Positions 1 to 64,000 of a DNA stretch of 64,000 bases are shown one piece after another (the stretch's first letter is position 1; every line of letters starts with the position of its first letter). Both the position numbers and the translations under genes were made by a program. Source of the DNA: a virus. The stretch is taken from positions 1,002 through 65,001 of IMG/VR virus record IMGVR_UViG_3300004097_000003; one strand, written 5' to 3'. The notes beneath the pieces are model-generated. The model saw nothing but the letters and a program-made list of their open reading frames with translations, was not told where the DNA came from and made no database searches.

Positions 1-400
1 TAGGTATGCCCATTTTAATTCTAGATATATGTAAGGCAAGGGCCCCTAGAACAAGCTGTACCTCATGTGAATTACGCATACCTATTAGATAATCTATTAT
101 TACACCTATAGCCGCATTTATATGAGCTACGGTTATTAGTGTACCCTGCTCACCGATAAAGACTACATCATAGGTCTCTTTTCTATCGAGGCTTTGTACG
201 TCAACCGGGAACTTAAATACAATGCCCATTTGAATAAGCATAGTTTCAACGTCAGCTACTTCGCAGGCTAGGTCATATAAAGAATCGTTATGGTTACGCT
301 TAATACTAATATGATAGGTATTTATTATCTGCGCCGATAGCTCATTAAGTTCTTCGATAGTTTTCAATGTCTGCTCACGTTGGCCTTTGTGGGCCAACAT
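1..400 (-). CDS. MazG-like NTP pyrophosphohydrolase (3' end runs off window)
   Basis: Not in ORF track. Manual translation from ATG at 400: MLAHKGQREQTLKTIEELNELSAQIINTYHISIKRNHNDSLYDLACEVADVETMLIQM..., open to base 1. EExxEL and EVADV acidic motifs are typical of MazG-like proteins. Confidence 0.6.
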   Translation of the reverse strand, partial: MLAHKGQREQTLKTIEELNELSAQIINTYHISIKRNHNDSLYDLACEVADVETMLIQMGIVFKFPVDVQSLDRKETYDVVFIGEQGTLITVAHINAAIGVIIDYLIGMRNSHEVQLVLGALALHISRIKMGIP

Positions 401-404
401 AGTA

Positions 405-764
405 TTACACATTTTTAATAAATTCATTGCTATTCTTCCTGTGGCTAATATTATATACTTCGTCGTACATACGGCGACTGTTTGGACATAAGGCATTTAC
501 GATACGACCAGAACACACGCTAACCCTGTTCTTAAAGCGTAGGCCTTTCTTCGCATAGTTGACTTCGTAGTCGTCGGTATGTCCTTTCTTGTGGTATTCA
601 ATTCTGTACTGGAGTAATTTCTCCAAGAGAAGTCCATCGGTGAAGATTTTAGTTTTGATGTGCCTACTGATACTGCAATCAAGCATAAGGTTTTGGCAGT
701 CATTGGCTTTCATCAATTCGTTAATACGTGCGGCAAGTTGTCGTGCAAGGTACTCAGTAATCAT
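405..764 (-). CDS. hypothetical protein (119 aa)
   Basis: ORF tightly packed in co-directional block; no motif recognised. Confidence 0.7.
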   Translation of the reverse strand: MITEYLARQLAARINELMKANDCQNLMLDCSISRHIKTKIFTDGLLLEKLLQYRIEYHKKGHTDDYEVNYAKKGLRFKNRVSVCSGRIVNALCPNSRRMYDEVYNISHRKNSNEFIKNV

Positions 765-1244
765 TTATTTATCCACGAATTGTTTGTATACGTTCTGTAT
801 TATGAAGCTAGTCAAGGCGTTTATGTCATGTCGCCATACAGTAGAGAACACTAAGGACAAATGATTCTCTACGTATTTGAATAATTCATCGGATGTCCCA
901 TTGAAACTTTCATATAGTTCCTTTACGGAAACATCCCATCCACCTAGACCTCCACCTTTAACACTAAGCGCCGTACTGTATGTATGCAACACGTTACCTT
1001 CGGGCTCGAAATATAATTTTAAATCGCTGTAGCTGCCTATAATACCAAAAAGACCTAATGCCTCTGACCTAGATTGATTTTCGTTGGTATTATTAATTAA
1101 GAGTTCAATACACGCTTTTGCTTCTGCGCCTAGCTCATTAGGCTTTCTGCGGATTAGTACCAAATTGAATGAAGGAAGAGAAGCTGACATGGTATTACCA
1201 TCGGCGCTATCAATTTTAAATAAATTTAATTTTACTATTTTCAT
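765..1244 (-). CDS. hypothetical protein
   Basis: ORF 765-1283; ATG at 1244 (MKIVKLN) abuts upstream stop, so preferred as start. Confidence 0.7.
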   Translation of the reverse strand: MKIVKLNLFKIDSADGNTMSASLPSFNLVLIRRKPNELGAEAKACIELLINNTNENQSRSEALGLFGIIGSYSDLKLYFEPEGNVLHTYSTALSVKGGGLGGWDVSVKELYESFNGTSDELFKYVENHLSLVFSTVWRHDINALTSFIIQNVYKQFVDK

Positions 1245-1245
1245 G

Positions 1246-1605
1246 TTAATCCCATATAGGGTCCACTTGTAACCAAGCTTCACCGTTGTTTATAAAAATA
1301 CAATCGGCTGATTGCACAAAACATGCCGTACCGGGCGATATCTCAATATTCATTAAGTTGGATATATGCTGCACATCACTTATGAAGGTAGTACCTAATA
1401 TACTAGAATAGAATCCTAAGGATATACTAGGTTCTGACTTGATGCCTTCTCGACCGAACGCCATCATAGCCTTAGCTAGGTCATCCTCCTTTATAGGTAT
1501 GACTACTACTGCCTTAGCTAAGATCTTTAAGAAAGATATTTTGTAGGAACAGGCTGATTTGACAAAAAACCTATCTATTAAATTCTGGACTTTACTATCT
1601 TCCAT
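1246..1605 (-). CDS. hypothetical protein (119 aa)
   Basis: Packed ORF, RBS-like GGAG upstream. Confidence 0.7.
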   Translation of the reverse strand: MEDSKVQNLIDRFFVKSACSYKISFLKILAKAVVVIPIKEDDLAKAMMAFGREGIKSEPSISLGFYSSILGTTFISDVQHISNLMNIEISPGTACFVQSADCIFINNGEAWLQVDPIWD

Positions 1606-1936
1606 CTCTAAGCTCCTTTACCCTATTGTCTAATACTATTTTGTAGTTGTTACCGTGGCAGTCATCAGGACTGCACCAGCACACCAGTGCTATCTTCTCA
1701 CCCTTTAATACCCTAAGAGCAAGTAGATTTAACTGTTTACGTAAATAACACTTACGTTTCATCTTTCTATTTACATAATCACGATGGGCAGCTATTGAGC
1801 GTCCTCGAGTATCTCGGTGCTCATTGTTACCAAACATCGTTGTCCTATCTATAAGAATGTGTGTGTATCCTTCAGGTATAGGTGCAGCACCTGCTCTCTT
1901 ACTTACAACAATAATATCATCAGGTTCGAATAGCAT
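1595..1936 (-). CDS. DUF4326 domain protein
   Basis: IDRTTMFGN and KIALVCWCSPDDCHG match the DUF4326 GNPF and LxCWCxPxxCHG motifs. Confidence 0.75.
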   Translation of the reverse strand: MLFEPDDIIVVSKRAGAAPIPEGYTHILIDRTTMFGNNEHRDTRGRSIAAHRDYVNRKMKRKCYLRKQLNLLALRVLKGEKIALVCWCSPDDCHGNNYKIVLDNRVKELRDGR

Positions 1937-1955
1937 TATTAACCTCCGTTAATCA

Positions 1956-2519
1956 TTACTGACAGGCAAAGTCCCTAGAAGCTTTCGCTTCATGTAAACA
2001 GAAGGCATTAGCAATCATTTCTTTAGTTATATTAGGATTAACTTCCCACGTTGCTTTTTTAACACAAGCACCTTCAGTGCCGAACAAGTCTTCGGTTATG
2101 CTAGGCTTATTATATCTAGTTAGCATAAGTATCGTAGGAATTTTCTCTTCCGTGCACACTTCACGTAGGGCTGTCATAACCCAAGTTACTTCACGGCCGT
2201 TTAGACCACACCAGTCGAAGTCTTCAAGTACTATTAATTCAGGTACCTTAGAGAACCTCGCGAGGTGCTTTATGTGATTAGTTATATCGCCAGGTGACAT
2301 GGAGTATTCGAATACGTCACTGTTTGGGTATTCTTTTCTGTCACGTGCGGCTGAGGTAGAAAATACCATCATATTACATTTAGTATCTAATTCTTTTATT
2401 ACCTGTGACTTACCCGAGTGGCGACCCCATATAACTTTAAGCTCCTCGGTAGCAGACTTGTCCTCAATGCTACTAAGGACGTCATTGATTAAATTGATTT
2501 GCTCAGGAAATAGATTCAT
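1956..2519 (-). CDS. degenerate terminase-large-subunit ATPase-like P-loop protein (187 aa)
   Basis: VIWGRHSGKS (Walker A, terminase GRxxGKS type), LIVLEDFD (Walker B-like), C-terminal ATWEVNPNITKE...RDF; no nuclease domain. Confidence 0.5.
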   Translation of the reverse strand: MNLFPEQINLINDVLSSIEDKSATEELKVIWGRHSGKSQVIKELDTKCNMMVFSTSAARDRKEYPNSDVFEYSMSPGDITNHIKHLARFSKVPELIVLEDFDWCGLNGREVTWVMTALREVCTEEKIPTILMLTRYNKPSITEDLFGTEGACVKKATWEVNPNITKEMIANAFCLHEAKASRDFACQ

Positions 2520-4465
2520 TAGTATATATCCTTAAGTCCATCTAAACCGTATCCTCTCTCAGGGGCAAGCTCCTCAGAAGTAGGACCCTTAGAAGTGTCA
2601 TACTCCACTAGGTCGACGGGGACTGTATCAAAGAAATAAACTGAATCCTCACTATCGTGTTTCTCATAATAGAAGTTACCTGTGGCATTAGGGACTCTGG
2701 TTATGAAAAGCTCATTCATGGCCCTCGTCAAGCACACGTATAGGATTCGTCTCTCTTCTTCGATCTGCTTATCACTACCTTGACTTCGGGCGTGTGGATA
2801 GGAACCCGAACTTACATTAAGTGCAAAGCAGATTTTAGATTCAGCGCCTTTGGCGGAATGAACTGTTATTATAGTTACTAAGTCATCTTCGTCCGTTCTA
2901 TCGGCTTCGGTCGAAGACATAGGTTCCAAAGTAAACGCATCAACAAAACGCTTAACCTTCTTATATCGCTTAGTGATCTTTTGGATAAGATCAAAATCTT
3001 TTTTCCTCTTATCCCAGTCCTTATATCTATTTTTCAGTAGATTAGACATAAGTTCGATAGACGCAGCGATACATTTTTGTGTATCTTCCTTGAGGGCTCG
3101 AATACGTTTAAATTCATCTATGGCCGCTATCCCATGGCGCTCCATACCTTCGTCACTGATGGTACCTTTATCTCTAAAGCTACTTACTATGGTATCTGCC
3201 GTCTTCTGTCCGACTTTAGGCCATAGCTGTAGGTATCTTGACCAGGCAAGGTCGTCACGCCTGTTTACGACTAGGCGTAACAGTGAAACTAAATCTTTAA
3301 CATGAGCTGCTTTGTTGATAGCAGTTCCGCCTACGAATAAGTAGGGAATACCTCGTTTAAGGAATTCCGCTTCCACATAGCGAGCATCGTTGGCTGTTCT
3401 AACTAAGACCATCATATCGTTATAGGCTATATCTTTACTATATCTCTGTTCGATCTGATCTGCGACGTACCAAGCTTCTGTATAGTTGTTTTTAAAATCC
3501 AAAAATTGAGGCTTGTATTCAGCTAGGCCCTTAGCCGCCTTTAAGTTGGCGCTGTAATCTAAGTTAGACTGACCTAACAGCCAGTTCGATACATCTAGAA
3601 TTTCTTGATTACTACGGTAGTTAACATTTAAAGGAATGACTTCGCTACTTTTGAAGTTCTTCGTAAACTCGTATATATGCTTGAACTCAGCGCCCCTAAA
3701 GCCGTATATGGATTGCGCAGGATCTCCTACACAAAACAAACGGACTTTTTCTTTCGCAAATAGTCGCAGGAATCTAAACTGAATAGGATTTGTATCTTGG
3801 ACTTCATCTACGCTCATTTCGTGAAATCTTGAACATAAATCTTTTCTGAGTTTCGGTTTTGCTTTGAGTGTTTTGACTACCATATCTAAAAGATCATCGA
3901 AGTCCAGGTAACCTCGTTTCTTCTTTGCTTTCTTATATGCAGAAATAATCGACTGACTCTTTTGGATTTCTTCGTCACATAGGTCTGTGTTTTCTTCAAG
4001 GTAGCTCTCTATGTCAATACAAGTGTTTCGACTATATGAGAAATATTTAAGTAGCTGGGTAGAGGTTACATCTAACTTATTCTTCTTATTTTCAAATTCT
4101 TTCCGCGTAAGATCCAGTAGAATCTTCTGGTCCTCAGAATCTAAAATAGTGCTACCTTTAAGCCCGAAACTTTTAGGCATTCGTTTTATCATACGTAAAC
4201 ATATAGAATGGAAAGTACCTGTGACTATTTTACGAGCATCAGGGCCAATAGCCTGCGTAAGCCTGTCTTTAATTACTTTGGCTGCTCTGTTTGAGAACGT
4301 TATTATGATAAGTGCTTTTGGGTCTACGCCTATGCTTATTAGGTACTCGGCCCGTGATATAATCACTTTAGTTTTGCCCGTACCTGCCCCAGCCATTACT
4401 AATAAATTATTAGATGGACCTTCATAGTAAGCGGCTTTAGCTTGTTGTGTATTTAATTTAGACAT
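2519..4465 (-). CDS. uvrD: UvrD/PcrA/Rep superfamily 1 DNA helicase
   Basis: AGAGTGKT, VDEVQD, VGDPAQSIYGFRGA, NYRS, TVHSAKGAE, EERRILYVCLTRA. Confidence 0.95.
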   Translation of the reverse strand: MSKLNTQQAKAAYYEGPSNNLLVMAGAGTGKTKVIISRAEYLISIGVDPKALIIITFSNRAAKVIKDRLTQAIGPDARKIVTGTFHSICLRMIKRMPKSFGLKGSTILDSEDQKILLDLTRKEFENKKNKLDVTSTQLLKYFSYSRNTCIDIESYLEENTDLCDEEIQKSQSIISAYKKAKKKRGYLDFDDLLDMVVKTLKAKPKLRKDLCSRFHEMSVDEVQDTNPIQFRFLRLFAKEKVRLFCVGDPAQSIYGFRGAEFKHIYEFTKNFKSSEVIPLNVNYRSNQEILDVSNWLLGQSNLDYSANLKAAKGLAEYKPQFLDFKNNYTEAWYVADQIEQRYSKDIAYNDMMVLVRTANDARYVEAEFLKRGIPYLFVGGTAINKAAHVKDLVSLLRLVVNRRDDLAWSRYLQLWPKVGQKTADTIVSSFRDKGTISDEGMERHGIAAIDEFKRIRALKEDTQKCIAASIELMSNLLKNRYKDWDKRKKDFDLIQKITKRYKKVKRFVDAFTLEPMSSTEADRTDEDDLVTIITVHSAKGAESKICFALNVSSGSYPHARSQGSDKQIEEERRILYVCLTRAMNELFITRVPNATGNFYYEKHDSEDSVYFFDTVPVDLVEYDTSKGPTSEELAPERGYGLDGLKDIY

Positions 4466-5148
4466 TAGCAGAATCTATCCTTCTGTAATCTATAGTAAGT
4501 AGAAGCTATATGTTCAATAACCTCATGTTTGGGTATGCAGACAACCTTAACACCTTTGGCCTGCAGATCAAGTAGTGGTTGTACGAGCCTATGCTGTTCG
4601 GTGAAATAAACTTCTTTGATGCCTGCCTTTAATATCCGTATACAGCATAACTCACAAGGACTACGAGTGGCCACTATAGATAAACCTTTTGTGTCTATAG
4701 ATAGGTCTCCAAGTTTGTCTAAAGCATTACGCTCTGCATGTATTACGATGTCTTGACCTAGGCTTTCGCCTTCATCATCTTCACATCTATTATCAGTGCC
4801 TGACTTCGTTCCATTGTAGCCGTCGCTTAGTATATTTGGAACGTCATGTCTATTATCGACTACTAACGCTCCTACCTTTAAATCAACAGCGTGTGATAAT
4901 TCGGCATTAGTGTAGGCTTTCGCTAACCAGCTAATAACATGCTTACGTTTAAGGAGACTGTACTTTGTAGCATCGTAGGCGATATATCCGTCTGCGCCCG
5001 TGTAAGAACCCGCAGAGTCAAGTCCTTGTAGGGTAGTAGGTCCCCCTGACATAAATTCTGTAGGAACAGCGAATGCCTTGGCAATCTTACTTAGTACACG
5101 GCTGTGGTCGATATCAGGCTCAGGTTGAGGTTTATTAAGATCGGTCAT
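4465..5148 (-). CDS. dCMP deaminase family protein
   Basis: KVGAL, GYNG, HAERNA and SPCELC zinc-binding motifs; about 60 aa N-terminal extension. Confidence 0.9.
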   Translation of the reverse strand: MTDLNKPQPEPDIDHSRVLSKIAKAFAVPTEFMSGGPTTLQGLDSAGSYTGADGYIAYDATKYSLLKRKHVISWLAKAYTNAELSHAVDLKVGALVVDNRHDVPNILSDGYNGTKSGTDNRCEDDEGESLGQDIVIHAERNALDKLGDLSIDTKGLSIVATRSPCELCCIRILKAGIKEVYFTEQHRLVQPLLDLQAKGVKVVCIPKHEVIEHIASTYYRLQKDRFC

Positions 5149-5486
5149 TACTTCTTCCTCATTCTTCCAATAGGATTGCGACTGGCTGCATCGTATAGGT
5201 CCCAGACGATAGGTACACTCTCAATACCTAAAGGTAGTTTCGTATATAGGATGCCTCCATGGACAGGAGTAGCAAACTCAAACTGTGAACTTTCTCTAGC
5301 TCCTAACTTAGACTCTATCCAATTACGTAGAGTGTAAATGACTCGACCTGAGGTAAAGCATCTATGTAATCTTCGTATGTCTTTAAATGATATGAATACT
5401 CCGAAGGTAGATCGTATTGAAGAGGATTCGTACTGTATCTCCCGGCTGTGACTCATAGGTTCTTTTAACGTCCACCATCTATTCAT
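5148..5486 (-). CDS. hypothetical protein (112 aa)
   Basis: ORF with GAGGT RBS, stop overlaps next start. Confidence 0.7.
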   Translation of the reverse strand: MNRWWTLKEPMSHSREIQYESSSIRSTFGVFISFKDIRRLHRCFTSGRVIYTLRNWIESKLGARESSQFEFATPVHGGILYTKLPLGIESVPIVWDLYDAASRNPIGRMRKK

Positions 5487-5503
5487 AAATTTTACCTCAA
5501 TAT

Positions 5504-5524
5504 AAAGAAAGGGACCTAAGTCCC
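5504..5524 (-). terminator. intrinsic terminator
   Basis: Minus strand GGGAC-TTAG-GTCCC followed by TTTCTTT, just after stop of 5541-6020. Confidence 0.7.
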
Positions 5525-5540
5525 AATCAAATAAGTTAGT

Positions 5541-6020
5541 TTACTGTTCTCGACTCAGTCTACGGAGTCTAGCCTCTTCTAACAATAGTTCAAATTTAAC
5601 TTCATCGGCCTTTATATCTTCAACAGTTTCGATAACTTCAATCTGTTCAATGTTTTCGGCTTTGGTGATAGTAACTCGGTCGGTACTATCAACTACGTTT
5701 GTATTAAACGGAGATCGCTCTTCTGGATTGGATGAAATTGACAGGTTTGCTTTACGCCTTTCTTCGTTGTAGTTTTGCCTAATCTCATGAGTGCCTTTAG
5801 TCCAAGCACTATGGATTAATCCTACTCCGTAGAAGAGTGACCAGTACCCAAACAACGCTGCAAATATAGCATATAAGATAGTACGAAATTCCTCTATAAA
5901 GAAGTCTCTGTCTACTGCCCAGTACTTAATGCGCAGCGCGTGGTACTGTCTCATTCGAGGGTGCAGGATATAGACAAAAGGATATATGATAATTAAAAAT
6001 ATTTTAGCAATAATCCCCAT
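5541..6020 (-). CDS. membrane protein (two hydrophobic segments)
   Basis: IIAKIFLIIIYPFVYIL and ILYAIFAALFGYWSLFYGVGLI, followed by a charged tail. Confidence 0.7.
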   Translation of the reverse strand: MGIIAKIFLIIIYPFVYILHPRMRQYHALRIKYWAVDRDFFIEEFRTILYAIFAALFGYWSLFYGVGLIHSAWTKGTHEIRQNYNEERRKANLSISSNPEERSPFNTNVVDSTDRVTITKAENIEQIEVIETVEDIKADEVKFELLLEEARLRRLSREQ

Positions 6021-7060
6021 TACTTATCACCATCTTCGCAAGAACCATCTTCCGAATTAGCATCACACTCAGAGGCAGCAGACACTTGAGCTTCAACCGA
6101 TGCAATACGTTCCTTGAATGCTTTAAGCGCAGAAGCATTATTTACACTTACATTTGTTGTTTTCTCTAGTGCGGGTAATAGCATAGAAGGGTCAACCGCA
6201 AAAGGAATACCCGCATCGGCAAAGCGATTCGCAGTTTGCTGCCAGCCGTACGCTAATGTTCTAGGTGACATAAAATCCCGCTGAACCCCAAGCAACTCAA
6301 GTTCGTTTAAAGTTTCTTTCATACGGATAAGTTGCATACGAGCCATGCGGCGTTCTTTCATATCCAGTTCTTGTTTCTGTATAAGGTCATCGGAGATTAA
6401 ACCTTCTTTACGTTTTTTCTTATCGATTAACTCACTAGGCTGGGCTATTCTACGTACCTGTACTTCAAGTACAATTAAAGGGCTGTTAATTTCTTCTAAA
6501 TGGTCTTCAACGGCTTTACGCATTTTATCAAAGATATTACCGTTCTTTGCTATATTATAGTAAGCTACGCTTAACGTAAGAGGTTCAAGTATAGGTCGGA
6601 TTTTAGATTTTATGGCAGCAGGGTTTAAATCAACCGAAGTTATGTCATACATGTTTGTTCTGAAAATTTGGTTATCCCGGGTATTACCTGTAACGCTGTA
6701 TTTATATTGCTTGGCCGTTAACATAGCGCGTTCTCGTATTTTAGCAGAACCACCTAGTTTACTAAAAGCTACCTTAATATCAAGCTCCAGTGTTAAGTCC
6801 ATATCATTAGACATAGGCATTGCGTACTCGCCTTTGATGTTTACTATTTCCTGGTGGGCTGGGAATATGTGGGCATCGTCACAGTGCTTTTCACAAAAAT
6901 CATTAAGCATGATGTTTTCACCGCTATACATACGTGTGTCCCACTCACCGCTAGATAGTAATTCGAAGGCAATTTCGTTTTGTTTAACAGGCACAACTTT
7001 AGTACATGCAGTTATACACAGGACTACCATTAATACGGTAATGGTTTTATATATACTCAT
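6020..7060 (-). CDS. SPFH/Band-7-like lipoprotein
   Basis: Lipobox-like VLCITAC, central segment SNDMDLTLELDIKV, PLIVLEVQVRRIAQP, then C-terminal coiled coil: SPFH layout. Confidence 0.55.
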   Translation of the reverse strand: MSIYKTITVLMVVLCITACTKVVPVKQNEIAFELLSSGEWDTRMYSGENIMLNDFCEKHCDDAHIFPAHQEIVNIKGEYAMPMSNDMDLTLELDIKVAFSKLGGSAKIRERAMLTAKQYKYSVTGNTRDNQIFRTNMYDITSVDLNPAAIKSKIRPILEPLTLSVAYYNIAKNGNIFDKMRKAVEDHLEEINSPLIVLEVQVRRIAQPSELIDKKKRKEGLISDDLIQKQELDMKERRMARMQLIRMKETLNELELLGVQRDFMSPRTLAYGWQQTANRFADAGIPFAVDPSMLLPALEKTTNVSVNNASALKAFKERIASVEAQVSAASECDANSEDGSCEDGDK

Positions 7061-7305
7061 TTTATTTCCTTTATTTTATCAACAGGCCAACTGACCCAAA
7101 TGTTATGGCTACCACTAGTGTAACCTCTACAGCCTTGACTGCTAGTATCGAACTGCGTCCAGGGCATATTAGTTTCTTTACAGATACCGTTGTTCCACGC
7201 TTGCTTCTCAGCCTGCCTTGCGTATACAGCTACCAATGAGATGGCGATGATGAAAAGTAAAGCAGGCCAATACTCTAATGTGAATGAGGTAATAATTAAA
7301 TTCAT
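7057..7305 (-). CDS. small membrane protein (WNNGIC...SQGCRGY type)
   Basis: N-terminal TM segment and WNNGICK...FDTSSQGCRGY motif seen in phage hypotheticals. Confidence 0.7.
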   Translation of the reverse strand: MNLIITSFTLEYWPALLFIIAISLVAVYARQAEKQAWNNGICKETNMPWTQFDTSSQGCRGYTSGSHNIWVSWPVDKIKEIK

Positions 7306-7313
7306 AGTAACCT

Positions 7314-8024
7314 CTACAAGAATCGTTCAGGTATAGCACCCTTGACTATATGAAGGCAATCCTCGTATGAGTACGTACAGCTATACATACAATAATACAT
7401 GTTAGCCACAATAGTTACGACTTCTGTATCTTTGTTTATGCTGCCCCACATCCCGAGACCTGGCCACAATACAGCCTGGGTATTACGTTTAACAAAAACA
7501 TTATCTTTCTTATATCTTAGGATTTCAGAAAATACTGTTCTTATGTCACAATTAGATACCATCTCGCCAATGTGTCCCGACACGTCTACTCTATAAACAT
7601 TACGCACAAGCTTCCCGAAACTTAGGACAAGTTTCGTTCCTTCCGTAACAGTAGTAACCGAGTGAGGAATTATATCAGGCCTAAAGGTAATAGAATCGAA
7701 GCCTAATAGTTTTCGTCGCTTGATATATGCGGCCTTATTCTTCTTATGTCCCCATAGTTGAAGGACACCTCCACGTAAGGCATTACGTAAGGTGACGTCC
7801 GTTCTAAGATAATCATATCCTGCCCACCAGTGAGAATTATCTACGTGTTGGCATATCTTAGTGCCTTCTTGATACTTAATTAATTTAAGGTCACGCCTGA
7901 TTAACTTGCTTAGCCATTGAGGTATGAGCCACATGACTAAGTATGGAGTTAAGAAGCTTGCGTTTTGCTTGTGTTCAATCCACTTTAAGAACTTTCTATT
8001 TTTCCAGAGGTACATTACCTTCAT
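7314..8024 (-). CDS. 2OG-Fe(II) oxygenase (prolyl-hydroxylase-like fold)
   Basis: LIKYQEG..QHVD (HxD), GGVLQL, ITFRPDIIPHSVTTVTEGTK (distal His and basic 2OG ligand). Confidence 0.8.
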   Translation of the reverse strand: MKVMYLWKNRKFLKWIEHKQNASFLTPYLVMWLIPQWLSKLIRRDLKLIKYQEGTKICQHVDNSHWWAGYDYLRTDVTLRNALRGGVLQLWGHKKNKAAYIKRRKLLGFDSITFRPDIIPHSVTTVTEGTKLVLSFGKLVRNVYRVDVSGHIGEMVSNCDIRTVFSEILRYKKDNVFVKRNTQAVLWPGLGMWGSINKDTEVVTIVANMYYCMYSCTYSYEDCLHIVKGAIPERFL

Positions 8025-8820
8025 CCTTACTAATATTGAAGTTTACATTAACAGATTTAACAGTTGCATTAGGCATTATATGCAAATCAACTATCGTTTT
8101 AGGTGTTTGTATAGTAGCAGTGAAGCTCGCGTTTGTTCGGGCGTTATCTGTCCACATCTCCTCGTCAATCTCATACAAGAAACGACTCTTACCTTCTTCA
8201 CCTGTAGGGTTATAGTCTACTACACTAGGCTCCAAGTTAATGAAGCTACGTGCCTGAAGCTTATATCCAAATAACAAGTGATACCATTTAACATCTTTAA
8301 TGGTACTGCCTAGTACTCTACAAAGATATCTATTCCACATACCGCGTGCAGCACTAACGCCTTTCATTGTAGTCCATGTTTCTTGGTGTGCTGCTACTTT
8401 ACTGTCAGTTAAAGATTTACATTGCACCATGGACTTCATCTGTTCTTCGAGGCTAGCGGACATGTCCTCTATCATATCGTCGTTAGTTGGCTTGTTGATG
8501 TAAGCCGCAGTGACTTCCTCTACACTCTTTTGTACCATAGAGTTAAGGCGTCTTATAGCAGCGGCCTCTAGGTCATTATGATCGTTCTCGACTGATGTGG
8601 GACCCCAAATAGAAGGTTCTTCTTCTAAATCAATTTCATCGAGATTCCCCACTTTAGGATCATGATCAGTGGTCCATACTTTCCAAGTATCTCCTTCGAC
8701 GTGTATATAATCTAAGACCTTTTTAGGGCAATGTACGAAGCGGCCTAAGCCTTCAATGGTTAACTCCCTGCTAGGCTGGCAACCAACGATATCGCAAGGA
8801 CATTCCATATCCACACTCAT
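7996..8820 (-). CDS. hypothetical protein (274 aa)
   Basis: Long ORF in block; no motif recognised. Confidence 0.75.
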   Translation of the reverse strand: MSVDMECPCDIVGCQPSRELTIEGLGRFVHCPKKVLDYIHVEGDTWKVWTTDHDPKVGNLDEIDLEEEPSIWGPTSVENDHNDLEAAAIRRLNSMVQKSVEEVTAAYINKPTNDDMIEDMSASLEEQMKSMVQCKSLTDSKVAAHQETWTTMKGVSAARGMWNRYLCRVLGSTIKDVKWYHLLFGYKLQARSFINLEPSVVDYNPTGEEGKSRFLYEIDEEMWTDNARTNASFTATIQTPKTIVDLHIMPNATVKSVNVNFNISKDEGNVPLEK

Positions 8821-9326
8821 TAGTAGATACCTTTACTAGCCAGGACTTGGTTCATTTCCATTTTCATTTTCTCAACAGCCATTGCCATCATGTCTCCGAA
8901 CATATTAGTAGCCATGGTATTTGCGTGCTTTTCAAACTTGGCCTGCATAGCATCACTAGTGGCTATTTCAAGTTCTTCTTTATTATCAACCCATAGACGT
9001 TGAATACTACACTTCCAGTCGTCGCCTTCCAGAAGCTTGGTCATCATAGGCTGTATTTCTTCAATCATGGCAGACCACACCATGTTTCTGAAAGGAGAGA
9101 CCGAGGTCTGTACGTCATATAAAGTATCATTGCCGTGGAATCTACCATTGTATCTGCTAATGGTAACCTTTTTAGTAGGTTCTTCAAAGAATGCTTTCCA
9201 CTCTTTCTCCACAAGAGCTTGGAACTGTTCGTCAGGTAATAAGTCAATCATTGTACCTTTGACCATGTTGCCTACTTTTTCTTGTATAGCTTTTGGGTCA
9301 AAATTTGTCATAGCATTAGTGCTCAT
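8820..9326 (-). CDS. hypothetical protein
   Basis: Start moved to ATG 9326 (MSTNAM), which has GAGG RBS and follows upstream stop. Confidence 0.75.
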   Translation of the reverse strand: MSTNAMTNFDPKAIQEKVGNMVKGTMIDLLPDEQFQALVEKEWKAFFEEPTKKVTISRYNGRFHGNDTLYDVQTSVSPFRNMVWSAMIEEIQPMMTKLLEGDDWKCSIQRLWVDNKEELEIATSDAMQAKFEKHANTMATNMFGDMMAMAVEKMKMEMNQVLASKGIY

Positions 9327-9327
9327 G

Positions 9328-9789
9328 TTATATCCTCTCTGATGGGTGGTGGTCTTCAAAAATATGAGGGAACATAATATTTGCTTCCTCTTCTGTGATT
9401 TGTTTTACAGTATGGCAATTACCTCTGTATATCAAGCATACTAAGTCCCCGTCTACCTCCATATTGGTCAAATGTGCTTTAACATGGAAGAAACCAATCT
9501 CGTCATTGTGGAATAAGTAAAACATTTGCTTAATAGGAGTCCTGACGCCATCATTAGGCATAAGTATTTCATCGTGTTTGAAAACAAGGAACTCACCTAG
9601 TACTTCTGTTAATTGACTAGGCTCACTATGGATATCAAATTTACCCATCTTACTTATATCCTGAGCATCACCCACGAACTGAGCACGGCGTCCCTTAGCA
9701 TACCTAACTACTCCATCCTCCACATAGCGCCTAAGTGAAGTTAGGCTAACTGACCTAGGTAGTTTGGACGCATCAAGAGTCGTAGCCAT
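9328..9789 (-). CDS. hypothetical protein
   Basis: Start moved to 9789 (TAATG overlap with upstream gene). Confidence 0.7.
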   Translation of the reverse strand: MATTLDASKLPRSVSLTSLRRYVEDGVVRYAKGRRAQFVGDAQDISKMGKFDIHSEPSQLTEVLGEFLVFKHDEILMPNDGVRTPIKQMFYLFHNDEIGFFHVKAHLTNMEVDGDLVCLIYRGNCHTVKQITEEEANIMFPHIFEDHHPSERI

Positions 9790-10178
9790 TATATACATAC
9801 TCCAGCTTTCCATGAGGAAATGTGACTAATAGCACTGTAAGGGTGAATCTTACTCCGCTTAAAACTGTTTGCTTCACGTACAGTGGATGCCACATAGATC
9901 TTGAAAGCCTCGTTCGTCTCAGCATGTTTAATGCAGGCACCAGGAGAGCCTATTACTATACTAGCCTTCGGACTCTCCATAAACAATTGTAGTATAAGTG
10001 ACATCATACTCTCCCACTTAGTACCCTTTAACTTCTTGGAATCCACTATACTGTTTATGTACTGTGTCTCTAAATGCCTGAACGTTGAAACGTAAATGGT
10101 AGTACCCGCATCTGACGGTACTGGGTTATCTGCCCCTAAGACTGATCGTTTAGGTAAGATAGTATGGATAGGTGTCAT
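9789..10178 (-). CDS. hypothetical protein (129 aa)
   Basis: AAGGA RBS upstream; first gene after a terminator/promoter module. Confidence 0.75.
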   Translation of the reverse strand: MTPIHTILPKRSVLGADNPVPSDAGTTIYVSTFRHLETQYINSIVDSKKLKGTKWESMMSLILQLFMESPKASIVIGSPGACIKHAETNEAFKIYVASTVREANSFKRSKIHPYSAISHISSWKAGVCI

Positions 10179-10216
10179 GTTAATTCCTTGCGCGTAGAAT
10201 GGTAGTACATGTTGGG

Positions 10217-10226
10217 TATTTACAGT
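10217..10226 (-). promoter_or_regulatory. candidate phage promoter element ACTGTAAATA
   Basis: Identical 10-mer on the coding strand upstream of genes at 10217, 58837 and 61264. Confidence 0.45.
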
Positions 10227-10244
10227 TTGAGCATTCCTCAGACG

Positions 10245-10270
10245 TAAAAAAGGGCGACCGAAGTCACCCT
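10245..10270 (-). terminator. intrinsic terminator
   Basis: AGGGTGAC-TTCG-GTCGCCCT followed by T-run on the minus strand. Confidence 0.85.
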
Positions 10271-10275
10271 AAGAA

Positions 10276-10605
10276 TTACCTGTAGTTTGCAGGAACAATC
10301 CATACGTCATACATGGATGTTGTCTTATCTATAACGGCATATGAATGGTTCATTATCTTATATCCACTAAGTACCAATTTCCTACTCCCCAGATTAAGGG
10401 TTATGTTCAATGCGTTTCTAGAGAGCCCTTCAATTATTGATTTTAGCTCGACCTCGATTAATCTAAATCGCAGGCGATACATACCTTTTATTCTCCCATC
10501 AGGTTGATATTCCAGACTACTAAACAGGTCGTTAATGTTAGTGTTCTTGGAAGTCATTATAGGCCTATTGTTGCCCATTCTAATATTCACACTAGCCGTA
10601 TTCAT
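10276..10605 (-). CDS. hypothetical protein (109 aa)
   Basis: Packed ORF. Confidence 0.7.
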   Translation of the reverse strand: MNTASVNIRMGNNRPIMTSKNTNINDLFSSLEYQPDGRIKGMYRLRFRLIEVELKSIIEGLSRNALNITLNLGSRKLVLSGYKIMNHSYAVIDKTTSMYDVWIVPANYR

Positions 10606-11861
10606 TAAAACTCCTCTAATAAGGCTAGTGCCGTATTCTCCTCCAATCTTGATCTGCTACTAATTAAAGAAGTAACAGGTATCATTGTGAATATATTGAA
10701 GTGATTACTTAACATGCCTGCGGTTTCCATATCCAAAGTCTTATCATCAAAGAACATATACTCCATGTGGGGACAATCAGGACTTCGGTATGGGTACTTA
10801 CCATAAAACAGAGAGCGTGTGTCGGTCTCTCCATACAAGCTGTAGACAAAAGGCTTAATGTTATCTGAGTCATTCACAAACCAGAACGTTAGCAGAGGTA
10901 CACACGTAGCCATCATATCTATCAACATCTGTTTTAAATTATCAGGAATCATGTGATGAATCCTTTTCCAGTCAGATTTATTTCGAACTATTTGCGTTTT
11001 GATTTTAGGGTCTGTACCAGGCAATACAAAGAACAGAGGTATCTCAGGCATTACACGTTGCTTAATGGCAACTGATTTACTTTTGCTAAATGCCATTAAT
11101 TCCCGAGTAGCTTTAGCCCTAGCAGTATCTTCAGGCAGTTCATAATCGTCGGCGACTTGTTCGCAGTTAAGGTTAGCGTAGACAAAGTATGCGTCTATAG
11201 TACTCGATGCACGTTCAATGTCCTCGGCTTCGATAAGGGCAATTACTATGGCATTCTCTTTCTCGGCAAAAGGATTCCAATGATCATCATCATCTTCCGC
11301 TTTACTGCTATAGTCTTCGTTTTCCTCATAACCAACTACTTGCCAATTGAAGCTAACGTCACCTCGTTGACTAAACAATACATCTTGGAAGCTAAGACAG
11401 GTGAATCTAAATAGAAACTTCGACACAGTATTATTCTTTATGATTAAGTTACCCTTAAGTCTTTCGAAATCAATACCAGCATGTGACAATTGGTCTGATA
11501 TCTCACATATCCTAGTCATTAGGCATTCGGAGAACGTTGATTGCTTCGATAGAACCTTATTGTGTTGGTGGTTTTCTATGTAGGCTTTAATGGCATCAAG
11601 TGTCTCTTGGTCCATAAGTTCACACATAAACGCATCACGAATCTCCAGAAGTAAACTACTTGAGTACACCGACATTACCCTATCATAGCAACCTTGCAGC
11701 AAAAGTTGTATTTCAAGCGAGTGTATCTGGCCAAGCAACGTAGTAAACTTGTCACTAACACCAAATTCTACGGTGTTATTTGGCACATCGTATAAAGGTT
11801 TAGGGAAGTCGCCCTTAACTGTTACGCGTAGTTCGTCTAACCATAAGTTTATATTTTTCAT
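10605..11861 (-). CDS. hypothetical protein (418 aa)
   Basis: Long ORF, GGAG RBS; no motif recognised. Confidence 0.8.
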   Translation of the reverse strand: MKNINLWLDELRVTVKGDFPKPLYDVPNNTVEFGVSDKFTTLLGQIHSLEIQLLLQGCYDRVMSVYSSSLLLEIRDAFMCELMDQETLDAIKAYIENHQHNKVLSKQSTFSECLMTRICEISDQLSHAGIDFERLKGNLIIKNNTVSKFLFRFTCLSFQDVLFSQRGDVSFNWQVVGYEENEDYSSKAEDDDDHWNPFAEKENAIVIALIEAEDIERASSTIDAYFVYANLNCEQVADDYELPEDTARAKATRELMAFSKSKSVAIKQRVMPEIPLFFVLPGTDPKIKTQIVRNKSDWKRIHHMIPDNLKQMLIDMMATCVPLLTFWFVNDSDNIKPFVYSLYGETDTRSLFYGKYPYRSPDCPHMEYMFFDDKTLDMETAGMLSNHFNIFTMIPVTSLISSRSRLEENTALALLEEF

Positions 11862-12339
11862 TACTCAATCTCCGTAGGGGCGGTCCTTGTCGTTTAAGAC
11901 TAGGTACTGTTGGTCTTCTATCTAAAGTTGCGATTACTGCTTTAGCTCTAGCTAGATACTGCTTACTGTGGTAGTCAGGGAAATACTTCTTAACCGTATT
12001 TGATAACTTACCTAATACCTTACCTGTCTCCACTTCAAATGGAAATACCATAACAACTGCATGACCACCATAGTCTAGGTAACTGTGTACTTTGGTTAGC
12101 TTTACCATCCTAACCTTCTGACTCTTATCAGAAAGTAGGATAAATAAATTAGACAAAGATTGAGGAGCACCATCGTACCCAGCCTGTAATTTAAAATCGT
12201 GTACAACGGAGTCAGGAGACATTTGCATAATGTCTCGATCCGCCAACCTAATCTTTATACTTTTCTTATCGTCTGATAATACCAAATCACGTAAAGGGAA
12301 CATTAAATTAGTTCCTAGCATCATTATACTATCTGTCAT
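11815..12339 (-). CDS. hypothetical protein (174 aa)
   Basis: ORF overlapping the next gene by 47 nt. Confidence 0.7.
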   Translation of the reverse strand: MTDSIMMLGTNLMFPLRDLVLSDDKKSIKIRLADRDIMQMSPDSVVHDFKLQAGYDGAPQSLSNLFILLSDKSQKVRMVKLTKVHSYLDYGGHAVVMVFPFEVETGKVLGKLSNTVKKYFPDYHSKQYLARAKAVIATLDRRPTVPSLKRQGPPLRRLSNEKYKLMVRRTTRNS

Positions 12340-12350
12340 AGTACGAGACC

Positions 12351-12848
12351 TTACTTAAATGCGATTGCACGAGGCACGTAGACCCAACCGTCTATTTCGG
12401 ATTCACGTTTATGCTCAATTTTATTACCTATCTGTACCGCATACATACGAGTAGTATCTGAGTAGGTGGCTTTATGGTAGTCGCCATTAATCCAAACGGC
12501 TATAGGTATGTGCATACATTCATCAGGAGGACTTCCTTTAGAGCATCGGTTAAGTACTACGGAAAATTGATAAGGAAGTACGTCTTCACCTTCTGATATC
12601 TTAACCTCAGCTCTCCACAGGTATGGGCGAAGAAGTCTATTAAGTGCTTCTATATCTATACCTGTAAACAGATTCAAATGGTTAACATTAGAATGGAATA
12701 CTATATGTAAGGAATCACCATCCTTAACCGCTTTGTGGTTGCGTCGTTCCTCTCCTTCCCAATCCATACCGTTAATAGCTCGTTCAATTAGATCGTACGC
12801 TGCTCCTACTAGATGTGGCCCACCTATAATTCTATCAAATGGCCTCAT
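12351..12848 (-). CDS. hypothetical protein (165 aa)
   Basis: ATGA overlap with upstream gene. Confidence 0.7.
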   Translation of the reverse strand: MRPFDRIIGGPHLVGAAYDLIERAINGMDWEGEERRNHKAVKDGDSLHIVFHSNVNHLNLFTGIDIEALNRLLRPYLWRAEVKISEGEDVLPYQFSVVLNRCSKGSPPDECMHIPIAVWINGDYHKATYSDTTRMYAVQIGNKIEHKRESEIDGWVYVPRAIAFK

Positions 12849-13549
12849 ACCAATTCCTTATTATCCGGTTTAGTTTTGTCAATATCTTTCTGACGGCATT
12901 CTTCACGGTTTTCATGGTCTACCTGGTAAGCGAATAATTCAGGCAGGATGAGATTATCTTTACGGTCGTACACGTTACAGCCTAAGTCTCTCATGTCAAG
13001 ACGGATTCTAAAGTTCACGTACTTTTGGTTAAAACCCGGGCTACCTGTCCACTGCCACTGACTTAAGCAACTAGCAGCAAGCGTAGGCAGTACATCTTTA
13101 AAGAAGGAACTCCATCTATTGTTTTCTTCGCTGTCCTTAATTTTAGCCAAGTACTCGTTATTAGGTACTTTCCGACTACAATCAATACGTCCTACCGCAG
13201 CTTGGATAATTAGTGCTTGGCGTTTAACGACCTCGCTATGTCCGAGCTTTGATAAAGCGTTATCTGGATCATGGGAATACTCTTTAACCTGCGCTTTAGT
13301 TTTAGTAGGACAAGTGCCTTCCATATCAACTTTAGCTACAGGGTGGTATTGTTCGTCATGTACTACCCATTCTTCAATGTCGTCACACCACGCAGGCTCA
13401 GTACGATACTGATTAATAGTACCATCAGAGTCGGTAGCTAACCACCAACCGTCTAAGGCAAGTAGTGTCATACCGAAATACATTGTGCCTACGATTTTAG
13501 TTATGTTCTCAGGTTGTTCCTTTAATAGTTTCAAGTCTTTGTTCTCCAT
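12845..13549 (-). CDS. hypothetical protein with W-x-A-x-D-x-x-G domain
   Basis: WWLATDSDGTINQYRTEPAW motif; similar to 14320-14826. Confidence 0.75.
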   Translation of the reverse strand: MENKDLKLLKEQPENITKIVGTMYFGMTLLALDGWWLATDSDGTINQYRTEPAWCDDIEEWVVHDEQYHPVAKVDMEGTCPTKTKAQVKEYSHDPDNALSKLGHSEVVKRQALIIQAAVGRIDCSRKVPNNEYLAKIKDSEENNRWSSFFKDVLPTLAASCLSQWQWTGSPGFNQKYVNFRIRLDMRDLGCNVYDRKDNLILPELFAYQVDHENREECRQKDIDKTKPDNKELV

Positions 13550-13728
13550 TATCCATGTGTCTTTTGATTCAAGTATATAGCGCGAGCATGTGCTCTATCC
13601 CAAATTCCTCTGTACCGATTATAAGGCCTAGGTACAGGACTGACACGCCAGTAGCGGTCAATGAAAACGATATGAGGTTTAGTGGCCTTAATGGCTCTGA
13701 TACTTTGATTACCTTGATACTTTTTCAT
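13549..13728 (-). CDS. small basic hypothetical protein
   Basis: ATG 13728 (MKKYQG) with AAGGA RBS. Confidence 0.6.
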   Translation of the reverse strand: MKKYQGNQSIRAIKATKPHIVFIDRYWRVSPVPRPYNRYRGIWDRAHARAIYLNQKTHG

Positions 13729-13730
13729 AT

Positions 13731-14222
13731 TTAATCCTTTAAGGCTTCTACAATCCACAGACCTACCATAGGTTCTTTCAGCTTAACTCTAATGCAGTTC
13801 TCACTGCTAATATTAACATGGCTAGTTTGAACTTCCCTTCTATAATCATCTAAGAGTCTAAGTTTTACTTGGCGGGTTCTAAGTACGTGGTGTATCTTGA
13901 TATGTGTCTTACCTTCAGGTATTCTACCACTATCGTAGCCAGAACGTTCTTTAAAACTAGAAAGTTCTTTACGTTCTTTTTCGAACTCCGAGTCAAGCAG
14001 GTCGATTGCCTCTTGACTGATTTGGTATTTAGACGCTTCAACCGCAAGGCCTTTCCACTTTTCCACCTGTTGACTCAAGTACATAATACGGTCGCGCGTG
14101 GCTGTACAAACAGCTTCGTGGTTTAAATCATTGCGCATAAGCATACGAGCCATGTCCGCTATCTCGATGTCGCTCTTGTACCCGTAAGCTATTGTTTCTC
14201 TTGTTTCTTTGTCGCCTGTCAT
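13731..14222 (-). CDS. hypothetical protein (163 aa)
   Basis: AGGAAG RBS; IADMARMLMRNDLNHEAVC motif. Confidence 0.7.
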   Translation of the reverse strand: MTGDKETRETIAYGYKSDIEIADMARMLMRNDLNHEAVCTATRDRIMYLSQQVEKWKGLAVEASKYQISQEAIDLLDSEFEKERKELSSFKERSGYDSGRIPEGKTHIKIHHVLRTRQVKLRLLDDYRREVQTSHVNISSENCIRVKLKEPMVGLWIVEALKD

Positions 14223-14319
14223 GATACTTCCTAAATATTGTATTCGTTAAATTACTTTGCTTTTATACAGGTGAGTTCAATCACACCCTGTACTACACCA
14301 GAACCAAAAATCAGTTCCC

Positions 14320-14826
14320 TTAATAAAAGACATACACATGGGAATATAGAGTATTACTTTTAACTTTACGGTAATCACAGTCTCTAACCTCGGCTTCTTG
14401 CTTAACAGCTTTAGTGGCAGCGTATTCTGTAATACTATCGAGAGTGAAGTGTTGGTTGTCCGAGGCATCTTTAAGAATGAGGTATCTAATCTCCCTATCG
14501 GTTAAAGTGTGGCACGAACTCTCAAGCTTATCGGCCTTGACTATAACGGATTTATATGTATCGGGGTCCACGTAGGTATTATCTATAAGTACGGCAACAC
14601 ATGTCGCTCTCTTGGGTAACCATCTACTTAATCTCGTATCGAATCGTGGGTGCTGGGAAAACATGTGGATGTCACCTGACTTGTCAAGCGCAGCGTACCA
14701 CCCAGGTATTACATTAACCATAATGCCGTCAAGAGTCAGACTCTTTGAGTCTACTACAGTGTTGAACTTAAAGCCATCTTCAATTGCCTTAGTTGCATCA
14801 TACTGTTTCGGTTTCTTAGTAACCAT
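14320..14826 (-). CDS. hypothetical protein with W-x-A-x-D-x-x-G domain
   Basis: WYAALDKSGDIHMFSQHPRF..W; AAGGAG RBS. Confidence 0.75.
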   Translation of the reverse strand: MVTKKPKQYDATKAIEDGFKFNTVVDSKSLTLDGIMVNVIPGWYAALDKSGDIHMFSQHPRFDTRLSRWLPKRATCVAVLIDNTYVDPDTYKSVIVKADKLESSCHTLTDREIRYLILKDASDNQHFTLDSITEYAATKAVKQEAEVRDCDYRKVKSNTLYSHVYVFY

Positions 14827-14878
14827 TATAGCTCCTTAATTTCGTAACATAAGTTACAGTGTATTGTCTTAGTCTAGT

Positions 14879-15451
14879 TTACATTTTAGGTAACTGCATC
14901 TTGTTCTGTATGATATGCCAGTTATCACATACATTGGTATAACCTAGCCAGTAGTCAGGAGCATACGTGAAATACCTATTGCCTTCATACCTAACATAGA
15001 CAATCTGCGTATTAAAGCAAACGTAGTAATCGGTGAAGTTTCTAACTTGACCTGTATAAAGGACGTCATCGAACATACTAGGCATTCTGTATTCAATAAC
15101 AATCTCAGGCTCTACTGTTAGGACTTGGTGTAACTTAGTTACTGTGTTCTCAAGCTTTAACGGTAAATTGGTTACATATAGTAGCCAAGTCACTAAACTT
15201 ACTGACAGTGTACCCAGCAGGCAACGAGAAAAGAATATCCTTCGCTCATACTCGGTATAGGCGTCCCACCAAGCAATAATCTTAGCGCGTTTGTCGTAAG
15301 CCAGATGACTAATAAGACCGAACATGAAGAAGCCAGATCCTAATAGCAGCTTATATAATTTCTCCCAATCAGGTAGTAATAAATCGGCCGCTCCTATTAC
15401 TGCTACGGTGACTGCGACTAAGGCTAAATATACCTTATTCAATTTATTCAT
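14879..15451 (-). CDS. multi-pass membrane protein (190 aa)
   Basis: Three hydrophobic segments in the N-terminal half. Confidence 0.7.
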   Translation of the reverse strand: MNKLNKVYLALVAVTVAVIGAADLLLPDWEKLYKLLLGSGFFMFGLISHLAYDKRAKIIAWWDAYTEYERRIFFSRCLLGTLSVSLVTWLLYVTNLPLKLENTVTKLHQVLTVEPEIVIEYRMPSMFDDVLYTGQVRNFTDYYVCFNTQIVYVRYEGNRYFTYAPDYWLGYTNVCDNWHIIQNKMQLPKM

Positions 15452-15890
15452 GAGTTACTCCAGGTGAACCCATCAATGCAACAGGTCTAATCAATGTAGG
15501 GTCGGCGTTACATACTGCCCCTACTGTTTTCAATGAATAGGCATAAGAAGTACGAGCTTCATCTGATAGTTCTCTATGGAATACACCCATACGTGATCTG
15601 CCGCGTATGTGATTTAATTTAGGCTCGGACATATTACCTGTTACAAGAAGACCACATTCCAACTTACACCAGAAATCTCTACGACAACCTATCAAGGCTA
15701 TCTGAATCGGAGAATTCTTATGCAAGCCATAGTAGTCGCCGATTGTTTTCTTTTCAGGCTTCATGGCGTTATTAACAAACAGTGCATAAAAGATACCTGC
15801 TGCAATGTGGGAGTTACTATGTGTTGCTTCATCCAATAGCTCTTGCGTGGATAACTTAAGTGAGTTCTGCGGATCATCTGCGATAACCAT
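15444..15890 (-). CDS. hypothetical protein (148 aa)
   Basis: Packed ORF. Confidence 0.7.
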   Translation of the reverse strand: MVIADDPQNSLKLSTQELLDEATHSNSHIAAGIFYALFVNNAMKPEKKTIGDYYGLHKNSPIQIALIGCRRDFWCKLECGLLVTGNMSEPKLNHIRGRSRMGVFHRELSDEARTSYAYSLKTVGAVCNADPTLIRPVALMGSPGVTHE

Positions 15891-16321
15891 TAACAGTGTT
15901 CCTCAAAGTCATCGCCTGGTGTAGGTCCAGGTGGTATTACGTAATCACAAAGCTTACCTTCGTAATGAGTAGTCTCGCCAGCAGAACTCATTACTTTAAT
16001 ATCGTACAGTTGATTGAGAGGAGTACCATTTGGACAAGAATCGTGATAAGGAGTGCAGGTTAGTTCTACGTCATAGATGTAGCTGCTATCAGGAGTGTGA
16101 TCGATAGACACAATCTTCATTCTGCTTGTACCTTCGTACAGGTGGTGCATAAGCAACGGAGCCACTTTACAAGGACTCGGTGCCATGTCCACAGGACGTT
16201 TAAGTATTTCCTGCAACTTAGGTAAAAGGGCTTCAAGATGGCAGTTGCTGTGCATGTAGAATTTACACGCTACTGTTTTGCCACCGATGTATTTAACTGT
16301 TATTATTGCGTTTGTGGACAT
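15890..16321 (-). CDS. hypothetical protein (143 aa)
   Basis: AAGGA RBS; MSTNAII...FYMH start resembles common phage hypotheticals. Confidence 0.7.
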   Translation of the reverse strand: MSTNAIITVKYIGGKTVACKFYMHSNCHLEALLPKLQEILKRPVDMAPSPCKVAPLLMHHLYEGTSRMKIVSIDHTPDSSYIYDVELTCTPYHDSCPNGTPLNQLYDIKVMSSAGETTHYEGKLCDYVIPPGPTPGDDFEEHC

Positions 16322-16809
16322 TTTTTAATTCCTTGGTTTGGGTCAATAGGTTTAAGTGCGGTATTCATTATACCTTGAAAGTCATAATCTACACCTTCCT
16401 TTTTACGTACTTGGAAATCCTCAAGGGATTCTAGTTTGTTAAGTTTGAATATAGAACCACTAGGCATTACCCGTCGTATGTAGGTCTTTTCAAATACATT
16501 AACTGATTTGAAGTTTAGGGGCTGCCTAGGTTCATTGGCCTTAATATAGTCTAGTGCAAAAGTAAATAGCTCATGGCCGTAGTCGTCTTCTCTAAGTTCA
16601 CGCCCTACAATCATACAGCCCTTTATAGGACCTATGTCGAATTTACATTCATGTATATTAGAGGAACTGAGCTTGTCAAATATTTCTTGTAGCCGTACCT
16701 GCAATGAGCTAAATAGAGTTACTTTAAGTAAAAATTCGGTGTCGTTATCAGTATTAACAAAGGATTCTTCAAGTATAGTACTTATCTGCTTAGGAGTTAA
16801 TAAGGCCAT
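16303..16809 (-). CDS. hypothetical protein (168 aa)
   Basis: Packed ORF. Confidence 0.7.
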   Translation of the reverse strand: MALLTPKQISTILEESFVNTDNDTEFLLKVTLFSSLQVRLQEIFDKLSSSNIHECKFDIGPIKGCMIVGRELREDDYGHELFTFALDYIKANEPRQPLNFKSVNVFEKTYIRRVMPSGSIFKLNKLESLEDFQVRKKEGVDYDFQGIMNTALKPIDPNQGIKKCPQTQ

Positions 16810-17072
16810 TATAAGTCCAATATAGTTAGTACGAATTCTTTAGATGCCATAGGCTTAGGCTTATCTATAGGGCCTGCGAACTGTACGCCCTCACCTGTTA
16901 CCTCCTCAATCCAGTCCGACACCTTTAATGTATCGACACCGCCTCCACCCTGACGTGTACAATAAATGCCATCGTGACCCTCCTGGGCAAAGAAGTATTC
17001 TATACGTTGAGCTACCTCGGATTTGACCCAATAGTAACCTGGTACTTTTGGGCGCTGTTCAGTATATTGCAT
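16809..17072 (-). CDS. hypothetical protein (87 aa)
   Basis: RPKVPGYYWV start and FAGPI end, typical small phage protein; first gene of the left block. Confidence 0.7.
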   Translation of the reverse strand: MQYTEQRPKVPGYYWVKSEVAQRIEYFFAQEGHDGIYCTRQGGGGVDTLKVSDWIEEVTGEGVQFAGPIDKPKPMASKEFVLTILDL

Positions 17073-17137
17073 AACTTAACCTTGCGTTATTGCTAATTTA
17101 GTACTATCTTTACACTTCACAGTATGCGAGTATTTAT

Positions 17138-17425
17138 ATGGGACAGCCTATAATAAGATTAGGTGATAAGTCTATAGGACATCCTCCTTGGGGCCCAAAT
17201 GCACCTATAGTTTCAAGCACCGACGTATTTGTCAACTCCATAGGTGTTGTTAGACTAGGGGATGACTACGCTGTCCACTCTAACGGTCCGTCACCTCATC
17301 CTGAGAAAGCATTATCTAATAGCTCTACAGTGTATGTCAACGGAAAACTTGTACAGAGGACAGGCGACCCCTGCTCTTGCGGTGATACAGCAGGACCGGG
17401 CAGCCAGAATGTTTTTGCAGGATAA
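17138..17425 (+). CDS. PAAR-type baseplate spike tip protein (T4 gp5.4-like)
   Basis: IIRLGD..GH, VFVN..VVRLGD, VYVNGK.VQRTGDPCSCG, SQNVFAG. Confidence 0.9.
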   Translation: MGQPIIRLGDKSIGHPPWGPNAPIVSSTDVFVNSIGVVRLGDDYAVHSNGPSPHPEKALSNSSTVYVNGKLVQRTGDPCSCGDTAGPGSQNVFAG

Positions 17426-17428
17426 CTT

Positions 17429-17827
17429 ATGAATACAGAAATTTCAACGAGTATTATTTACTCCGACTTAAACGCCCAAGCTTACATTACGCCTTATGAC
17501 ATTGTAACTAATGTCGACGAGGCAGTACAGCGCCTACTTCTAGTACTAGCTACTCCGAAACGTACTAGGTGGAAGCGACCAGGCTTCGGTTCCCTTGTAG
17601 GTAACTTCCTATTCGATCCGATGGATTTAATAACAACGGAGCGTATACGAAACGAAATTCAGGATAGCGTTACTGATCCTGAGAACGACTTAACGGACAT
17701 AACACTAGGTGAACTCGAAGTCGTACCCGATTACAATACAAGTAGTTACTACGTGAGAATTAAACTATCAATACCGAATCTACAAGACGATAAAGTCGTT
17801 GAGTTCGGATTAAGAGCAGGAGCCTAA
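17429..17827 (+). CDS. baseplate wedge protein, gp25/GPW family
   Basis: YSDLN, VLATPKRTRWKRPGFGSLV..FLFDPMD (T..GER..P.FGS consensus-like). Confidence 0.85.
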   Translation: MNTEISTSIIYSDLNAQAYITPYDIVTNVDEAVQRLLLVLATPKRTRWKRPGFGSLVGNFLFDPMDLITTERIRNEIQDSVTDPENDLTDITLGELEVVPDYNTSSYYVRIKLSIPNLQDDKVVEFGLRAGA

Positions 17828-17829
17828 TA

Positions 17830-19290
17830 ATGGCAAACAAACCTTTAAGTAAAGTAACTGTTAATTTTGAGGAATCTGTAGCCGAGCTTCTGTCAAAGTT
17901 TTCAGATAGCCTACCTTGGGCGAACAAACTAAAGTCTAACGTAGGTACCGTTCTAACAGATATGATTGCAGGTACTGCTACTAATAACCAATTCTATATA
18001 GAGTTTGCCGCGCGTGAGGCCTTCCTTAAGACAGCAAAGCGGTATAGCTCAGTGTATGCGTTAACACGTAGCCTAGGTGTACGTATAGTAAGACGTACTA
18101 GTGCAAAGACTACCGTTTCTGTTCAGAACACAAGTACATCCCAAATATTCATTCCAGCCTATGATAGCTTTGAGCTTGAGGGCCGTCCGTTCTACAATAG
18201 AGAAGGTTTAATGTTTGAGCCTGCTGAGGTAAAACAGTTTGTTTTATTTGAAGGTATCATACAACGCAAAGAACTGAAATTATCGGAACTAGCTACCAAC
18301 TCTTTAGAAATAATAGTAGGGGAGCCTGGTTTTGTTATTAGTGATGACGATGTTAGGGTATTTACCACGGACCCTACAGGAACTATGACTGAATGGACTA
18401 GACACGATGGCTCCCTTTTTGAACTTAATTCGGAAGATACTAAATTCTTCGATGCCACAACCGGAGACGGCGACGTTTCTTTACTTTTTGGTGATGGTAC
18501 TTTTGGCTCTGTTCCTGGATCAGATAGTACACTTACTATCGTATATGCCATAACTAGTGGGACTGATGGCAACCAAGGCCTATCAGGACTTAAAGTTAAC
18601 TACGCTAAGAACGATTTAATAACAGGTCAAAACATTGAGTCTATATTTGGAGGCACTGGTATTAAAGATAAGGTTTACTATAAAAAGTATGCGCCTTTCA
18701 TGTACAATAGTAAGAAACGTATGGTTAGCCCCAGTGACTGGCATGGTAATATAGGCCTATATCCAGGAGTGGGTGATTTAAGTATCCTCAGCCAACGAGA
18801 CATTGCACCTAATGACCCATCATGGCAGAACGTGGTTCGCGTATGTATATTGCCCGAAAACGGAAGCTCGTGGGGTGGTCAGAATCCAAGTCCTGAATCG
18901 GCAGTGTGGACTGAATTCCTCAAGTGGGCTAAGAAACGCGTACGACCTAACACTACTATTCAGCCGTGGAATCCAAGTAAAATTCTTACAGACATAGTAG
19001 TCGAAGTAGCGGTATTCGAGGAGGTAGACACACAGTTGATGAAGGATTTATTAACCACAGTTATCAGCGGAATGTTCACGCATACTCCGGGCACTTTAGG
19101 TAAAGCTTTTACCCGTAGTGACTTAGATGAAGCCATAAAATACGACGATGATCAGCGTAGAGACGGCATAGATTACGTTAAGATAGTCAGTCCTATTGAA
19201 GATATTGAACCTAGTACAAGGCTAGAGTTTGTTAGTCCTAAAAGCATAACCGTTCTGGTACGTTATACAGAACGTGAATCATTCCTATAA
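17830..19290 (+). CDS. baseplate wedge protein, T4 gp6 / baseplate J-like (486 aa)
   Basis: EAFLKTAKRYSSVYAL, GDVSLLFGDGTFG, RMVSPSDW; follows the gp25-like gene. Confidence 0.85.
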   Translation: MANKPLSKVTVNFEESVAELLSKFSDSLPWANKLKSNVGTVLTDMIAGTATNNQFYIEFAAREAFLKTAKRYSSVYALTRSLGVRIVRRTSAKTTVSVQNTSTSQIFIPAYDSFELEGRPFYNREGLMFEPAEVKQFVLFEGIIQRKELKLSELATNSLEIIVGEPGFVISDDDVRVFTTDPTGTMTEWTRHDGSLFELNSEDTKFFDATTGDGDVSLLFGDGTFGSVPGSDSTLTIVYAITSGTDGNQGLSGLKVNYAKNDLITGQNIESIFGGTGIKDKVYYKKYAPFMYNSKKRMVSPSDWHGNIGLYPGVGDLSILSQRDIAPNDPSWQNVVRVCILPENGSSWGGQNPSPESAVWTEFLKWAKKRVRPNTTIQPWNPSKILTDIVVEVAVFEEVDTQLMKDLLTTVISGMFTHTPGTLGKAFTRSDLDEAIKYDDDQRRDGIDYVKIVSPIEDIEPSTRLEFVSPKSITVLVRYTERESFL

Positions 19291-19300
19291 GTGAGTCAGC

Positions 19301-22300
19301 ATGGAAAAGAACTTATTAGACGTATTTCTTGAGTACACTAGAGGTAATCCCCTTTGGGATGACTTTATAAATGCTCTTGATGAATTCAACCAAGAACAGA
19401 TACTATCTCCTATTAAAGAGCTTGAAAGTATACGTAACATTAATAGTAACACGGACCCTGTATTTATAGATAAAACCATTAGACAGCTAGGCTTAACTAT
19501 TAATAACCAACTGCTTAGTGCCAACCGTGAAAATATACATAAACTGTTCCACATGCTACCTCTGTATCATGAACTTTCTGGTACACCTAAGTTTCCTAGG
19601 TTTATAGAATTCTTACTAGGCAGGGGTTTTCGGGCAACACCTATGTATACGGTTGACTACCAAGATTTCTACGCAAAACCTAAAGGTAAGCTAGTTACAG
19701 AAGGAGGCCTATGGTACAGTACTTCTCATATTGAGCTTTCTGTTGATGCTCAAGGCATAGAAGACTCTTTCAGTTTACGTATTGAACGCCGCGATCTAGT
19801 CGGCTTACTTGAAGCAGGCTTTACTCAAGAACAAATAAATGAACTTCGAGGTGTGGCCTTAGATTCGAATATACATGATAGATTTATAGTTGAGCATATC
19901 ATCCATAATAGAATAATTGAACTCTATTATGAGTTTGCTCCTATAGAAGACGTAGTAAAGCATATAGCCTTAGCACTTCCTGTAAGTGGTCAGGTGTTTA
20001 TCGCAGGGTCAGTTACGATAAAGCCTAAAGAATATATAAAGTTAGACGAAAATGGAATTAAACGCCTAGAACTCATAGCGCCTTCAATAGTATATGGCCT
20101 TGAGGTATACAGCTTCAACATGAAGGTAGTATTGTCGGACGACAGCGAGGTAACACAGCCATGCCATTTGCTAAGCACTCTTCCTGAAGGCCTAGCATCG
20201 AACAACGGGTCTAATATAGTGTTCAATGACGTTATGACTCAGACCGAGGTTCAGGTTACTGTCCTTTATCAAGGTACTTCTTTCCATAAGACAGTCCAGT
20301 TAATTCCGTTAGGTGTTCCTGCGGTACCTGATTCAGTATTCATTAGCGGTAAACGTAGAGTACTTGAAGGATTGACTGCTCAATTCAAATTGTACGGTGA
20401 CTTCGGTTTTGAGCGTAAGCCTGTATTAGACCAAGATAACGTTGAGTGGTTAATAGATACAGATGATGCCTATTTCGAAGGAAGTATATTACACATTAGC
20501 GAAATATATGCAGAACAAAGTGCCGTAGTTACTGCCAATTACTTTGATTCTGATAATGTCCTACAGACGAATAGCATTAGCATAGATATAATTAACTCAG
20601 TTAAAGAAGTTAAGCCTATAGATTTAACTATTAATGTACCTACAGAAATGTTACAAGGTCAGAACTATACGATTACCGTTGACGCCAAGTACTCCGACGG
20701 AAGCGTTAAAGAAGTTAGTGCTCACTTAAAGGCAGTTAGTAACAAAGCCAAGTTTAATTTTGATGGTGTTGTATATTCACCTGTAGTATCGCGGGATTAT
20801 GATACCACATTCATTGCTGAATTCCAAGACAAAGGAGTGGCCCTGACGAAAGAGCAAAAAGTTACTTTCGTCTACCCTAAACTAGAAGTGTTTAAGCTTA
20901 CTGCCTTAGTTCCAGATTCAATCGAAGAAGGTACGCGACTGCCTCTAAGTTGTATAGCCCATTGGTGCAAAGCCAGTGATTTACCTTTAGTGCAATCTAA
21001 GATCAAAACAGAGCAACAAGTACAACTGTTTACTTCCGAAACGCAAGCTGCATGGAAACCTATAGGTATACATACCTTTGCAGCAGGAGCTGAGGGTTTT
21101 ACATCTGACACAGAGATAGTAGCAGTAGAGGACGTAACAATTGATGGAAATCTATTAATAGTTCCTCAAGTAGACCAGACAAGCGACTTGATTATTGAAG
21201 CGCGTATAACTACTGAATCAGGTTTGAATGTTACAACCACAAAGTACATTCAAATTAAACCTATCGAGAATCGTATTGAAAGCGTGAAGATCTCAATTAG
21301 ACAGAAACTATTTGAGGGTGAGAGCAACACCATGGCCATTGTAGCTAGCTGGTCGGACGACACTCAAACAGAACTTAAAATAGGTACGGAAGGTTCTTCG
21401 GTAGTCTCCGCTCAAGTATTGCATGAGGACGGGCTTGCACATCCTGAGCTTTATTTCGAGGATAACATTTTAAGATATACAGGTACGATTAGCGGTATTA
21501 GCACTGTAACTGTCTATGTTCAATATACTCACATTAATTTGGATGGGGAGGAAGAGATACAATCTATACAAGAAACCGCATTGGTGTCAGTTGTACCTAA
21601 GATTGTACTTACGGATAGCATTAGAGTATTTGCCCCTGAGTCTAGGACTCTGGAGGACGGAACTTGGGCTATACCTAATAGAAGTCGCATGTTTATAAGA
21701 ACAGAAGCCGAGTTTGAAGATGGTACTGTAGAAGATATAAAACCTGTTATTACTCCTTCGATGTTTATACCTTATAAAGAACAAGACGTACCTATAAATG
21801 TAGTTACGGGTGATTTTGCTCTCAGAGATATGGTTAACATTCTTACTAATAAGACCCCAGAGGAGATCTACGCAGAATTAGCCAAGAAGTATTTTGGGTA
21901 TTTCGACGTACAGTGGGTTCCAGAAGATAGAACTTTAATCTATATTGAAAATGATAAAGGTGAAGGGGTCAGTACAAGCATAGATAACATCACTGACTTT
22001 GGTCTCATTAGAAATCACCCAGACCTAATGTCCTACGTCGAATTCGAAGCCGTTAAAGAGATTACAGATTTTGACAGGCAGGTTACTAGGACATTAGTCC
22101 AAGCATCCAAAGTCAATGAAGAAACTGAAATAGAGTTGGCCTTTAGGTATTTCAAAGAGGAAATGGAACAAACAATCTTTATCCTAGAGCGAGAAACACA
22201 GGCACATAACTTAATACTAAGTAAACGTATCACAGGTCCTATGGAATTCTATGGCAACGTACCTGCGGTAAGCTATGCCTTATACGTAAACTTCGATGAC

Positions 22301-23989
22301 AGAGGTGAAGAGTACGGAGTGTCGAATGACTGGGAACTTACCATACTTAATAAGCGTGAGGTTATGATTGCGCTAGGTATGCACTTTGAGATAGAGGACT
22401 TTGAAGACAAGACCGACGAAACTCTTAATCAAATAATGCCTGATAGAAAGATTGTGGATATTGATGAAAATGGTTATGTATATCCTAAAGAAAACGTCGA
22501 TGCCTTACTTAATATTAAAGCTTTGTATGATGACGGTAAAACTTCTTTCGAGCGTGACCTAGATGTTCAAATGCGTAGAGCCAATACCTACTTAGAACGT
22601 CTATCTATAGTAGGCCCAAGTACTATAGAGGATATAGATGATGTTAATCTTGTCCTGGACGGAGCCATGAGTCACGTACCTTACAAATTACTCCTGTGGC
22701 GCGTAGGTGCCACAACGCCTGAGGAAGTAGTAGGCTTCTGGACTCTAGAGCAAAGTACCTCAAGTAGCGAGCAGGACTTACTAGGCATAAACGTGGGAGA
22801 GGGTGACGGTAAACTTTACATTAAAACTCAAGTAGAAAACCAGGATATATTCTTAGTAGCTTATTACGAAGAACAGTTTGATGATAGGCGCGAGTGGTTA
22901 GGTAAACGTAAGCGGATATTTATAAATGCTAATAGAGCAGTGAATAAGGTAAAGATAGATCCTGTTGGAGGCATAATTAACGATAATGGTATAATGCAGC
23001 TAAACGCTACTGTAACTCTAGAGGATGGGTCGCAAGTCCCATTGAGTCCTAACCAGGAGCAGACGTGGATAATAGTAGATAGTCCTGAGGGTCTTGAGAT
23101 TTCGGACAGCGGCCTTCTTACTATACCTAAACTTCACACCAATGCGGATGTTACTGTATCGGTAAATGTATTCAGTGGCAGTATATCAGTAGAGCACTCA
23201 ATTACCTTTCTTGTTACGGCACGTAATGCCTTACAAGGTTTACGTATAGCAGGATATAAAGATATACGTGACGATTCAGTTATTCAAACTCAGGCCGTTT
23301 TGTTTAGGTCCAGCGATACGATAATGGACTATACAGCCGGTGAATTGGAAGGTACTAATTTCTGTAATACTAAGGAGTGCGTAACTAACGATTGCCAATG
23401 GTCCATTAAAAGAGTCGATGGACTTAACACAGATAAAGTTAGCATTAACGAAGCTACAGGCTTACTGACTGTAGGAGCCTTTGATAAAGATTTCGGTCTC
23501 GAAATTACTGCTGAATATGCAGAGCCTGGGCAACCTACTGTTACACATAGTATAGTCATGGTAGTACATAGTTCCTTGCCTCGTTTCGGTATAGGTGATT
23601 ACGGAATTATCAATGAAGTTGAGATGAATACCCTTAGTAATAGAGTTAACAACCTTGATAAGGGAGGTAGCTTTAATATTAACGCGGAAGGTCCTACTGG
23701 AAGTACTAAGTATGGTTACTTTGCGCATAGAAAAGAGTTCGGTCGAGCAGTAGTTAAATCCATTAGTGAGTCTACAGACCATGGCTCTTGGGATGGGGCT
23801 AATTGGTCGATTGATGCGGCTGACTATGAGACGGAGACGGAACGACAGAATGCAATTACCAACTTTGGTACTGACCCTATAGAGATTGAAGTGTCTTATG
23901 ATAACTCGACTGATATTTGGTATCTATATCGTACTGAAAAGAATAATTTTGGTTTTGGTGAATTTGCCTACTACTATACAGTAGAATAG
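19301..23989 (+). CDS. large baseplate wedge/tail protein with tandem Ig-like repeats (1562 aa)
   Basis: N-terminus resembles gp7/P2 gpI-type wedge; repeated W-x-I..., I...G.L.V...V...T.V.I.A.Y modules; position after the gp6-like gene. Confidence 0.7.
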   Translation: MEKNLLDVFLEYTRGNPLWDDFINALDEFNQEQILSPIKELESIRNINSNTDPVFIDKTIRQLGLTINNQLLSANRENIHKLFHMLPLYHELSGTPKFPRFIEFLLGRGFRATPMYTVDYQDFYAKPKGKLVTEGGLWYSTSHIELSVDAQGIEDSFSLRIERRDLVGLLEAGFTQEQINELRGVALDSNIHDRFIVEHIIHNRIIELYYEFAPIEDVVKHIALALPVSGQVFIAGSVTIKPKEYIKLDENGIKRLELIAPSIVYGLEVYSFNMKVVLSDDSEVTQPCHLLSTLPEGLASNNGSNIVFNDVMTQTEVQVTVLYQGTSFHKTVQLIPLGVPAVPDSVFISGKRRVLEGLTAQFKLYGDFGFERKPVLDQDNVEWLIDTDDAYFEGSILHISEIYAEQSAVVTANYFDSDNVLQTNSISIDIINSVKEVKPIDLTINVPTEMLQGQNYTITVDAKYSDGSVKEVSAHLKAVSNKAKFNFDGVVYSPVVSRDYDTTFIAEFQDKGVALTKEQKVTFVYPKLEVFKLTALVPDSIEEGTRLPLSCIAHWCKASDLPLVQSKIKTEQQVQLFTSETQAAWKPIGIHTFAAGAEGFTSDTEIVAVEDVTIDGNLLIVPQVDQTSDLIIEARITTESGLNVTTTKYIQIKPIENRIESVKISIRQKLFEGESNTMAIVASWSDDTQTELKIGTEGSSVVSAQVLHEDGLAHPELYFEDNILRYTGTISGISTVTVYVQYTHINLDGEEEIQSIQETALVSVVPKIVLTDSIRVFAPESRTLEDGTWAIPNRSRMFIRTEAEFEDGTVEDIKPVITPSMFIPYKEQDVPINVVTGDFALRDMVNILTNKTPEEIYAELAKKYFGYFDVQWVPEDRTLIYIENDKGEGVSTSIDNITDFGLIRNHPDLMSYVEFEAVKEITDFDRQVTRTLVQASKVNEETEIELAFRYFKEEMEQTIFILERETQAHNLILSKRITGPMEFYGNVPAVSYALYVNFDDRGEEYGVSNDWELTILNKREVMIALGMHFEIEDFEDKTDETLNQIMPDRKIVDIDENGYVYPKENVDALLNIKALYDDGKTSFERDLDVQMRRANTYLERLSIVGPSTIEDIDDVNLVLDGAMSHVPYKLLLWRVGATTPEEVVGFWTLEQSTSSSEQDLLGINVGEGDGKLYIKTQVENQDIFLVAYYEEQFDDRREWLGKRKRIFINANRAVNKVKIDPVGGIINDNGIMQLNATVTLEDGSQVPLSPNQEQTWIIVDSPEGLEISDSGLLTIPKLHTNADVTVSVNVFSGSISVEHSITFLVTARNALQGLRIAGYKDIRDDSVIQTQAVLFRSSDTIMDYTAGELEGTNFCNTKECVTNDCQWSIKRVDGLNTDKVSINEATGLLTVGAFDKDFGLEITAEYAEPGQPTVTHSIVMVVHSSLPRFGIGDYGIINEVEMNTLSNRVNNLDKGGSFNINAEGPTGSTKYGYFAHRKEFGRAVVKSISESTDHGSWDGANWSIDAADYETETERQNAITNFGTDPIEIEVSYDNSTDIWYLYRTEKNNFGFGEFAYYYTVE

Positions 23990-23998
23990 CAGTAATTT

Positions 23999-24006
23999 AA
24001 ACTAAA
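23999..24006 (+). promoter_or_regulatory. candidate late-gene upstream motif AAACTAAA
   Basis: Same 8-mer in short intergenic gaps at 23999, 40506 and 43944. Confidence 0.3.
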
Positions 24007-24029
24007 GAAACAATTAAGGAAACTTTGAT

Positions 24030-26384
24030 ATGCCTGATATTATTAGCCTCGCAGATAAGCTGCGAATGACTACAGCAGGTAAGCAGTCTGCACTTAACGC
24101 TGACCAAGGTGGAGTTTGGGTAGTACCTAAGTCTTTCGCTGTTGGTACCTTTACTGGAAGTGTTCCAAGTACCGTGCCTGATGATCTGCTTACAAGTCCC
24201 CTATATGGGGGCAATATACATTACGCTGAGGTAGTCAGTGAGCAATCCGTCCGTTTCACATTTGATATACCTACATCTGTAGGCACGGAAGCAGGGATAC
24301 CAATCGGTGAGGTAGTTATATATCTAGATGATGGCACAGCATTCGCACACGCAGTACTAGCGGAACCTTACGTAAAGCGTAAGGGAATAGGTGTTCGCAT
24401 AGAAGCTATGCTGCATATATTAGAAGCACCTGCCGCAGTTATTAATGTTACATTAAGCGAATTAGGAAGTATTCCTAGCGTTGCCAATGTGGAAGCATTA
24501 CCTAGCCCTGTAACATCACTATCAAATGCTATTAGCGTCCTAGACTTAGTACAGAATGTAGATGGTTCTACTAGCCCGGGCGTTGTATGTAAGTATGGTA
24601 ACGGAGGCCAACATTGGGGCTTCTATGGATATAGCCGTATATTCAGTGAGGCTTTAGGTATAGGTAATGCAGTATCTCCTGCTGAACTTAATCAGTCAAC
24701 TGCTATAACTGAATTTGAATTACAAAATGGTGACGAGTTTATTATCCAAGTAATATCGGGTAATGGTGCAGGCGAAACCCGACTATTCAAACTGAATGGA
24801 AGTGACGAAAACGCCAGCTTCGTAGCAGTAGGTTCCGCATTTACGGCCTTGAGTGATAATTCAGTTGTTAGTATATGGGCTCCAATTGGAGCTAGTGGTT
24901 CATCAGGATGTGCTTGGCCCCCACAAGCCGACGGAGTACCTACAGACTGGGTACTTACTAAGGGTGAAGATAGTTGTCCTGTATGGTCGCCTCCTTATAA
25001 AAACAAAGCACAATCAATTACCCTGTACCGGGAGCCTAGCAAGTTAGAGCTAAAGCCTTTTAATACCATGGCTACTTCTGACCGTATGACTTATGATATA
25101 GGAGATGTGTTCCCCGAGAACAATAACTTTGCCTTAGTTAATACTCAGGGTATAAATCAACATCGTAATGCTTTTGATGTAGTTGAAAACCGTATTGAGT
25201 TTAGTCAACGCCTAGTTAACCAGATCATTCTTGACATACGTACGTTCACAAGAGCACCAAGCTCAGGTACTAAGTTAATATGGCATACTGGTGAGCATAC
25301 TGGTAATGGTAGTACTCAAGAGTTTGATATGCCTAGCTATATCGACAGTCCTGAGTTAGCAATTATTACCGTCGACCATGCGCAGCAAGCCCTTACCTCC
25401 TATACTTTAGATAAAGATAGAAGTAAGATTATCTTTACCGAAGCGCCACCTGCAGGTTCTGTTATTCAGATTAGAACAGTTGAGTATATACAGGAGGAAG
25501 GCTTTAGTACTGATATCGTTAGTGTGTCTATGAAGACTTCTGATCTTACAAACGTAATACTTCTTCCTATATCACCTGAGTCTAAAGACCAAGTATTCGT
25601 CAGTGAGCAGGGCTTCTGGGTACACGCCTCTAGTTATGAAGTAGTAGACAATCGTGTTATCTTCAATGGTTCAATTGAGCCAGAGACAAGCATGGAAGTT
25701 TTAGTATTCCAGAATATACGTGCCGAAGGTGTTGCTAGTGCTGACGTTAAAGGAATGGTAGTAGGTGCTGTAGCTACGGCTAAAGGTATTGAATTAATAC
25801 GACATAATGCACCTAGTATAAAGTTACCTGCACCTGAATTCACTATCAAATCAGGCAGTGGTACCCGTGTGACAGGTCAGTACCCTGAATTCCTTATTGA
25901 AAGTACATTGGCTGAACAGATAGCAAAAGATAGCTTCAATAGTTTTAACGTCCAAGCTAAAGAAGAAGATGCCGAGCAAATTCTTATTACACAACGTATT
26001 GAATTTAAAGGGGATATAATAGTACAAGCTAACGCGGACTTAATGGCTGAGCTTGGACCTGGTTTCATATCAGAAAGCGGATATGAGCGTGGTCAATTCG
26101 TACTAGGTGTAAGAACTACAGGTACAGTAGAGCCTGAGTATGGCCGCGGTATTAAAGGTACTGGTGAGTTTGGCATTAAAGCTGTTAGTGAGACACAAGC
26201 ACAAGCATCAGGCTATGGTAATGCCAGTGTTACGCAATCGTGGAACATAATTAAAGCCAATCATCCTGCAGGCTATATAGACATTGTTGCTAAGATGCGT
26301 ATATCTGACGCAAACATCAGTAAGTACGGAAGTAAACTTACAGCACTTTTAAACATAGTAGTGCTTCCTCAATTAGGTTCTTAG
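24030..26384 (+). CDS. tail fibre attachment / proximal tail fibre protein (784 aa)
   Basis: P2 gpH-like N-terminus (TTAGK, GEVVIYLDDGTAFAHA); three internal repeats ending Y/F-x-V/L...R/K-I/V-x-F. Confidence 0.65.
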   Translation: MPDIISLADKLRMTTAGKQSALNADQGGVWVVPKSFAVGTFTGSVPSTVPDDLLTSPLYGGNIHYAEVVSEQSVRFTFDIPTSVGTEAGIPIGEVVIYLDDGTAFAHAVLAEPYVKRKGIGVRIEAMLHILEAPAAVINVTLSELGSIPSVANVEALPSPVTSLSNAISVLDLVQNVDGSTSPGVVCKYGNGGQHWGFYGYSRIFSEALGIGNAVSPAELNQSTAITEFELQNGDEFIIQVISGNGAGETRLFKLNGSDENASFVAVGSAFTALSDNSVVSIWAPIGASGSSGCAWPPQADGVPTDWVLTKGEDSCPVWSPPYKNKAQSITLYREPSKLELKPFNTMATSDRMTYDIGDVFPENNNFALVNTQGINQHRNAFDVVENRIEFSQRLVNQIILDIRTFTRAPSSGTKLIWHTGEHTGNGSTQEFDMPSYIDSPELAIITVDHAQQALTSYTLDKDRSKIIFTEAPPAGSVIQIRTVEYIQEEGFSTDIVSVSMKTSDLTNVILLPISPESKDQVFVSEQGFWVHASSYEVVDNRVIFNGSIEPETSMEVLVFQNIRAEGVASADVKGMVVGAVATAKGIELIRHNAPSIKLPAPEFTIKSGSGTRVTGQYPEFLIESTLAEQIAKDSFNSFNVQAKEEDAEQILITQRIEFKGDIIVQANADLMAELGPGFISESGYERGQFVLGVRTTGTVEPEYGRGIKGTGEFGIKAVSETQAQASGYGNASVTQSWNIIKANHPAGYIDIVAKMRISDANISKYGSKLTALLNIVVLPQLGS

Positions 26385-26385
26385 T

Positions 26386-28554
26386 ATGATTAATGAAATT
26401 CGTTTAAGGACGTTTACTTCGCAGGTTGGAGAGGATAATGAAGTTCTCTCCAGAGACCCGAAGCAGAACGCTATAGAATACGAAGGAGATACAGGTCCCA
26501 ATACTAGATTAGTTGAGGATGTCGCCTTCAATAAAAAACTAGGTGTACTAACATTCATTAGAAACAACGGTGAAGTCATTGAAGCAAGCGGGTTCTTAAC
26601 AGAGGATCAGATAGGGCACGGCCCTAAAGGTAAGGTAGGTAGAATAGGTAAAGCAGGTCGTGATGGTGAAGAAGGCCGACTAGGTAAAGAAGGACCTGCT
26701 GGATGTGAAGGTGCGCAAGGTAATGCGGGCGATAAAGGGATGTCAGGTAGAGATGGTGAGGATGGTCCTGTAGGTATAGCAGGTACTTCTGGATGTGAAG
26801 GAGATGTAGGCCCTGAGGGTGACGAAGGGGATAAAGGTCCTAAAGGATTCCAAGGATCGATGGGTAAAGACGGGTTAGACTGTATCATAGGCTGTCCTGG
26901 ACCTAAAGGGGAACAAGGTTTAGGTACTTTTGTAGTACAAAAGGAAACACCTACTGAGGAGCACGTATACTTATGGGGCGTTCCTTTTGAGAGCGTTTTA
27001 CCTGAGTTACCCAAAAAGCCTGATGATATGTCAGCTTCAATCAATTCTATAGTAGTTACTATGACTAAGGATAGAGGTACTACTTATACTGCTTCAGGCT
27101 CTTTAATAGTGAGCGACTTTAAAGGTGGTGTAGGACCTTTCTCTATCATTTGGACAGGTGACTATAAAGCTAAGTTAGGTATAACTAAGGATAGTATAAG
27201 TAACGACAGCCTAAGATTATCACTTGATGCCTCCGCTGAAATAGAACCAGGTGAGGTTGCTGAGATTGCTGGCGATGCCGTTGTTACCATAACGGATACG
27301 TCAAATGGTAAACAGCTAGTTTTACCTACTACGTATGAATTTAAAGGGAGCAACAGTACGGTAGTTGCTCCTCCCATATACGGTAACGTACGTGATGCAG
27401 CCGTTGTTGAAGGTGATGACTTAAAGTTCTTAGTAACTACTACGAGTCCTTTACTCTCATCAGTACGAATCACATATACGCTAAAGTCAGGAACAGCAGG
27501 AACCTCCGACTACAAGGATTTGGGTCAAGGTTACATGGACTTAAGCATAGGCGTGGACCAGTTCTACGTTAATGTAGAAGCAATACGCGATTCTATACCT
27601 AACGAAGATGTGGAAACAATGTCGGTTACTGTTAGTATTCCTGGCGTATCTGAATTAAATGCAGGTGATATGACAGCAATAGGTACTATTACTGAGGCTG
27701 ATAGCCATATAGTACCTATTGTCCTAGGGCCTGCAGTGGTGACGGAGGGAAGTACTGCAAAAATAACCATCAGGCTAGGTGGTTCTTACATAGAAGGTGT
27801 CACCGGCGGCTACGCAGTTAAGTATAGAACATTATCGGATACAGCGGGTACGTCGGACTACGTAGCTCGGTCTGGGACTCTAACTTTCACCTATAGTTGG
27901 GAAGAGAAAGTCATTGAAATAGCAACAATAGATGATTCTATTGTTGAAGCCACTGAGCAGTTTTATTTTGAGTTGTACGATGCAGGTGCACATCTTGACT
28001 TAGGTGGAGATACTAAAAAAGTTACGGTTACAGTTAATGACAATGACGAAACTTATAGGGGTTCTACCGGCGGTGGGTGTATAGGATGGGGTGCGAAAGT
28101 TGAAACGCCTGAAGGTACTACATCTATAGAGACTGTATTGATAGGTGATACTATCCTAGGATACGCTGAGCCTAGTATGTCAACAAGTGCTAATTCAAAC
28201 GATCCAGAAGTATTAAACTGGCACGCCCTTGAGTTAAGAGGCAAACGTGCTTGGGTTATGGTTACAAATGCTAGGCATGATACATACCCTCAATACAAAG
28301 TTATCAACGATCTTAACTTAACTTTCGATCATCCTGTCATGACTAAGCGTGATGGCGTATGGCAGTGGCTACCTGCCCTGCAAGTTATAGTTAGTGATAT
28401 TGTCCTAGGCACTGATAGTCAAGAAGTCCCAGTTACAATAGCTACAGAAGTATACAAAGAACTTAAAGTAGTAGAGCTTGACGTTGAGCCTCACGATGTC
28501 TATTATGTTAACGACATACTAGTCCACAATGTGAATAAAATTGTACATAAGTAA
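26386..28554 (+). CDS. collagen-like fibre with two Calx-beta domains and C-terminal Hint autoprocessing domain (722 aa)
   Basis: 29+ Gly-X-Y triplets from 26620; Calx-beta x2 (about 27379-28047); Hint: GGG|C565, T646-F-D-H649, ILVH-N715. Confidence 0.85.
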   Translation: MINEIRLRTFTSQVGEDNEVLSRDPKQNAIEYEGDTGPNTRLVEDVAFNKKLGVLTFIRNNGEVIEASGFLTEDQIGHGPKGKVGRIGKAGRDGEEGRLGKEGPAGCEGAQGNAGDKGMSGRDGEDGPVGIAGTSGCEGDVGPEGDEGDKGPKGFQGSMGKDGLDCIIGCPGPKGEQGLGTFVVQKETPTEEHVYLWGVPFESVLPELPKKPDDMSASINSIVVTMTKDRGTTYTASGSLIVSDFKGGVGPFSIIWTGDYKAKLGITKDSISNDSLRLSLDASAEIEPGEVAEIAGDAVVTITDTSNGKQLVLPTTYEFKGSNSTVVAPPIYGNVRDAAVVEGDDLKFLVTTTSPLLSSVRITYTLKSGTAGTSDYKDLGQGYMDLSIGVDQFYVNVEAIRDSIPNEDVETMSVTVSIPGVSELNAGDMTAIGTITEADSHIVPIVLGPAVVTEGSTAKITIRLGGSYIEGVTGGYAVKYRTLSDTAGTSDYVARSGTLTFTYSWEEKVIEIATIDDSIVEATEQFYFELYDAGAHLDLGGDTKKVTVTVNDNDETYRGSTGGGCIGWGAKVETPEGTTSIETVLIGDTILGYAEPSMSTSANSNDPEVLNWHALELRGKRAWVMVTNARHDTYPQYKVINDLNLTFDHPVMTKRDGVWQWLPALQVIVSDIVLGTDSQEVPVTIATEVYKELKVVELDVEPHDVYYVNDILVHNVNKIVHK

Positions 28555-28564
28555 GGAGAATTAA

Positions 28565-29197
28565 ATGTTAACTAGACCTCCTATGGAATCAGTTAATGCT
28601 AACGGTACTGCCAGTCAGACTGACGTTATAGTTAAAGACGGGAAGTTAGCTGCGGGTAACAAAGAAGATAGTCAAACCGCTGAGGTACAAGATATATTCT
28701 TCGATTCTACTGTCGGTATTCTCGTCATAGAGTTTACTAATGGTGAGACTAAGCGTGTATCTGGGTTCCCTACGTTCGGAACTATACCGGATGGTCCTGC
28801 AGGTCCTACAGGCGACCCTGGTGAAGACGGAAAAGAGGGACGTGACGGACGTGACGGTGAAACAGGAGCACCTGGATGCTTCGGGCCTATTGGACCTAAA
28901 GGAGTAGAGGGTGATCCCGGACGCAATGGCGAAGATGGAGCACCCGGAGCACCTGGACCTAAAGGCTGTCCTGGTCCAGCAGGTAATAAGGGACCTAAAG
29001 GGGAACCTGGAGATGTGGGGGAACCTGGAGTACAAGGACCTCCAGGTGATACAGGTCCTCAAGGCCCTGAGGGTGAGCGTGGTCCAGCAGGTAAAATCAA
29101 CTATATCATAAGTACATCAGACCCAGGAACTAGCGCAGGTGCTGGCAGTATATGGATTAATCCTAACATTACAGAAACCAGCCCGGCTTGGCCGTAG
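28565..29197 (+). CDS. collagen-like fibre protein (210 aa)
   Basis: About 34 uninterrupted Gly-X-Y triplets from 28793; AAGGAG RBS. Confidence 0.9.
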
Positions 29198-29205
29198 GAG
29201 TTAGT

Positions 29206-30273
29206 ATGAGTGACGTTAAAACCAATATGCTAGATATCGGACATATTAGCGGTGACTTACGAGTCCAAGATGGAACGCTTAAAATTGTCCCTGATTCTAT
29301 GACGCCTAATGGCAATGTTACAGGATATATTGATAAAACAGGAGTCTTGACTATTGACATACCTGGCCACGGTACTATACAAGCAAACGGATTCCTAACG
29401 CGTGCTGATATCGGTCAGGGGCATGAAGGCAATAGGGGAAATGAAGGCAGTAATGGAACTGACGGATCGATAGGATTAGATGGCTCCAAAGGTGTTATAG
29501 GTGATAGGGGAGAAGTAGGTAGTAGAGGCGTACCTGGAGTAAGAGGACCCAGAGGCATGCAAGGCAGTTTTGGCCAAAATGGCAATAGTGGTGCGGAGGG
29601 AGTTAAAGGAGATGACGCCTTTGTTAATATGTTTATACAGGAGTCAGACCCAGGGGCTCCAGGCGCAGGCGCAGTATGGGTTAAACCTATATACACCCAC
29701 CTGCAAGAAGCCATTGCTGATATACAAGCCAATTGTAGTAGTGATGAAGATGAAGATACAGAGGAATTACCAGTCATTGAAGGTGATTCGGAATCACATC
29801 CTTATACAAGTGATGGACATGCTACAGGTAGCTTAGTCGTTTACTTCGATACAAGTACGTACACCACTTTAGAAGACAGCGGTAAGGAATTCATACGTGT
29901 AGAAGAAGAAGAAAGATTCATACTAATACTTAGACTACTTTCGCCGTTACCTATTGATGCTGTATTCCAAGTGAAACTTAGAGAGGACCCTACTAATATT
30001 GCATGGGCGGGATTCAAATGGGATTCAGATGACGCTAAGGGTACTGTAGAAAGAACACTTACAATACCAGCAGGTAAGTTAGTCTCTGATGAACTTACCG
30101 CTTACGTTCCTGAGGATTGGGTAATCGCAAGCGATAGCGGTTATGGCGAACTTGCAATTTCGTCCGATTCAGGTAACAATCAAATAATGATTGACGAAAG
30201 TACGTACCAATTTGTCAGTGATTCCCCCAAATTGAACTATATTAAGATGCGAGTCTATCCTAAGATTTCGTAG
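29206..30273 (+). CDS. collagen-like fibre protein with C-terminal Calx-beta-like domain
   Basis: Start 29206 (AGGAG RBS); 22 Gly-X-Y triplets; DPGAPGAGAVWVKP cap; TLTIPAG. Confidence 0.85.
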   Translation: MSDVKTNMLDIGHISGDLRVQDGTLKIVPDSMTPNGNVTGYIDKTGVLTIDIPGHGTIQANGFLTRADIGQGHEGNRGNEGSNGTDGSIGLDGSKGVIGDRGEVGSRGVPGVRGPRGMQGSFGQNGNSGAEGVKGDDAFVNMFIQESDPGAPGAGAVWVKPIYTHLQEAIADIQANCSSDEDEDTEELPVIEGDSESHPYTSDGHATGSLVVYFDTSTYTTLEDSGKEFIRVEEEERFILILRLLSPLPIDAVFQVKLREDPTNIAWAGFKWDSDDAKGTVERTLTIPAGKLVSDELTAYVPEDWVIASDSGYGELAISSDSGNNQIMIDESTYQFVSDSPKLNYIKMRVYPKIS

Positions 30274-30306
30274 TATTACATAATTTTCTAAACACGTGAG
30301 GTGCTT

Positions 30307-30798
30307 ATGTTAACAAGACCACCACTAAATGCAATTGATGCTGGAGCCGAAAGCGGTGACGTAACTTCAAATGCACTTAATCTACAAGTAGAATCTATTG
30401 ACGATAGTATAGCGACTGAGCTTGGTGCTAAATACGATTCAGTCAATGGCTCTCTAGTTATATCATTCCCAGGATACCCACACCTTAGGATAAACGGCTT
30501 CATGACGCCTATTCATATTAAAGAAGGCAGACAAGGTAAACCTGGGTATGAAGGCAGAGAAGGAATCGAAGGCACTATAGGATCTGACGGAGAGCAAGGC
30601 CAGCAAGGATGTTTAGGCCCAGAGGGTCCTCAGGGACGTCCAGGTCAACGTGGACCTAGAGGTCAGATGGGTTCTCAAGGTGAGATTGGTCCTACGGGTC
30701 CTGATGGGGCTAAAGGAGAGCCTGGAGAATTTCTAGTCTATATACAGAACGACGAACCCGTAGGGGTGGAGCACGGTGCGCTGTGGGTGAAACAATAA
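30307..30798 (+). CDS. collagen-like fibre protein
   Basis: Start 30307 (GAGGT RBS; MLTRPP, identical to the 28565 start); 23 triplets from 30526. Confidence 0.9.
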   Translation: MLTRPPLNAIDAGAESGDVTSNALNLQVESIDDSIATELGAKYDSVNGSLVISFPGYPHLRINGFMTPIHIKEGRQGKPGYEGREGIEGTIGSDGEQGQQGCLGPEGPQGRPGQRGPRGQMGSQGEIGPTGPDGAKGEPGEFLVYIQNDEPVGVEHGALWVKQ

Positions 30799-30810
30799 TT
30801 AGGAACTAAT

Positions 30811-33468
30811 ATGGCACTTAACTTAGAACTATCAAGTTCGAATGAAAAGTCAGTACTATACGATGGTGAGTACGGAGATTTAGACTACATAGAAAGCTCC
30901 TTAACTTTATATTTTAGTGTAGAAGGAACTAGCTCGTATTCTGTTACGATTATCGATGCGGATACAGGAAACGACCAGACGTCTATCGTACAAGTCGGTC
31001 AGGGAACACTAACCATAGACCTTCGTATTCTAAAAAGTTATTTCACAATAGGTACTACCGTATTCGGTGGTACTGTTGTGTTACAGATAGACGATAATGA
31101 TAGTACTGATACTGGTCAGTTTAACATCGACTTCCATTTCGCCGTTACAAATAACGCAGTATACGTGGCTCCAGTGACATTCGGCCTCAGTACAAACGGT
31201 ATTGCCATTAGTACTGAGTTACAGCGCAGTAGTGGTATTGATTTCGTTGAGCGCGCCGCGTATCCTACGGTAGAAGTACTTGGAGGCTCAGGTCCTTTCG
31301 AGTACACTTGGGTTCCTGCAAACTTTGAACACTTCTTAATAGAATCAGTAGAAGGTCTTGATACAGACAAACCTACCGTAAACTATAAACTCGATGTTGC
31401 GTCGGACCTACCTGAAGAACTATTTAATTCCGATGGAGGCAAGTGGACTCAGACAGGTATATTTAACGTAAGCGTTCGAGATACCAGTAACGGTGATATC
31501 TCGTTAGGAGAAGTATCCTGGAGCTTCACTGTTAGTGTACAGGAGGAGGAAAGAGGCGACTCGGTAGTTAAAGAAAGCAGAATCATACCAGGACGATTTA
31601 GAGTACGAAACCCTCTCAATAGCTTCTGGTATGACTTATGTTATTATGAAATGTACGTCTTTGATAAAGATTACCTACAGTGGATTAGACTATTCCCTAA
31701 TAAGGTGTTTGTGCGCGATGGAGGCAGCAGTGATTGGATTGAAATAGGTTGCATTACTGATACTTCCTATGACGACCCTTGTGCAGGCTTCGGGTCAGGT
31801 ACCGATTGTTCAGGTGAACCTCAAGATCCTCTTGCGGGATCTGGTGATGGATTTGGTTCTAATGGTCCTTCATACGATGTCGATACAGGATATCCTGCAG
31901 GCTTTGATATGCCTGACAGCTCACTCGGTGGCTACGGTATTAAGATTGCACCTAAAGCCACTGGTTACGATACTCCGGTAGGTTACATAATGCAGCGTCC
32001 CGGACTACAGTCGGAAGAATCTTATGATCCTACAGGTCTATCTGCCGATGAAGGCGCTCACGGTAAGTATAATAGTCCTAACTTAAATGGAGCCAGCACT
32101 TGGGGTAGAGGTGCAGCGGTTACTGAGACTATATATGAATTACCTGCACAGAATGGTTATTACGAACTTCTCTATGCTGCTTACGATTCCGTTAGTATCG
32201 ATGTTTACTACGTAGGTCAGCGAGTAGCTACAACATGTGGACCTGTGCCTAAGTTGACGCGAGGTCTATTGACGTTTAATGTTAACATAGCGACAGGTCT
32301 AGGTGAAAGACGTATCATGATTAGGGTACGTGGTGCCGAGGATGTTAGATGGGCTTACCAAGTAGTAGGTCCTAAAGCTTCACCTGTGCTACAAGATTTC
32401 GATAACCAAGACGATGATGATTACGCAAATATCAATGAGTTTCTTTACGAAGAATCTGAAATGATGCAAACCCAGTACATAGGTACGCCTATGTTTCCTG
32501 CACCCTGTCACGGCACTGTAGGTAATGTAGATCAGACGTTTCCTTGGGCATTATCTGATAGAATTGAGACGCAAAACTGGTTTGAGTACTATCACTATGT
32601 CGGCGAAAACGGGGGTCCAATGGTGCTCGATTTTAGCTCATGGGCAGCCGCTGACTACGTTGAAATCTGGCAAAATGGGGTTCGGATAGCTACATCTCAA
32701 GATTATAACCAAACTCCAGGCTATGTTGATTTTATATATGAAGCCCGTGAAGGCGTTCAAGATATAATGGTTAGAGTGCATACAGAATCAAAAGGTATGG
32801 GTCAAGATTTAAGTACTTGGTACTATACACTATTCTGCCCTAACGCAATTGGCCACAGAAGACAACCATGGCCTTGTGGGCCTGACGTTATATACAGCAT
32901 GGGACATCCTGCCACAGAGGATAACTTTGATATAGATAACGGCGTCGAGCGTGGTGCCTTTAAAGTATACATGCGAGAGTGTACGGCTACTACATTAGTT
33001 AGAGTATTCAATAGAGACGGAGACTTGATAACGTCGATGACGGGCGAAGGTGACTTCGATGTAGAGGCTTTCAATTTCGATGTGGTTACAGGAGAAGTAC
33101 ATAAGGATATATATGTACGTGTTGAGACTTCTATAGGGCATGGTTGGCAATACACCGTAAGTTGTCCAGTACCTTTACTTGATATAATACTAAAACCTGT
33201 AGACCCAAGTGTAGAGTGGTCTATAACCGATGAAATTATACAGGACGATTCTGAGTATGTCGAACTTATCGTAAGCATAAACAAAGCCCAATTGGTTGAT
33301 AGGTCTATTGATTGGGCTACTAGCAACGACACTGCGTATGACCTAACGGACTACTGTGCTGCTAACGGAACTGTGACAATACCTGCTGGACAGACTAGTA
33401 TTAAGATTCAAATTAATTTAGCTCCTTGTGATGCTGAGGATGAGGATGAGGATGCACCTAGCACCTGA
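30811..33468 (+). CDS. tail fibre/adhesin-associated protein with three tandem beta-sandwich repeats and a truncated Calx-beta (885 aa)
   Basis: Repeats ending WAYQVVGP, WYYTLFCP, WQYTVSCP; C-terminal WATSNDTA..DY..GTVTIPAGQTS. Confidence 0.7.
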   Translation: MALNLELSSSNEKSVLYDGEYGDLDYIESSLTLYFSVEGTSSYSVTIIDADTGNDQTSIVQVGQGTLTIDLRILKSYFTIGTTVFGGTVVLQIDDNDSTDTGQFNIDFHFAVTNNAVYVAPVTFGLSTNGIAISTELQRSSGIDFVERAAYPTVEVLGGSGPFEYTWVPANFEHFLIESVEGLDTDKPTVNYKLDVASDLPEELFNSDGGKWTQTGIFNVSVRDTSNGDISLGEVSWSFTVSVQEEERGDSVVKESRIIPGRFRVRNPLNSFWYDLCYYEMYVFDKDYLQWIRLFPNKVFVRDGGSSDWIEIGCITDTSYDDPCAGFGSGTDCSGEPQDPLAGSGDGFGSNGPSYDVDTGYPAGFDMPDSSLGGYGIKIAPKATGYDTPVGYIMQRPGLQSEESYDPTGLSADEGAHGKYNSPNLNGASTWGRGAAVTETIYELPAQNGYYELLYAAYDSVSIDVYYVGQRVATTCGPVPKLTRGLLTFNVNIATGLGERRIMIRVRGAEDVRWAYQVVGPKASPVLQDFDNQDDDDYANINEFLYEESEMMQTQYIGTPMFPAPCHGTVGNVDQTFPWALSDRIETQNWFEYYHYVGENGGPMVLDFSSWAAADYVEIWQNGVRIATSQDYNQTPGYVDFIYEAREGVQDIMVRVHTESKGMGQDLSTWYYTLFCPNAIGHRRQPWPCGPDVIYSMGHPATEDNFDIDNGVERGAFKVYMRECTATTLVRVFNRDGDLITSMTGEGDFDVEAFNFDVVTGEVHKDIYVRVETSIGHGWQYTVSCPVPLLDIILKPVDPSVEWSITDEIIQDDSEYVELIVSINKAQLVDRSIDWATSNDTAYDLTDYCAANGTVTIPAGQTSIKIQINLAPCDAEDEDEDAPST

Positions 33469-33624
33469 TACTTTCCTAGCTACTATACGTAAAGCTTTTG
33501 AATCTGTAATACCATTTATGTGATTTGATAACCATACAGTCATAAAGTATTAGGGAGTAAGGAGTTAGTAGACCTTGCAGGTAAGTCAGGTAAATGGTGG
33601 CAAGTACTTAATTAAGGAATTATA

Positions 33625-35418
33625 ATGGCAAAACGATTTCATGTTGACTTAGCGAATCCTAGTTTCGGAGTCATAGAAAAAGGTAAAGGAATTGTAACGA
33701 TTCTGGAGGTAGCTGAACCTTTACCTCCAGAGCGGCCTGAACCCGAACTAGTAAATGAATACATCTGGGAATGTATATTTGAAAACTTAGATGGTGATGA
33801 GGTGAAGTCTGTACCTCATAATAGCGAAGAAGGCTACGAGTATATGATAGCCCATATAGATCTAGAAGGTGATAACGAGATTACTTGGAGCCACGTAGCT
33901 AGATTTATAGGGGACAATCCCACAGGTACACCTATGGCGCAGAATATAGATAGTGGTGTAGGCGTGAGTGACAATTTTGGTATATTTATAGATACGTCCA
34001 ACGGTAGTTCTATAATAATTAAAATTATGCGTAGACCTCTACCTGTAGCTGCCGACGAAGACAGCAGAGTAACAGGAAATGAGTTCGTCCGTGTTAGCGG
34101 AAATGACTTAAGCTACCAGTGGGATTTAAACTACGAATACTACATAACCTGTACTTATGGCACACTATCTAACTATACAGGAACTATAATTACCGATGAA
34201 GTATCCTACGGCTATTCGAGCATAGATAAATCAACTGCTTGGATAGCAAACATCGATCAGGATAGGAAGAAGTGGGTAGGGTTTGGACATAAATCATCAG
34301 AGCCTGGTAATAAATCTTATCGTACAGTAGTTACAAAGAGATGTGACTTACACAGCGTATGGCGCAGGCCTTGGTCGGCATCTAGCCTTCCAGCTAGTGA
34401 GTTTGCCAATGAGCATAAACGTGTTAAGAATAACATGGATAGTCCTTCTACTACTTTAACGTTCGACTGGAAAGATAACAAAGAATACCTCGTCATGATG
34501 GCGGATACTTCTTCTGACAACGAGGTAGCTTGCGCTAAAGTGTATACTACTCCTGGTCTGTTAGAAGTACCAGGCGTAACTAGACATAAATCAGGTATTG
34601 CTGCACCTGGTGGTAACCCATCATGGATAGAATTCCTACAGACCAGCGTAGGCGGTAGTAAAAAGATAGAGGCGCACCACGGATATATATTAAATATACT
34701 CGAAAGAGATATGTTCTATGACCCTGGGACGTGCGGCGCTGAAGGTTTCGTAGGTCCTGTTAGCTCTATTTCATCTTTAGCTAGTATTAACACAATAGGT
34801 AAAATCGCGTTTATGTCTGACACCCCAGGTATTACAAAATACGGGGCTTCGGCTACAGACGGTTCAGCTTTGGAAGTTGAGGCTTATATAGGGGACTGGA
34901 CAGGCAATGTACCCGATGTATACAATGATAAGTATACTAGCGATATTCAAGGTATAGCGATACCTTATAGTTACGGTGGGGGTATCGCTAGTAACATGAC
35001 GCCTTCCGATCCGTATCTAGCCGAGTCAAAATCTACGGCTTGGAGAGGCTGGTACCTATCCGTCATAGACGAAACTGAACACACTTCTGGTATTAAGTAC
35101 AGTAAGATAACGAGTATCGATATTAACAAGTACGTAGATGGCCACACTTTAGTAATAAGGTGTGAGGACTCTGCTGATGGTGATTATACGCTTGAGAGTA
35201 ATTCCTCGATAGTGGACAACAACACAGGACGCTCCGTTAGCCTTAGTGATATCTACGGAATCAGAACTAAAGCATTACACATAGGATTTCAAGATACCTT
35301 AGCAAGAAATCAGTCAGGAATGGATGCTGAGGTTACTATTGCTATTGAATTTGAATTTCATGATGGTACGATGTTTTCACATACATTGACTCTTGCCGCT
35401 AATAGTGAAATATATTAA
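33625..35418 (+). CDS. putative tail fibre / receptor-binding protein (597 aa)
   Basis: Acidic, beta-rich ORF within the fibre locus; AAGGA RBS; no family recognised. Confidence 0.6.
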   Translation: MAKRFHVDLANPSFGVIEKGKGIVTILEVAEPLPPERPEPELVNEYIWECIFENLDGDEVKSVPHNSEEGYEYMIAHIDLEGDNEITWSHVARFIGDNPTGTPMAQNIDSGVGVSDNFGIFIDTSNGSSIIIKIMRRPLPVAADEDSRVTGNEFVRVSGNDLSYQWDLNYEYYITCTYGTLSNYTGTIITDEVSYGYSSIDKSTAWIANIDQDRKKWVGFGHKSSEPGNKSYRTVVTKRCDLHSVWRRPWSASSLPASEFANEHKRVKNNMDSPSTTLTFDWKDNKEYLVMMADTSSDNEVACAKVYTTPGLLEVPGVTRHKSGIAAPGGNPSWIEFLQTSVGGSKKIEAHHGYILNILERDMFYDPGTCGAEGFVGPVSSISSLASINTIGKIAFMSDTPGITKYGASATDGSALEVEAYIGDWTGNVPDVYNDKYTSDIQGIAIPYSYGGGIASNMTPSDPYLAESKSTAWRGWYLSVIDETEHTSGIKYSKITSIDINKYVDGHTLVIRCEDSADGDYTLESNSSIVDNNTGRSVSLSDIYGIRTKALHIGFQDTLARNQSGMDAEVTIAIEFEFHDGTMFSHTLTLAANSEIY

Positions 35419-35428
35419 GGAGATTACT

Positions 35429-35983
35429 TTGCCTACTGTTCAAAAACATTGGCTAGTTAACGAATTGGACATTAATACTTATGACGGAAGTTATCAAGTA
35501 GAAGGTGTCCCTTACGTTAAGAACCAAAGCTGTGGCTTTATCATTAAACCTAATTGGGGACTTAGTGTTGACGTAGTTAGCGGTAAGACTATCTTGGGTC
35601 CTAAAAAAGGTAACTTAATGTTAGCTATAATACCGGATAGTACATTACATAAGTCCGAGTGGCTAGAAGGCCAGACGTCAGGTGTTATCGACATAGGGCG
35701 TTTTCATTACGAAGATAGCCAAAGCTACGACTTCACTATTGTATCCAAAAGGGAATCAGGTAAAGGAATAGTCGTACCTCCAGTAGGGACGCATAGCTTT
35801 AAGCAAGATGTATATTCATGGCTTAAATCCCCAGATGCTGCGGTATTTTCTTTCGAAATACATTTGGTAATTGATGACACAACGGATTATATACAAGAGT
35901 TCACTCCGTTATTAGTTAATTTAATAAAAACTCAGAAGTCCAGCAATATAGGCTTCCACGCCGAAGACAAAATAGAGGTATAG
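35429..35983 (+). CDS. hypothetical virion-associated protein
   Basis: TTG at 35429 downstream of AAGGAG preferred as start. Confidence 0.6.
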   Translation: MPTVQKHWLVNELDINTYDGSYQVEGVPYVKNQSCGFIIKPNWGLSVDVVSGKTILGPKKGNLMLAIIPDSTLHKSEWLEGQTSGVIDIGRFHYEDSQSYDFTIVSKRESGKGIVVPPVGTHSFKQDVYSWLKSPDAAVFSFEIHLVIDDTTDYIQEFTPLLVNLIKTQKSSNIGFHAEDKIEV

Positions 35984-35985
35984 TA

Positions 35986-38373
35986 ATGGCTACTACCAAC
36001 TTTGCACCTCTGCTTACAGTGGGTGATGAATACGACTTGTCACCTTTTAGTGGCAGAAACATGGTAATACATGCCCAACGCAATAACACAGGATATACGT
36101 ATACATTCAGCATTGACATACTGACTGGTTTTGATCAAGATCGTTACTACGGTCTTATTGTACCTTCGGGACATGGAGAGATACCTCAATCCAATCCTAA
36201 TCAGTTGTTTAAAATCACAGCCGATGCTAAGCTTGTACCTCTTAACTATAGTGATGGTCTTGCAGCACAGATTAGCTACCTTACAGGTGATGATGCAGGA
36301 ACTCCAGATATCAATGTACATTGGGGATCAGTAGCCCAGCTTACGGTTATCTCAAGTACTGCAAATGAGGGAACTGAGGCGCTACTTAGAATATACAGGG
36401 ATGGTGATACTTCGGGTGCGGTTGATATTAATATTGGTTTTATTCCGGGGACCGCGGACTTAGATGATGTACAGTCTATACCTCCATCTGTTACTATGCA
36501 GTCGGGCTTCTCGTTTGTGGATGTACCTATTACTATTAAGACTGACCTTGATTACGAAGGGGACCAGTCATTTTTATTAAGTGCCCAAATAGCAAATGCG
36601 CCTAATGGGGAGGAATGGACAGGTAGTAACTACAGGCAGTTGGTTATTGTAGATACAACTCCTGAATTTCCTGTAGATGTACCCGGTTGTATGGACGTTA
36701 CCGCTAACAACTATAACGATGAGGCTACGATCGACAATGGCAGTTGTACCTATGACCCTGTAGTTGTACCAGGCTGTACTGACCCTCTAGCCAACAACTA
36801 TGATCCACTGGCTACTTCGAACAACGGCAGCTGTACATACGACCCAGTGGTGGTATACGGATGTACTGACCCTTCGGCAAGCAACTATAACCCACTAGCT
36901 ACAGATAATGACAATTCCTGTGTCTATCCGCCTCCTGTAGTGGACTGTCTAGTCGTAGGAGACTTACTGGAAGTAGAACATTGGTTTAAAGTTTGGTTTA
37001 TAGAGCCTGTTGACGGAGAACAGCTACACGACCAAGATTTAATTCAGTATAAGTGGAGCGGTGACTGGGTAACTGACCCTCGTATAGACCTATTCGATTA
37101 CTCGGAGAAAAATCGTGTAGCGATGTTCAAATTCACCAACACTATGTCTTCATCTGATAGTGACGTAGATGTAGACTACGAGGTAACAGCTTGGGCTAAA
37201 GATTTAAGGTTCATTACGTTAGATGTTACTGACGAAGATAGTGCCAATGTAAGCTTCTCTATGCCTTGTGTTATTGCAGGTAATACCCCAAGCTTTAGCG
37301 TAGGCGACATTACAGTTACGGAACCTAGTAGCGGTACCCTAAAAGCATCTGTTTATATAACGGCAAGCGAAGCCGTAACGGGTGGATCTATTACAATCGA
37401 TTACTGTTCGAGTGATATAACCGCTACGTCATCTAGTGCCTCTGTAGATGGAGACAGAGATTACGAGCCTGCCTGCGGTACGGTTACTTTTGAAGTAGGT
37501 GAAAGCTCTAAACAAATAGATGTAACTATAAATACTGATAATCTGTACGAACCTTCCGAGACATTAAAGATGACCATATCTAATGTCAGTCGGGGCAGTA
37601 TATCAGACTCGGTAGGTACTATAGAGATACAAGAATGGATTGTTCCTACAGTATCAGTTACTCTGGCGTCACAGGGAGCTACGAAAGAATTGTTTGTGGG
37701 TCGCGATACTTCCGGATCGACGGATGCGGTTGAGGTGACAGTAAACGGAAATGTCGAATCAAGACGTTTCTTGATGGAACAGGTCCTCAAGGACTATGAC
37801 ATAGCTATATGTGATGAACCCGTTGAGACTGGTCACGGTAATGACGGATGTTCAGACAATTCTAATCCCCTGTCCCACTATAAAGGTGTTGCGGGTGCTA
37901 CTAGTAATTTGACTGTCAACTATATAAATAGCATACAACCTCTTCTTGATTCAGGTACTCAGGAGATTAGTATCCTAGTAATGAATGATAGCTCCGATGC
38001 AATATCCCATGATAACTCTGTATGGGATAACGAGTGGGCTTGGCTAGGAGCTTTAGGTATCCCTGTTACTCTGACCTTCATACGCGTAATAGGGCAGACT
38101 CATATAGATAACGGTACAGGTAACTATGAATTGGCTCGCATCTGGTTTGAAGAAATCGTTGCTGCTGCACCAGGTAATGTAACGGCTTACTTTAAATCCT
38201 ATAGCTCCTACACAACAGGCGCAGCCAGTGACCTAAATGATATACTAAGCAGTACAGTCAATAATGACTATGCGGCAACATGTAACGCCCGACCCGATGA
38301 CGTTATAATAGTAACAGCACCGGACGAAGACTCAGCCTTATCCTTAGCACAGGGAGCCATAACATGTCCTTAG
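35986..38373 (+). CDS. adhesin-like fibre protein: Calx-beta, 3x GCTD Cys repeat, Calx-beta, vWA (795 aa)
   Basis: Calx-beta motifs (GTADLDD, TFEVGESSKQIDVTINTD..E); GC(M/T)D..A.NY...A....SC repeats; LFVGRDTSGS (DxSxS) and ISILVMND. Confidence 0.8.
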   Translation: MATTNFAPLLTVGDEYDLSPFSGRNMVIHAQRNNTGYTYTFSIDILTGFDQDRYYGLIVPSGHGEIPQSNPNQLFKITADAKLVPLNYSDGLAAQISYLTGDDAGTPDINVHWGSVAQLTVISSTANEGTEALLRIYRDGDTSGAVDINIGFIPGTADLDDVQSIPPSVTMQSGFSFVDVPITIKTDLDYEGDQSFLLSAQIANAPNGEEWTGSNYRQLVIVDTTPEFPVDVPGCMDVTANNYNDEATIDNGSCTYDPVVVPGCTDPLANNYDPLATSNNGSCTYDPVVVYGCTDPSASNYNPLATDNDNSCVYPPPVVDCLVVGDLLEVEHWFKVWFIEPVDGEQLHDQDLIQYKWSGDWVTDPRIDLFDYSEKNRVAMFKFTNTMSSSDSDVDVDYEVTAWAKDLRFITLDVTDEDSANVSFSMPCVIAGNTPSFSVGDITVTEPSSGTLKASVYITASEAVTGGSITIDYCSSDITATSSSASVDGDRDYEPACGTVTFEVGESSKQIDVTINTDNLYEPSETLKMTISNVSRGSISDSVGTIEIQEWIVPTVSVTLASQGATKELFVGRDTSGSTDAVEVTVNGNVESRRFLMEQVLKDYDIAICDEPVETGHGNDGCSDNSNPLSHYKGVAGATSNLTVNYINSIQPLLDSGTQEISILVMNDSSDAISHDNSVWDNEWAWLGALGIPVTLTFIRVIGQTHIDNGTGNYELARIWFEEIVAAAPGNVTAYFKSYSSYTTGAASDLNDILSSTVNNDYAATCNARPDDVIIVTAPDEDSALSLAQGAITCP
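36682..36942 (+). repeat. three tandem 87-nt (29 aa) coding repeats, GCTDPxAxNYxxxAxxxxxSCxY
   Basis: Units start at 36682, 36769 and 36856. Confidence 0.9.
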
Positions 38374-39035
38374 AAGTTCCTGTATTTGTACAGAACGTAC
38401 CCATTAGGCCTTTGCAGCGTAAAGTACAGTGGTACGAGTTTACGCCGTCAAAAGTAAATGGTTTCTTCGACTTCGTACTATCACAAGGGCGTAAGCCTAT
38501 AGGCCGTATCGATATATTCCTAGGAACTAAGTTAATTCAATCGACCAGTCCTACAGATGCACCTGAATTTGATATACAGACCTGGAAGAACTTTAATGCC
38601 AGTAAGTTTGCGATGGAGCCTAGAGGCGCTATTGAGTTTAGTAATATAGATAAATTCTTTATAAATAAAGATGATGTTATTTACGTCAGGATAGAGGCAG
38701 AATTACCGGCAGCCTTTAGATTTTCACTTAATAGATGCCATATCCTGGATTTAAGTGAGTCTATCGGCCTCGTTGTAGATGTATGTAATAGTACTAGATT
38801 AATTGTCGATCAAGGCCGCCAACCTTGTAATTTCAGAATAGACTTTGGTAAGATACTTAGTACGGATTTTACTCTATCGGAGCATACCAGTAAGATACTG
38901 TCGGTGCCTATTAGCGCAGACGCTTCGGTTGAGTGGTCTTATGTACCAGGCCGCGATATTAGAATTCGAAGTATAGAACTTTCTACCATAGTACCCTATA
39001 AAACTAATATTCGAATAGTGAGGAGTAATGGCTAA
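38364..39035 (+). CDS. fibre-associated protein (223 aa)
   Basis: N-terminal half resembles the repeats of 30811-33468 (WYEF..., IDIFLG..LIQST, IYVRIE). Confidence 0.6.
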   Translation: MSLEVPVFVQNVPIRPLQRKVQWYEFTPSKVNGFFDFVLSQGRKPIGRIDIFLGTKLIQSTSPTDAPEFDIQTWKNFNASKFAMEPRGAIEFSNIDKFFINKDDVIYVRIEAELPAAFRFSLNRCHILDLSESIGLVVDVCNSTRLIVDQGRQPCNFRIDFGKILSTDFTLSEHTSKILSVPISADASVEWSYVPGRDIRIRSIELSTIVPYKTNIRIVRSNG

Positions 39036-39243
39036 CTCAATCTTATTAAGAGCTAGGGATTCAGATGGGAGTTGGATTGAAAACTTCCATCTAGGTGCTT
39101 GGTTGATGCGCAATGAAGATAATACCGCTTGGGTACCAATGACAACTGCAAATACTAGAATCGCTAATCCTGATTATGATCCAAATGATTTAGATTCAAT
39201 TATGTGGTTGGTTCCCGGCGACCCAAGACAAACTGGAGATTAG
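39028..39243 (+). CDS. small fibre-associated protein (71 aa)
   Basis: GAGGAG RBS; R(D/N)xxxxxW repeats as in the middle of 30811-33468. Confidence 0.65.
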   Translation: MANSILLRARDSDGSWIENFHLGAWLMRNEDNTAWVPMTTANTRIANPDYDPNDLDSIMWLVPGDPRQTGD

Positions 39244-39244
39244 T

Positions 39245-40006
39245 ATGTTAACTAAACCGAAGATTAGTATGATAGCTCCAAGTCAGAACTCTGCTGATAA
39301 TGATGTAGTGAAGACGGCTGGAGGTAAGTTAAAGTCGGAGCAGAATGTAGTACCTATAGGGGACGCCGCAGTTAAGAGTGGCCGATATGATACTACGACA
39401 GGCACTTTGATGATAACGTTAGGTGATGACAGTACTTTAGTCGTGGAGGGTTTTCCTACTGACCAGAGTATAGGAACTGGCCCTAAAGGTGATAGAGGTG
39501 CTGTAGGAAAAGGAGGCCGTCCTGGCAAGAACGGCAAAGATGGATTAGATGGCCCTCAAGGATGTCCAGGGTCTAAAGGAGATAAAGGTGAAATCGGTCC
39601 TACAGGGCCAGAAGGCCCTATGGGTATAACGGGTGAGCAAGGTATTCAAGGTATTCAGGGCCAGCAAGGTGACAGGGGACCTAAAGGAGAACCTGGGCAA
39701 GAACCTATTTACGTATACAGTGAAGCAGGTAGTGAAGAACGAACAGTACAATATGGCCGTGTCATGCTGTGGGGTCACTATCAGTCGGACGGTAGCGTTA
39801 ACACTGCTGATGTTAGGTATCCTCAGGCTACAACTAGACTTACACAAACTGTAGTAGCCTTCTTCGCTAATCCTCAATCCGTTCAAGCTCAAAACTATGA
39901 GATTGAAGCGCAGACGAAAGAAGGGTTTGCTCTACGCGTACCATCATCATTTGCCTTACCCCTTGATGACGATTGGGACTTCCAATGGATAGCACTAGGA
40001 GATTAA
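39245..40006 (+). CDS. collagen-like fibre protein with C-terminal tip domain (253 aa)
   Basis: 25 Gly-X-Y triplets from 39479; C-terminal MLWG...FQWIALG resembles common fibre-tip lectin-like domains. Confidence 0.85.
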   Translation: MLTKPKISMIAPSQNSADNDVVKTAGGKLKSEQNVVPIGDAAVKSGRYDTTTGTLMITLGDDSTLVVEGFPTDQSIGTGPKGDRGAVGKGGRPGKNGKDGLDGPQGCPGSKGDKGEIGPTGPEGPMGITGEQGIQGIQGQQGDRGPKGEPGQEPIYVYSEAGSEERTVQYGRVMLWGHYQSDGSVNTADVRYPQATTRLTQTVVAFFANPQSVQAQNYEIEAQTKEGFALRVPSSFALPLDDDWDFQWIALGD

Positions 40007-40007
40007 T

Positions 40008-40502
40008 ATGTTTTATGCTTCGTATGACGTAAATAAAAAGGGCGATAACATAAAAGGATTCTATCCTTTAACTCACCCTGAGATACCTAAACAGTGTATA
40101 CAAATCACAGAAGCCCAGCGTGATAAAGTAATACGGTACCCAAACCATTTTCGTGTTGAATCCGGTAGGTTAATACAGATTAAAGACACGAGGCAGGAGC
40201 TACAGAGACGGAGATTAAGTAATATCCGTAAAGAAGCTAATGCTAAGAACAAGTCGCCTATAATAGTAGGGAATCTAAAGTATTTTGTAGATTCCACGTT
40301 CTTAGGCAATCTTAATCTTAATTTAAGTGTATGCTCAAATTTAAAAGGTCATGTATGTTCTCTATGGGCTGTCAATAGTTCAGGTGATTGGGAATTTATA
40401 GTACATGATAAACAGATGCTAATTGATGTGGCTGTTGCTTTCAACTCTAGGCGAGAATCTATATCTAGAGAATTGTACGGTCAATCACCTAGTGATACTT
40501 AA
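40008..40502 (+). CDS. tail fibre assembly chaperone-like protein
   Basis: Follows a fibre gene; GFYPLTHPEIPKQCIQIT start and DUF4376-like C-terminal half. Confidence 0.55.
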   Translation: MFYASYDVNKKGDNIKGFYPLTHPEIPKQCIQITEAQRDKVIRYPNHFRVESGRLIQIKDTRQELQRRRLSNIRKEANAKNKSPIIVGNLKYFVDSTFLGNLNLNLSVCSNLKGHVCSLWAVNSSGDWEFIVHDKQMLIDVAVAFNSRRESISRELYGQSPSDT

Positions 40503-40525
40503 ATCAAACTAAACGGAAATTAACG

Positions 40526-41386
40526 ATGGATGAAAAATTAGTTACATTCGTTGATCGTTGTCTAAGCATTGCTGCTGAAAGAGAATTGGCTTACGACAAG
40601 CCAATTATCATAGTAGTAAAGGCTCCAACGACAGGTGAAACTACTCGCATAGTAATAGCCCATAGTGAACCTCATGGTTTAGTGTTACCTTTAAACGTTA
40701 CATGGGTAGTATCGGATTCAGACGACCTCGCATATAAGAAAGTATTCAAGCGTTCTTCAAAATCTACTGAGGTACCTTTTGAAAATACCTGGAGTGAACT
40801 CACTACGTACGAAGAGGTGTTTACTCCTTTTCAGTACTACGCAGATGAAGATCTTCCAGAAGTAGACTACATTGTAGGTGAAGTAGCAGACCATCTAGAT
40901 AAGACCAGTGACGACGATGTACACGGAAGTACGTCCTATACCAACGGAAGAATTTCCGTCTTACAGGGTTCTTTCGGAGCTGTTTACCAGAATCTGAACC
41001 AACGTATCGTGTACAATGATCAAAGGATTAGAGAACTGGAGAGTGTAAGCTCTGAAGGTTTATCTGAAACCATATTAGCCCTTGAGTTAGGTGGTTTAGA
41101 AAGAGACGCAATACTAACTGACCTTACTGATCGTATAGTGGATATAGAGAATGGAAGTTCAGGAGGCGGGTCCACTGGATACAACAGCTATACGAAAATA
41201 GTATCAGATGCGGATACGTCTTGGGTTATAGACCATAACTTTGGCACCAAAGGCCTTATATGTCAAATATATGATGAAGACTTTAATCCTGTACTGCCTT
41301 CAAGTATGCAGGCAATCAGCGATAATCGTTTGATAGTACTATTTGACGTGGACCAAGCAGGTCGGGCTGTTTTAATCAGTACATAG
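40526..41386 (+). CDS. virion structural protein with coiled coil and C-terminal WxIxHxxG domain
   Basis: NDQRIRELE/LTDRIVDIE coiled coil; SWVIDHNFG...GRAVLI. Confidence 0.65.
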   Translation: MDEKLVTFVDRCLSIAAERELAYDKPIIIVVKAPTTGETTRIVIAHSEPHGLVLPLNVTWVVSDSDDLAYKKVFKRSSKSTEVPFENTWSELTTYEEVFTPFQYYADEDLPEVDYIVGEVADHLDKTSDDDVHGSTSYTNGRISVLQGSFGAVYQNLNQRIVYNDQRIRELESVSSEGLSETILALELGGLERDAILTDLTDRIVDIENGSSGGGSTGYNSYTKIVSDADTSWVIDHNFGTKGLICQIYDEDFNPVLPSSMQAISDNRLIVLFDVDQAGRAVLIST

Positions 41387-41396
41387 GTTGTACATC

Positions 41397-42335
41397 ATGA
41401 TAAGACTCAAGACCCGGATCCTCGTTGCACTTATTTTTATGCTGTTTAGTAAATCAATATGGTCGTCATATACTCTCTTCCATAAAGATGAATTTACAAT
41501 GGCCGTAGTTAGATCCCCTGTCGGTTCTTATTACGGTAATCCATATATAAGATATATTGCCGAACACCTAGATCAAGTAGGTGTCCATGTTATATATATC
41601 AAACCTACTATCACGAAAACACGCATACCCTCTAACTATCAAATAAACTTGATTGCAGGTAAGATACTAAAAACATCTCCTAAACAAGTACTAGCTAGTG
41701 ACTCCCTAATAAAAAGGTTGAAGGAAGCATTGCCCTTTAAATGGCACAGTAGACTAAGACCTTTCTCTTTTGTAGATCTAGGATCGTCATATATTGAGCA
41801 GTATTCCATGAAGTTAAGGAATTTCATAGAATCCTCAAATTTTTCGTATGACCGAATCTATATACTACATGATCAGACCCCTTTCAGCACTGAAAGGGCT
41901 TTGAGCATAAGAGGTAACCTCATAAAAGCTAAATTCCCAATCTCCAAAATAACATTAGTAACCATTAAGAACTTCCATAGTATAGGTGCGGAACTTAGGA
42001 AGATTTCACATAAGCCTCCTTCTATTATAATCAATAGCATCTTTGTTATAAATGACCTGGAGGTTAATAAGTTGAGGTATAGTGATGACGCTAAACAGTC
42101 AATATTAGATAACAACAGAAAGCATTTAGATATAGGTTTCTGGGTAGCCCGTGATAACGAGGCTTTAATCATAGAACCTAACCCGAAAGATTTCTACGAC
42201 TATTTAATTCTAGGTAAAGAGATTTCACCTGTGCGAGTTAATCTTTACGTCAATAAGAAAAGAATGAATAAACTAAAAATGCAACACATGTATATCAATG
42301 GCATGGGTGATTTAGATGGATTACTAGACAGATGA
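41397..42335 (+). CDS. secreted periplasmic-binding-protein-like (ABC substrate-binding type) protein
   Basis: Signal peptide (MIRLKTRILVALIFMLFSKSIWS); IYILHDQT and C-terminal LYVNKKRMNKL resemble ABC_sub_bind family motifs. Confidence 0.5.
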   Translation: MIRLKTRILVALIFMLFSKSIWSSYTLFHKDEFTMAVVRSPVGSYYGNPYIRYIAEHLDQVGVHVIYIKPTITKTRIPSNYQINLIAGKILKTSPKQVLASDSLIKRLKEALPFKWHSRLRPFSFVDLGSSYIEQYSMKLRNFIESSNFSYDRIYILHDQTPFSTERALSIRGNLIKAKFPISKITLVTIKNFHSIGAELRKISHKPPSIIINSIFVINDLEVNKLRYSDDAKQSILDNNRKHLDIGFWVARDNEALIIEPNPKDFYDYLILGKEISPVRVNLYVNKKRMNKLKMQHMYINGMGDLDGLLDR

Positions 42336-42646
42336 CTACGAGAAAGAAATTTAAACTACTACTCATTCTAGTAATTGCAGTTGTAGGGATAACAACAATA
42401 AGTCATTTCTCCGTATCAAGTGGAATACAAAAAGAGCGTGAGAAGATTAGAGAGGACATTGTCTGTATATCCGCTATATGCTTAGATACAGGAATAGGTA
42501 ATGAATGTTTTACCTTACCTTCGACAATAAGTAAAATATCGATTGTGGAAGATTTGAACGTCTTCGGAGCAAAGAGATTAATTATAGAGCCTGGCGATAG
42601 TAGCTGCGGTGTAATAAGGAATGGTGGTACTAATGGAGTTCCTTGA
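42332..42646 (+). CDS. small membrane-anchored/secreted Cys-containing protein (104 aa)
   Basis: N-terminal TM/signal, 4 Cys in the soluble part; ATGA overlap. Confidence 0.65.
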   Translation: MTTRKKFKLLLILVIAVVGITTISHFSVSSGIQKEREKIREDIVCISAICLDTGIGNECFTLPSTISKISIVEDLNVFGAKRLIIEPGDSSCGVIRNGGTNGVP

Positions 42647-43181
42647 TTTACTCCTCAACAGCCCTGTAGCCGTGATAGTACTTACAGTAATACTTTGCTG
42701 TTTTACTGCTTATGGTTATTTATCAGTACTTCCGATGATGGAACGTAATGATATGTTGAACAAGAGGAATAAAGAGCTTGAAGACAAGCTCTTAACACAA
42801 GGCGGAGTAATAACTACGTTACTTCCGCAGTTGGAATCCTTTATAGGTACAGACTTCAAGGACACCTTACGAGGAGTCAGTGATAGTCTATTGCTTCTTC
42901 AGGAGTCAGTTAACCAATTGAAGGCTTCGGCTAGAGATACTAGTAACCTATACAGTAAGTTCGATGCTTTAAAAGATAAGATTGACCGTATAGATTCCGT
43001 TATAAACAAACACCCAAATAACCTTGAGTCTGAAATGGCTGAACTTAAAAGGTCAGTAAGCGATATACATAGTGAGTGCGTCGGGCTATTGAGACGTTAC
43101 GATAGTATCGCAGGGGCGCTTATTCAAAATAACACTGGCCGAATGGACGGTCAGCCGGTGCACTTGGAAGGCCTAAGATGA
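42633..43181 (+). CDS. membrane protein with long coiled coil
   Basis: TM VAVIVLTVILCCFTAYGYL followed by heptad-rich helices; start 42633 preferred. Confidence 0.7.
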   Translation: MEFLDLLLNSPVAVIVLTVILCCFTAYGYLSVLPMMERNDMLNKRNKELEDKLLTQGGVITTLLPQLESFIGTDFKDTLRGVSDSLLLLQESVNQLKASARDTSNLYSKFDALKDKIDRIDSVINKHPNNLESEMAELKRSVSDIHSECVGLLRRYDSIAGALIQNNTGRMDGQPVHLEGLR

Positions 43182-43936
43182 TATTCATTAAAAACAACAT
43201 AAATTTCAGGCAAGTTAGTGCATTGGCGCAATCTAACTTCCTACGAAGTAAAAGTTTCATGCTAAATGAAGTGTTGAAGTCAGAAAAACACGTATTCAGC
43301 AGTACCTCAAAAGAGATACTGCTGCAAACCTACAAGGTGTGGACGGATTTACTCATAGTGACAGAAGACTTCTTCGTAAGTAATAGTAAATCCGTCTGTG
43401 ACGCAGAGGCTTTGGATTTTCTCAACTCCGAAGCTAAGAAACGTGTTGAAGTATTACGTAAACATTTCGTGTCTAAACCGGAGTGGTTTGATCAAGAGTT
43501 TATAAACGTATGGCTTGAGATACAGGATTCGCGTAAGGTACAACTTAAGCAAACTCTGTCCCACACGGCATTAAATGAATCAGCTACTTCGGCATATAAC
43601 AGTATGACGTTGCACCTTATATCATTTATGAACCACGTATTATTTACATTACATGAAATAGACTACCTCTTGTACTTCAACGATAGAGAGGATTTTCTAC
43701 CTTTTGTGTACATTGACACGGTAGATGTTAATTTTAATATAGCTACTGGTAATTGCTATTCCTCTACGAGGATTGACATATACCGAGCTTTGAATCTACT
43801 TAATACGGAAACCATAGAAATTAAAAATGGTTTCCGTAAAGAGCAACTGGAAGATGATAGTAAATTCGCTAAAGCGTATAAAGCTATAACTTCCGAAATT
43901 GAATCACGTGGCATAACGATAGGTTGTATTACGTAG
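43178..43936 (+). CDS. hypothetical soluble protein (252 aa)
   Basis: ATGA overlap with the previous gene; no motif recognised. Confidence 0.7.
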   Translation: MIFIKNNINFRQVSALAQSNFLRSKSFMLNEVLKSEKHVFSSTSKEILLQTYKVWTDLLIVTEDFFVSNSKSVCDAEALDFLNSEAKKRVEVLRKHFVSKPEWFDQEFINVWLEIQDSRKVQLKQTLSHTALNESATSAYNSMTLHLISFMNHVLFTLHEIDYLLYFNDREDFLPFVYIDTVDVNFNIATGNCYSSTRIDIYRALNLLNTETIEIKNGFRKEQLEDDSKFAKAYKAITSEIESRGITIGCIT

Positions 43937-43972
43937 ATATTTAAAACTAAACCTTAATTGGAGAATTCTTTT

Positions 43973-45655
43973 ATGAATTTATTAGGTAATTTGGCATTAA
44001 CCGGTGGCGGTGTCATCAAGAAGCTTCGCCCAGAAAACTTAGCAGCAGATCCAGTATCTCCTTTAGTGAGCCAAATATGGTTTAATACAGTAGACCTGGC
44101 ATTAAAATACTTTGACGGCACTGAGGTACACCAAATCGCCCAAGGTGGTGATTTAGACGAATACTTACGCCGTGACGGTTCCTTACAAATGGGTGCCGAT
44201 TTAGAATTATCAAGTGTAGATCAAACGGCTTCTACGGATTTATCGGCCGTATCTAAAGGTCATTTAAACACGGAGCTTGATAAGAAAGAATTAGTTCTTA
44301 CAGGTGCCGCTACTACTATAGCACATGACGATCTAGATGCTGACCTAGCACTTGTCTCTGATGCTGCAGGTAAAGTAAGTGCCTCGGCTACTACTTCCGC
44401 ACAAGTAGGCTACTTATCTACTTTGACTTCTGACGTCCAGGTTCAGCTAGATAGTAAAGAAGACGCTCTTGGGTATACTCCGTTAGATAAAGCTGGAGAT
44501 GCAATGTCAGGCCAGTTGGCTATGAATACAAATGCTATTGTAGGCTTACCTGCAGCGGTTGACGCAACTTCACCTGTACGTCTTGCGGAATTTGACGGCT
44601 TTATAGCTGGGTTTAATTGGCAAGAAGATGTCATTGCAATTCAAACCGATGCTTTGACCGATCCAGGAGCCGCTCCTGAGGAAGGCGCTCGTTACGTAAT
44701 CTCAGATGCAGCTAACCTACATGCCAACTTCGGTACTATTGCAGATGTAGAAAACAATGACATCGTAGAGTTCGATGGTACTGACTTCGTAGTAACTTTT
44801 GACGCTAACGTTGTTACTGATCCAGATGGTGCAATGGTTTGGAACACAGGCGCTGCAAACAACTACCGCTTAATCTCAGATGTGTGGACTCCTTTCTACG
44901 GCCTAGATAATCTAATCGCCGGTACTGGTCTTATTAAATCAGGCCAAACGTTTGATGTGAACTTAGGTGCAGGTATCGGCGAAACACCTTTTGACGAAGT
45001 AGGTATTGACTACGCACCTAATGGTGGTCTTTGGACTCAGGTAGCAGGCGTTGAGTCCACCGACTCTGCGTCTACTTTAGCAATCAAGCTTAATGGTTCT
45101 TCGTTAAAAACTACCGTACTAGGTCTTGAAATCAACGCTGACGGCATCGACGAAACAATGCTAGTTAGTTCTGCTTTAGGTAACGGATTACAAGGCGGTT
45201 CGGGTGTTACTCTTAACGTTAAAGGCGATACGGGTATTACCGTTTCAGAAACTGGTGTTGCTTTCGATGAAACTTATGGCGATGAACGTTACGCTACTCT
45301 ATCCGGTGCTACATTCACTGGTATTATTAAAGGTGTTACGCCAGTCGATGATGAAGACTTATCTACTAAAGGTTATATTGACACGGCTGATGCCTTAATC
45401 AATGAAGCCATTACGGCACTAAGTACTAAAGTAGGAGGTGGTCACTTTGTATATGAAGAAGTTACTACTCCAGCTTCTAGCCACGTTGTAGTTCACAATT
45501 TTGCCAACAAGTATGTTGACGTTACGGTTGTGGATACTTCGGATGAAGTTATCCTACCTGATAGCATATCTTATACTGATGATAACACTGTGACTGTTGG
45601 CTTCACTAGCCCAATCCTTTGTAGAGTCATTATAACAGGTGCTAACAAGTCGTAG
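43973..45655 (+). CDS. virion fibre/decoration protein
   Basis: Start 43973 after GGAG; LRRDG, LDKAGDAMSG fibre motifs; C-terminal HVVVHNF domain. Confidence 0.75.
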   Translation: MNLLGNLALTGGGVIKKLRPENLAADPVSPLVSQIWFNTVDLALKYFDGTEVHQIAQGGDLDEYLRRDGSLQMGADLELSSVDQTASTDLSAVSKGHLNTELDKKELVLTGAATTIAHDDLDADLALVSDAAGKVSASATTSAQVGYLSTLTSDVQVQLDSKEDALGYTPLDKAGDAMSGQLAMNTNAIVGLPAAVDATSPVRLAEFDGFIAGFNWQEDVIAIQTDALTDPGAAPEEGARYVISDAANLHANFGTIADVENNDIVEFDGTDFVVTFDANVVTDPDGAMVWNTGAANNYRLISDVWTPFYGLDNLIAGTGLIKSGQTFDVNLGAGIGETPFDEVGIDYAPNGGLWTQVAGVESTDSASTLAIKLNGSSLKTTVLGLEINADGIDETMLVSSALGNGLQGGSGVTLNVKGDTGITVSETGVAFDETYGDERYATLSGATFTGIIKGVTPVDDEDLSTKGYIDTADALINEAITALSTKVGGGHFVYEEVTTPASSHVVVHNFANKYVDVTVVDTSDEVILPDSISYTDDNTVTVGFTSPILCRVIITGANKS

Positions 45656-45680
45656 TATGATACGCTTAGTTAGTTGAATT

Positions 45681-45703
45681 AAAGGGGACTTCGGTCCCCT
45701 TTT
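45681..45703 (+). terminator. intrinsic terminator (possibly bidirectional)
   Basis: AAAGGGGAC-TTCG-GTCCCCTTTT. Confidence 0.9.
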
Positions 45704-45730
45704 AGCCTTTCAATACCATAAGGACTTTAT

Positions 45731-46330
45731 ATGAAATCTTTCGGTAATATAGATATGCAGAATAATGTACTCAAGAATGTTGTACTTGAAGATTTAGACG
45801 CATTTCCCGCTAATCCTAAGGTAGGATCTTTTGCTTTAATCCAAAAACGACTAATGGTCTGTTTGGAGTTACAAGACACTGTACCTCTTTGGTTCCCTCT
45901 GGGTTCTGAGATAAGTACCCACACTCATACTCAAAGTGAAGACGAATCAGTGTGGGTTATAAATCATGATCTAGGTAGTTCGACGGTTTTAGTACAAGCC
46001 TATGATGTAAATAACAAAGTCATTATACCTGATGATATTGACCTAAGTCTAAAAGACACTGCGGTAATTACGTTCGCAGTTCCTATACAAGGTCGTGCCA
46101 TTATTATGTTAGGTAATATTACAGGTATGGCTAAACCTGAAGTCCGCTTCGAGCAATCATTTACTGTCAATGCTACATGGACGCTTAATCATGGACTTGG
46201 GTATAATCCTATTATCCGTTGTATAAAAGATGGCCTAGAGATACAACCTCAGTCTATCGTACATGATTCCACAACTACCGCTACTATTACTTTCAGTGAA
46301 CCTGTTTCAGGTAAAGTAGTGGCTATATAG
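45731..46330 (+). CDS. virion structural protein with two WxIxHxLG domains
   Basis: WVINHDLG and WTLNHGLG repeats. Confidence 0.75.
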   Translation: MKSFGNIDMQNNVLKNVVLEDLDAFPANPKVGSFALIQKRLMVCLELQDTVPLWFPLGSEISTHTHTQSEDESVWVINHDLGSSTVLVQAYDVNNKVIIPDDIDLSLKDTAVITFAVPIQGRAIIMLGNITGMAKPEVRFEQSFTVNATWTLNHGLGYNPIIRCIKDGLEIQPQSIVHDSTTTATITFSEPVSGKVVAI

Positions 46331-46340
46331 GGAGTACATT

Positions 46341-46556
46341 ATGCTTAAACGATCACAACCTGTCAATTACGTACAAGAGAACCCTTCTACTACTTGGATT
46401 ATTCCACATACGTTAGGTGAAATTGTAGCAGTAGACGTTTTTGTAGACTTAGGTGAAATTGCATTAGAGAAAATACTTGCTCCTACAAAGTTTGAGGAAA
46501 ATCAAGTCACTATATCGTTCAGTCAGCCTATGAAAGGTAAAGCTCGCGTAGTGTGA
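46341..46556 (+). CDS. stand-alone WxIxHxLG domain protein (71 aa)
   Basis: TWIIPHTLG...GKARVV; GGAG RBS. Confidence 0.75.
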   Translation: MLKRSQPVNYVQENPSTTWIIPHTLGEIVAVDVFVDLGEIALEKILAPTKFEENQVTISFSQPMKGKARVV

Positions 46557-46640
46557 TATCGTTTTAAACGTGTTTACTTAATACTGTTAAACACCCGCTA
46601 CATCGAAAGGTGTAGCATTAACATACAAGAGGATAAATTT

Positions 46641-47213
46641 ATGTTAACTGATGGCATTCAACTGGTAGGTGCATCTAAGATCCAACGCGAGATGGTAAAT
46701 TCATCTAGACGTGGTCCTATACTTCCATTAGAGCCAGTAAGCTCACAGTTATTCCAATTAACTGAAACAGAGGGCACTAACACTCCCGGTATTTATGTGT
46801 ACAGCCTTACTGAGGAAGAATGGGTTCCCGTAGGTGATACAGAATCGCATCCATATGACATAGCGATGTCAGTATGGGGCCGCCCAATGAGCTACCGCTC
46901 TATAGCTAAGATTGTAAGTCCACGCACTATAATCTTCGACGAAGGCTTAATTAAGTGCAAGGCCGTATGTGATGAGGCCTCATCGGTCCGTGTCGATTTT
47001 CAAATAAAGATTAAGAATGTGTCTAATGTGGACACCACAATAGGCGTTTTAACGTTCATGCCTGGTGAATTAATTGGGTCTTTTACTAGCTCTTTAGGCC
47101 ACGATGCGTTACTTCAAGAAAATGACCACTTATTCTTGATTAATGAAGCTGATCGGGATGTAAGCTTGCGCGATTTGTCAATCACCCTAACAGGGCGTCT
47201 AGCTACCTTATAA
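46641..47213 (+). CDS. virion structural protein (190 aa)
   Basis: MLTDGIQLVG..P.EP...LF..G.YVY fibre-type N-terminus; GAGG RBS. Confidence 0.65.
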   Translation: MLTDGIQLVGASKIQREMVNSSRRGPILPLEPVSSQLFQLTETEGTNTPGIYVYSLTEEEWVPVGDTESHPYDIAMSVWGRPMSYRSIAKIVSPRTIIFDEGLIKCKAVCDEASSVRVDFQIKIKNVSNVDTTIGVLTFMPGELIGSFTSSLGHDALLQENDHLFLINEADRDVSLRDLSITLTGRLATL

Positions 47214-47219
47214 GGAGGA

Positions 47220-48215
47220 ATGAATATGTTTTCTTCAGGATTCGACAGATCTTTATCTGAAAGGTTTACAACTCAGCAAGATGGAAGTCACGCCATACTG
47301 CTATACGACTCAGAAAAACCTGCTTCCGTGGATGATGTGGTGTTTAAAACATTGAGTGAGGCTTTAGAGAGTGCTTCCGCTGTAGCTTATGCTAGTATAA
47401 GTAGAACTGCTCCTAACTCTTGCACATTAAGCCAAATAGGGTCTGCAGGTTTATCAAAATTTACAGAACGAACGTTCGTATCGAATGACGATAGTAATGG
47501 TACTGCGGTGTTTGTTAAAAAACCTACTTATATTACGTCTTACTTAAGACCTGAAGGTCCCACGAACGCACAGTTAATTAGTTTGCGTCTATATGGTGGT
47601 GAGTATATTCAGTCAGTCACAGGTGTGAGATCTTGGGGAGAAGGCCGTAGCTTGGAGTATGTCTATGATGATGCTATTCTATTTGATGGACTCTTTATAC
47701 ATTCTAAGGATTTTAATAGCAGAAGTAGTTACCTTACAGACATATACGTATACGCCAGAGATAGTGACGACGATGTTTGGGTACTACAGCAAGTATTTCG
47801 TGACGGTCAGATTCAAGGTAAAAAGTACGCAGTGTTTACCTCACCTTTTACAGCGAAGCAGATTAAATTTAGTATCGTAGCCTACGACTTCGACAACAGA
47901 TATAATTCAAATGACCATACAGCTGACGTATATTCCATAATACCATATACGTCAGCTAGGCCTACGTCTATGGATACAGAGAGTGTCGATCCTAAATGGG
48001 GTATCATGGTATATCCCCCTAGCATCTCAGGTTCGTATAGCTCAGAGTTACGAACGGAAATAAAATCTATGCTTCTCGATGTGGGTTTAACAGGGTCTAA
48101 TGCTGCACTTAGATTTCCTAGTTTACCCCTCAGTGGTACAGATTCAGATGTATTCGAGACTAGGCAAATTGTTTTCGGAGAACTGTTCAATACATGGAAT
48201 GACCCTAGAAGTTAA
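47220..48215 (+). CDS. virion protein, paralog family, with discoidin-like insert
   Basis: ILLYDSEKP start and LDVGLTGSNAAL end shared with neighbours; central F5/8-like beta domain. Confidence 0.6.
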   Translation: MNMFSSGFDRSLSERFTTQQDGSHAILLYDSEKPASVDDVVFKTLSEALESASAVAYASISRTAPNSCTLSQIGSAGLSKFTERTFVSNDDSNGTAVFVKKPTYITSYLRPEGPTNAQLISLRLYGGEYIQSVTGVRSWGEGRSLEYVYDDAILFDGLFIHSKDFNSRSSYLTDIYVYARDSDDDVWVLQQVFRDGQIQGKKYAVFTSPFTAKQIKFSIVAYDFDNRYNSNDHTADVYSIIPYTSARPTSMDTESVDPKWGIMVYPPSISGSYSSELRTEIKSMLLDVGLTGSNAALRFPSLPLSGTDSDVFETRQIVFGELFNTWNDPRS

Positions 48216-48318
48216 GATGGCGTCATTGGACGGCGTATAGTATTGAGTGTGATCAGTCTAGCGCCTTGTAAAATTAACTTAAGTAAGTCTTGTACTTAAA
48301 AGGCTTTTAGGAGATATA

Positions 48319-49596
48319 ATGAGTGTGATAAATGTTCCTGCACTCCAGGATTTACTGCACGTATACCACTCCAATTCAGGTAAATTTCAGATATTCCTTT
48401 TTGAGGGAACTATGCCACAACCATCTGAGATTAAAGCCTGTTTGGATTATGACGATGACTTAGCTGAGGTGTTCAACTTAGCTCCGACAATAGATGCAAT
48501 AGAGAACTTAGGCCCTAAACTCCTATACTATATGAACACTCCATTTACGTCTAATGGGGCAGAAGGTACTGCTAAAGTAGAAAAGTTGCATAACAAGTTA
48601 AAGTTCTCTATGGGTGAAGCTAGCACAGACCAAGCATTTGCGGTAGTGGACGGCACTGCGACCTTTGCTGTTATGGCGTGGACTAGTAGTGACGCACTTC
48701 CCCTAAAAACTACAAGCTATGGAATGTTAGTAGGATCGTTTGGCTTGGAAGGCTCAGGCTGTGACTTCGAAGGCTCGTCTGACGTTATTATAGGCTCCGC
48801 GACTATAATATTTTCCGATTTGGAGTTAAGATTACGTGAAGGGTCAGACCCTTTAGCTTTTGTAGATTTTACAGGGCTGGGCCAAGAAACAAGGCAATGG
48901 ATTGGGATGACCCAGCACGGCTCTGACGTATTCGCTTGCGATAAGTCTTTCGTATATAAGCAGACAGGAGGTACAGGCGACTTCGTAGTAACTGCTTTTG
49001 CGGAGATGGATTGGACAGATCTAACATCTCTAAATGGCCAATTGTATGGCTGTGTAGGTGGTGCTGGAGGTTCGGGTGCTATATATAAGATGAATACTAT
49101 TACTAATGCTATAGTGGTACAAGGAGGTCCCATAGACGCACAATGGGTTTGCCTTACGTCAGATGGTACCGACGTATATGCTGCTGCTTTCCAAGGATTA
49201 GTATATAAGCAGACAGGAGGTACGGGCGACTTCACATCAATTAATACAGAAATCCAAGATTGGGGAGGTTTAGCAATACATGAAGGTAGTTTGTATGGAG
49301 CTACCTTAGCCTCTATTATGGTATACAATGAAGATTCCGTAAACTTCGAAGCTATGACAGGCTTTCCTGAGCTAGCCTACTACGATGACCTAGAGAGCAC
49401 ACCTTCGGGTCTTTATGTCGCATGTAAGCAGTCTACTTATGCAGGTATATGGAGACTTCAATTAGATTCAGATACCTCAGGTCTTGCGATCCATAGACCT
49501 TATACAAGTGCTTGTAGATCTTTGTCTCTTACGGAGTACGGATTGTACATCGGAACGGATAATGATATCCATGTATCAATAGGTGAACCTATTTAA
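48319..49596 (+). CDS. virion protein, paralog family, fused to a six-bladed beta-propeller
   Basis: IFLFEGTMP, GTATF, GSFGLEGSGCD; six blades of about 41 aa in the C-terminal half. Confidence 0.7.
   Translation: MSVINVPALQDLLHVYHSNSGKFQIFLFEGTMPQPSEIKACLDYDDDLAEVFNLAPTIDAIENLGPKLLYYMNTPFTSNGAEGTAKVEKLHNKLKFSMGEASTDQAFAVVDGTATFAVMAWTSSDALPLKTTSYGMLVGSFGLEGSGCDFEGSSDVIIGSATIIFSDLELRLREGSDPLAFVDFTGLGQETRQWIGMTQHGSDVFACDKSFVYKQTGGTGDFVVTAFAEMDWTDLTSLNGQLYGCVGGAGGSGAIYKMNTITNAIVVQGGPIDAQWVCLTSDGTDVYAAAFQGLVYKQTGGTGDFTSINTEIQDWGGLAIHEGSLYGATLASIMVYNEDSVNFEAMTGFPELAYYDDLESTPSGLYVACKQSTYAGIWRLQLDSDTSGLAIHRPYTSACRSLSLTEYGLYIGTDNDIHVSIGEPI
48952..49233 (+). repeat. 33-nt direct repeat (48952-48984 and 49201-49233, one mismatch) encoding VYKQTGGTGDF
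   Basis: gtatataagcagacaggaggtac(a/g)ggcgacttc. Confidence 0.9.
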
Positions 49597-49698
49597 CAAT
49601 AAGATAATTTAATATAGTGATACGTTCTTGTAGCACTTGTAAAAACATGGGGGTTGTTCGCATAGACCCCAAATTTTAAACTATAATGGAATCACATT

Positions 49699-50637
49699 AT
49701 GTATTTAGATAATGCTTATCAATTTTCGTACGGACTTGCTTCAAGTCCTTTTAGATCTTCATGGGGCTTGGCTCTATTCGCTGGCGCCGTTCCAGAGAAC
49801 ATCGAGGGCGTATCATTTGATATGTCTAAGGCAGACGAGGTATTTAAGAATGCCGAGTGTCAGATGAATATAGATGCTTCAATAATTAACGGAGACAGCG
49901 TTCGTTTCTTACGTGGCAATACCTTAGGTGATACGTTACTACAAAACAAGATCCACTTCTTCGATGAAGTACTTGCTACGTGGTACTTCATCCCACAGGA
50001 AGCGAACGTGTTATCTACACTTAAAGATACGTTCCTTATACAAGATAAACTTACATTCATGTCTGGGTACGGCTCTATATTTAACCCAGAAACTACTACG
50101 GCCATCGATTTTGACGCCGCTTTAGATGATCCTAAGAACTTAGAGATAGAGTATGTCTTCAATGAAGAAGTTACAGTTTCAGCCATTCATGCTAAAGCAG
50201 CTAATGCGGCAGCCTTAGGTACTACTCTACATGTGTTCGTTCGTGACGCGGGTGATACTACGTGGACTGAAATCGGCACAGGCCTTACTAATGCTTTCTC
50301 GGGATTACTTGAGTTAGGCGATAGTGCTACAGGTACTAAATTTAAAGTTGTTTCGACTTGTACTAATAAACACAGTATTGCTACCTTACTTCTATGTGGT
50401 GACACAGATCCTACTCAATCTGCGCGACCTCCTGTAACATGGGCAATGATATACCCTCTAGTAAATCCATCATCAGTATATGAAGTGTCTAAAGAGCTTC
50501 CTGTTATTATTATGGATGCAGGTGGACCTGAAGTACAACTACCGTTAACGTTGAATAGCGCTACAGCTATAGCGGAAATCCCATTCAACGTAATTAACCT
50601 TAAAATCAGTTCACCTTACCTAGAGGAGACAGTATAA
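49699..50637 (+). CDS. virion protein, paralog family, with discoidin-like insert
   Basis: LALFAGAVP; VTVSAIHA..WTEI..TKFKVV insert; IIMDAGG end. Confidence 0.65.
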   Translation: MYLDNAYQFSYGLASSPFRSSWGLALFAGAVPENIEGVSFDMSKADEVFKNAECQMNIDASIINGDSVRFLRGNTLGDTLLQNKIHFFDEVLATWYFIPQEANVLSTLKDTFLIQDKLTFMSGYGSIFNPETTTAIDFDAALDDPKNLEIEYVFNEEVTVSAIHAKAANAAALGTTLHVFVRDAGDTTWTEIGTGLTNAFSGLLELGDSATGTKFKVVSTCTNKHSIATLLLCGDTDPTQSARPPVTWAMIYPLVNPSSVYEVSKELPVIIMDAGGPEVQLPLTLNSATAIAEIPFNVINLKISSPYLEETV

Positions 50638-51152
50638 TGATAAAGATATCTGAATCAATTAAGGTAGGATACACCCATAGCGTCCTAACCTCGGATAGTC
50701 AGAGCCATAACATAATGTTCTTTGAAGGCGTTATGCCTACTCGTGCTGAGTACCTGGCCCTAGTCTCTCCGTTCAGATCCTTAGGCCTGTTAAGCATGTC
50801 GGATCTACTTAATGCAATCGTATCACATGATGCGAGTAACGCTATTTTAGGATATGTATATACGGCGGCTACCGTTAAACCTAAACGTCTTAGTCCAGAC
50901 CGTACGTCGTTCCCTTTCTCTAATAGTCAAGCGGATTTGACGTGGAGAAAAGATGGAACCTTAGGTTTCTTCGTTTTAGCTCTAGGTCCTACGGTAAATA
51001 CAGACCTGACAACTTCGAAAGGAGTTAAATCTGTTATTATAGGCACGGCTGGTGATGTAGGTAGTGGGGCGGATATCGAACTTCTTGGTGGTAATATTGA
51101 GCAAAACCAAGAATACAGAATTAACGATATCGTAGTACAGTTAAACACTTAA
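50637..51152 (+). CDS. virion protein, paralog family (171 aa)
   Basis: MIKISESI, IMFFEGVMP, GTAGDVGSGADIEL. Confidence 0.7.
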   Translation: MIKISESIKVGYTHSVLTSDSQSHNIMFFEGVMPTRAEYLALVSPFRSLGLLSMSDLLNAIVSHDASNAILGYVYTAATVKPKRLSPDRTSFPFSNSQADLTWRKDGTLGFFVLALGPTVNTDLTTSKGVKSVIIGTAGDVGSGADIELLGGNIEQNQEYRINDIVVQLNT

Positions 51153-51164
51153 CGGGGATTATGT

Positions 51165-51947
51165 ATGGGACTTCTAGCAGTCATCAATGACGTATTTGGT
51201 TTGAATGAGCCCGGTGTGTTCTCCATGAATATGGTACCACTGAATACCGTGTTAGAGTCAGATAACATAACTTCATTTAGTCTTAACAGTGCTTTGCGTC
51301 CTATGGATATCGGGTTTGAGATTGATTATGGAGTACCTACATTCTCCCTAATCAACGAAACGGTTGTTGGTGATGAAAATCGCTATACGACCGTTTCGGC
51401 ATTTACTCTCTTGCAGGGTGAGTTTGACCCGCATACAGATTATGATTACTCAAACTTCCGGATAAGTACACCACTAAGCCGGAGCGTGTTCATTGGGGCG
51501 AAGGCGACTACCTTAGAAGGATATTCAATAACGGATATACTTTATAAGGATATAAACCTGGACGTTAACGTTACTCTCATTAGTCTTACGAGAATAGCTT
51601 ATGCTACTTTCTCAGGACTACCTTTAATCCCAGAACTTATATTGTCCTTTTTAGCTTTAGATGAACTAGTTTCAGACCAACAGTCACCTGACCCAGATAC
51701 ATCAGTCAGACCTACTATTAGTAGTAGCTGTACGTTAGACCTAGTCGATCCTAAAGAGGATGTATCTATAAGAGTTTTAGGTGCGAACGAAGTAGGGATT
51801 AGCACGCAAAGTGTAGCGAGCGAAAATACCAACATTCTCTCTAGCAGGGATGTTGAATTAGAGTCAGCTAAACTTGCTGCAGGTACACTCTCCCTATTAG
51901 GGGACGTTGTAGTTATGTATGATGATGGACTTGTTACTTACGTATAA
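51165..51947 (+). CDS. putative virion protein (260 aa)
   Basis: Acidic, beta-rich ORF within the structural block. Confidence 0.6.
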   Translation: MGLLAVINDVFGLNEPGVFSMNMVPLNTVLESDNITSFSLNSALRPMDIGFEIDYGVPTFSLINETVVGDENRYTTVSAFTLLQGEFDPHTDYDYSNFRISTPLSRSVFIGAKATTLEGYSITDILYKDINLDVNVTLISLTRIAYATFSGLPLIPELILSFLALDELVSDQQSPDPDTSVRPTISSSCTLDLVDPKEDVSIRVLGANEVGISTQSVASENTNILSSRDVELESAKLAAGTLSLLGDVVVMYDDGLVTYV

Positions 51948-51996
51948 CAGCGATTGGGTTTCTTAGGAAGCCCAATCTTATTATCTTGGAGTAAAT

Positions 51997-52473
51997 ATGA
52001 GCGGGTTAGCGAGCACAAGCCTGCCTATCAAAGGCGGCATAAGTCTTTGGATATTCGATACCATAGATGTATTTAGTGAATACCAGTTTGATAAGGTAAT
52101 GCAGAATGTCCTTGAAGGTTCAGTAGATTTAGTGGTAAGATTTGAACCTGGGAGTATTGCCTTATCCAACTTAGGAGACATGAATTGGATAGACCCTGAT
52201 CATCAAGTATCAACATTTCATGTTACAGTAGATAGATTAAAACCATTAGAGTCTAACGATAGTTATATCTCTAATTATGACGTTATTGGCACTAGATATC
52301 CGACTGGTGACTTATACTTTAATGTAAACGTAGGTAATGAATTTACCCATGACATTATCACAATAGAGTCCGAAGACGTAATCTTTAACGCGGAATACGT
52401 AGGCGGCAGTATAATACTGCAGGTTACAATTCCCGAAACACCAGTAACAGACGAAATAATAACCTTTGAATAG
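51997..52473 (+). CDS. putative virion protein (158 aa)
   Basis: GGAG RBS; FNVNVGNEF..DIITI end loosely resembles the paralog family. Confidence 0.6.
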   Translation: MSGLASTSLPIKGGISLWIFDTIDVFSEYQFDKVMQNVLEGSVDLVVRFEPGSIALSNLGDMNWIDPDHQVSTFHVTVDRLKPLESNDSYISNYDVIGTRYPTGDLYFNVNVGNEFTHDIITIESEDVIFNAEYVGGSIILQVTIPETPVTDEIITFE

Positions 52474-52483
52474 GACTGACGAA

Positions 52484-53026
52484 ATGATTAAAGTGTCAAA
52501 AAGTATAGCTGCTGCCAATATAGTAAGATTAATAGACCAGGCTTTTTATACAGGGGTCTATGTGTTTGAAACCCCTGAAGGTGGTATTACCGATGCCCAA
52601 AAAGATGCAGCCTTAGATGCAGCACGTAGCACAAAAGGTTTAATAACACCTTCCGCCCTAAAACAGTCTTTAAATGATCTAGGATGTAAGGTGTTAGCAG
52701 GTAATGGTTACTATAAAAATGATTGTCCTTGGTACCAACCTGCACATAATAAATTAATCATAGGTTTCTCAGGAGCGGTAGCAGCAGATCCCTTAAAATT
52801 CATAGAAGAAGGTAAGATGTCAATGGCAGTCGTATTAGCTGCTTCTAATTCTGGGGTAGGTTCCAATTACCCTGGGATGACATACGGCGGAGATACGGTA
52901 GGTACAGCTTTCTTTTTTGACGTAGGTGAAATAGATAGCGAATCTGATTTGGAATTCCTAGAACTTGACGTGACCTCTGAATCAGCAATAGCCGTTAATG
53001 ACATATCGTTGACGCTCGGAGTATAG
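52484..53026 (+). CDS. virion protein, paralog family
   Basis: Start 52484 (MIKVSKSI, cf. MIKISESI); FFFDVGEIDSESDLEF. Confidence 0.7.
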   Translation: MIKVSKSIAAANIVRLIDQAFYTGVYVFETPEGGITDAQKDAALDAARSTKGLITPSALKQSLNDLGCKVLAGNGYYKNDCPWYQPAHNKLIIGFSGAVAADPLKFIEEGKMSMAVVLAASNSGVGSNYPGMTYGGDTVGTAFFFDVGEIDSESDLEFLELDVTSESAIAVNDISLTLGV

Positions 53027-53034
53027 GGCATTAC

Positions 53035-53064
53035 GCGAGCGTGGTATTAAGTCTCGCTCGCTTT
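53035..53064 (+). terminator. probable terminator hairpin
   Basis: GCGAGCG...CGCTCGC stem followed by TTT and an AT-rich tract. Confidence 0.5.
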
Positions 53065-53109
53065 ATATAATTTATATGTAAGTTAAATCAAAAAGCAATA
53101 GGATACTAT

Positions 53110-53361
53110 ATGTTAATGCAAAATTTCGGTGGTCTCAGAGCAGTAGGTGAGAAGGCCTCAATAATGATCCGTTTGACGTCTGAGAGTAAGGGACTTAGTG
53201 AGATGCAAGAGGCTTACCAAGCTGTCTTACAAGGGCTTTTGACCGAAAAGGGTATAGAGTCTCCTTTTGACTCTCAAGATGCCACACAGATAAAGGCGTT
53301 CTTTGACGAAGCATCTAGACGATGGAAGAACTATATAGCTGATAATAGTATAGCGGTGTAA
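53110..53361 (+). CDS. prohead core-like small protein
   Basis: YQAVLQGLLTEKGIESPFD...IKAFFDEASRRW resembles the K.GV.SP..L....K.FF..VD..W motif of T4-like prohead core proteins. Confidence 0.4.
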   Translation: MLMQNFGGLRAVGEKASIMIRLTSESKGLSEMQEAYQAVLQGLLTEKGIESPFDSQDATQIKAFFDEASRRWKNYIADNSIAV

Positions 53362-53378
53362 TCCGGGAGTTAATACCT

Positions 53379-53690
53379 ATGGAAGAAATTGAAGTAGGAG
53401 CCTTACTAGGTTACATTACGGATTATTCATGGGGTTACATCGTCCTAGCCTTCATGTCATGGGCCAGCGGCGTGATAGTACACTATATAAAAAAGTGTAA
53501 GCGGGACGATATCTCTTTCATCGAGTACTGGACCAGTCATATTGATGCAAGTATATCAAGCATAGCGCTAGGCTTAGTTGCCTTCATCACAACATTAACG
53601 AATGAGCCTAATGCCAGTATTCTTACTTATTTTGGAATAGGCTACGCCATAGATAGCATGATAAACAAAGCTAAAGGCAAGAATCATTAA
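53379..53690 (+). CDS. holin-like membrane protein (103 aa)
   Basis: 2-3 TM segments, basic C-terminus, heads the lysis cluster. Confidence 0.55.
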   Translation: MEEIEVGALLGYITDYSWGYIVLAFMSWASGVIVHYIKKCKRDDISFIEYWTSHIDASISSIALGLVAFITTLTNEPNASILTYFGIGYAIDSMINKAKGKNH

Positions 53691-53769
53691 GATCGAAAAA
53701 GCATAATAACCTCTCTGGCTTAGGTCAGACAAATTCGTATTCAATAATACATATTAAAGGAGTATACTC

Positions 53770-54129
53770 ATGACTGAATTAAAAACACCAGTTACCCAAA
53801 AGAAAGCTATTCTAGATAAACTGGATGATACAAAAAGTAGAAGTTGGTTAAAATGGGTTCTAATCATCTTAGTTGCTGTAGGTAGTGCCTTATTTCTGAT
53901 GATGGGAGATAGACGTAGTAGTCAAATGTTAAATCAACGGAAGAAAGAAATCCATACCAGACAAAAAGATGCTAAGATAGACATGGTAGTTAATAGTCGT
54001 GAGGCTATAGATAACCAGGAAGAGAAGATAGAGCAAGTCCGCCAGGAGTATGCAACTAAGACAGAGAAGATTAAAGGTCTTAGTACAGAAAATGAAGTAT
54101 TTACTTCTTGGGAAGATGGAGCCACGTAA
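53770..54129 (+). CDS. i-spanin-like membrane protein
   Basis: Single TM (WVLIILVAVGSALFLMM) followed by a coiled coil; directly upstream of a lipoprotein. Confidence 0.5.
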   Translation: MTELKTPVTQKKAILDKLDDTKSRSWLKWVLIILVAVGSALFLMMGDRRSSQMLNQRKKEIHTRQKDAKIDMVVNSREAIDNQEEKIEQVRQEYATKTEKIKGLSTENEVFTSWEDGAT

Positions 54130-54611
54130 TGAAGAAATTATTTTTTACTGCCTTAATCTTGTCAGTCCTTACCGGCTGCATGTCCCCTCCTGAGTTCCCT
54201 GTATCGGACTTACGTATTAGCAATATGCCGAACTTAGAAGGTCAGGTAATAGACGCTATAGCTGTTCCAGATAAACCTAAAGGTGCGCTTGAGAGTATCG
54301 TATCAGATGATGGGACTCAAGGTAAAGTACTAACATTCAATAGTGCAGAAGTTAAAAGATTATTGGCTATACACAATGCGGCGGAAGGTAATGCCAAACT
54401 CGTTAAAGAAATGAATAAGCTCCTTTCTATGTATGTGCAGCAAGCTAATATGATTAAAGATTTAGCAGAATTAGAGGAAGCCCGTTCAGCTCGCCTTGAG
54501 TCGGATTTAGCTTACTCTGATTATAAACTTAAAGAGCAGCAGTTGGAAAGCAAAATTGAAACATGGAGCTGGAAGATAGTTGCATTCATAGCACTGGCCG
54601 TAGGATTGTAA
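54129..54611 (+). CDS. spanin-like lipoprotein with hydrophobic C-terminus
   Basis: Start 54129 (TAATG); lipobox VLTG-C17; coiled coil; ends WKIVAFIALAVGL. Confidence 0.6.
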   Translation: MKKLFFTALILSVLTGCMSPPEFPVSDLRISNMPNLEGQVIDAIAVPDKPKGALESIVSDDGTQGKVLTFNSAEVKRLLAIHNAAEGNAKLVKEMNKLLSMYVQQANMIKDLAELEEARSARLESDLAYSDYKLKEQQLESKIETWSWKIVAFIALAVGL

Positions 54612-54613
54612 TA

Positions 54614-54952
54614 ATGATTAGAAATTTAAACCGAGAGAACCTGTACGCACGATGTTTCCGTTTTGTTTTTGTTCTAATAGCATTAGGGCTAGTCTACTTT
54701 ATATTTAGTACAAGCCCTAATGTGAAGTTCCCGTTAATGTTACATAAGTTGAGTATGGTGACAGTAGCTGCCATCATAGGTTACTTCTTAGATTACATAC
54801 TTTTCCCGAACTTTAGACCAGGAGATTTGGCTAAAGTCATTGAGGATGAAAAATATCCTACTAGGGGTCTGTATCAGCTTGTAGGTATGTGCAACATACG
54901 TAGAGCGATTATCATCGTAGGTATGATAATTGGAGTTAGTCAAGGAGTATAG
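54614..54952 (+). CDS. holin, 2/3-TM family
   Basis: HKLSMVTVAAIIGYFLDYILFP..RP and IRRAIIIVG match the Holin_2-3 consensus. Confidence 0.8.
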   Translation: MIRNLNRENLYARCFRFVFVLIALGLVYFIFSTSPNVKFPLMLHKLSMVTVAAIIGYFLDYILFPNFRPGDLAKVIEDEKYPTRGLYQLVGMCNIRRAIIIVGMIIGVSQGV

Positions 54953-54958
54953 ATTATT

Positions 54959-55633
54959 ATGATAAAGCCAGCCCTTGTTCTGGCTTTTTCTGTTTTTGTG
55001 GTAGGATGTACTACTGAGAAGCAGAAGAGCCCGACACCCGTAGAAGAAAAGCCTTATACTTTAGTTTGGGTCGAGAGCACCCAGTCTATACCTAGCAATG
55101 CTAACCAGTATAAGGCTGATATAATTAGACATGCCCAAGCGACTTTTGGGATCAATGCACCTATAAGTATACTGGCCGCACAGATTCATAAAGAGAGTAC
55201 ATGGAGAGAGGACGCCAAGAGTCCTTACGCCGAAGGCTTAGCTCAATTTACACCACAGACGGAAGAGCACGTTAAGAACAAATATCCTGTGTTATCGTAT
55301 GGTGATGCACTAAATCCTATATGGTCTATACAGGCTCAGATGCTATACGACAATGAGCTTAAAACTAAAGTAGATGCCATAGACGAGTGTAACGACTGGG
55401 CCTTAACATTTGCAATGTATAACGGAGGTAGTGGTTGGATATGGAAAGAGAAAAATCTAGCAGAAGCTTCCGGGGTAGACAGGAATCAATATTTTGATGG
55501 AGTTGAGAATTTTAATGGAGGACGTAGATTAAGTGCTAAGAAAGAAAACAGAGACTATCCTAGAAAGATAATACTAGAATTACAGATGATGTACCAAGAG
55601 GGAGGTTGGTCTGGAGTCATAATCTGTGATTAG
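54959..55633 (+). CDS. SLT-family lytic transglycosylase endolysin with lipoprotein signal
   Basis: AAQIHKES (catalytic Glu), AEGLAQF, AMYNGG, ENRDYP; lipobox FVVG-C17. Confidence 0.9.
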   Translation: MIKPALVLAFSVFVVGCTTEKQKSPTPVEEKPYTLVWVESTQSIPSNANQYKADIIRHAQATFGINAPISILAAQIHKESTWREDAKSPYAEGLAQFTPQTEEHVKNKYPVLSYGDALNPIWSIQAQMLYDNELKTKVDAIDECNDWALTFAMYNGGSGWIWKEKNLAEASGVDRNQYFDGVENFNGGRRLSAKKENRDYPRKIILELQMMYQEGGWSGVIICD

Positions 55634-55654
55634 GGGGATTGGTTTTAAATCCCC
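55634..55654. terminator. hairpin between convergent gene blocks
   Basis: GGGGATT-GGTTTTA-AATCCCC between stops at 55633 and 55660. Confidence 0.6.
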
Positions 55655-55659
55655 TCCAT

Positions 55660-56181
55660 CTAGTAACTTGATGTATCACTACTGCCTACCATTGCAGGCA
55701 GGCGGTTGATAAGTTCTTTGACTTTCAATGCGGCCTTAGGGGGATTGTCTGATAGTATATCCTCAAGTTTACACATAGTAGTTTTCTCCAAGTCCTCTTT
55801 AGAATACAAACGGTTATGATAACTCCATAGTTCTATATTGAAGTCTATAAGCAACTTTCTCACATTAGAACCGTGAGTCTCGTACCGGGCTAGTAAGCAA
55901 ACGGGGTCAACGTCGAATTTCTCGGCAATACCCATCAAGGTCAGTGTTGTATCTCCATAGTTAATGTTAATGGATCTAGATCTCTCCTCTAACCCGTATA
56001 GCACGAATATAGATTGAAGGTCACTCTCATCAAGATCCATACCACGTATGATCTCTAAAGGGTTAGTACTATTTGAGGCGACAGCAATAAGTTTAGCGTA
56101 TATTGGATTACTCATTGATTGCATCTCAAGATGCGCACAGGTTAGAGAACGTTTTATTTTCTTAGTAACAGTGGTTTGCAT
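55660..56181 (-). CDS. hypothetical protein (173 aa)
   Basis: ORF; short HTH-like segment YGDTTLTLMGIAEKFDVDP. Confidence 0.65.
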   Translation of the reverse strand: MQTTVTKKIKRSLTCAHLEMQSMSNPIYAKLIAVASNSTNPLEIIRGMDLDESDLQSIFVLYGLEERSRSININYGDTTLTLMGIAEKFDVDPVCLLARYETHGSNVRKLLIDFNIELWSYHNRLYSKEDLEKTTMCKLEDILSDNPPKAALKVKELINRLPAMVGSSDTSSY

Positions 56182-56212
56182 GGTCTATTCCTTTTTAAAG
56201 CAGGCCAGATAC

Positions 56213-56953
56213 TTAAATTTTAGTTCTGACCTCAGAAGAATCAACGCCTAAAGAATCCAATATATCGCACATATCTAGTAATCTCTGTCGGAGTCGCCAG
56301 CTCTCCAAGGTATCAGAAGTAGTGTTTAATTTGGTCAATAATCGAGCAGTTCGACTTTTGTATGTGTCTATACTAGATGAAAAAACAGCCCCGTCAGAGT
56401 AGCTTTGGAGGCGTGTTAAAGCGCTTTGGGCGGTGTCCGTAGGGACTTCATCTAGCCACACTAGGCTTTTAGGGTTAACTTGCACATAGTCACTATGTAG
56501 CATAATATAAGGTTCTTTCTCTCCCCATACGGCCATAATCAAAAGATCATAGTCAGGCTTAACTAGTAATATGGGTTGGCACTCAAAACGCAGTTTGCCG
56601 TCAGGATTACCGAACGTAGTGTTGTGTACTAAGTCGGTCTTAGTGATATATGAGGCACTATCTATATCACTAAGTAATTGACGGCCAGCTAAGGTCCTAG
56701 TATCTGGAAAGTGTGCGTACAAATTATCATACCCACTTTCCACAACGAGACGTTTATGTCGAAACATAGGGTTATCTACCAAGTATGAATATGCAAGGTA
56801 AGGGTTTTGTTTTGAGTCAGCACCTATATCTTCCGCATCATACTTAGCAAGAACGTCCAATCTCGCTAGTCGTTCATCGGCCTTTAAAATTTGCAGATTG
56901 CGAAGGCGAGAACTAAGCTCACCTCCAACCACTACGTAATAGTATAGGTTCAT
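56213..56953 (-). CDS. hypothetical protein (246 aa)
   Basis: Packed ORF. Confidence 0.75.
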   Translation of the reverse strand: MNLYYYVVVGGELSSRLRNLQILKADERLARLDVLAKYDAEDIGADSKQNPYLAYSYLVDNPMFRHKRLVVESGYDNLYAHFPDTRTLAGRQLLSDIDSASYITKTDLVHNTTFGNPDGKLRFECQPILLVKPDYDLLIMAVWGEKEPYIMLHSDYVQVNPKSLVWLDEVPTDTAQSALTRLQSYSDGAVFSSSIDTYKSRTARLLTKLNTTSDTLESWRLRQRLLDMCDILDSLGVDSSEVRTKI

Positions 56954-57631
56954 TTACTTTCTTCTCTTGTGGGACCTTTTAGTCTTACCGATAGCGTGTT
57001 TTATTGTAGTCTTTAAGTACATCTGTCCTCTGATTTTCTTGGAGGCGTTGATGGCGTCAGCGGATGCACATATAGGACTTATAAATCTCTCGTCGTCGTC
57101 AATCTCCACTGCCCCTACTTTGTATATACCTGCGCCTGCATCGTCTATAAAAACATCGTTAAAGTCCGACATAGTAAAAGCTATTTGATAATCAGCAGAG
57201 GGTACTAATGGGTCTAGGCCACATCCTTCGGTAAAGTGTACTGCTTTAAGTCCGCAGTACTCACGGTAGTTGTATCTACTATCAGTACCCGTCAGTAGCA
57301 CCACTAGCGTTACGTTACTTCTTTCGGCTACATCAATGAAATACTCCGGAGTGGTAATAGATCCATCTAAACAGTCAGGGTCAATAGACGCGAAGTGTTG
57401 TAATAACTTAGACTCATTATTATGTTGGGATTCTTTTATAGATACTATAAAATGACTATTGCTTTCATCTAACGTGATGGCTTCTACGAAAGGAGACATC
57501 AATGCTGTGCATTGTATAAGTTCAAATAGCTGCTTCAATTCAGGACTGTCTGACTTGACATTTTTCTTCAAAGAACCAAAAGCCCAGTTCCATGTTTCGA
57601 CATAGAAGTCGGATTTGTTTAATACGCCCAT
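56954..57631 (-). CDS. hypothetical protein (225 aa)
   Basis: GGAG RBS. Confidence 0.75.
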   Translation of the reverse strand: MGVLNKSDFYVETWNWAFGSLKKNVKSDSPELKQLFELIQCTALMSPFVEAITLDESNSHFIVSIKESQHNNESKLLQHFASIDPDCLDGSITTPEYFIDVAERSNVTLVVLLTGTDSRYNYREYCGLKAVHFTEGCGLDPLVPSADYQIAFTMSDFNDVFIDDAGAGIYKVGAVEIDDDERFISPICASADAINASKKIRGQMYLKTTIKHAIGKTKRSHKRRK

Positions 57632-57641
57632 GGTAATTCTC

Positions 57642-58181
57642 CTACAAAGTTATCTCAATGTGTTCGTCTATATAGTTCAATCTACTTATGTTATCTACGT
57701 CAATAGATAGATTCTCAAGTGAATTTACTATGTCGCCAGGCATTACTGAAATCAAGTTGCCTTCAGGCAAGCCTATCTGTTTGGCTATTACATCGTATTG
57801 AGATAAACATTCGGTGGATTTTATATCTATGAATGCCTGACTTAAGCTCAGTAGTACGTCATTCATCCAATGACCCGGATTGAATATCCTACCATTACAC
57901 AGCAGTAGTACGTCAATATCATCTTCGCTAGTCATACCTCTTTTAGTCATAACTATGAAGGAAGTAGTTTGGGCATTACCAGTCGAATGAGGGTCGGATT
58001 CATTAGATGTAGAATCAACACAGAAGATTTTATAATCTACATCTAATAAAATTTGAGACTCTACCTGCAGACTGTACATGAGATTAAGGCTGCCATCTAC
58101 ATCTACTGTTTTTGGTATAGGCGCAATAGCCTTGATGACTTCAGGTAGCACATTAGGTTGAAATAGTTGTGAGTTCATCAT
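57642..58181 (-). CDS. hypothetical protein (179 aa)
   Basis: AAGGT RBS. Confidence 0.75.
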   Translation of the reverse strand: MMNSQLFQPNVLPEVIKAIAPIPKTVDVDGSLNLMYSLQVESQILLDVDYKIFCVDSTSNESDPHSTGNAQTTSFIVMTKRGMTSEDDIDVLLLCNGRIFNPGHWMNDVLLSLSQAFIDIKSTECLSQYDVIAKQIGLPEGNLISVMPGDIVNSLENLSIDVDNISRLNYIDEHIEITL

Positions 58182-58187
58182 ATTACC

Positions 58188-58760
58188 TTATCGTCTTGCT
58201 TTGAATTTATAAAGAATCAAAGTTCGATCAGGGTACTCTTCAAGTACTTCGTTTATAACAGGCACAATCAACTTTAAAGGAGTACCGTTGTTACCTACAC
58301 CAGGCTGAGCCAATGCGATTCGCCCATGAGGGTAAAGGTTAAATAGCTGTCGCAGTGAATCTGCAAAATGTTTAAGGTTAATATGACCAGTGTGATCGCT
58401 ATAGTGCTTCTTGGTCTTAAAGTTACCATAGCCGAACTGTATGTATAAGTTTACCAGGTCCGTACCTTTATCCGTAGTGCAAGCTTTAATTGTACCTAAT
58501 TTAGATTCGTTACCTTTACCGCTTTCTTTATCCACTTGGGAGAACTGTGGATATTTTTCAGAAAGAGTACGTAGTACGCCTACGCCCATGGCATTGAAGC
58601 AGTTCATGCCAACAGCAAGGACATCAAAGTCTTTACTGTTTAAATCTCGAAAGACGTTAGACTCACGCTCAACTATGCGAGAGGTACCCGTCTGAATTGT
58701 AGCTTTGGAGCCTATGCCCCCTGCCAGAAGTTCTTCTAATTTTTTGTTACTGACTTTCAT
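58188..58760 (-). CDS. macrodomain (Appr-1-p processing / ADP-ribose binding) protein
   Basis: DVLAVGMNCFNAMGVGV matches HGCNCFxxMGxGIA; VNLYIQ; PGVGNNG..IVPVI. Confidence 0.85.
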   Translation of the reverse strand: MKVSNKKLEELLAGGIGSKATIQTGTSRIVERESNVFRDLNSKDFDVLAVGMNCFNAMGVGVLRTLSEKYPQFSQVDKESGKGNESKLGTIKACTTDKGTDLVNLYIQFGYGNFKTKKHYSDHTGHINLKHFADSLRQLFNLYPHGRIALAQPGVGNNGTPLKLIVPVINEVLEEYPDRTLILYKFKARR

Positions 58761-58835
58761 TTTTCTCTGTCTCCTAGAGGATAATTAAGTTAACTCAAGT
58801 TGAGTATTCCTTTATATTGATTATTGGTCTAATAT

Positions 58836-59276
58836 CTATTTACAGTTTTGTGATTCTTTAACCGTAGGATAAATAGATTCGTGTAAACTAGATACTTCTT
58901 TGCCGTAGTGTAGGTCAGCGTCTAAAGCGGTTATTTCATTTGCTTCATCAGGGAAGATAGCAGAGTCGTCATATACGAAGACCTTACCGTGACGTGATAT
59001 TAGGTTGTACGCGAATGAGGCCATCTGGTCTAAAGTCTTACTGCCATACCGAATAGTTAAATCTACCCAGAACGTTCCGTTATCGAGCTTAGCAAGCATG
59101 ACCGCGTGTGGGTCATCCCCGGTAAAGAAACCTACAGGCTCAAACAGGTCTTGCTTAACGTCAAGCCAAGTACAACCAGTGAACATCTTATCCCGCTTAA
59201 CAGCTTTGTTTGAGAAAAACTTCTCAAATGCCTCTGCATCATCAGGCTCTATAATAAATACGTAGTCTAAACTCAT
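58836..59276 (-). CDS. hypothetical protein (146 aa)
   Basis: Packed ORF. Confidence 0.75.
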   Translation of the reverse strand: MSLDYVFIIEPDDAEAFEKFFSNKAVKRDKMFTGCTWLDVKQDLFEPVGFFTGDDPHAVMLAKLDNGTFWVDLTIRYGSKTLDQMASFAYNLISRHGKVFVYDDSAIFPDEANEITALDADLHYGKEVSSLHESIYPTVKESQNCK

Positions 59277-59277
59277 G

Positions 59278-59727
59278 CTATTTCACCAACGATAAATGGG
59301 ATTTCTTTTTAACGGGCGCTACTACTTCCGCAGGAGCCATTTGATTAATATAAGGGTTGAGCACTTCTTGGTACAACGTTTCGTTAGTAGGAGATATAGC
59401 AGTTAGGTTAATCATACTACCTACTGGTATAAACAAGTCAGTTGCCTTTCCTTCAAATCGAACTAACGTGTGAATAAATCCACCATCTATATTAAACATA
59501 CTGATAGCGTCAGGCGATACGTCAAGAGTAACACATAGGTTGTTAATCTTGTCTTCAGGTATTCCTTCAAATATACGCTTATTAGTTTCAGGATTAACGA
59601 CTAATATACGGCCGTATATCTTATTTACGTTATCGTCATTAGCCATCACGTCAATGATTGCAGTAATAAGGGCCGTGCGGACCTCATCGGCTAAAGGATT
59701 ATACCCACCTGTCTGTAACATTATCAT
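59278..59727 (-). CDS. sspB: SspB-like ClpXP adaptor
   Basis: VTLDVSPDAI...VRFEG...LFIPVGSMINLTA parallels SspB IVLNIAPRAV...ARFGG...VSVP..AVLAIYA; C-terminus HLSLVK resembles the ClpX-binding LRVVK. Confidence 0.75.
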   Translation of the reverse strand: MIMLQTGGYNPLADEVRTALITAIIDVMANDDNVNKIYGRILVVNPETNKRIFEGIPEDKINNLCVTLDVSPDAISMFNIDGGFIHTLVRFEGKATDLFIPVGSMINLTAISPTNETLYQEVLNPYINQMAPAEVVAPVKKKSHLSLVK

Positions 59728-59736
59728 AGTGTTTCC

Positions 59737-60747
59737 TTATGTGAACATCAGCGATGTCATCTTGAATTTCTTTTTAAGTTTACGTATCTTGTCACCATCG
59801 ATCTCACCCATACGCATATCATCCATACTAGGTAAATCTTCGATGTCTATTTTAATACGTGCTAGTTTACGTGTTAGTGAGAAAGGAGGCAGTATGCCTT
59901 TCGTTCCTTTATCACCTCGCATTGCTCTCTTCCAAACGGCTGTACCCTTTATATCTTTACGTACTGCCTTTAGTTTACTTAACTTACCGTACTCGTTAAG
60001 TAACCCAACTGCCGTCTTAGATCCGATACCGTCGACGCCCGTAATGTTATCCACCTTATCACCGCATAGCATTAAGTACTCAATGATTTGGTTGACTTTA
60101 ACTCCGAAATGTTTAATACATTCTTCGTCATTGCCTATCCTAACTTCAGGTAGCTTACCTTGAGCAGGCATAACATGCGTAACCTTACCTTCGACAGCAA
60201 CCTGAGCAAAATCTTTATCACGACTTTGAAGTTCAATGATTGCATTGTCTTGGTTCTGGTAAGCTATACTTCCTAAGTAATCGTCGGCCTCATAAGGCGC
60301 GCCTATAACAACGCATATACCACTTGCCTTAAGGTATCGTTGAATCCATTTGATTTGCTCACGCATAGAGTCGGCAACCTCAGGGTCTTTACTACGATTG
60401 CCTTTGTATGAATGAGAATGCTCTTTATCGTCGGGCTTTACCATGCCACAAGTTATAGCGCGTTTAGGATTCGATTCAACCCACTCTTCAATCAAGTCAT
60501 GGCGGAATGTTTTGAACGAAGGTACATCGAACGCAACACAGATACGATGGTCTTTAATGCCTTCGCGCTTACGTCTGTTTATCAAAGACATAATCATTGT
60601 GTTGAACCCTTTAATAGCATTGGTATTAAAGCCTTTACCATTATCGAGTTTACCAAAGCCTACTGCATAGAACGCACGGTTGGCCCAGTTGTTACCATCA
60701 ATTAGATCTAAGTGAGGTAATTGCTTCTTCTGTTTCTTCTTTGCCAT
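59737..60747 (-). CDS. 5'-3' exonuclease / flap endonuclease (Pol I N-terminal-like, T4 RNase H family)
   Basis: LIDGNNWANRAFY, VAFD, YKGNR, YEADDYLGS, SRDKDF, GDKVDNITGVDGIGSKTA. Confidence 0.95.
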   Translation of the reverse strand: MAKKKQKKQLPHLDLIDGNNWANRAFYAVGFGKLDNGKGFNTNAIKGFNTMIMSLINRRKREGIKDHRICVAFDVPSFKTFRHDLIEEWVESNPKRAITCGMVKPDDKEHSHSYKGNRSKDPEVADSMREQIKWIQRYLKASGICVVIGAPYEADDYLGSIAYQNQDNAIIELQSRDKDFAQVAVEGKVTHVMPAQGKLPEVRIGNDEECIKHFGVKVNQIIEYLMLCGDKVDNITGVDGIGSKTAVGLLNEYGKLSKLKAVRKDIKGTAVWKRAMRGDKGTKGILPPFSLTRKLARIKIDIEDLPSMDDMRMGEIDGDKIRKLKKKFKMTSLMFT

Positions 60748-61232
60748 TAGTAGATTATCTCGGATTTATGTTCGATGACGATAGTTGGATTGTTATCGGT
60801 CAGACGAATCTCATTAGTGTAGTGTGCCATACCGTTGTCTTCAAGGTTTGTGAAGATAGGTGACAAGAATGATTTCTTAAATTTATAATCTTCGCTGGAA
60901 GGTTCCAACTCATAGCCTAAGTGGATGATGCTGTCGTATCTACCTAACGTGTTGAGGACTGAACTACCTGCTGTCCTGAACTGAAAGATTACATTGTGTA
61001 CAGGAGGAAGACAGGCATCTATATACATGTCGGCTAAGTACGGAATAGGTTTACCTAAATCTATATCACCCATCACTTTAGTATGAAGTTCCGATAACGA
61101 TTCTTCTGTGTTGAACTTAGAGGCGAGTGCTAGAACTAAAGACGACATACGTTCGCCACCTTCAGGTAGATGTATTTTAACGGCAGTAAAACCATTACAT
61201 GTGATTGCTATTAAGCCTGAGTACTTAGTCAT
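60747..61232 (-). CDS. hypothetical protein (161 aa)
   Basis: AGGA RBS; first gene after a terminator/promoter module. Confidence 0.75.
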   Translation of the reverse strand: MTKYSGLIAITCNGFTAVKIHLPEGGERMSSLVLALASKFNTEESLSELHTKVMGDIDLGKPIPYLADMYIDACLPPVHNVIFQFRTAGSSVLNTLGRYDSIIHLGYELEPSSEDYKFKKSFLSPIFTNLEDNGMAHYTNEIRLTDNNPTIVIEHKSEIIY

Positions 61233-61287
61233 GCTATATTCCTAGTTATCTTCTATTACTCTCTATTTACAGTATAGTGGAGACCTG

Positions 61288-61311
61288 AAAAAGGGCAGCC
61301 TGAGCCACCCT
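61288..61311 (-). terminator. intrinsic terminator
   Basis: AGGGTGGC-TCAG-GCTGCCCT followed by T-run on the minus strand. Confidence 0.8.
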
Positions 61312-61314
61312 CTT

Positions 61315-61593
61315 TTAGTCTTGCTCTTTAATTGAGCCCTTGGCAATTCTACCCGTATAGTCCTTGTAGACTTCTTTTAATGTATGCCTACCCATGTTCA
61401 TTACTGACTCTACGAATAGGTAGTTAGGCGATGAATTAGGAAACGTTAAATCGTACAAGTTACGAAGCTCGGACTTAATATCTTCTGGGTCTTTACCAAG
61501 AGTGACGACCACAGAAACTCTGTTTGAAGCTTCATTCATGCTTATTAAAAGAGGTGTCACACAATGATGACACATTACCTGAGTCTTTAGCAT
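61315..61593 (-). CDS. hypothetical protein (92 aa)
   Basis: ORF with an N-terminal CxxC. Confidence 0.65.
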   Translation of the reverse strand: MLKTQVMCHHCVTPLLISMNEASNRVSVVVTLGKDPEDIKSELRNLYDLTFPNSSPNYLFVESVMNMGRHTLKEVYKDYTGRIAKGSIKEQD

Positions 61594-61605
61594 AATGAGT
61601 TAGAT

Positions 61606-61995
61606 CTAGTTCCAGGTCTCTTCCGCTTCATCGTCGTCCTCCTCCTCTTCATCGTCGTCATCTACACCAACGTACATTGTTACCAGTACTAAGACTGATG
61701 GACATGGACCAGTCAATCGAATTACCTGAGTAACAAGGACCCCGCCTAGCTCTGAAATCTCCTCAGCTAAATCTCCTCCTAAATCAGCCAAGTAAGACGC
61801 AAAAGCTGGTACCAAAAGCTCAGCAGTAGTGTAATCTATAATATCAGAGGCAGGTAGATACTCCTCCGCTACGTCTCCAAACCCTGATATAAGCTCTGCA
61901 TGTTCTTGGTAATCGTCTAGACCCTCAGGTATGATAATTACTTTAGGTTCCGTTGTAAGTTCTATTTTAGCATATCCGAATAGTTGGTCGTTCAT
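61606..61995 (-). CDS. highly acidic hypothetical protein (129 aa)
   Basis: Ends DDDDEEEEDDDEAEETWN. Confidence 0.75.
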   Translation of the reverse strand: MNDQLFGYAKIELTTEPKVIIIPEGLDDYQEHAELISGFGDVAEEYLPASDIIDYTTAELLVPAFASYLADLGGDLAEEISELGGVLVTQVIRLTGPCPSVLVLVTMYVGVDDDDEEEEDDDEAEETWN

Positions 61996-62315
61996 TTTGA
62001 TGTCCTTAATGTATGTGCTTTATGTAACGCACGGAGTTTCGTTTCGTTTGTAGACTCAACCATAGCGTAATAGTACTCGTAGGTTAAATCGGGGTTATCT
62101 GAGATCTGCATAGGAGTATACTTAGAGTAAAAATCAGCGCTGACAATTGATGTCAACTCCTTAATGTAGTCCATTTGATCTTGCTTACTCAGTAGGTTAT
62201 CTATATCTAGATCAAATGAATTCCAGCTTCCCTCTCCTACTAAAGAAGAGGTATAGCCTCCCATATACTGGTCTGCATACCACTTAGTGAGTTCTTCTAA
62301 TGTAGTTTCTTCCAT
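61992..62315 (-). CDS. hypothetical protein (107 aa)
   Basis: AGGAGG RBS. Confidence 0.75.
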   Translation of the reverse strand: MEETTLEELTKWYADQYMGGYTSSLVGEGSWNSFDLDIDNLLSKQDQMDYIKELTSIVSADFYSKYTPMQISDNPDLTYEYYYAMVESTNETKLRALHKAHTLRTSK

Positions 62316-62324
62316 GTCACCTCC

Positions 62325-62687
62325 TTAAATATCAAATAAGAAACCATTCACAGTAGCGTTAGACTTAGATAGAAGGCTTACATCTGAAACTGTGCCGTCT
62401 AGAAAGTAATTAACTTTCTGGATGACTAGGCCCATAGCCACAATAAAGGGTTCTGGAAATTCACTGATGTTGGTTAGCACTTTTATATCACTACTGAGAG
62501 TAAGGTCGGTAATATTGTCACCACTAGCTGTACTAAGGTAAACGTATTCAGGAACAACTCTATCTTTAAAGCTGAACCTAACGCCTATCCCGTATTGAGG
62601 AGATTTAACACATTGGAATATAAGTCTCAAACCAATAGAATCGGGCTTCTTCTTTTTAAGTCTATCTGCAAAAGTTACTATATCCAT
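62325..62687 (-). CDS. hypothetical protein (120 aa)
   Basis: TAATG overlap. Confidence 0.7.
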   Translation of the reverse strand: MDIVTFADRLKKKKPDSIGLRLIFQCVKSPQYGIGVRFSFKDRVVPEYVYLSTASGDNITDLTLSSDIKVLTNISEFPEPFIVAMGLVIQKVNYFLDGTVSDVSLLSKSNATVNGFLFDI

Positions 62688-63520
62688 TATCTTAAACTCG
62701 CTTGTCGTGCTGTCTCAATAGGTGATATATAATCACCTTGGTTCATCTTCTTAACTTTCAGTAGGACCGAACTCATACGCTTTGATATACGCTCAGGCAG
62801 TACGTTCCTTAAATGCGTATACGTAGCGACATTAAGTGGGTAGAAACCTACCTGGGATCTAAAAAATAGTTCATTCTCAAGTTCCTCTCGCAAGTGTTCT
62901 TTTATATGGCCCGGAGAAGTAAGGCGCTCCATGGCAATCAATTTAAACAAAGCTCTGTAAAAATGATCAAGAAAGAATGTAATATCAGGCTGATCAAAGA
63001 AATAGACAGGCATTATTATAGCCATGTCTACATACAGCTTCCAGTACTCTTCTTCGGACTTTAAGTTTAAGGCGCGTCCTTTGTCATCAAGTTTGAATTT
63101 ACTTTGATTTACGTCCACTGAGTCAAACAAAGCCCGGTCCATCGAACGCGCAAATAACTCACGGTCTTGCTGTAGGTGCATTCTAGTCAATGAGGCGGTC
63201 AGTATGTTATTTGAATTCTCGTAGTAGCCGAGATTGAATAAGTATGGCTCGTTAATCTCACGTCTCCAAAGGTAAGCGCCTCGTGCTGTAAATCTAGGAC
63301 GGTCGGAACCGTCTTTGAATCCAAAAGAGTATAAGTTACCTGCATTACGCTTACTAATACTTTTAAATATAGAATAATAAAAAGAGTCTAATAGTTCTTT
63401 CTGTAATTCCATTATTTCTTTATAGGTAGGGCTCATGCCGCTTGCTTTACGTACGGCAGTCTTTACTTTATTCTTACGCGACAATATGGATGAATACCAC
63501 TTGCTTAGTTTTTTAAACAT
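62687..63520 (-). CDS. hypothetical protein
   Basis: ATG 63520 (MFKKLSKW) follows the upstream stop at 63522. Confidence 0.75.
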   Translation of the reverse strand: MFKKLSKWYSSILSRKNKVKTAVRKASGMSPTYKEIMELQKELLDSFYYSIFKSISKRNAGNLYSFGFKDGSDRPRFTARGAYLWRREINEPYLFNLGYYENSNNILTASLTRMHLQQDRELFARSMDRALFDSVDVNQSKFKLDDKGRALNLKSEEEYWKLYVDMAIIMPVYFFDQPDITFFLDHFYRALFKLIAMERLTSPGHIKEHLREELENELFFRSQVGFYPLNVATYTHLRNVLPERISKRMSSVLLKVKKMNQGDYISPIETARQASLR

Positions 63521-63521
63521 A

Positions 63522-64000
63522 TTAAAGTCCACTTCTTTTCATTGCATCCAACTCAGATTTTCTAGGCTTCTTAGAAGTCCTAGTGCGGTGAGTAAGAGGC
63601 GTTTGTTGATTAGCGGTAATCTCTCCCATCGCTCGTACTATGCTACCATTAGCTTGCTCGTTCGCAAGTTTCTGATTATAAATCCATTTCTTTTTGCCTG
63701 TACGAGTCTGACCCACAATCTCTGATTGCTCACCGAAGTCCCGACTAGCTAGAGATTGACGACCCTTTCCTGCTAGGACTCGGCTACGTGGACCTACTAC
63801 GGAGCTAAATGATTCCATGTCGTCGTCACCGCCACCACCATAAGTTTTCTTAAGATCTTTGAGACGTTTATCATACTCAAGAATCTGGCGCTGCATTGAC
63901 ATATCTTCTTCTTGATTCATTAACAGAGTATCTAAGTTGAATCCACCTGCGGCAGCTAAAGCACGTAAAGGTACAGGTACGCCTAGCTCTTGCATACCTC
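63522..64000 (-). CDS. C-terminal part of a larger protein, possibly portal
   Basis: Frame open to the window edge; GVPVPLRALAAAGGFNLDTL recalls jumbo-phage portal C-termini (from memory only). Confidence 0.35.
   Translation of the reverse strand, partial: GMQELGVPVPLRALAAAGGFNLDTLLMNQEEDMSMQRQILEYDKRLKDLKKTYGGGGDDDMESFSSVVGPRSRVLAGKGRQSLASRDFGEQSEIVGQTRTGKKKWIYNQKLANEQANGSIVRAMGEITANQQTPLTHRTRTSKKPRKSELDAMKRSGL

Follow-up and report, generated by a model that had tools for sequence, protein, structure and literature searches.

A collagen-like tail-fibre gene block in an uncultured marine jumbo phage, shared with cultured hairy myophages

Gene content of the fibre block

We analysed 64 kb of viral DNA (the window; 64,000 nucleotides of IMG/VR record IMGVR_UViG_3300004097_000003), which comes from a marine metagenome. 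Collagen-like fibre genes, large non-collagen fibre genes and small genes form one block (Table 1), and the PAAR, gp25-like and wedge genes lie directly 5′ of the module, as expected from a preliminary description of the locus that placed the appendage genes right after baseplate genes. The vWA, Hint, Calx-beta, collagen and Cys-repeat elements were recovered on the + strand throughout, at the positions which that description had assigned to them. The two large tail proteins, of 1562 and 784 aa, have homologues in JA29_102 and JA29_100 and precede the fibre genes in all relatives. The 784-aa protein weakly matches the T7 tail-fibre N-terminal domain, and both are candidate fibre scaffolds or attachment sites.

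Table 1. Features of the fibre block and of the genes 5′ of it, in window coordinates.
Feature	Position	Strand	Evidence and remarks
PAAR spike tip	17138-17425	+	Pfam PAAR_motif, E 1.4e-8
gp25-like protein	17429-17827	+	weak match, GPW_gp25 E 1.6e-4, under Pfam cutoff
Baseplate wedge subunit	17830-19290	+	PHROG 219, E 1e-60; 34% identity to JA29_103
Large tail proteins, 1562 aa and 784 aa	19301-26384	+	PHROG 14098 'tail protein', E 6e-145; PHROG 21488, E 3e-217
Fibre 1 (P0001), 722 aa	26386-28554	+	Pfam Collagen, 29 triplets (26620-26880), Cys at triplets 10 and 20
P0001 Calx-beta 1 (aa 337-439)	27394-27702	+	custom profile, hhalign
P0001 Calx-beta 2 (aa 472-554)	27727-28047	+	Pfam
P0001 Hint/BIL domain (aa 565-715)	28078-28530	+	7-sequence profile
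Fibre 2, 210 aa	28565-29197	+	docking domain, 34 triplets, Cys at triplets 10 and 20, short Trp-containing cap
Fibre 3, 361 aa	29188-30273	+	docking domain, 22 Cys-free triplets, ~200-aa C-terminal domain; start TTG 29188 or else ATG 29206
Fibre 4, 165 aa	30301-30798	+	docking domain, 23 triplets, Cys at triplet 10, Trp cap; true start likely the ATG two codons inside the ORF
P0003, 885 aa, large non-collagen fibre protein	30811-33468	+	PHROG 26008
P0003 incomplete Calx-beta (aa ~815-881)	33253-33453	+	custom profile, hhalign; covers profile positions 13-78 only
597-aa protein, no assigned fold	33625-35418	+	follows P0003; first 30 residues at 33628-33714
196-aa protein, start uncertain	35393-35983	+	conserved in L003; in L006 fused to the 597-aa homologue
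P0002, 795 aa, adhesin-like fibre protein	35986-38373	+	Pfam, profile, AF2
P0002 Calx-beta, first (aa 124-209)	36355-36612	+	custom profile, hhalign
P0002 two-Cys repeats, 3 x 29 aa (aa 232-317)	36679-36936	+	two Cys per unit
P0002 Calx-beta, second (aa 437-537)	37303-37632	+	Pfam
P0002 vWA-like domain with DxSxS (D574 at 37705)	37666-38271	+	AF2 fold match
223-aa protein	38364-39035	+	family searches without significant match
Fibre 5, 253 aa	39245-40006	+	docking domain, 25 triplets, Cys at triplet 10, ~100-aa C-terminal head
164-aa basic protein	40008-40502	+	always directly after the last collagen gene

All five collagen ORFs exceeded the Pfam Collagen gathering score, each with one unbroken Gly-X-Y run, and no other run of at least 8 triplets was found in any frame of the whole window. 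The five share an N-terminal domain of ~78 aa (invariant G53, L55, G69, F70, T72, I76 and G79), so their paralogy, already claimed in the preliminary description, does not depend on the repeats alone. Fibre 2 is 43% identical over its full length to JA29_098, and fibre 5 has a full-length homologue in JA29_093. Every relative carries 34 triplets in fibre 2 and 23 in fibre 4, and the relatives of fibre 5 carry 24-26. The counts 29/34/23/24-26 and the Cys at triplet 10 are kept clade-wide despite low sequence identity, which suggests that the collagen segments are structural spacers of fixed length. Fibre 3 is an extra paralog that only the window and L003, the closest relative, possess. The collagen fibres may be heterotrimers.

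Among the small genes, the 196-aa protein had no match in Pfam or PHROG and the 164-aa protein none in family searches. The latter is 32% identical to NCTB_127 and L009_160, which occupy the equivalent position, and its position makes it a candidate fibre assembly factor.

Domains of fibre 1 and of the large non-collagen proteins

Fibre 1 runs from the N-terminal docking domain and collagen through a ~150-aa post-collagen domain, two Calx-beta domains and a GSTGGG linker to a Hint domain with a 7-residue tail. This entire architecture is kept in its orthologues P0005 and P0006. Pfam gave the Hint domain only a sub-threshold E of 0.077, and a single-sequence PDB search returned inteins at E ~1e-3; a seven-sequence profile matched 2LWY ('bacterial intein-like domain', BIL) over its full length at E 6.2e-9, with mini-inteins next. 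Cys565 (after Gly564), T646-x-x-H649 (T646-F-D-H649 in P0001) and H714-N715 are invariant in the seven sequences, and Val stands at +1. The C-terminal Hint domain of the preliminary description is thus upheld. As its AF2 model reached a pLDDT of only 33, the fold assignment comes from sequence profiles and motifs, by which the domain is of the non-splicing, bacterial intein-like or PT-HINT type; this most simply predicts self-cleavage.

Like BIL and PT-HINT domains (PDB 2LWY), the window Hint has an N-terminal Cys, TxxH and a C-terminal His-Asn, lacks an endonuclease and a conserved +1 nucleophile, and sits on an extracellular filamentous carrier protein. Unlike them, it lies at the extreme C-terminus, its carrier is a phage collagen fibre, and its Hint_2 and PT-HINT scores fall under the Pfam thresholds. 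Because only 7-10 residues follow, nothing is released or spliced downstream of it; the His-Asn pair is strictly conserved even so, which simple N-terminal cleavage leaves unaccounted for. In relatives, other fibre proteins also carry C-terminal Hint domains.

P0002 consists of an N-terminal domain, a Calx-beta domain, three two-Cys repeats (the Cys-rich stalk repeats of the preliminary description), a middle domain, a second Calx-beta domain, a vWA-like domain and a small beta-beta-alpha C-terminal subdomain whose last residues are Cys-Pro. Pfam and PDB sequence searches gave no match for the vWA-like domain. Its AF2 model, from a 16-sequence alignment, had a pLDDT of 86.5 and a pTM of 0.79 and matched vWA domains almost exclusively, with Foldseek searches of PDB, BFVD and AFDB in agreement. 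VIA-align superposed 145-168 residues (Z 10-12, rmsd 3.1-3.6 Å) on Rpn10, Ku80, INTS14, the PitA pilus adhesin, LapA vWFA and integrin I domains. D574-x-S576-x-S578 and two Asp are invariant in the 16 homologues, in which the MIDAS Thr position holds Ser, Thr or another residue; Asn-Gly and Arg are also invariant, in an extra beta-hairpin after DxSxS. The vWA domain with intact DxSxS proposed earlier is thus retained as a predicted vWA-like fold with a predicted metal site. A search of 1.84 billion representative proteins yielded only 14 relatives of the domain, and on those examined contigs whose length let the neighbouring genes be seen (250-311 kb, and one 12.5-kb piece) it lay inside this fibre module. 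NCTB_131 is a homologue of P0002 (29% identical, vWA-like domain included), and P0068, a stand-alone collagen protein, carries the domain as a cap.

A custom profile of 251 Calx-beta domains, compared also by hhalign, was used alongside Pfam. The second Calx-beta domains of P0001 and P0002 passed Pfam, and the custom profile and hhalign added the first domain of each and one in P0003. Five of the roughly six Calx-beta domains described earlier thus stand, in three genes instead of four; the fibre 3 C-terminal domain had no match in Pfam and an hhalign probability of 1% for Calx-beta. P0003 has a beta-rich N-terminal region, a conserved core (aa 262-788, PHROG 26008, found in JA29_096 and Y3_107 as well), the incomplete Calx-beta and an acidic tail. 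P0003 and P0002 are both strongly acidic, with even Cys counts (12 and 14).

As a new side finding, a single Calx-beta domain is divided over the adjacent genes of P0003 and the 597-aa protein. Residues 2-30 of the latter correspond to Calx-beta profile positions 77-106 (hhalign E 1e-4), and when the P0003 C-terminus was joined to them in silico, positions 13-105 were covered at E 1e-11. L003 and L006 have the split at the same gene boundary; NCTB_132 and L009_1370 have the domain unsplit in a single ORF. This suggests a strand-complementation joint, and the two proteins are probably joined by completion of the sandwich in trans; support from complex prediction was weak.

Relatives and known systems

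A nucleotide search of deposited phages gave no match to the window. The module shows gene-for-gene synteny with cultured jumbo phages (Erwinia Y3, Dickeya JA11/13/29 and the pEa_SNUABM phages) and is syntenic with Phage NCTB. In JA29, Y3, NCTB and 250-311 kb metagenomic contigs the gene order is that of the window at 31-43% identity. Hosts of the cultured relatives are Erwinia, Dickeya, Pseudomonas, Yersinia and Salmonella. Existing GenBank labels in Y3 and NCTB are 'tail fiber protein' and 'putative phage tail protein, contains intein domain', and a Calx-beta protein of NCTB is labelled 'aggregation factor core protein MAFp3'. The tail of Y3 has hair-like appendages, JA29 is "hairy" in morphology, Y3 and the JA phages are described as 'hairy Myoviridae', and tail-fibre genes are the named candidates for the hair proteins (PMC6143709, PMC13282480). 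Since the block is already present, uncharacterised, in cultured "hairy" phages, the system itself is not new, contrary to its earlier presentation as undescribed. The domain inventory and the reading as a virion appendage module were sound; the claims of novelty, of a mucus or animal role and of a collagen-Glu ligand were unsupported or overstated.

The likeness is close in Y3 (Y3_110 to Y3_103), JA29 (JA29_099 to JA29_092) and NCTB (BN7874_136 to _127), where the order after the wedge and two large tail proteins, the collagen family (29, 34, 23 and 24-25 triplets, Cys at triplet 10) and the P0003 core are as in the window. Y3_110 and NCTB_136 combine collagen with a terminal Hint, annotated 'contains intein domain', as in fibre 1. 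By comparison, the window adds the fifth paralog (22 triplets), inserts two Calx-beta domains into fibre 1 (Y3_110 and NCTB_136 have none), divides a Calx-beta domain between two genes, and has the Calx-beta/Cys-repeat/vWA-like P0002 where JA29 and Y3 have an 'ILEI domain' protein. Sequence identity is about 30-40%.

PHROGs 1806 and 30509 ('collagen like minor tail') and 8745, 5073 and 366 ('tail fiber protein') also contain G-X-Y triple-helix segments. These are single variable fibres, whereas in the window several genes form one family that shares a docking domain and has helix lengths fixed across the clade. The predicted vWA fold of P0002 aligns at Z 8.5-11 with RrgA, GBS104, PitA, Mfa5, PilB minor pilin, LapA vWFA and integrin I domains. 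As in vWA tip adhesins, DxSxS ends the first strand, an Asp follows the fourth, and the domain stands at the distal end of a long fibre of beta-sandwich spacers. Its negative sequence searches, extra beta-hairpin and beta-beta-alpha subdomain set it apart from them.

Proposed working of the module and alternatives

The preliminary description saw in the block a branched, Ca2+-stiffened, possibly covalently cross-linked network built like a matrix, perhaps for mucus or animal adhesion or host trapping instead of receptor binding by tail fibres, with the MIDAS binding Glu of neighbouring collagen. Every matrix-type domain is present, relatives are 'hairy' (PMC6143709, PMC13282480), and a review describes animal-like adhesion domains on jumbo-phage fibres generally (PMC7824862). 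Ca2+ stiffening, branching and covalent cross-linking of the fibres are chemically possible, and covalent links might in principle come from Hint thioesters and Cys rings, but nothing found supports stiffening or cross-linking. The proposed collagen ligand (GxxGER) is not conserved, however: the GER of the 34-triplet fibre is missing in the closest relative and has no positional conservation in the clade. Separate proteins carry Hint and vWA, so the analogy with Vint and Hedgehog proteins is loose. The cultured phages that share this module are ordinary lytic ones, infecting plant-associated and enteric bacteria, the marine sample has no link to animals, nothing found points to mucus or animal surfaces, and the strictly conserved helix lengths favour a defined architecture over a loose network. 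We regard this reading as quite unlikely.

The Hint domain might instead act as a ligase, in which case a nucleophile from a different virion protein or from the host envelope would resolve the Gly564 thioester and so couple the fibre end covalently. Hedgehog, which couples cholesterol, is a precedent, and the Gly-Cys junction is intact and invariant, as are TxxH and HN. In relatives, moreover, the protein encoded just before the gene with the missing Calx-beta strands terminates in a Hint, a placement that would suit the joining of two fibre segments. Yet the split-domain pair of the window has no Hint and retains the split regardless, downstream proteins begin Met-Ala or Met-Pro and lack the Cys, Ser or Thr that native ligation would need, and characterised bacterial intein-like domains mainly self-cleave, which together make a ligase improbable. 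Still less probable is that the two domains are evolutionary passengers, the Hint being a decayed mobile intein-like element and the vWA-like domain a structural alpha/beta domain free of metal, with host recognition lying elsewhere, for instance in the heads of the fibres or the core of P0003. Both domains do score under Pfam thresholds. Neither is essential to the module, because the 162 residues that follow the collagen in JA29 fibre 1 leave no room for both the ~150-aa domain and a Hint, and JA29 and Y3 have a different large protein at the P0002 position. But across sequences just 27-37% identical, neither the catalytic Hint residues nor the DxSxS/Asp residues vary, which indicates selection on the active sites, not decay.

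The locus is the tail-fibre block, and probably the tail-"hair" block, of an uncultured marine jumbo phage. We put at roughly 0.7 the probability of the whole working model, a late tail-fibre or tail-'hair' module of a ~260 kb marine jumbo myophage of the Y3/JA/NCTB lineage. From the observed domain identities, paralogy, synteny and conservation we infer trimerisation, metal binding, self-cleavage, attachment sites and a host ligand as follows. The module would be expressed late, and the N-terminal docking domain of the five paralogs would attach them to the tail or baseplate, as baseplate fibres or as sheath hairs. Each fibre protein would fold into a collagen triple helix, short and of fixed length (22-34 triplets would span ~19-29 nm by the standard collagen rise), with variable heads on the C-termini, and a Cys ring at triplet 10 would lock the three chains upon release into oxidising sea water. 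The Hint domain of fibre 1 would be an autoprocessor, in which attack of Cys565 on the Gly564 carbonyl gives a thioester that is then hydrolysed, so that the domain is shed once its job in folding or trimer registration is done. The C-terminal intramolecular chaperone domains of the Peptidase_S74 type on phage fibres and spikes (K1F endosialidase, T5 pb1) likewise remove themselves after trimeric fibre assembly. The proposed role is the same, but fold and chemistry are unrelated (Hint thioester versus Ser-Lys dyad), and the Pfam scans gave no Peptidase_S74 match.

In the same model, binding surfaces would come from the three large, acidic, Cys-rich non-collagen proteins. The Calx-beta beta-sandwich modules would be spacers, probably Ca2+-binding; P0003 and the 597-aa protein would probably be coupled through the split Calx-beta; and the 29-aa repeats of P0002 would form a disulfide-stapled stalk. 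The vWA tip adhesins on Gram-positive pili and LapA-type adhesins ligate acidic groups through a divalent cation. The vWA-like domain at the distal end of P0002 would, with a divalent cation most likely held at its DxSxS/Asp site, similarly ligate an acidic group on the host surface.

The fibre locus and its relatives

The fibre locus at 26386-40502 is a marine variant of the fibre/hair module of a jumbo-phage lineage, enriched in Calx-beta domains and carrying a very divergent vWA-like tip domain. The window takes in bases 1002-65001 of an 83-kb IMG/VR contig with an estimated completeness of 32%, and its proteins were found again on a 262-kb contig, while the DNA itself was present in only two sequencing runs, both from one marine metagenome sample. 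The locus is a compact series of ORFs, all on the + strand, with a GC content of ~0.42-0.45 against ~0.40 overall (features in the table below). Directly upstream lie, in order, genes for a PAAR protein, a gp25-like match (weak, sub-threshold in Pfam) and a baseplate wedge subunit; the wedge is separated from the fibres by two conserved tail proteins, both large (1562 and 784 aa). A scan for promoters and terminators gave counts no higher than the shuffled expectation, and by megablast no deposited phage had any match to the 14-kb locus.

Features of the fibre locus and its flank, with corresponding positions in relatives
Feature	Window (nt)	Residues or extent	In relatives
P0001, fibre 1	26386-28554	722 aa	
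G-X-Y run, first fibre	26620-26880	29 triplets	
~110-aa module in P0001	26970-27390	aa 195-335	
G-X-Y run, second fibre	28793-29098	34 triplets	
Fibre 3, collagen protein	29188-30273	361 aa	
G-X-Y run, third fibre	29419-29616	22 triplets	
G-X-Y run, fourth fibre	30526-30732	23 triplets	
P0003, non-collagen fibre protein	30811-33468	885 aa	
~110-aa module in P0003	31170-31600	aa 120-265	
Split Calx-beta	33253-33714	P0003 C-terminus, 156-nt spacer, start of next ORF	L003:14606-20014; L006:2-2241
597-aa protein	33625-35418	597 aa	
P0002, adhesin-like fibre protein	35986-38373	795 aa	
87-bp tandem repeat in P0002	36679-36936	aa 232-317	
G-X-Y run, fifth fibre	39479-39703	25 triplets	
Small basic protein, always after the last collagen gene	40008-40502	164 aa	32% identity to NCTB_127 and L009_160
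ORF with 'HNH endonuclease' label	40526-41386		
Virion structural protein family ORF	43958-45655		
153-aa gene directly after the Hint-bearing fibre			NCTB BN7874_135 (L004:14951-15412); L009:4267-4728

Protein-level searches placed the locus among known phages. By tblastn, P0003 matched 62 jumbo-phage records, from phages of Erwinia, Dickeya, Pseudomonas, Yersinia, Salmonella and Alcaligenes. BLASTP and tblastn matched 10 genes of Dickeya phage JA29 in the same order: the wedge, proteins of ~1500 and ~775 aa, collagen proteins of 324, 210 and 164 aa, a P0003 homologue, a large variable protein, a 272-aa collagen protein and a small protein. The locus of Erwinia phage Y3 is equivalent, and so is that of Phage NCTB (258 kb, surface water). 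Existing annotation calls the first Y3 fibre (Y3_110) a 'putative phage tail protein, contains intein domain'. NCTB carries a protein with this same label and a 'large intein domain protein', and its 'probable aggregation factor core protein MAFp3' is a P0002 homologue (29% identity, aa 321-795, vWA-like domain included). The module recurs on metagenomic contigs 250 and 311 kb long.

Y3 and the JA phages have been described as 'hairy Myoviridae' (PMC6143709, PMC13282480), and jumbo-phage fibres often bear animal-like adhesion domains, according to a comparative review (PMC7824862). Hair-like appendages are thus part of the known morphology of these relatives; the window's phage is uncultured. 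In the literature on these phages we found no paper on collagen, Hint, Calx-beta or vWA fibres. The preliminary description had proposed a candidate undescribed, extracellular-matrix-like fibre apparatus. 'Undescribed' is too strong, because the locus is the conserved fibre/hair module of a known, uncharacterised jumbo-phage lineage, with the same gene order in JA29, Y3 and NCTB and with 'intein domain' annotations already in Y3 and NCTB; as a system it is of a known kind. The idea of an extracellular matrix with which the phage targets animal surfaces finds no support, nor do branching, stiffening by Ca2+, covalent cross-links, or mucus and animals as targets.

The small basic protein that closes the locus is possibly a fibre assembly factor. 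The ORF following it has a best PHROG match labelled 'HNH endonuclease'; some of its segments recur in the family of the 1562-aa tail protein (PHROG 14098) and in the family of virion structural proteins to which the ORF at 43958 belongs. Judged from these sequences, the label is probably wrong and the protein structural instead.

Collagen-like fibres of constant helix length

All five collagen ORFs exceeded the Pfam gathering score for PF01391 (33-64 bits, cutoff 27.2), and six-frame translation of the window gave no run of at least eight G-X-Y triplets beyond their five unbroken ones. All five also share an N-terminal domain free of repeats (~78 aa, seven positions invariant) and are therefore true paralogs, as had been proposed before. 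This putative docking domain had no match in a PDB profile search. From the repeat, we infer that the fibres trimerise as a collagen triple helix. Four of the five have a Cys at the X position of triplet 10, which is almost universal across the relatives' fibres, and two have an additional Cys at triplet 20.

The number of triplets is constant in each orthologous group (29, 34, 23 and 24-26 in loci L001, L003, L004, L005 and L009 of relatives), in genomes that are only ~30-40% identical; the extra 22-triplet paralog was found in the window and in L003, the closest relative, only. Since helix lengths are fixed across diverged genomes, the helices would be spacers in a defined architecture, and the constant numbers point to strict, molecular-ruler-like selection on length. 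A GER triplet had also been considered as a ligand for the MIDAS of the vWA-like domain (GxxGER-MIDAS). We rejected this, as GER is missing in the closest relative's orthologue and has no conserved position in the clade.

Hint, Calx-beta and vWA-like domains

At the C-terminus of P0001 the Pfam Hint_2 family scored below threshold (E 0.077), with Hint_2/PT-HINT values of 0.001-0.01 in relatives, and the single sequence reached mini-inteins in the PDB at ~1e-3 over blocks A, B and G. A seven-sequence profile, which takes in the Hint domains of Y3, NCTB and L003, matched the bacterial intein-like (BIL) domain 2LWY over its full length (E 6.2e-9), as well as the Pho RadA intein (3e-5) and the gp41-1 intein (2e-4). 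C565, T646/H649 and H714/N715 are invariant across these seven diverged sequences, and the P0001 orthologues P0005 (64% identity) and P0006 (56% identity) retain G|C565, T646-x-x-H649 and H714-N715. The predicted C-terminal Hint domain was thus confirmed at the level of profiles and catalytic motifs. The +1 residue is Val here, Ala in most relatives and Thr in Y3 only, and the domain is followed by only 7-10 poorly conserved residues; with no conserved +1 nucleophile and so short a remainder, it is not a splicing intein, and its sequence assigns it to the non-splicing BIL / PT-HINT type. An AF2 model from a three-sequence alignment was unusable (pLDDT 33). With the Hint region alone as query, a word-based search returned the two orthologues and no other homologue, and an IMG/VR scan with the Hint alignment gave no confirmed relative. 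The Vint/Hedgehog-type pairing of vWA with Hint that had been suggested does not hold, the two domains being in separate genes 7 kb apart. Directly after the Hint-bearing fibre, NCTB-type relatives have a 153-aa gene annotated 'intein domain protein', in which Pfam has no match and which has no counterpart in the window.

Pfam's Calx-beta family (PF03160) was above threshold for two domains, one in P0001 and one in P0002. With a custom profile of 251 domains taken from unrelated proteins we found five: P0001 337-439 and 448-554, P0002 124-209 and 440-549, and the P0003 C-terminus. The three beyond Pfam's two had iE values of 1.5e-13, 2.2e-8 and 6.2e-11, and hhalign concurred on the Calx-beta domains with a probability of 93-97%. 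Matches to homologues of P0001 span ~220 aa of Calx-beta proteins, room for two tandem domains. Calx-beta domains are thus present as described earlier, with a count of five domains in three genes instead of about six in four; the C-terminus of the 361-aa collagen protein was rejected as a fourth gene, having no profile or hhalign support. An acidic motif of the type D-x-x-x-E-x-x-E, a candidate for the family's Ca2+-binding loop residues, is seen in both P0001 domains and in the second of P0002. In P0054-P0059, relatives of P0002, a domain of ~195-260 aa is inserted within the second Calx-beta (alignment A2, columns ~505-765), with motifs that recall a ThuA-like or alpha/beta hydrolase-like fold. 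In the window's P0002 this domain is cleanly missing. The Calx-beta of NCTB_132 and that of L009_1370 also carry a large, comparable insertion, and Calx-beta loops seem to be domain-insertion hot spots in this clade.

P0003 stops inside its Calx-beta domain, covering profile positions 13-78 only, and the start of the next ORF, past the spacer, matches positions 77-106. Joined, the two cover positions 13-105 with a better score, 64 vs 50 (E 1e-11). L003 and L006 keep this gene boundary, and there a Hint domain also ends the upstream protein; in NCTB_132 and L009_1370 the corresponding Calx-beta is whole within one ORF. A complex prediction for P0003 786-885 with residues 1-60 of the 597-aa protein scored 0.53, weak support (best of three controls 0.00), in a range of passing scores (up to 0.60) that in calibration held only 5 solved complexes (n = 78) vs all 4 passing mismatches; the pass mark was reached by 51 of 78 solved complexes and 2 of 108 mismatched pairs. 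The runs shared at least 98% of contacts, with a partner pLDDT of at least 58. The split suggests that the Calx-beta sandwich may be completed in trans, which would join the two fibre proteins. In the Protein Atlas every match of the 597-aa protein had TM <0.3, its Atlas model being poor (pLDDT 0.43).

Residues 545-795 of P0002 matched no Pfam VWA family, even at E<=10, and nothing in a PDB sequence search, so the vWA fold came from structure prediction. An AF2 model on a 16-sequence alignment (pLDDT 86.5, pTM 0.79) was compared with representative structures by VIA-align, and nearly all of the top 50 were vWA (Z 10-12, rmsd 3.1-3.6 A, 145-168 residues), including INTS14, Rpn10, Ku80, the PitA pilus adhesin, LapA vWFA, ITIH1, vWF A1 and integrin I domains. 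Foldseek searches of PDB, BFVD and AFDB clusters concurred, with vWFA proteins at a probability of 0.9-1.0. DxSxS and two Asp past the hydrophobic strand ISILVMN are invariant in the 16 sequences, and at the MIDAS Thr position (T639) the sequences vary, with Thr, Ser or other residues. A vWA alpha/beta fold with intact DxSxS, expected from the preliminary description, is therefore supported as a predicted structure, and the domain would bind metal. HMMER, run exhaustively against 1.84 billion representative proteins, found only 14 relatives, none with a Pfam vWA match and most with Calx-beta, one of them a collagen protein with this domain as its cap; an IMG/VR scan with the vWA alignment gave no confirmed relative.

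The Cys-rich stalk repeats were likewise found, as three 29-aa units with two Cys each in P0002. Their pattern, G-C-x-D ... N-Y ... S-C-x-Y, has no Pfam family. Synechococcus phage S-CAM3 has the repeat at ~46-49% identity in a virion structural protein, as does a marine single-cell virus contig; it may be a marine-phage stalk module passed between unrelated phages. An acidic composition and an even number of Cys are common to P0003, the 597-aa protein and P0002, and the P0003 core had no match in a PDB profile search. A weakly similar module of ~110 aa (BLASTP E 0.002), with the motifs G-G-x-G-P-F-x-x-x-W and T/R-D-T-S-N-G, occurs in both P0001 and P0003 and recalls SprB-type repeats (E 0.12 for Pfam SprB).

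Proposed assembly and implications for hairy jumbo phages

In the assembly that we propose, the shared N-terminal domain would dock each homotrimer to the tail or baseplate, and the collagen helices, ~19-29 nm by the standard collagen rise, would carry variable heads outward; after lysis the Cys ring could lock the chains together. Binding surfaces would come from P0003, the 597-aa protein and P0002, and the vWA-like tip may ligate an acidic host-surface group via a bound cation, in the manner of pilus-tip adhesins. The Hint domain would most simply remove itself, Cys565 forming a thioester at Gly564 that is then hydrolysed, a function akin to that of the C-terminal chaperone domains that cut themselves off other phage fibres. 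However, self-removal leaves the strict His-Asn conservation with almost no C-extein unexplained. Alternatively, separate gene products could be joined twice over, by Hint-thioester ligation of the fibre end to a virion protein or the host envelope and by the trans-completed split Calx-beta, so that with the Cys rings the 'hairs' would be a covalently stabilised multi-protein structure. We regard this two-joint assembly as improbable; if true, it would put Hint chemistry to structural use in a virion for the first time.

Three features of the module are uncharacterised in phage fibres: a conserved Hint of self-processing type at a fibre C-terminus, its activity being predicted; a very divergent vWA-like domain, whose invariant metal-site motif predicts cation-dependent adsorption; and a beta-sandwich domain split over two genes, a possible inter-subunit joint. 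Possible uses in fibre engineering are self-cleaving tags, metal-switchable binding and modular joints. The hair proteins of 'hairy' jumbo phages were still unidentified at the time of the 2018 JA-phage study (PMC6143709). With clade-wide collagen helix lengths and a shared docking domain, the locus supplies concrete hair-protein candidates, which are open to testing in the cultured relatives Y3 and JA29.

Follow-up and report, generated by a model that had tools for sequence, protein, structure and literature searches.

A candidate self-removing Hint cap at the C-terminal end of a jumbo-phage tail fibre

Phage fibres shed C-terminal chaperone domains through S74 serine-lysine peptidases. The window analyzed here (64,000 nucleotides, positions 1,002 to 65,001 of the IMG/VR record IMGVR_UViG_3300004097_000003) raises the question of what an intein-like domain does in the same place, at the end of a collagen-containing fibre. 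The gene follows the baseplate-wedge and tail genes of the window and belongs to a phage known from metagenomes only, whose protein relatives are Y3/Sasquatchvirus-like jumbo phages; no isolated phage matched the locus in a near-identity search at the DNA level. The open reading frame (26386..28554, + strand, from the ORF list and its translation) encodes the 722-residue protein P0001, and a codon-by-codon check found every motif codon in agreement with the printed DNA. The elements named in the first-pass annotation (GSTGGG, Cys565 at codon 28078, T646-F-D-H649, Asn715, and the terminal VNKIVHK, with Val716 at +1) are all present as described. The features of the gene are as follows.

26386..28554, +: whole fibre gene, P0001 (PHROG 38766 'virion structural protein', E 2.2e-64; syntenic with Y3_110)
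26386..26616, +: N-terminal docking-type domain, residues 1-77 (common to paralogous collagen fibres)
26617..26925, +: collagen-like Gly-X-Y repeats, residues about 78-180 (Pfam Collagen, E 3.4e-14)
27799..28047, +: Calx-beta domain, best stretch residues 472-554 (Pfam Calx-beta, E 1.7e-13)
28060..28077, +: Gly-rich linker GSTGGG, residues 559-564 (Gly564 is the -1 residue of the predicted scissile bond)
28078..28530, +: predicted Hint (type-A BIL-like) autoprocessing domain, Cys565-Asn715, 151 aa (AlphaFold2 model, structure and profile matches)
28078..28080, +: Cys565 (TGT), block A nucleophile, Cys1 (invariant in 109/109 aligned copies)
28321..28332, +: block B, T646-F-D-H649 (ACT TTC GAT CAT; Thr and His each at least 90% conserved)
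28471..28530, +: blocks F/G, VVELDVEPHDVYYVNDILVHN (Asp699, Glu701, Asp704, His714, Asn715; E701 and D704 at least 90% conserved, H714 and N715 invariant)
28525..28530, +: His714-Asn715 (CAC AAT, codons in the printed DNA)
28531..28551, +: tail VNKIVHK, 7 residues (Val716 at +1, Lys718, Lys722; from the sequence)
28552..28554, +: stop codon TAA of the fibre gene (from the sequence)

The docking-type domain also occurs on collagen-fibre paralogues at 28565, 29188, 30301, and 39245; the pattern ...G.L.I/F....G......GF.T is seen in their N-termini, and PHROG 38766/8745 match them. NCBIfam Scl-type matches cover residues 78-178 of P0001, and Pfam Calx-beta matches two stretches, the second given without a position, so the collagen/Calx-beta fibre that had been proposed upstream of the domain is borne out. 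The syntenic gene Y3_110 is annotated 'putative tail protein, contains intein domain', and the GenBank label "contains intein domain" is already attached to the homologues in phages Y3 and NCTB. A second Hint copy was not found in the genome record, of which 83 kb were covered.

The last 170 residues of P0001 were modeled by AlphaFold2 as a confident Hint fold (pLDDT 91.1, pTM 0.86). Comparison of this model with the PDB using VIA-align gave 81 chains at Z of at least 8, and among the matches listed all belong to the Hint superfamily. The top match is the Tetrahymena BUBL BIL2 domain (6y75, Z 18.5), followed by the C. thermocellum BIL domain (2lwy, Z 17.7, rmsd 1.4); the scores to BIL domains are level with those to the best mini-inteins and to Hedgehog (1at0, Z 17.1), and Foldseek assigned a probability of 1.00 to 2lwy, 6y75, 6qaz, and 1at0 alike. 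When the family profile was searched against the PDB, BIL2 6y75 came out at 4e-17 and 2lwy at 1.9e-16; the best true intein reached 2.7e-10, and Hedgehog domains were absent at E ≤ 1e-3. At the level of individual motifs, the block B stretch aligns with block B of the Pho RadA intein and the block F/G stretch, which contains LDVEPHD...VHN715, with the C-terminal block of the gp41-1 intein. The last 167 residues match PHROG 38766 (E 1.6e-24). Together with the AlphaFold2 model and the 516 cluster representatives described below, this match shows that the motifs did not arise by chance. Pfam Hint_2 reached 13.7 bits (E 0.081), under its threshold, so Pfam alone would miss the domain; the NCBIfam search gave no match to the Hint part of P0001, and several Hint-clan Pfam models match family members, each weakly. 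With all catalytic blocks present, including the block A Cys and the block B T-x-x-H, the modeled C-terminus of P0001 is a member of the Hint superfamily, as the first-pass annotation had claimed and as the structural model and PDB matches now corroborate. Its nearest relatives by profile similarity are known type-A BIL domains, ahead of inteins and Hog domains. Its length of 151 residues from Cys565 to Asn715 likewise matches the earlier description and leaves no space for an endonuclease. A peptidase S74 chaperone was ruled out, as the fold is Hint and neither Pfam nor PHROG gave an S74 match in P0001.

Searches with the Hint family at E ≤ 1e-3 matched 516 cluster representatives (clustered at 50% identity). 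Complete copies lie at most 30 residues from the protein end in 111 of 115 cases; these 111 provide the residue counts given below, and 109 copies were aligned. Cys1 and the His-Asn pair are invariant in the alignment, and the block B Thr and His and the block F Glu and Asp are conserved in at least 90% of copies, at identities to the P0001 Hint domain of just 22-39%, two close homologues excepted. Relative to an orthologue with 67% identity, the Hint domain has a dN of 0.20, compared with 0.29-0.39 for the middle and Calx parts (dS is saturated in the Hint domain and 1.8 over the whole gene). The Hint part of the fibre gene is under purifying selection. These data bear on whether the Hint domain might simply stay on the fibre as a structural or receptor-binding knob, its catalytic motifs being relics. 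Receptor-binding domains usually sit at the distal fibre end, as this compact beta domain does, but relics would not keep Cys1, the block B Thr/His, and His-Asn near-invariant at such low identity, a binding knob would conserve or diversify its surface loops and not its active site, and the Hint dN lies below that of the fibre body. We regard a retained tip as very improbable.

The domains that precede the Hint domain are unrelated fibre modules: collagen is found in 21 of 84 family proteins, followed by Calx-beta, fn3, PASTA, Ig, PKD, GP38, and Phage_tail_fib, and each of several tail-fibre PHROGs is matched by 17-20 of the 84. Tandem Hint arrays joined by K-(G)n linkers alone also exist. The window ORF at 30811-33468 lacks an end of ~335 residues that is present in its 77%-identical orthologue P0024; in P0024 and in BN7874_132 of phage NCTB this end carries a second Gly-Hint-Lys module. 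Such presence and absence of a cassette among close relatives, together with the bare tandem arrays, is what would be expected of a passenger, that is, a selfish or neutral mini-intein-like element with its own minimal flanks (the Gly run and the Lys tail), able to excise itself cleanly and spread by recombining fibre-tip cassettes with no benefit to the phage. Such an element appears quite unlikely here: a homing endonuclease is absent, the module is always C-terminal and not in conserved sites, the same orthologous fibre gene carries it in the syntenic relatives L004 and L007 and in Y3, and the Hint domain shows purifying selection. A canonical intein in a conserved host protein was ruled out separately, since just 7 residues follow the domain (1-26 across the family) and the N-flanks are unrelated to one another.

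The module of Gly run, Hint domain, and Lys tail seems widespread in uncultured phages. Among cultured phages it is almost restricted to the Y3/Sasquatchvirus-like jumbo group, and P0050, a more central family member, retrieved 3 records only from isolated phages. The literature surveyed, including jumbo-phage, 'hairy Myoviridae', fibre-atlas, and intein reviews, held no description of a C-terminal Hint domain on phage fibres, and no experiment on any member of the family was found there.

The residues flanking the Hint domain are informative as to its chemistry. Gly occupies position -1 in 81/111 copies, usually inside a Gly run, and predominates from -2 to -4 (55/111 at -5). The +1 position is variable, with Ala in 29, Val in 15, Leu in 10, Ser, Lys, and Phe in 9 each, and others; even among Y3-like orthologues it is Thr, Ser, or Ala. 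Of the two flanking features whose conservation the first-pass annotation had suggested checking, GGG-C and +1, the glycine holds in most of the family and +1 does not. Ser, Thr, or Cys at +1 occurs in only 13/111 copies, so canonical class-1 splicing is not the conserved feature, and for P0001 a canonical class-1 intein was rejected (Val716 at +1, no real C-extein). The rule, given in the first-pass annotation, that splicing requires Cys, Ser, or Thr at +1 is not strict in the closest relatives: flank ligation that needs no nucleophilic side chain is reported for type-A BIL domains (by Dassa 2004 and Aranko 2013, cited in PMC7664689 and PMC7765530). The products of BIL domains are mainly N- and C-cleaved (PMC7664689). 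Tetrahymena BIL2, moreover, is reported to form Lys(epsilon-NH2)-C-terminus, Gly-to-Lys isopeptide bonds (PMC8616854). Given these two precedents for ligation, the label 'non-splicing' is not established.

The tail after Asn is never absent and spans 1-26 residues (median 7). It contains Lys in 109/111 copies, against 40% expected, mostly at the last or penultimate position (64/111 at the last two positions, against 19% expected); the binomial P values for this enrichment overstate independence because family members are related. The tail Lys had not been mentioned in the first-pass annotation. Glu, Gln, and Asp are likewise enriched in the tails, by 1.6-2.1x, and the Lys enrichment could have another cause, such as a hydrophilic disordered end. 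Taken together, the invariant His-Asn, the ever-present tail, and its near-universal Lys suggest that the reaction involves the C-terminal junction.

From the observed fold, catalytic residues and their invariance, selection, position, Gly run, Lys tail, and fibre context, we infer both the chemical steps and the purpose of the domain: it is probably a catalytically active, self-removing C-terminal maturation cap, carried by a tail or baseplate fibre in a Y3/Sasquatchvirus-like jumbo phage. Conserved sequence is not in itself proof of cleavage in the virion. The last 158 codons would encode an active type-A BIL-like Hint domain. Once the fibre had folded, Cys565, assisted by Thr646/His649 and Asp699, would attack the Gly564 carbonyl (an N-S acyl shift) and form a Gly thioester; Asn715 would then cyclize with the help of His714, cutting the bond to the 7-residue tail. 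This is the chemistry, N-terminal thioester formation plus Asn cyclization, that the first-pass annotation had expected. Resolution of the thioester would let the 151-residue Hint domain depart and leave a mature fibre ending in ...GSTGGG, the domain having served as a temporary cap during fibre folding or assembly.

If the domain is active, its thioester might well be resolved by water, with a likelihood somewhat short of even. The amine of the protein's own Lys-bearing tail, acting in BIL/BUBL style, is as likely a nucleophile, and ligation to it would leave a short peptide on the Gly end; resolution by an amine of another molecule is less to be expected. A purely hydrolytic cap needs neither the invariant His-Asn nor the Lys tail, so the anatomy is partly unexplained in this simplest version. 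More tentatively, the Gly-run/Hint/Lys-tail module could be a natural device for 'lysine-directed splicing', in which a Lys epsilon-amine would attack the Gly thioester in place of the +1 Cys/Ser/Thr. The attacking Lys would be that of the tail, the one at +1 in tandem arrays, or one on a different protein; the Hint domain would then be freed by Asn cyclization, with a Gly-Lys isopeptide left behind.

Capture of the Gly564 thioester by the amine of a different molecule (another subunit of fibre or baseplate, or a component of the host surface) would instead make the fibre self-conjugating, as the first-pass annotation suggested, its tip becoming covalently attached in the manner of BUBL BIL2 with its ubiquitin-like domains. 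The Gly run ahead of Cys1 is a family trait, and for BIL2, the closest solved relative by both profile and structure, ATP-independent conjugation of the Gly-Gly-ended N-flank to Lys on several substrates has been reported (PMC8616854). We nevertheless consider self-conjugation unlikely, as no acceptor candidate was identified and nothing in the virion is an obvious partner for a cap at the far tip of a trimeric fibre. The unrelated folds of the N-terminal partners mean that any acceptor would have to be generic, and the conserved Lys in the protein's own tail favors a reaction in cis.

If the cap is as we propose, thioester chemistry of the intein/Hedgehog kind would be a second, unrelated maturation route for receptor-binding proteins. 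Because a thioester can be transferred to amines and the module comes with both the Gly run and Lys, the fibre tip may thereby acquire a cross-link or a defined covalent modification, which would affect the expression, modeling, and engineering of such fibres. Lysine-directed splicing, if true, would be a new class of Hint mechanism outside ciliates by which fibre tips are finished or coupled, an ATP-independent, ubiquitin-ligase-like chemistry widely used by phages. Being small (about 150 aa), diverse, and free of endonuclease, the domains are also candidate protein-ligation or cleavage tags. Erwinia phage Y3 gp110 is a cultivable relative in which the question is directly testable.

Among known systems, the type-A BIL domains, reportedly described by Amitai et al. 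in 2003 and Dassa et al. in 2004, share with the fibre Hint domain the fold, the N-terminal Cys, the C-terminal His-Asn, and the lack of both a conserved +1 nucleophile and an endonuclease. The proteins that carry them are in both cases variable ones, at the surface or secreted, and not conserved enzymes. The C. thermocellum BIL (PDB 2LWY, said to come from Aranko et al. in 2013) is the second-best match by profile and structure. The main departure is that the fibre Hint domain is phage-encoded, not bacterial; it is also always the last domain, followed by 1-26 residues only, has a Gly run before it and a Lys-bearing tail after it, and lacks a well-fitting Pfam model. BUBL BIL2 (PDB 6Y75/6TMM), the top match on both measures, has Gly-Gly directly before Cys1 and a C-terminal His-Asn as well. 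Its flanks are ubiquitin-like domains, whereas the fibre N-flank is Calx-beta, and its acceptor Lys is provided by a folded C-extein or by a separate protein, whereas the fibre C-flank is a 7-residue peptide with Lys718 and Lys722.

Hedgehog/Hog proteins (1AT0) also carry a C-terminal Hint domain, and Hog cleaves Gly|Cys via a thioester to leave a modified N-terminal product. Hog has a sterol/adduct-recognition region after the Hint domain and no terminal Asn, whereas the fibre Hint domain has the invariant His-Asn and a short tail; a Hedgehog-type reading was rejected on these grounds, as only VNKIVHK follows Asn715. Class-1 mini-inteins (cyanophage-like gp41-1, Ssp/Npu DnaB) have the same fold and blocks A, B, F, and G, and gp41-1 blocks align directly to both ends of the fibre Hint domain. 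In the profile search they trail BIL domains by more than 6 orders of magnitude, and the fibre domain is without their conserved +1 Cys/Ser/Thr, folded C-extein, or conserved insertion site. The favored functional analogy is with the peptidase S74 chaperone cap (endosialidase, T5 pb1 type), which is likewise C-terminal on trimeric phage fibres and is thought to aid assembly and then cleave itself off. Its fold and chemistry are unrelated to those of the fibre Hint domain, S74 using a Ser-Lys dyad and functioning as an oligomer (PMC7824862).

The 722-residue fibre protein ends in a Hint domain, and the positions on which its assignment depends are as follows.

26386-28554, + strand: fibre open reading frame, 722 aa (ORF call and translation)
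28060-28077, + strand: GSTGGG (read from the DNA)
28078-28080, + strand: Cys565, codon TGT (read from the DNA)
28321-28332, + strand: Thr646-Phe-Asp-His649 (read from the DNA)
28528-28530, + strand: Asn715, the last residue of VVELDVEPHDVYYVNDILVHN (read from the DNA)
28552-28554, + strand: TAA, directly after the tail VNKIVHK (read from the DNA)

Every residue named in the first-pass annotation is present in the DNA at its codon, and the collagen/Calx-beta fibre body that it described is matched by Pfam N-terminal of the Hint (collagen repeats, E = 3.4e-14; Calx-beta in two stretches, E = 1.7e-13). The span from Cys565 to Asn715 is 151 residues, which leaves no room for a homing endonuclease. 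Pfam by itself is weak on the fibre C-terminus (Hint_2, E = 0.081); PHROG 38766 matches the C-terminal 167 residues (E = 1.6e-24), and in a PDB sequence search the Pho RadA intein aligned with block B, and the cyanophage-like gp41-1 intein with both domain ends. [quoted passage not shown] Against PDB sequences the family profile finds BIL2 at 4e-17 and 2lwy at 1.9e-16, the best true intein lying more than six orders of magnitude behind. Several independent lines, from profile to predicted model, agree in identifying the Hint fold that had been proposed.

The fibre gene lies downstream of a baseplate-wedge gene and of genes for a tail protein of 1562 aa and a conserved protein of 784 aa, and upstream of three shorter paralogous collagen-like fibre genes. 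This gene order is shared with a 311-kb ENA contig (L004; fibre orthologue 67% identical), an 85-kb Logan contig, phage NCTB and Erwinia phage vB_EamM_Y3, whose orthologue Y3_110 bears the annotation 'putative tail protein, contains intein domain'. Among cultured phages the Hint module is nearly restricted to 'hairy' jumbo myoviruses (54 records), the hair-forming proteins of which are still unknown (PMC6143709). Four further collagen-like proteins have an N-terminal motif (...G.L.I....G......GF.T) in common with the Hint-capped fibre.

28565-29197, + strand: collagen-like protein
29188-30273, + strand: collagen-like protein
30301-30798, + strand: collagen-like protein
39245-40006, + strand: collagen-like protein

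All four lack the Hint domain, and they are probably paralogous fibres docking at the same site.

Searched exhaustively with HMMER, the 167-residue fibre end returned 516 cluster representatives at E ≤ 1e-3 (77 at E ≤ 1e-10). Pfam Hint-clan models match the members weakly and inconsistently, indicating a group without a fitting curated model. Of 115 complete copies studied, 111 have the Hint end within 30 residues of the protein C-terminus, and residue statistics were taken from these. N-terminal to the Hint, the members carry various unrelated fibre-type modules, most often collagen (21 of 84) and after it Calx-beta, fn3, PASTA, Ig, PKD, GP38 and Phage_tail_fib; several tail-fibre PHROGs each match 17-20 of the 84 proteins. 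Neither Cys1 nor the terminal His-Asn varies, and conservation is 90% or more at block B Thr/His and at block F Glu/Asp in the 109-member alignment. Such an active site, invariant across very divergent copies, is hard to square with a non-catalytic knob that stays on the fibre, which we regard as very unlikely.

The flanks are patterned as well. The GGG-C junction of the first-pass annotation recurs: Gly occupies position -1 in 81/111 copies, predominates at -2 to -4 and is found at -5 in 55/111, so that the family shows a Gly run ahead of Cys1. At +1, Ser, Thr or Cys stands in just 13/111 (by residue: Ala 29, Val 15, Leu 10, Ser 9, Lys 9, Phe 9, others). A tail of 1-26 residues (median 7) follows in all 111 copies, with 107 distinct sequences. 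Lys is present in 109 tails, a 4.2-fold enrichment whose significance is an upper bound given the kinship among the proteins, and is last or penultimate in 64; among 85 window ORFs, Lys falls within the last seven residues in 40% and within the last two in 19%. Tails of the close orthologues drift with the pattern kept (VNKIVHK here, AENALVHK, AEDNKLVMK, TDIVAKAEKL in phage Y3, APVDQKH in phage NCTB). In seven metagenomic proteins (P0051, P0083, P0097, P0113, P0115, P0127, P0145) two to four Hint domains stand in tandem, linked by nothing more than ...VHN-K-(G)1-4-C..., which places Lys at +1 and Gly at -1 throughout; three of these proteins (P0051, P0097, P0115) continue past the array into a Gly/Ser-rich region and a hydrophobic C-terminal segment resembling a transmembrane helix. 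If each unit were active, the arrays would free K(G)n peptides or couple Gly to Lys, and they support the idea that Gly at -1 and Lys on the + side may be part of the functional unit.

Some family matches are free-standing, about 150 aa long, and align with the Hint only from around residue 20, without the Cys1 block (phage NCTB BN7874_135, L002:801-1262; P0020, P0048, P0058, P0060, P0066); in phage NCTB the gene for such a protein is immediately downstream of a 'tail protein, contains intein domain'. These could be split caps, truncated caps or gene-calling artefacts.

The cassette is also gained or lost between close phages, as seen at a second fibre-locus gene.

30811-33468, + strand: 885-aa fibre-locus protein, compared with L004:14606-18232 and L002:2626-6540

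Over residues 1-873 it shares 77% identity with P0024, a 1208-aa protein of the closest relative, and it ends about 335 residues earlier, whereas P0024 and phage NCTB BN7874_132 continue into an extra domain and a second Gly-run/Hint/Lys-tail cassette (SGGGGFGGG/C ... VVHN/VENENQKD); no remnant of this cassette was found in the 83-kb genome record. Such presence and absence, like the tandem arrays, suggests a neutral intein-like passenger, but the module keeps a fixed C-terminal position, is retained on one and the same orthologous gene and is under purifying selection, all of which make that explanation improbable. Relative to the L004 orthologue (L004:10001-12172), the Hint (dN 0.20) and the N-terminal/collagen part (dN 0.18) are the two slowest regions, against a dN of 0.29-0.39 across the middle and Calx regions (dS saturated in the Hint, 1.8 for the whole gene). 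The Hint is therefore constrained at least as much as the fibre body; Calx-beta evolves fastest (dN 0.39, 54% identity), which would fit a host-facing, diversifying role for the middle and distal domains.

At the sequence level the residue set for both Hint half-reactions is complete and invariant, and we consider self-removal by an active domain probable. By established Hint chemistry, Cys565 would undergo an N-S acyl shift at the Gly564-Cys565 bond, Asn715 would cyclise with help from His714 to cut the Asn715-Val716 bond, and resolution of the thioester would release the Hint from the fibre. Given an active Hint, the amine of its own tail and water are about equally plausible as the resolving nucleophile, and a foreign amine is a lesser prospect. 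His-Asn and the tail would be superfluous for a purely hydrolytic cap; their strict retention, with Lys, is the chief ground for weighting tail ligation on a par with hydrolysis. BIL products are chiefly N- and C-cleaved (PMC7664689; PMC7765530), and type-A BILs are described in these sources, citing Dassa 2004 and Aranko 2013, as also ligating their flanks with no nucleophilic side chain. Capture of the Gly thioester by another molecule's amine, as the first-pass annotation proposed for a self-conjugating fibre, has a true precedent in BIL2, which makes a Lys(epsilon-NH2)-C-terminus isopeptide and attaches the flank ending in Gly-Gly to a number of proteins (PMC8616854); here, however, no candidate acceptor emerged and the conserved Lys is placed in cis, so this outcome seems unlikely. 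As to what a self-removing Hint would be for, we favour a temporary cap while the fibre folds or assembles, purely by analogy with the S74 intramolecular chaperones.

Homologues already carry an 'intein/Hint domain' label in GenBank and UniProt; our literature search found no paper describing or testing a Gly-run/Hint/Lys-tail fibre module. A canonical intein was ruled out (no +1 nucleophile, no real C-extein), as was a Hog domain (no adduct-recognition region). In every sequence and structure criterion that could be tested, the predicted domain agrees with a type-A BIL, from the described examples of which it differs in four respects: it is phage-encoded and strictly terminal, a Gly run precedes it and a short Lys tail follows.

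Follow-up and report, generated by a model that had tools for sequence, protein, structure and literature searches.

A near-invariant cysteine at the tenth Gly-X-Y triplet of collagen-like tail-fibre paralogs in jumbo phages, with evidence for in-register coupling of two of them

Four of the five collagen-like paralogs encoded by the stretch of viral DNA analysed here (64,000 nucleotides; hereafter the window) carry a cysteine at exactly the X position of the tenth Gly-X-Y triplet (10X). Among dereplicated sequences from relatives, this residue is retained in 91 of 94 (97%), and its placement is not chance. Moreover, we found evidence for a physical, in-register coupling of two of these paralogs, A and B, on the basis of sequence features, namely co-variation of a second cysteine at triplet 20 (Cys20), matched rod length, and in-register charge complementarity. 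We propose that the cysteines serve as disulfide cross-link sites at fixed height and that a single fibre contains both A and B, wound into a mixed helix or bundled in register, an explanation to which we give about even chances.

Collagen-like paralogs of the tail-fibre module

The window comes from a jumbo myophage belonging to the PaBG/NCTB/Y3/JA11 ("hairy Myoviridae") group, with the collagen-like paralogs located in its tail-fibre module as follows.

24030..26384, + strand: conserved 784-aa baseplate or fibre-module protein (phrog_21488, 3e-217), directly upstream of A
26386..28554, + strand: paralog A, 722 aa (Collagen 3e-14, Calx-beta 2e-13; phrog_38766, phrog_8745)
28565..29197, + strand: paralog B, 210 aa (N-domain, GFPT motif, collagen rod, short cap)
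29188..30273, + strand: paralog C, 361 aa (TTG start, 29188) or 355 aa (ATG start, 29206)
30301..30798, + strand: paralog D, 165 aa (N-domain, GFMT motif, rod, cap)
39245..40006, + strand: paralog E, 253 aa (N-domain, GFPT motif, rod, C-terminal domain of ~100 aa)

Gene order was established by tblastn together with the annotation of NCTB, PaBG, SNUABM_5, Y3, and JA11, 34 IMG/VR loci, and PHROG matches, the 784-aa protein serving both as synteny marker and as the basis of the phylogeny. Downstream of the baseplate wedge genes, the order 784-aa protein, A, B, D, large proteins, and E is kept. Paralog C was found in none of the 47 other loci.

All five paralogs match PF01391 (33-64 bits against a gathering cut-off of 27.2), with 22-34 Gly-X-Y triplets, and it is from these repeats that a triple helix is predicted; in an AF2 monomer model the rod appears as an extended chain of low confidence. 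The shared plan consists of a small β N-domain, six linker residues, a collagen rod of fixed length, and a short Trp-containing cap. In 5/5 paralogs, six residues separate the T of a G-F-(L/P/M)-T motif from the first Gly, and triplets are counted from the seventh residue past this motif. The original prediction had recognised that this offset is constant, though it had put it at eight residues.

In A, the β N-domain ends in GFLT (26590-26601) and the collagen region (26620-26925) comprises 29 triplets, a Cys in a Gly position, and four further triplets, followed by the W-containing cap, a Calx-beta domain, and a weakly Hint-like C-terminus after G-G-G-C (Hint_2, E of 0.15 only, below threshold). 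In paralog B, GFPT (28763-28774) is followed by 34 triplets without interruption (28793-29098) and by a cap with the pattern xIIS..DPG....G..W.NP. Shorter rods are found in D (GFMT at 30496-30507; 23 triplets, 30526-30732) and E (GFPT at 39449-39460; 25 triplets, 39479-39703). Paralog C, with 22 triplets (29419-29616), lacks both a collagen cysteine, as had been foreseen, and the charged block of triplets 4-7; its single Cys (29734) lies outside the collagen region.

A cysteine fixed at triplet 10

The rod cysteines of the window are listed below, with their occurrence among dereplicated orthologues where counted.

26704..26706, + strand: A, Cys at X of triplet 10 (TGT); Cys in 23/26 A orthologues
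26794..26796, + strand: A, Cys at X of triplet 20 (TGT); occurs only where B also has Cys20
26881..26895, + strand: A, C-I-I-G-C, whose first Cys replaces the Gly of triplet 30 and whose second is at X of triplet 31
28877..28879, + strand: B, Cys at X of triplet 10 (TGC); 23/23 B orthologues
28967..28969, + strand: B, Cys at X of triplet 20 (TGT); 10/23 B orthologues, always with A Cys20
30610..30612, + strand: D, Cys at X of triplet 10 (TGT); 29/29
39563..39565, + strand: E, Cys at X of triplet 10 (TGT); 16/16

Each Cys codon that the original prediction had placed was verified, as were its G-C-x at triplet 10 of A, B, D, and E and at triplet 20 of A and B. So too was CIIGCP at triplets 30-31 of A, which means that the first of these two cysteines occupies a Gly position. 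The suggested period of 30 residues applies to A (10X, 20X, and the Gly position of triplet 30) and B (10X and 20X), but not to D and E, which carry one Cys only.

For the conservation analysis, 47 further loci of PaBG/NCTB/Y3/JA11-type jumbo phages were sampled, with the 94 A, B, D, and E sequences kept at <90% identity. Here, the entropy of the 10X column is 0.20 bit versus at least 1.1 bit in every other X/Y column, the runners-up being Asp at 7Y (83%) and Arg at 7X (56%). Counted over 5,326 X/Y positions, 111 of 114 cysteines fall at 10X or 20X, while in generic collagens from the same search, family members included, Cys accounts for about 0.3% of X/Y positions. In D, the Cys at 10X is the sole invariant non-Gly residue of the collagen region. 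Triplet numbers are likewise fixed for each paralog, with 29 plus Cys plus 3-4 in A, 34 in B (23/23 dereplicated orthologues), 23 in D, and 24-25 in E, and those A proteins with a Gly-to-Ala interruption still have Cys10 and Cys20 when triplets are counted from the motif. Orthologues share 35-50% identity, and selection on the position is strong across this divergence, in support of the original claim that it is selected. As that claim had also held, the surrounding X/Y residues have diverged, with 2-21% identity between the window paralogs once triplet 10 is left out.

These same figures bear on the possibility that an ancestral Cys was simply inherited and kept without a role. The common ancestor of all paralogs could have had the Cys, but the other X/Y positions have drifted to so low an identity between paralogs, the residue persists in nearly all sequences despite a synonymous turnover in which both TGT and TGC are in use, and Cys is nearly excluded elsewhere in the rods. 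An accident of descent is barely credible, and was in effect refuted by the conservation statistics.

The remaining cysteines are less uniformly distributed. Cys30 in the Gly position occurs in all A orthologues except the short A-like proteins of two loci (L040 and L041), and Cys31 at X is confined to the A of the window. Cys20 is missing in NCTB, L028, L040-L042, and every Erwinia/Dickeya phage, so the register check by homologue alignment that had originally been proposed bears out triplet 10 and finds triplet 20 to vary between lineages. The Cys10 of A has been lost in the JA11 clade and in L040/L041, where B, D, and E retain theirs, and level 10 is therefore independent of A.

Alternatively, the Cys might be a contact or ligand residue. 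According to this explanation, the N-domain and triplets 1-10, including the K/R-D block of triplets 4-7, form a docking module in a common baseplate or sheath socket, and at the distal edge of the module the thiol serves for non-covalent binding of a partner protein or as a ligand of a metal that rods share. The N-domain and triplets 1-10 are indeed the conserved part of every paralog, with divergence growing past the Cys; the next most conserved columns are those at 7Y and 7X, and paralog C is without both the block and the Cys. Even so, no motif longer than G-C-x-G-P surrounds the Cys, there is no invariant Cys in the adjacent 784-aa protein, and the X side chains of one helix diverge such that they cannot meet on one metal. 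Docking also leaves the joint gain and loss of Cys20 in A and B (see below) unexplained, and we consider it unlikely.

Evidence for in-register coupling of A and B

The Cys20 state of A equals that of B in 39/39 distinct loci, and the four changes in each paralog fall on the same branches of the tree. When independent changes were simulated on the same tree, an identical A/B pattern arose in at most 3e-5 of the runs, though the co-variation amounts to only 3-4 independent contrasts (sign test, p of 0.25). It could also stem from a shared environmental pressure on A and B. The rods of A (33-34 triplets) and B (34 triplets) are closely matched in length, and in most clades, the PaBG clade excepted, both caps begin at rod residue 103.

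Charge was compared as well. The net number of favourable Y-X charge pairs is about 0 for A3 (-10 for the A3 of the window) and +22 for both B3 and ABB, and non-Gly residues at Gly positions are found only in A and never in B or D. A alone is a poor homotrimer. The heterotrimer charge excess is +7.3 for true A/B partners versus +2.5 for mismatched ones, is highest at zero register shift, and in register exceeds that out of register in 15/15 clade representatives (Wilcoxon, p of 0.0007). No other paralog pair gave a comparable excess. Thus, of the hetero-trimers of different paralogs first envisaged, an in-register association of A with B has gained ground, and no sign of mixing was seen for A-D, A-E, B-D, B-E, or D-E.

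As to its form, A and B may together form a mixed triple helix of composition ABB or AAB, with A-B disulfides at triplets 10 and 20 locking this composition and the register, a lone thiol at each level linking neighbouring fibres at a common height, and B acting as a "helper" chain with only an anchor, rod, and cap. We advance this more specific model tentatively and put its chances at short of even. B3 scores as well as ABB, and B could therefore also stand alone; moreover, since in-register charge complementarity fits a mixed helix and side-by-side helices alike, it does not separate the two.

Geometry, redox context, and proposed explanation

In a geometric model of the helix, the Cβ atoms of X positions in neighbouring chains are separated by ~8.5 Å and face outward, a placement suited to bonding with an adjacent rod; for a "knot" inside one helix at 10X or 20X, the canonical helix would thus have to be distorted locally. 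The Gly-position Cβ atoms of neighbouring chains are 3.9 Å apart and within disulfide reach. Each level of a trimer has three cysteines, an odd number, and one thiol is thereby left unpaired unless rods pair. No Erv1/ALR sulfhydryl oxidase or thioredoxin-fold protein is encoded in the phages examined, and oxidation would accordingly be spontaneous and post-lysis.

Under the proposed explanation, each rod would present a solvent-exposed Cys at X of triplet 10, ~86 Å from the N-domain, with the second Cys of A and B ~86 Å further. As the virion exits the reducing cytoplasm, the thiols would oxidise, and the resulting disulfides would tie together chains of one rod, chains of different rods anchored at equal height, or both. 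A and B would lie in a common fibre, whether wound together in a mixed triple helix or forming two helices in register, with Cys10 and Cys20 as its rungs, and the Cys that replaces Gly in triplet 30 of A might act as an axial intra-helix staple at the distal rod end. The disulfide chemistry, its timing, and the Cys-Cys pairing are what we infer from this arrangement. For the virion itself, the proteome table of PaBG lists other products (PMC7412058), and we found no virion proteomics in the literature that covers these small collagen proteins.

A different timing is conceivable, in which transient disulfides or thiol contacts between chains hold the register in the cytoplasm during zipping and are reduced in the mature fibre. 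Gly-X-Y repeats are prone to mis-register, and a marker at fixed height would help. As a precedent, the P22 tailspike uses cysteines in assembly and has no disulfides as a mature protein (PMC3357383). Effects on folding go both ways, as a Gly-to-Cys disulfide in human α1(I) accelerates folding, but one at a Y-position Cys delayed it (PMC6039012). Such a folding checkpoint is distinctly unlikely, given that the homologous N-domain already fixes the register and that disulfides are disfavoured in the cytoplasm; no oxidase or thioredoxin was found in the phages examined.

Another alternative is covalent modification or attachment, whereby the Cys takes a thioester from the Hint-like domain of A or from nearby "intein domain" proteins, or else bears an S-linked glycan or other adduct. 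The A orthologues of NCTB and Y3 are annotated with an intein domain, and the Hint_2 match in the A of the window follows G-G-G-C. That match is nonetheless below threshold, Cys10 is kept in short A proteins lacking the Hint region (L031 and L042), a Cys thioester would be labile, and no conserved glycosyltransferase lies next to the genes. Overall, we judge this very unlikely.

Comparison with known collagens

As in other collagen tail fibres of phages and prophages (PF01391; PHROGs 8745, 38766, 5073, and 6320; E. coli O157 EPclA-D, PMC3368898), the Gly-X-Y rod lies between virion-attachment and distal domains and is encoded in a tail-fibre module. What sets the present group apart is a rod length fixed to the triplet and one Cys that is near-invariant across four paralog families. 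Cysteine occurs once in the full text of PMC3368898, and neither collagen nor cysteine is mentioned for these genes in PMC7412058 and PMC6143709. Our literature search found no paper describing this cysteine pattern.

In C1q, collectins, ficolins, and adiponectin, trimers are joined near their N-termini by inter-trimer disulfides, with an unpaired Cys bonding to the neighbour, and C1q is built from three different chains. The Cys of these bouquet collagens resides in a short non-collagen N-terminal segment, whereas the phage Cys sits ten triplets inside the helix; with zero Cys in the N-domains of A-E, the bouquet class was set aside. Type III collagen has a C-terminal cystine knot (G-P-C-C-G), for which each chain must supply two adjacent Cys that form interchain disulfides where the homotrimeric helix ends. 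Cys30 and Cys31 in the A of the window resemble this knot, but the 10X and 20X cysteines are single and mid-helix, two Cys four residues apart are found only in the A of the window, and the cystine-knot class was rejected.

A closer likeness is seen with collagen VI, where single triple-helix cysteines form intermolecular disulfides (PMC12354898). Common to both is one isolated intrahelical Cys per chain, conserved within the Gly-X-Y region in the phage proteins, though the disulfide that fixes supramolecular register by joining another molecule in collagen VI is only putative here. Collagen VI is an animal, ER-folded heterotrimer whose bonding partner is the coiled-coil region of an antiparallel molecule; in contrast, the rods of the phage run parallel from a common anchored end and fold in a reducing cytoplasm.

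Human α1(I) with a Cys at Gly, X, or Y gives disulfide-bonded chain dimers (PMC6039012 and PMC8872221). Like the chains of type I collagen (AAB), A and B are two gene products of equal rod length in one register, with charges that favour a mixed helix over A3, and in type I a same-numbered Cys in two chains means a dimer within one helix. The type I variants are, however, human pathogenic mutations, while the phage Cys is conserved wild-type and the A/B heterotrimer is putative.

Implications

To our knowledge, bacterial and phage collagens have been regarded as simple homotrimeric spacers without cross-links. A rod length fixed to the triplet and a Cys fixed to the residue over deep divergence point to a fibre apparatus of precise geometry, probably oxidation-hardened outside the cell. 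If the mixed A/B helix proves true, a virus would be making a naturally heterotrimeric collagen, outside the animals, and the study of collagen chain selection and register control would gain a minimal, genetically tractable model. In that case, such registered, disulfide-lockable heterotrimers would also offer a natural design for collagen biomaterials. For the "hairy" jumbo phages, the finding would assign proteins and a chemistry to their unexplained fibres.

Genomic setting of the collagen-like genes

The 83-kb viral contig bearing the window is rated about 32% complete in IMG/VR, and between 24.0 and 40.5 kb the window carries a tail-fibre/baseplate module with every gene on the + strand. 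Within it lie the genes of five collagen-like paralogs, A to E, each with a Gly-X-Y collagen part (the rod); all five ORFs match Pfam Collagen and, as a set, the phage tail-fibre PHROGs 8745 and 38766.

Features of the collagen module in the window
24030-26384, + strand: 784-aa protein upstream of A
26386-28554, + strand: A
26620-26925, + strand: A rod, 29 triplets, a Cys, then 4 more triplets (3-4 among orthologues)
28565-29197, + strand: B
28793-29098, + strand: B rod, 34 triplets
28802-28813 onward, + strand: charged block in B, conserved triplets 4-7
29188-30273, + strand: C
30301-30798, + strand: D
30526-30732, + strand: D rod, 23 triplets
39245-40006, + strand: E
39479-39703, + strand: E rod, 25 triplets (24-25 among orthologues)

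Searches by tblastn with B and the 784-aa protein matched jumbo myophages only, at 35-50% identity, namely Phage NCTB, the Pseudomonas phages PaBG and Lu11-type, and the Erwinia/Dickeya phages Y3, Yoloswag, Alexandra, SNUABM and JA11/AD1, a jumbo-phage group that has been named the 'hairy Myoviridae'. The gene order of the window is that annotated in the loci of five relatives, and megablast of the collagen region against phage records gave no match. In JA11, the orthologues of B, D and E are labelled merely as tail fibres 1-3 (PMC6143709); collagen and cysteines go unmentioned for these genes there, as they do in the paper on the PaBG genome (PMC7412058).

Several other domains were seen in and around the module. 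Calx-beta domains occur in A (27801-28050) and in a downstream 795-aa protein (35986-38373), with an E-value of about 1e-13 each. The C-terminus of A (28078-28554) has a G-G-G-C followed by a domain of ~150 aa that ends in H-N and weakly matches Pfam Hint_2 (E 0.15); an intein domain is annotated in the A orthologues of NCTB and Y3. HNH endonuclease-like ORFs with faint or weak Pfam hits lie in or beside the collagen cluster of two metagenome relatives (L041:6678-7655 and L040:11727-12644). Elsewhere in the window, a 236-aa ORF (7314-8024, - strand) matches a 2OG-Fe(II) oxygenase family (PF13640) below threshold, with 17.8 bits where the cut-off is 27 (E 0.007), and could be a hydroxylase of relevance to the collagens.

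A cysteine fixed in the triplet register

Checked against the sequence, the coordinates of the original prediction were all correct. Triplet 10 reads G-C-x in A, B, D and E (Cys codons at 26704, 28877, 30610 and 39563), triplet 20 does so in A and B (26794 and 28967), and triplets 30-31 of A read C-I-I-G-C-P, a position that puts its first Cys in place of a Gly, while the C rod is free of Cys. The spacing from the G-F-x-T motif to the collagen part is indeed constant in all five paralogs, though six residues, and not eight, precede the first Gly-X-Y. As also proposed, the surrounding residues have diverged, with X/Y identity among the window paralogs only 2-21% when triplet 10 is excluded.

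For comparison, we gathered five annotated phage loci, 34 IMG/VR loci (via the upstream 784-aa protein) and eight metagenome contigs with B orthologues, counted triplets from the G-F-x-T motif, and dereplicated the set at 90% identity to 94 sequences. The expected conservation of register among homologues was borne out at the X position of triplet 10 (10X), where every B, D and E of the 47 further loci has a Cys (Cys10). The A orthologues share it in all but two lineages, one being the JA11-like Dickeya clade and the other L040 and L041, whose A-like proteins are short. Overall, 10X is Cys in 97% of the dereplicated sequences (0.20 bit), and most X/Y columns fall below 50%. The runner-up is Asp at the Y position of triplet 7 (7Y), at 83% across all four families (A, B, D and E), which belongs to a charged block (G-x-D G-K/R-D G-R-D G-R-D) at triplets 4-7 of A, B and E, three to six triplets ahead of the Cys; C has neither this block nor the Cys.

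Among 5,326 X/Y positions, 111 of the 114 cysteines fall on 10X or on the X position of triplet 20 (20X), and both TGT and TGC are used at the Cys site. By comparison, Cys takes up ~0.3% of X/Y positions in unrelated collagens from the same search, a figure in which family members are still counted. Two A proteins with a rod interrupted by Gly-to-Ala keep Cys at triplets 10 and 20 when counted from the motif. A profile search with the beta domain before G-F-x-T (the N-domain) plus 12 triplets, run against a library of 1.84 billion proteins, returned mostly long generic collagens among the best 150, along with five B-type family members that all have Cys10.

Rod lengths and the odd paralog C

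The triplet number of each paralog is fixed in its orthologues (L001-L047) as strictly as the Cys position, at only 35-50% identity. C (29188-30273) has 22 triplets, a short Trp-containing cap and a C-terminal domain of ~200 aa; sought between B and D in the 47 other loci, it was not found in any. Its closest rod is that of D (21% X/Y identity), and C is probably a recent duplicate that has lost its Cys. In the AF2 monomer of D (mean pLDDT 57), the sole modelled feature is a four-strand beta N-domain (pLDDT ~75), and searching PDB sequences with a profile of D found collagens only, with no match to the N-domain.

Evidence for a coupling of A and B

The presence of the second cysteine (Cys20, at 20X) is, unlike that of Cys10 in B, D and E, variable by lineage, so that the predicted constancy among homologues did not extend to it. 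However it varies, the state in A equals the state in B in 39 of 39 distinct loci; PaBG, for instance, has Cys20 in both proteins, and NCTB and Y3 have it in neither. On a phylogeny of B and D for which the Cys columns had been masked, Cys20 changes four times in A and four times in B, on identical branches. When independent changes were simulated, with change assumed proportional to branch length, the observed tip pattern arose in at most 3e-5 of runs; the conservative alternative, a sign test on paired contrasts, has too few of them (3-4) for significance. This joint gain and loss bears on three other roles for the cysteines, namely docking or metal binding, a transient folding checkpoint by analogy with that of the P22 tailspike, and a modification site or Hint-thioester acceptor. 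Each would account for the conservation, but leaves the concerted changes in A and B unexplained.

The A and B rods are also equally long, and in most clades both caps start at residue 103. Furthermore, we scored charge pairs at the two X/Y contacts that bring neighbouring chains nearest to each other in a triple helix, namely Y(t)-X(t) and Y(t)-X(t+1). An A homotrimer shows no net favourable pairs (mean 0.1; -10 for window A), and the score is +22 both for the B homotrimer and for the best register of an ABB helix. Relative to composition-weighted homotrimers, the mixed helix has an excess of +7.3 for true A/B partners versus +2.5 for partners taken from different phages. This excess is maximal at zero shift of B against A, and in 15/15 clade representatives it is smaller once the chains are taken out of register (Wilcoxon p 0.0007). 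No other paralog pair has a comparable excess, and ABD or D/E heterotrimers were rejected, as they show none and true and mismatched partners score alike.

Residues other than Gly occur at Gly positions in A only (0/23 B and 0/29 D sequences), including Gly-to-Ala changes in triplets 5, 6 and 16, and would be less disruptive if A supplies only some of the three chains. One such residue is a Cys straight after triplet 29 (26881-26883 in the window), found in the A orthologues except the short proteins of L040 and L041. The latter, which fill the A slot (L040, 2291-3010; L041, 5256-5990), are 239-244 aa long with 33 triplets, lack Cys at triplets 10, 20 and 30 but have one at X of triplet 29, and have kept their cap in the register of B. 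In these loci and in the JA11 clade, Cys10 is lost in A yet kept in B, D and E, and the level-10 site is thus independent of A. Since just three of the four fibres in the JA11 clade have Cys10, the idea that each baseplate position holds an even number of Cys was rejected.

Taken together, four lines of evidence agree in supporting a coupling of A and B, which most likely share one fibre. On the charge data, a mixed A/B helix is favoured over the alternative of two in-register homotrimers, one of A and one of B, side by side. The suggestion that paralogs may form heterotrimers finds support for A and B (Cys20 co-variation, length and charge), but not for other pairs, where charge excess is absent; D and E appear to form homotrimers of their own.

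Helix geometry and collagen precedents

An ideal triple helix was built from backbone torsions of the (Pro-Pro-Gly)10 crystal structure and checked against known parameters. The model reproduces the 8.65 Å rise and 53 degrees per triplet, with -102 degrees and 2.88 Å between chains and 2.7 Å from Gly N to X O.

C-beta to C-beta distances between neighbouring chains in the helix model
Gly to Gly: 3.9 Å
X to Y: 4.8 Å
X to X: 8.5 Å

In the 10/3 (Rich-Crick) collagen helix, the axial repeat is ten triplets, and same-chain cysteines 30 residues apart point in one direction, an arrangement that would fit a ladder linking parallel rods; with 7/2 symmetry, they lie ~172 degrees apart. From the C-beta distances, the Cys that replaces Gly in triplet 30 of A is well placed as a candidate site for an intra-helix disulfide. 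The outward cysteines at 10X and 20X appear better placed for candidate bonds to a neighbouring rod, and a bond within the helix would need local distortion. Such distortion does occur, as in human alpha1(I), where G766C (a Gly) and R780C (a Y-position Arg) give disulfide-bonded chain dimers with little stability loss (PMC6039012), and where other Arg-to-Cys substitutions also produce dimers (PMC8872221). In collagen VI, a lone intrahelical Cys makes an intermolecular bond (PMC12354898).

Proposed role of the cysteines

Precedents exist for collagen-like fibres in phages and for disulfide-linked collagens; a literature search on viral collagens found no publication on a register-locked cysteine, triplet-fixed rod lengths or a co-evolving chain pair. 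Neither Erv1/ALR nor thioredoxin-fold proteins turned up in family searches of the contig and of four complete relatives, a result that is weak for Erv1, whose control matched nowhere. On balance, the most economical explanation is that the cysteines are putative disulfide cross-link sites, set at fixed heights along the fibres, which would become oxidised after lysis.
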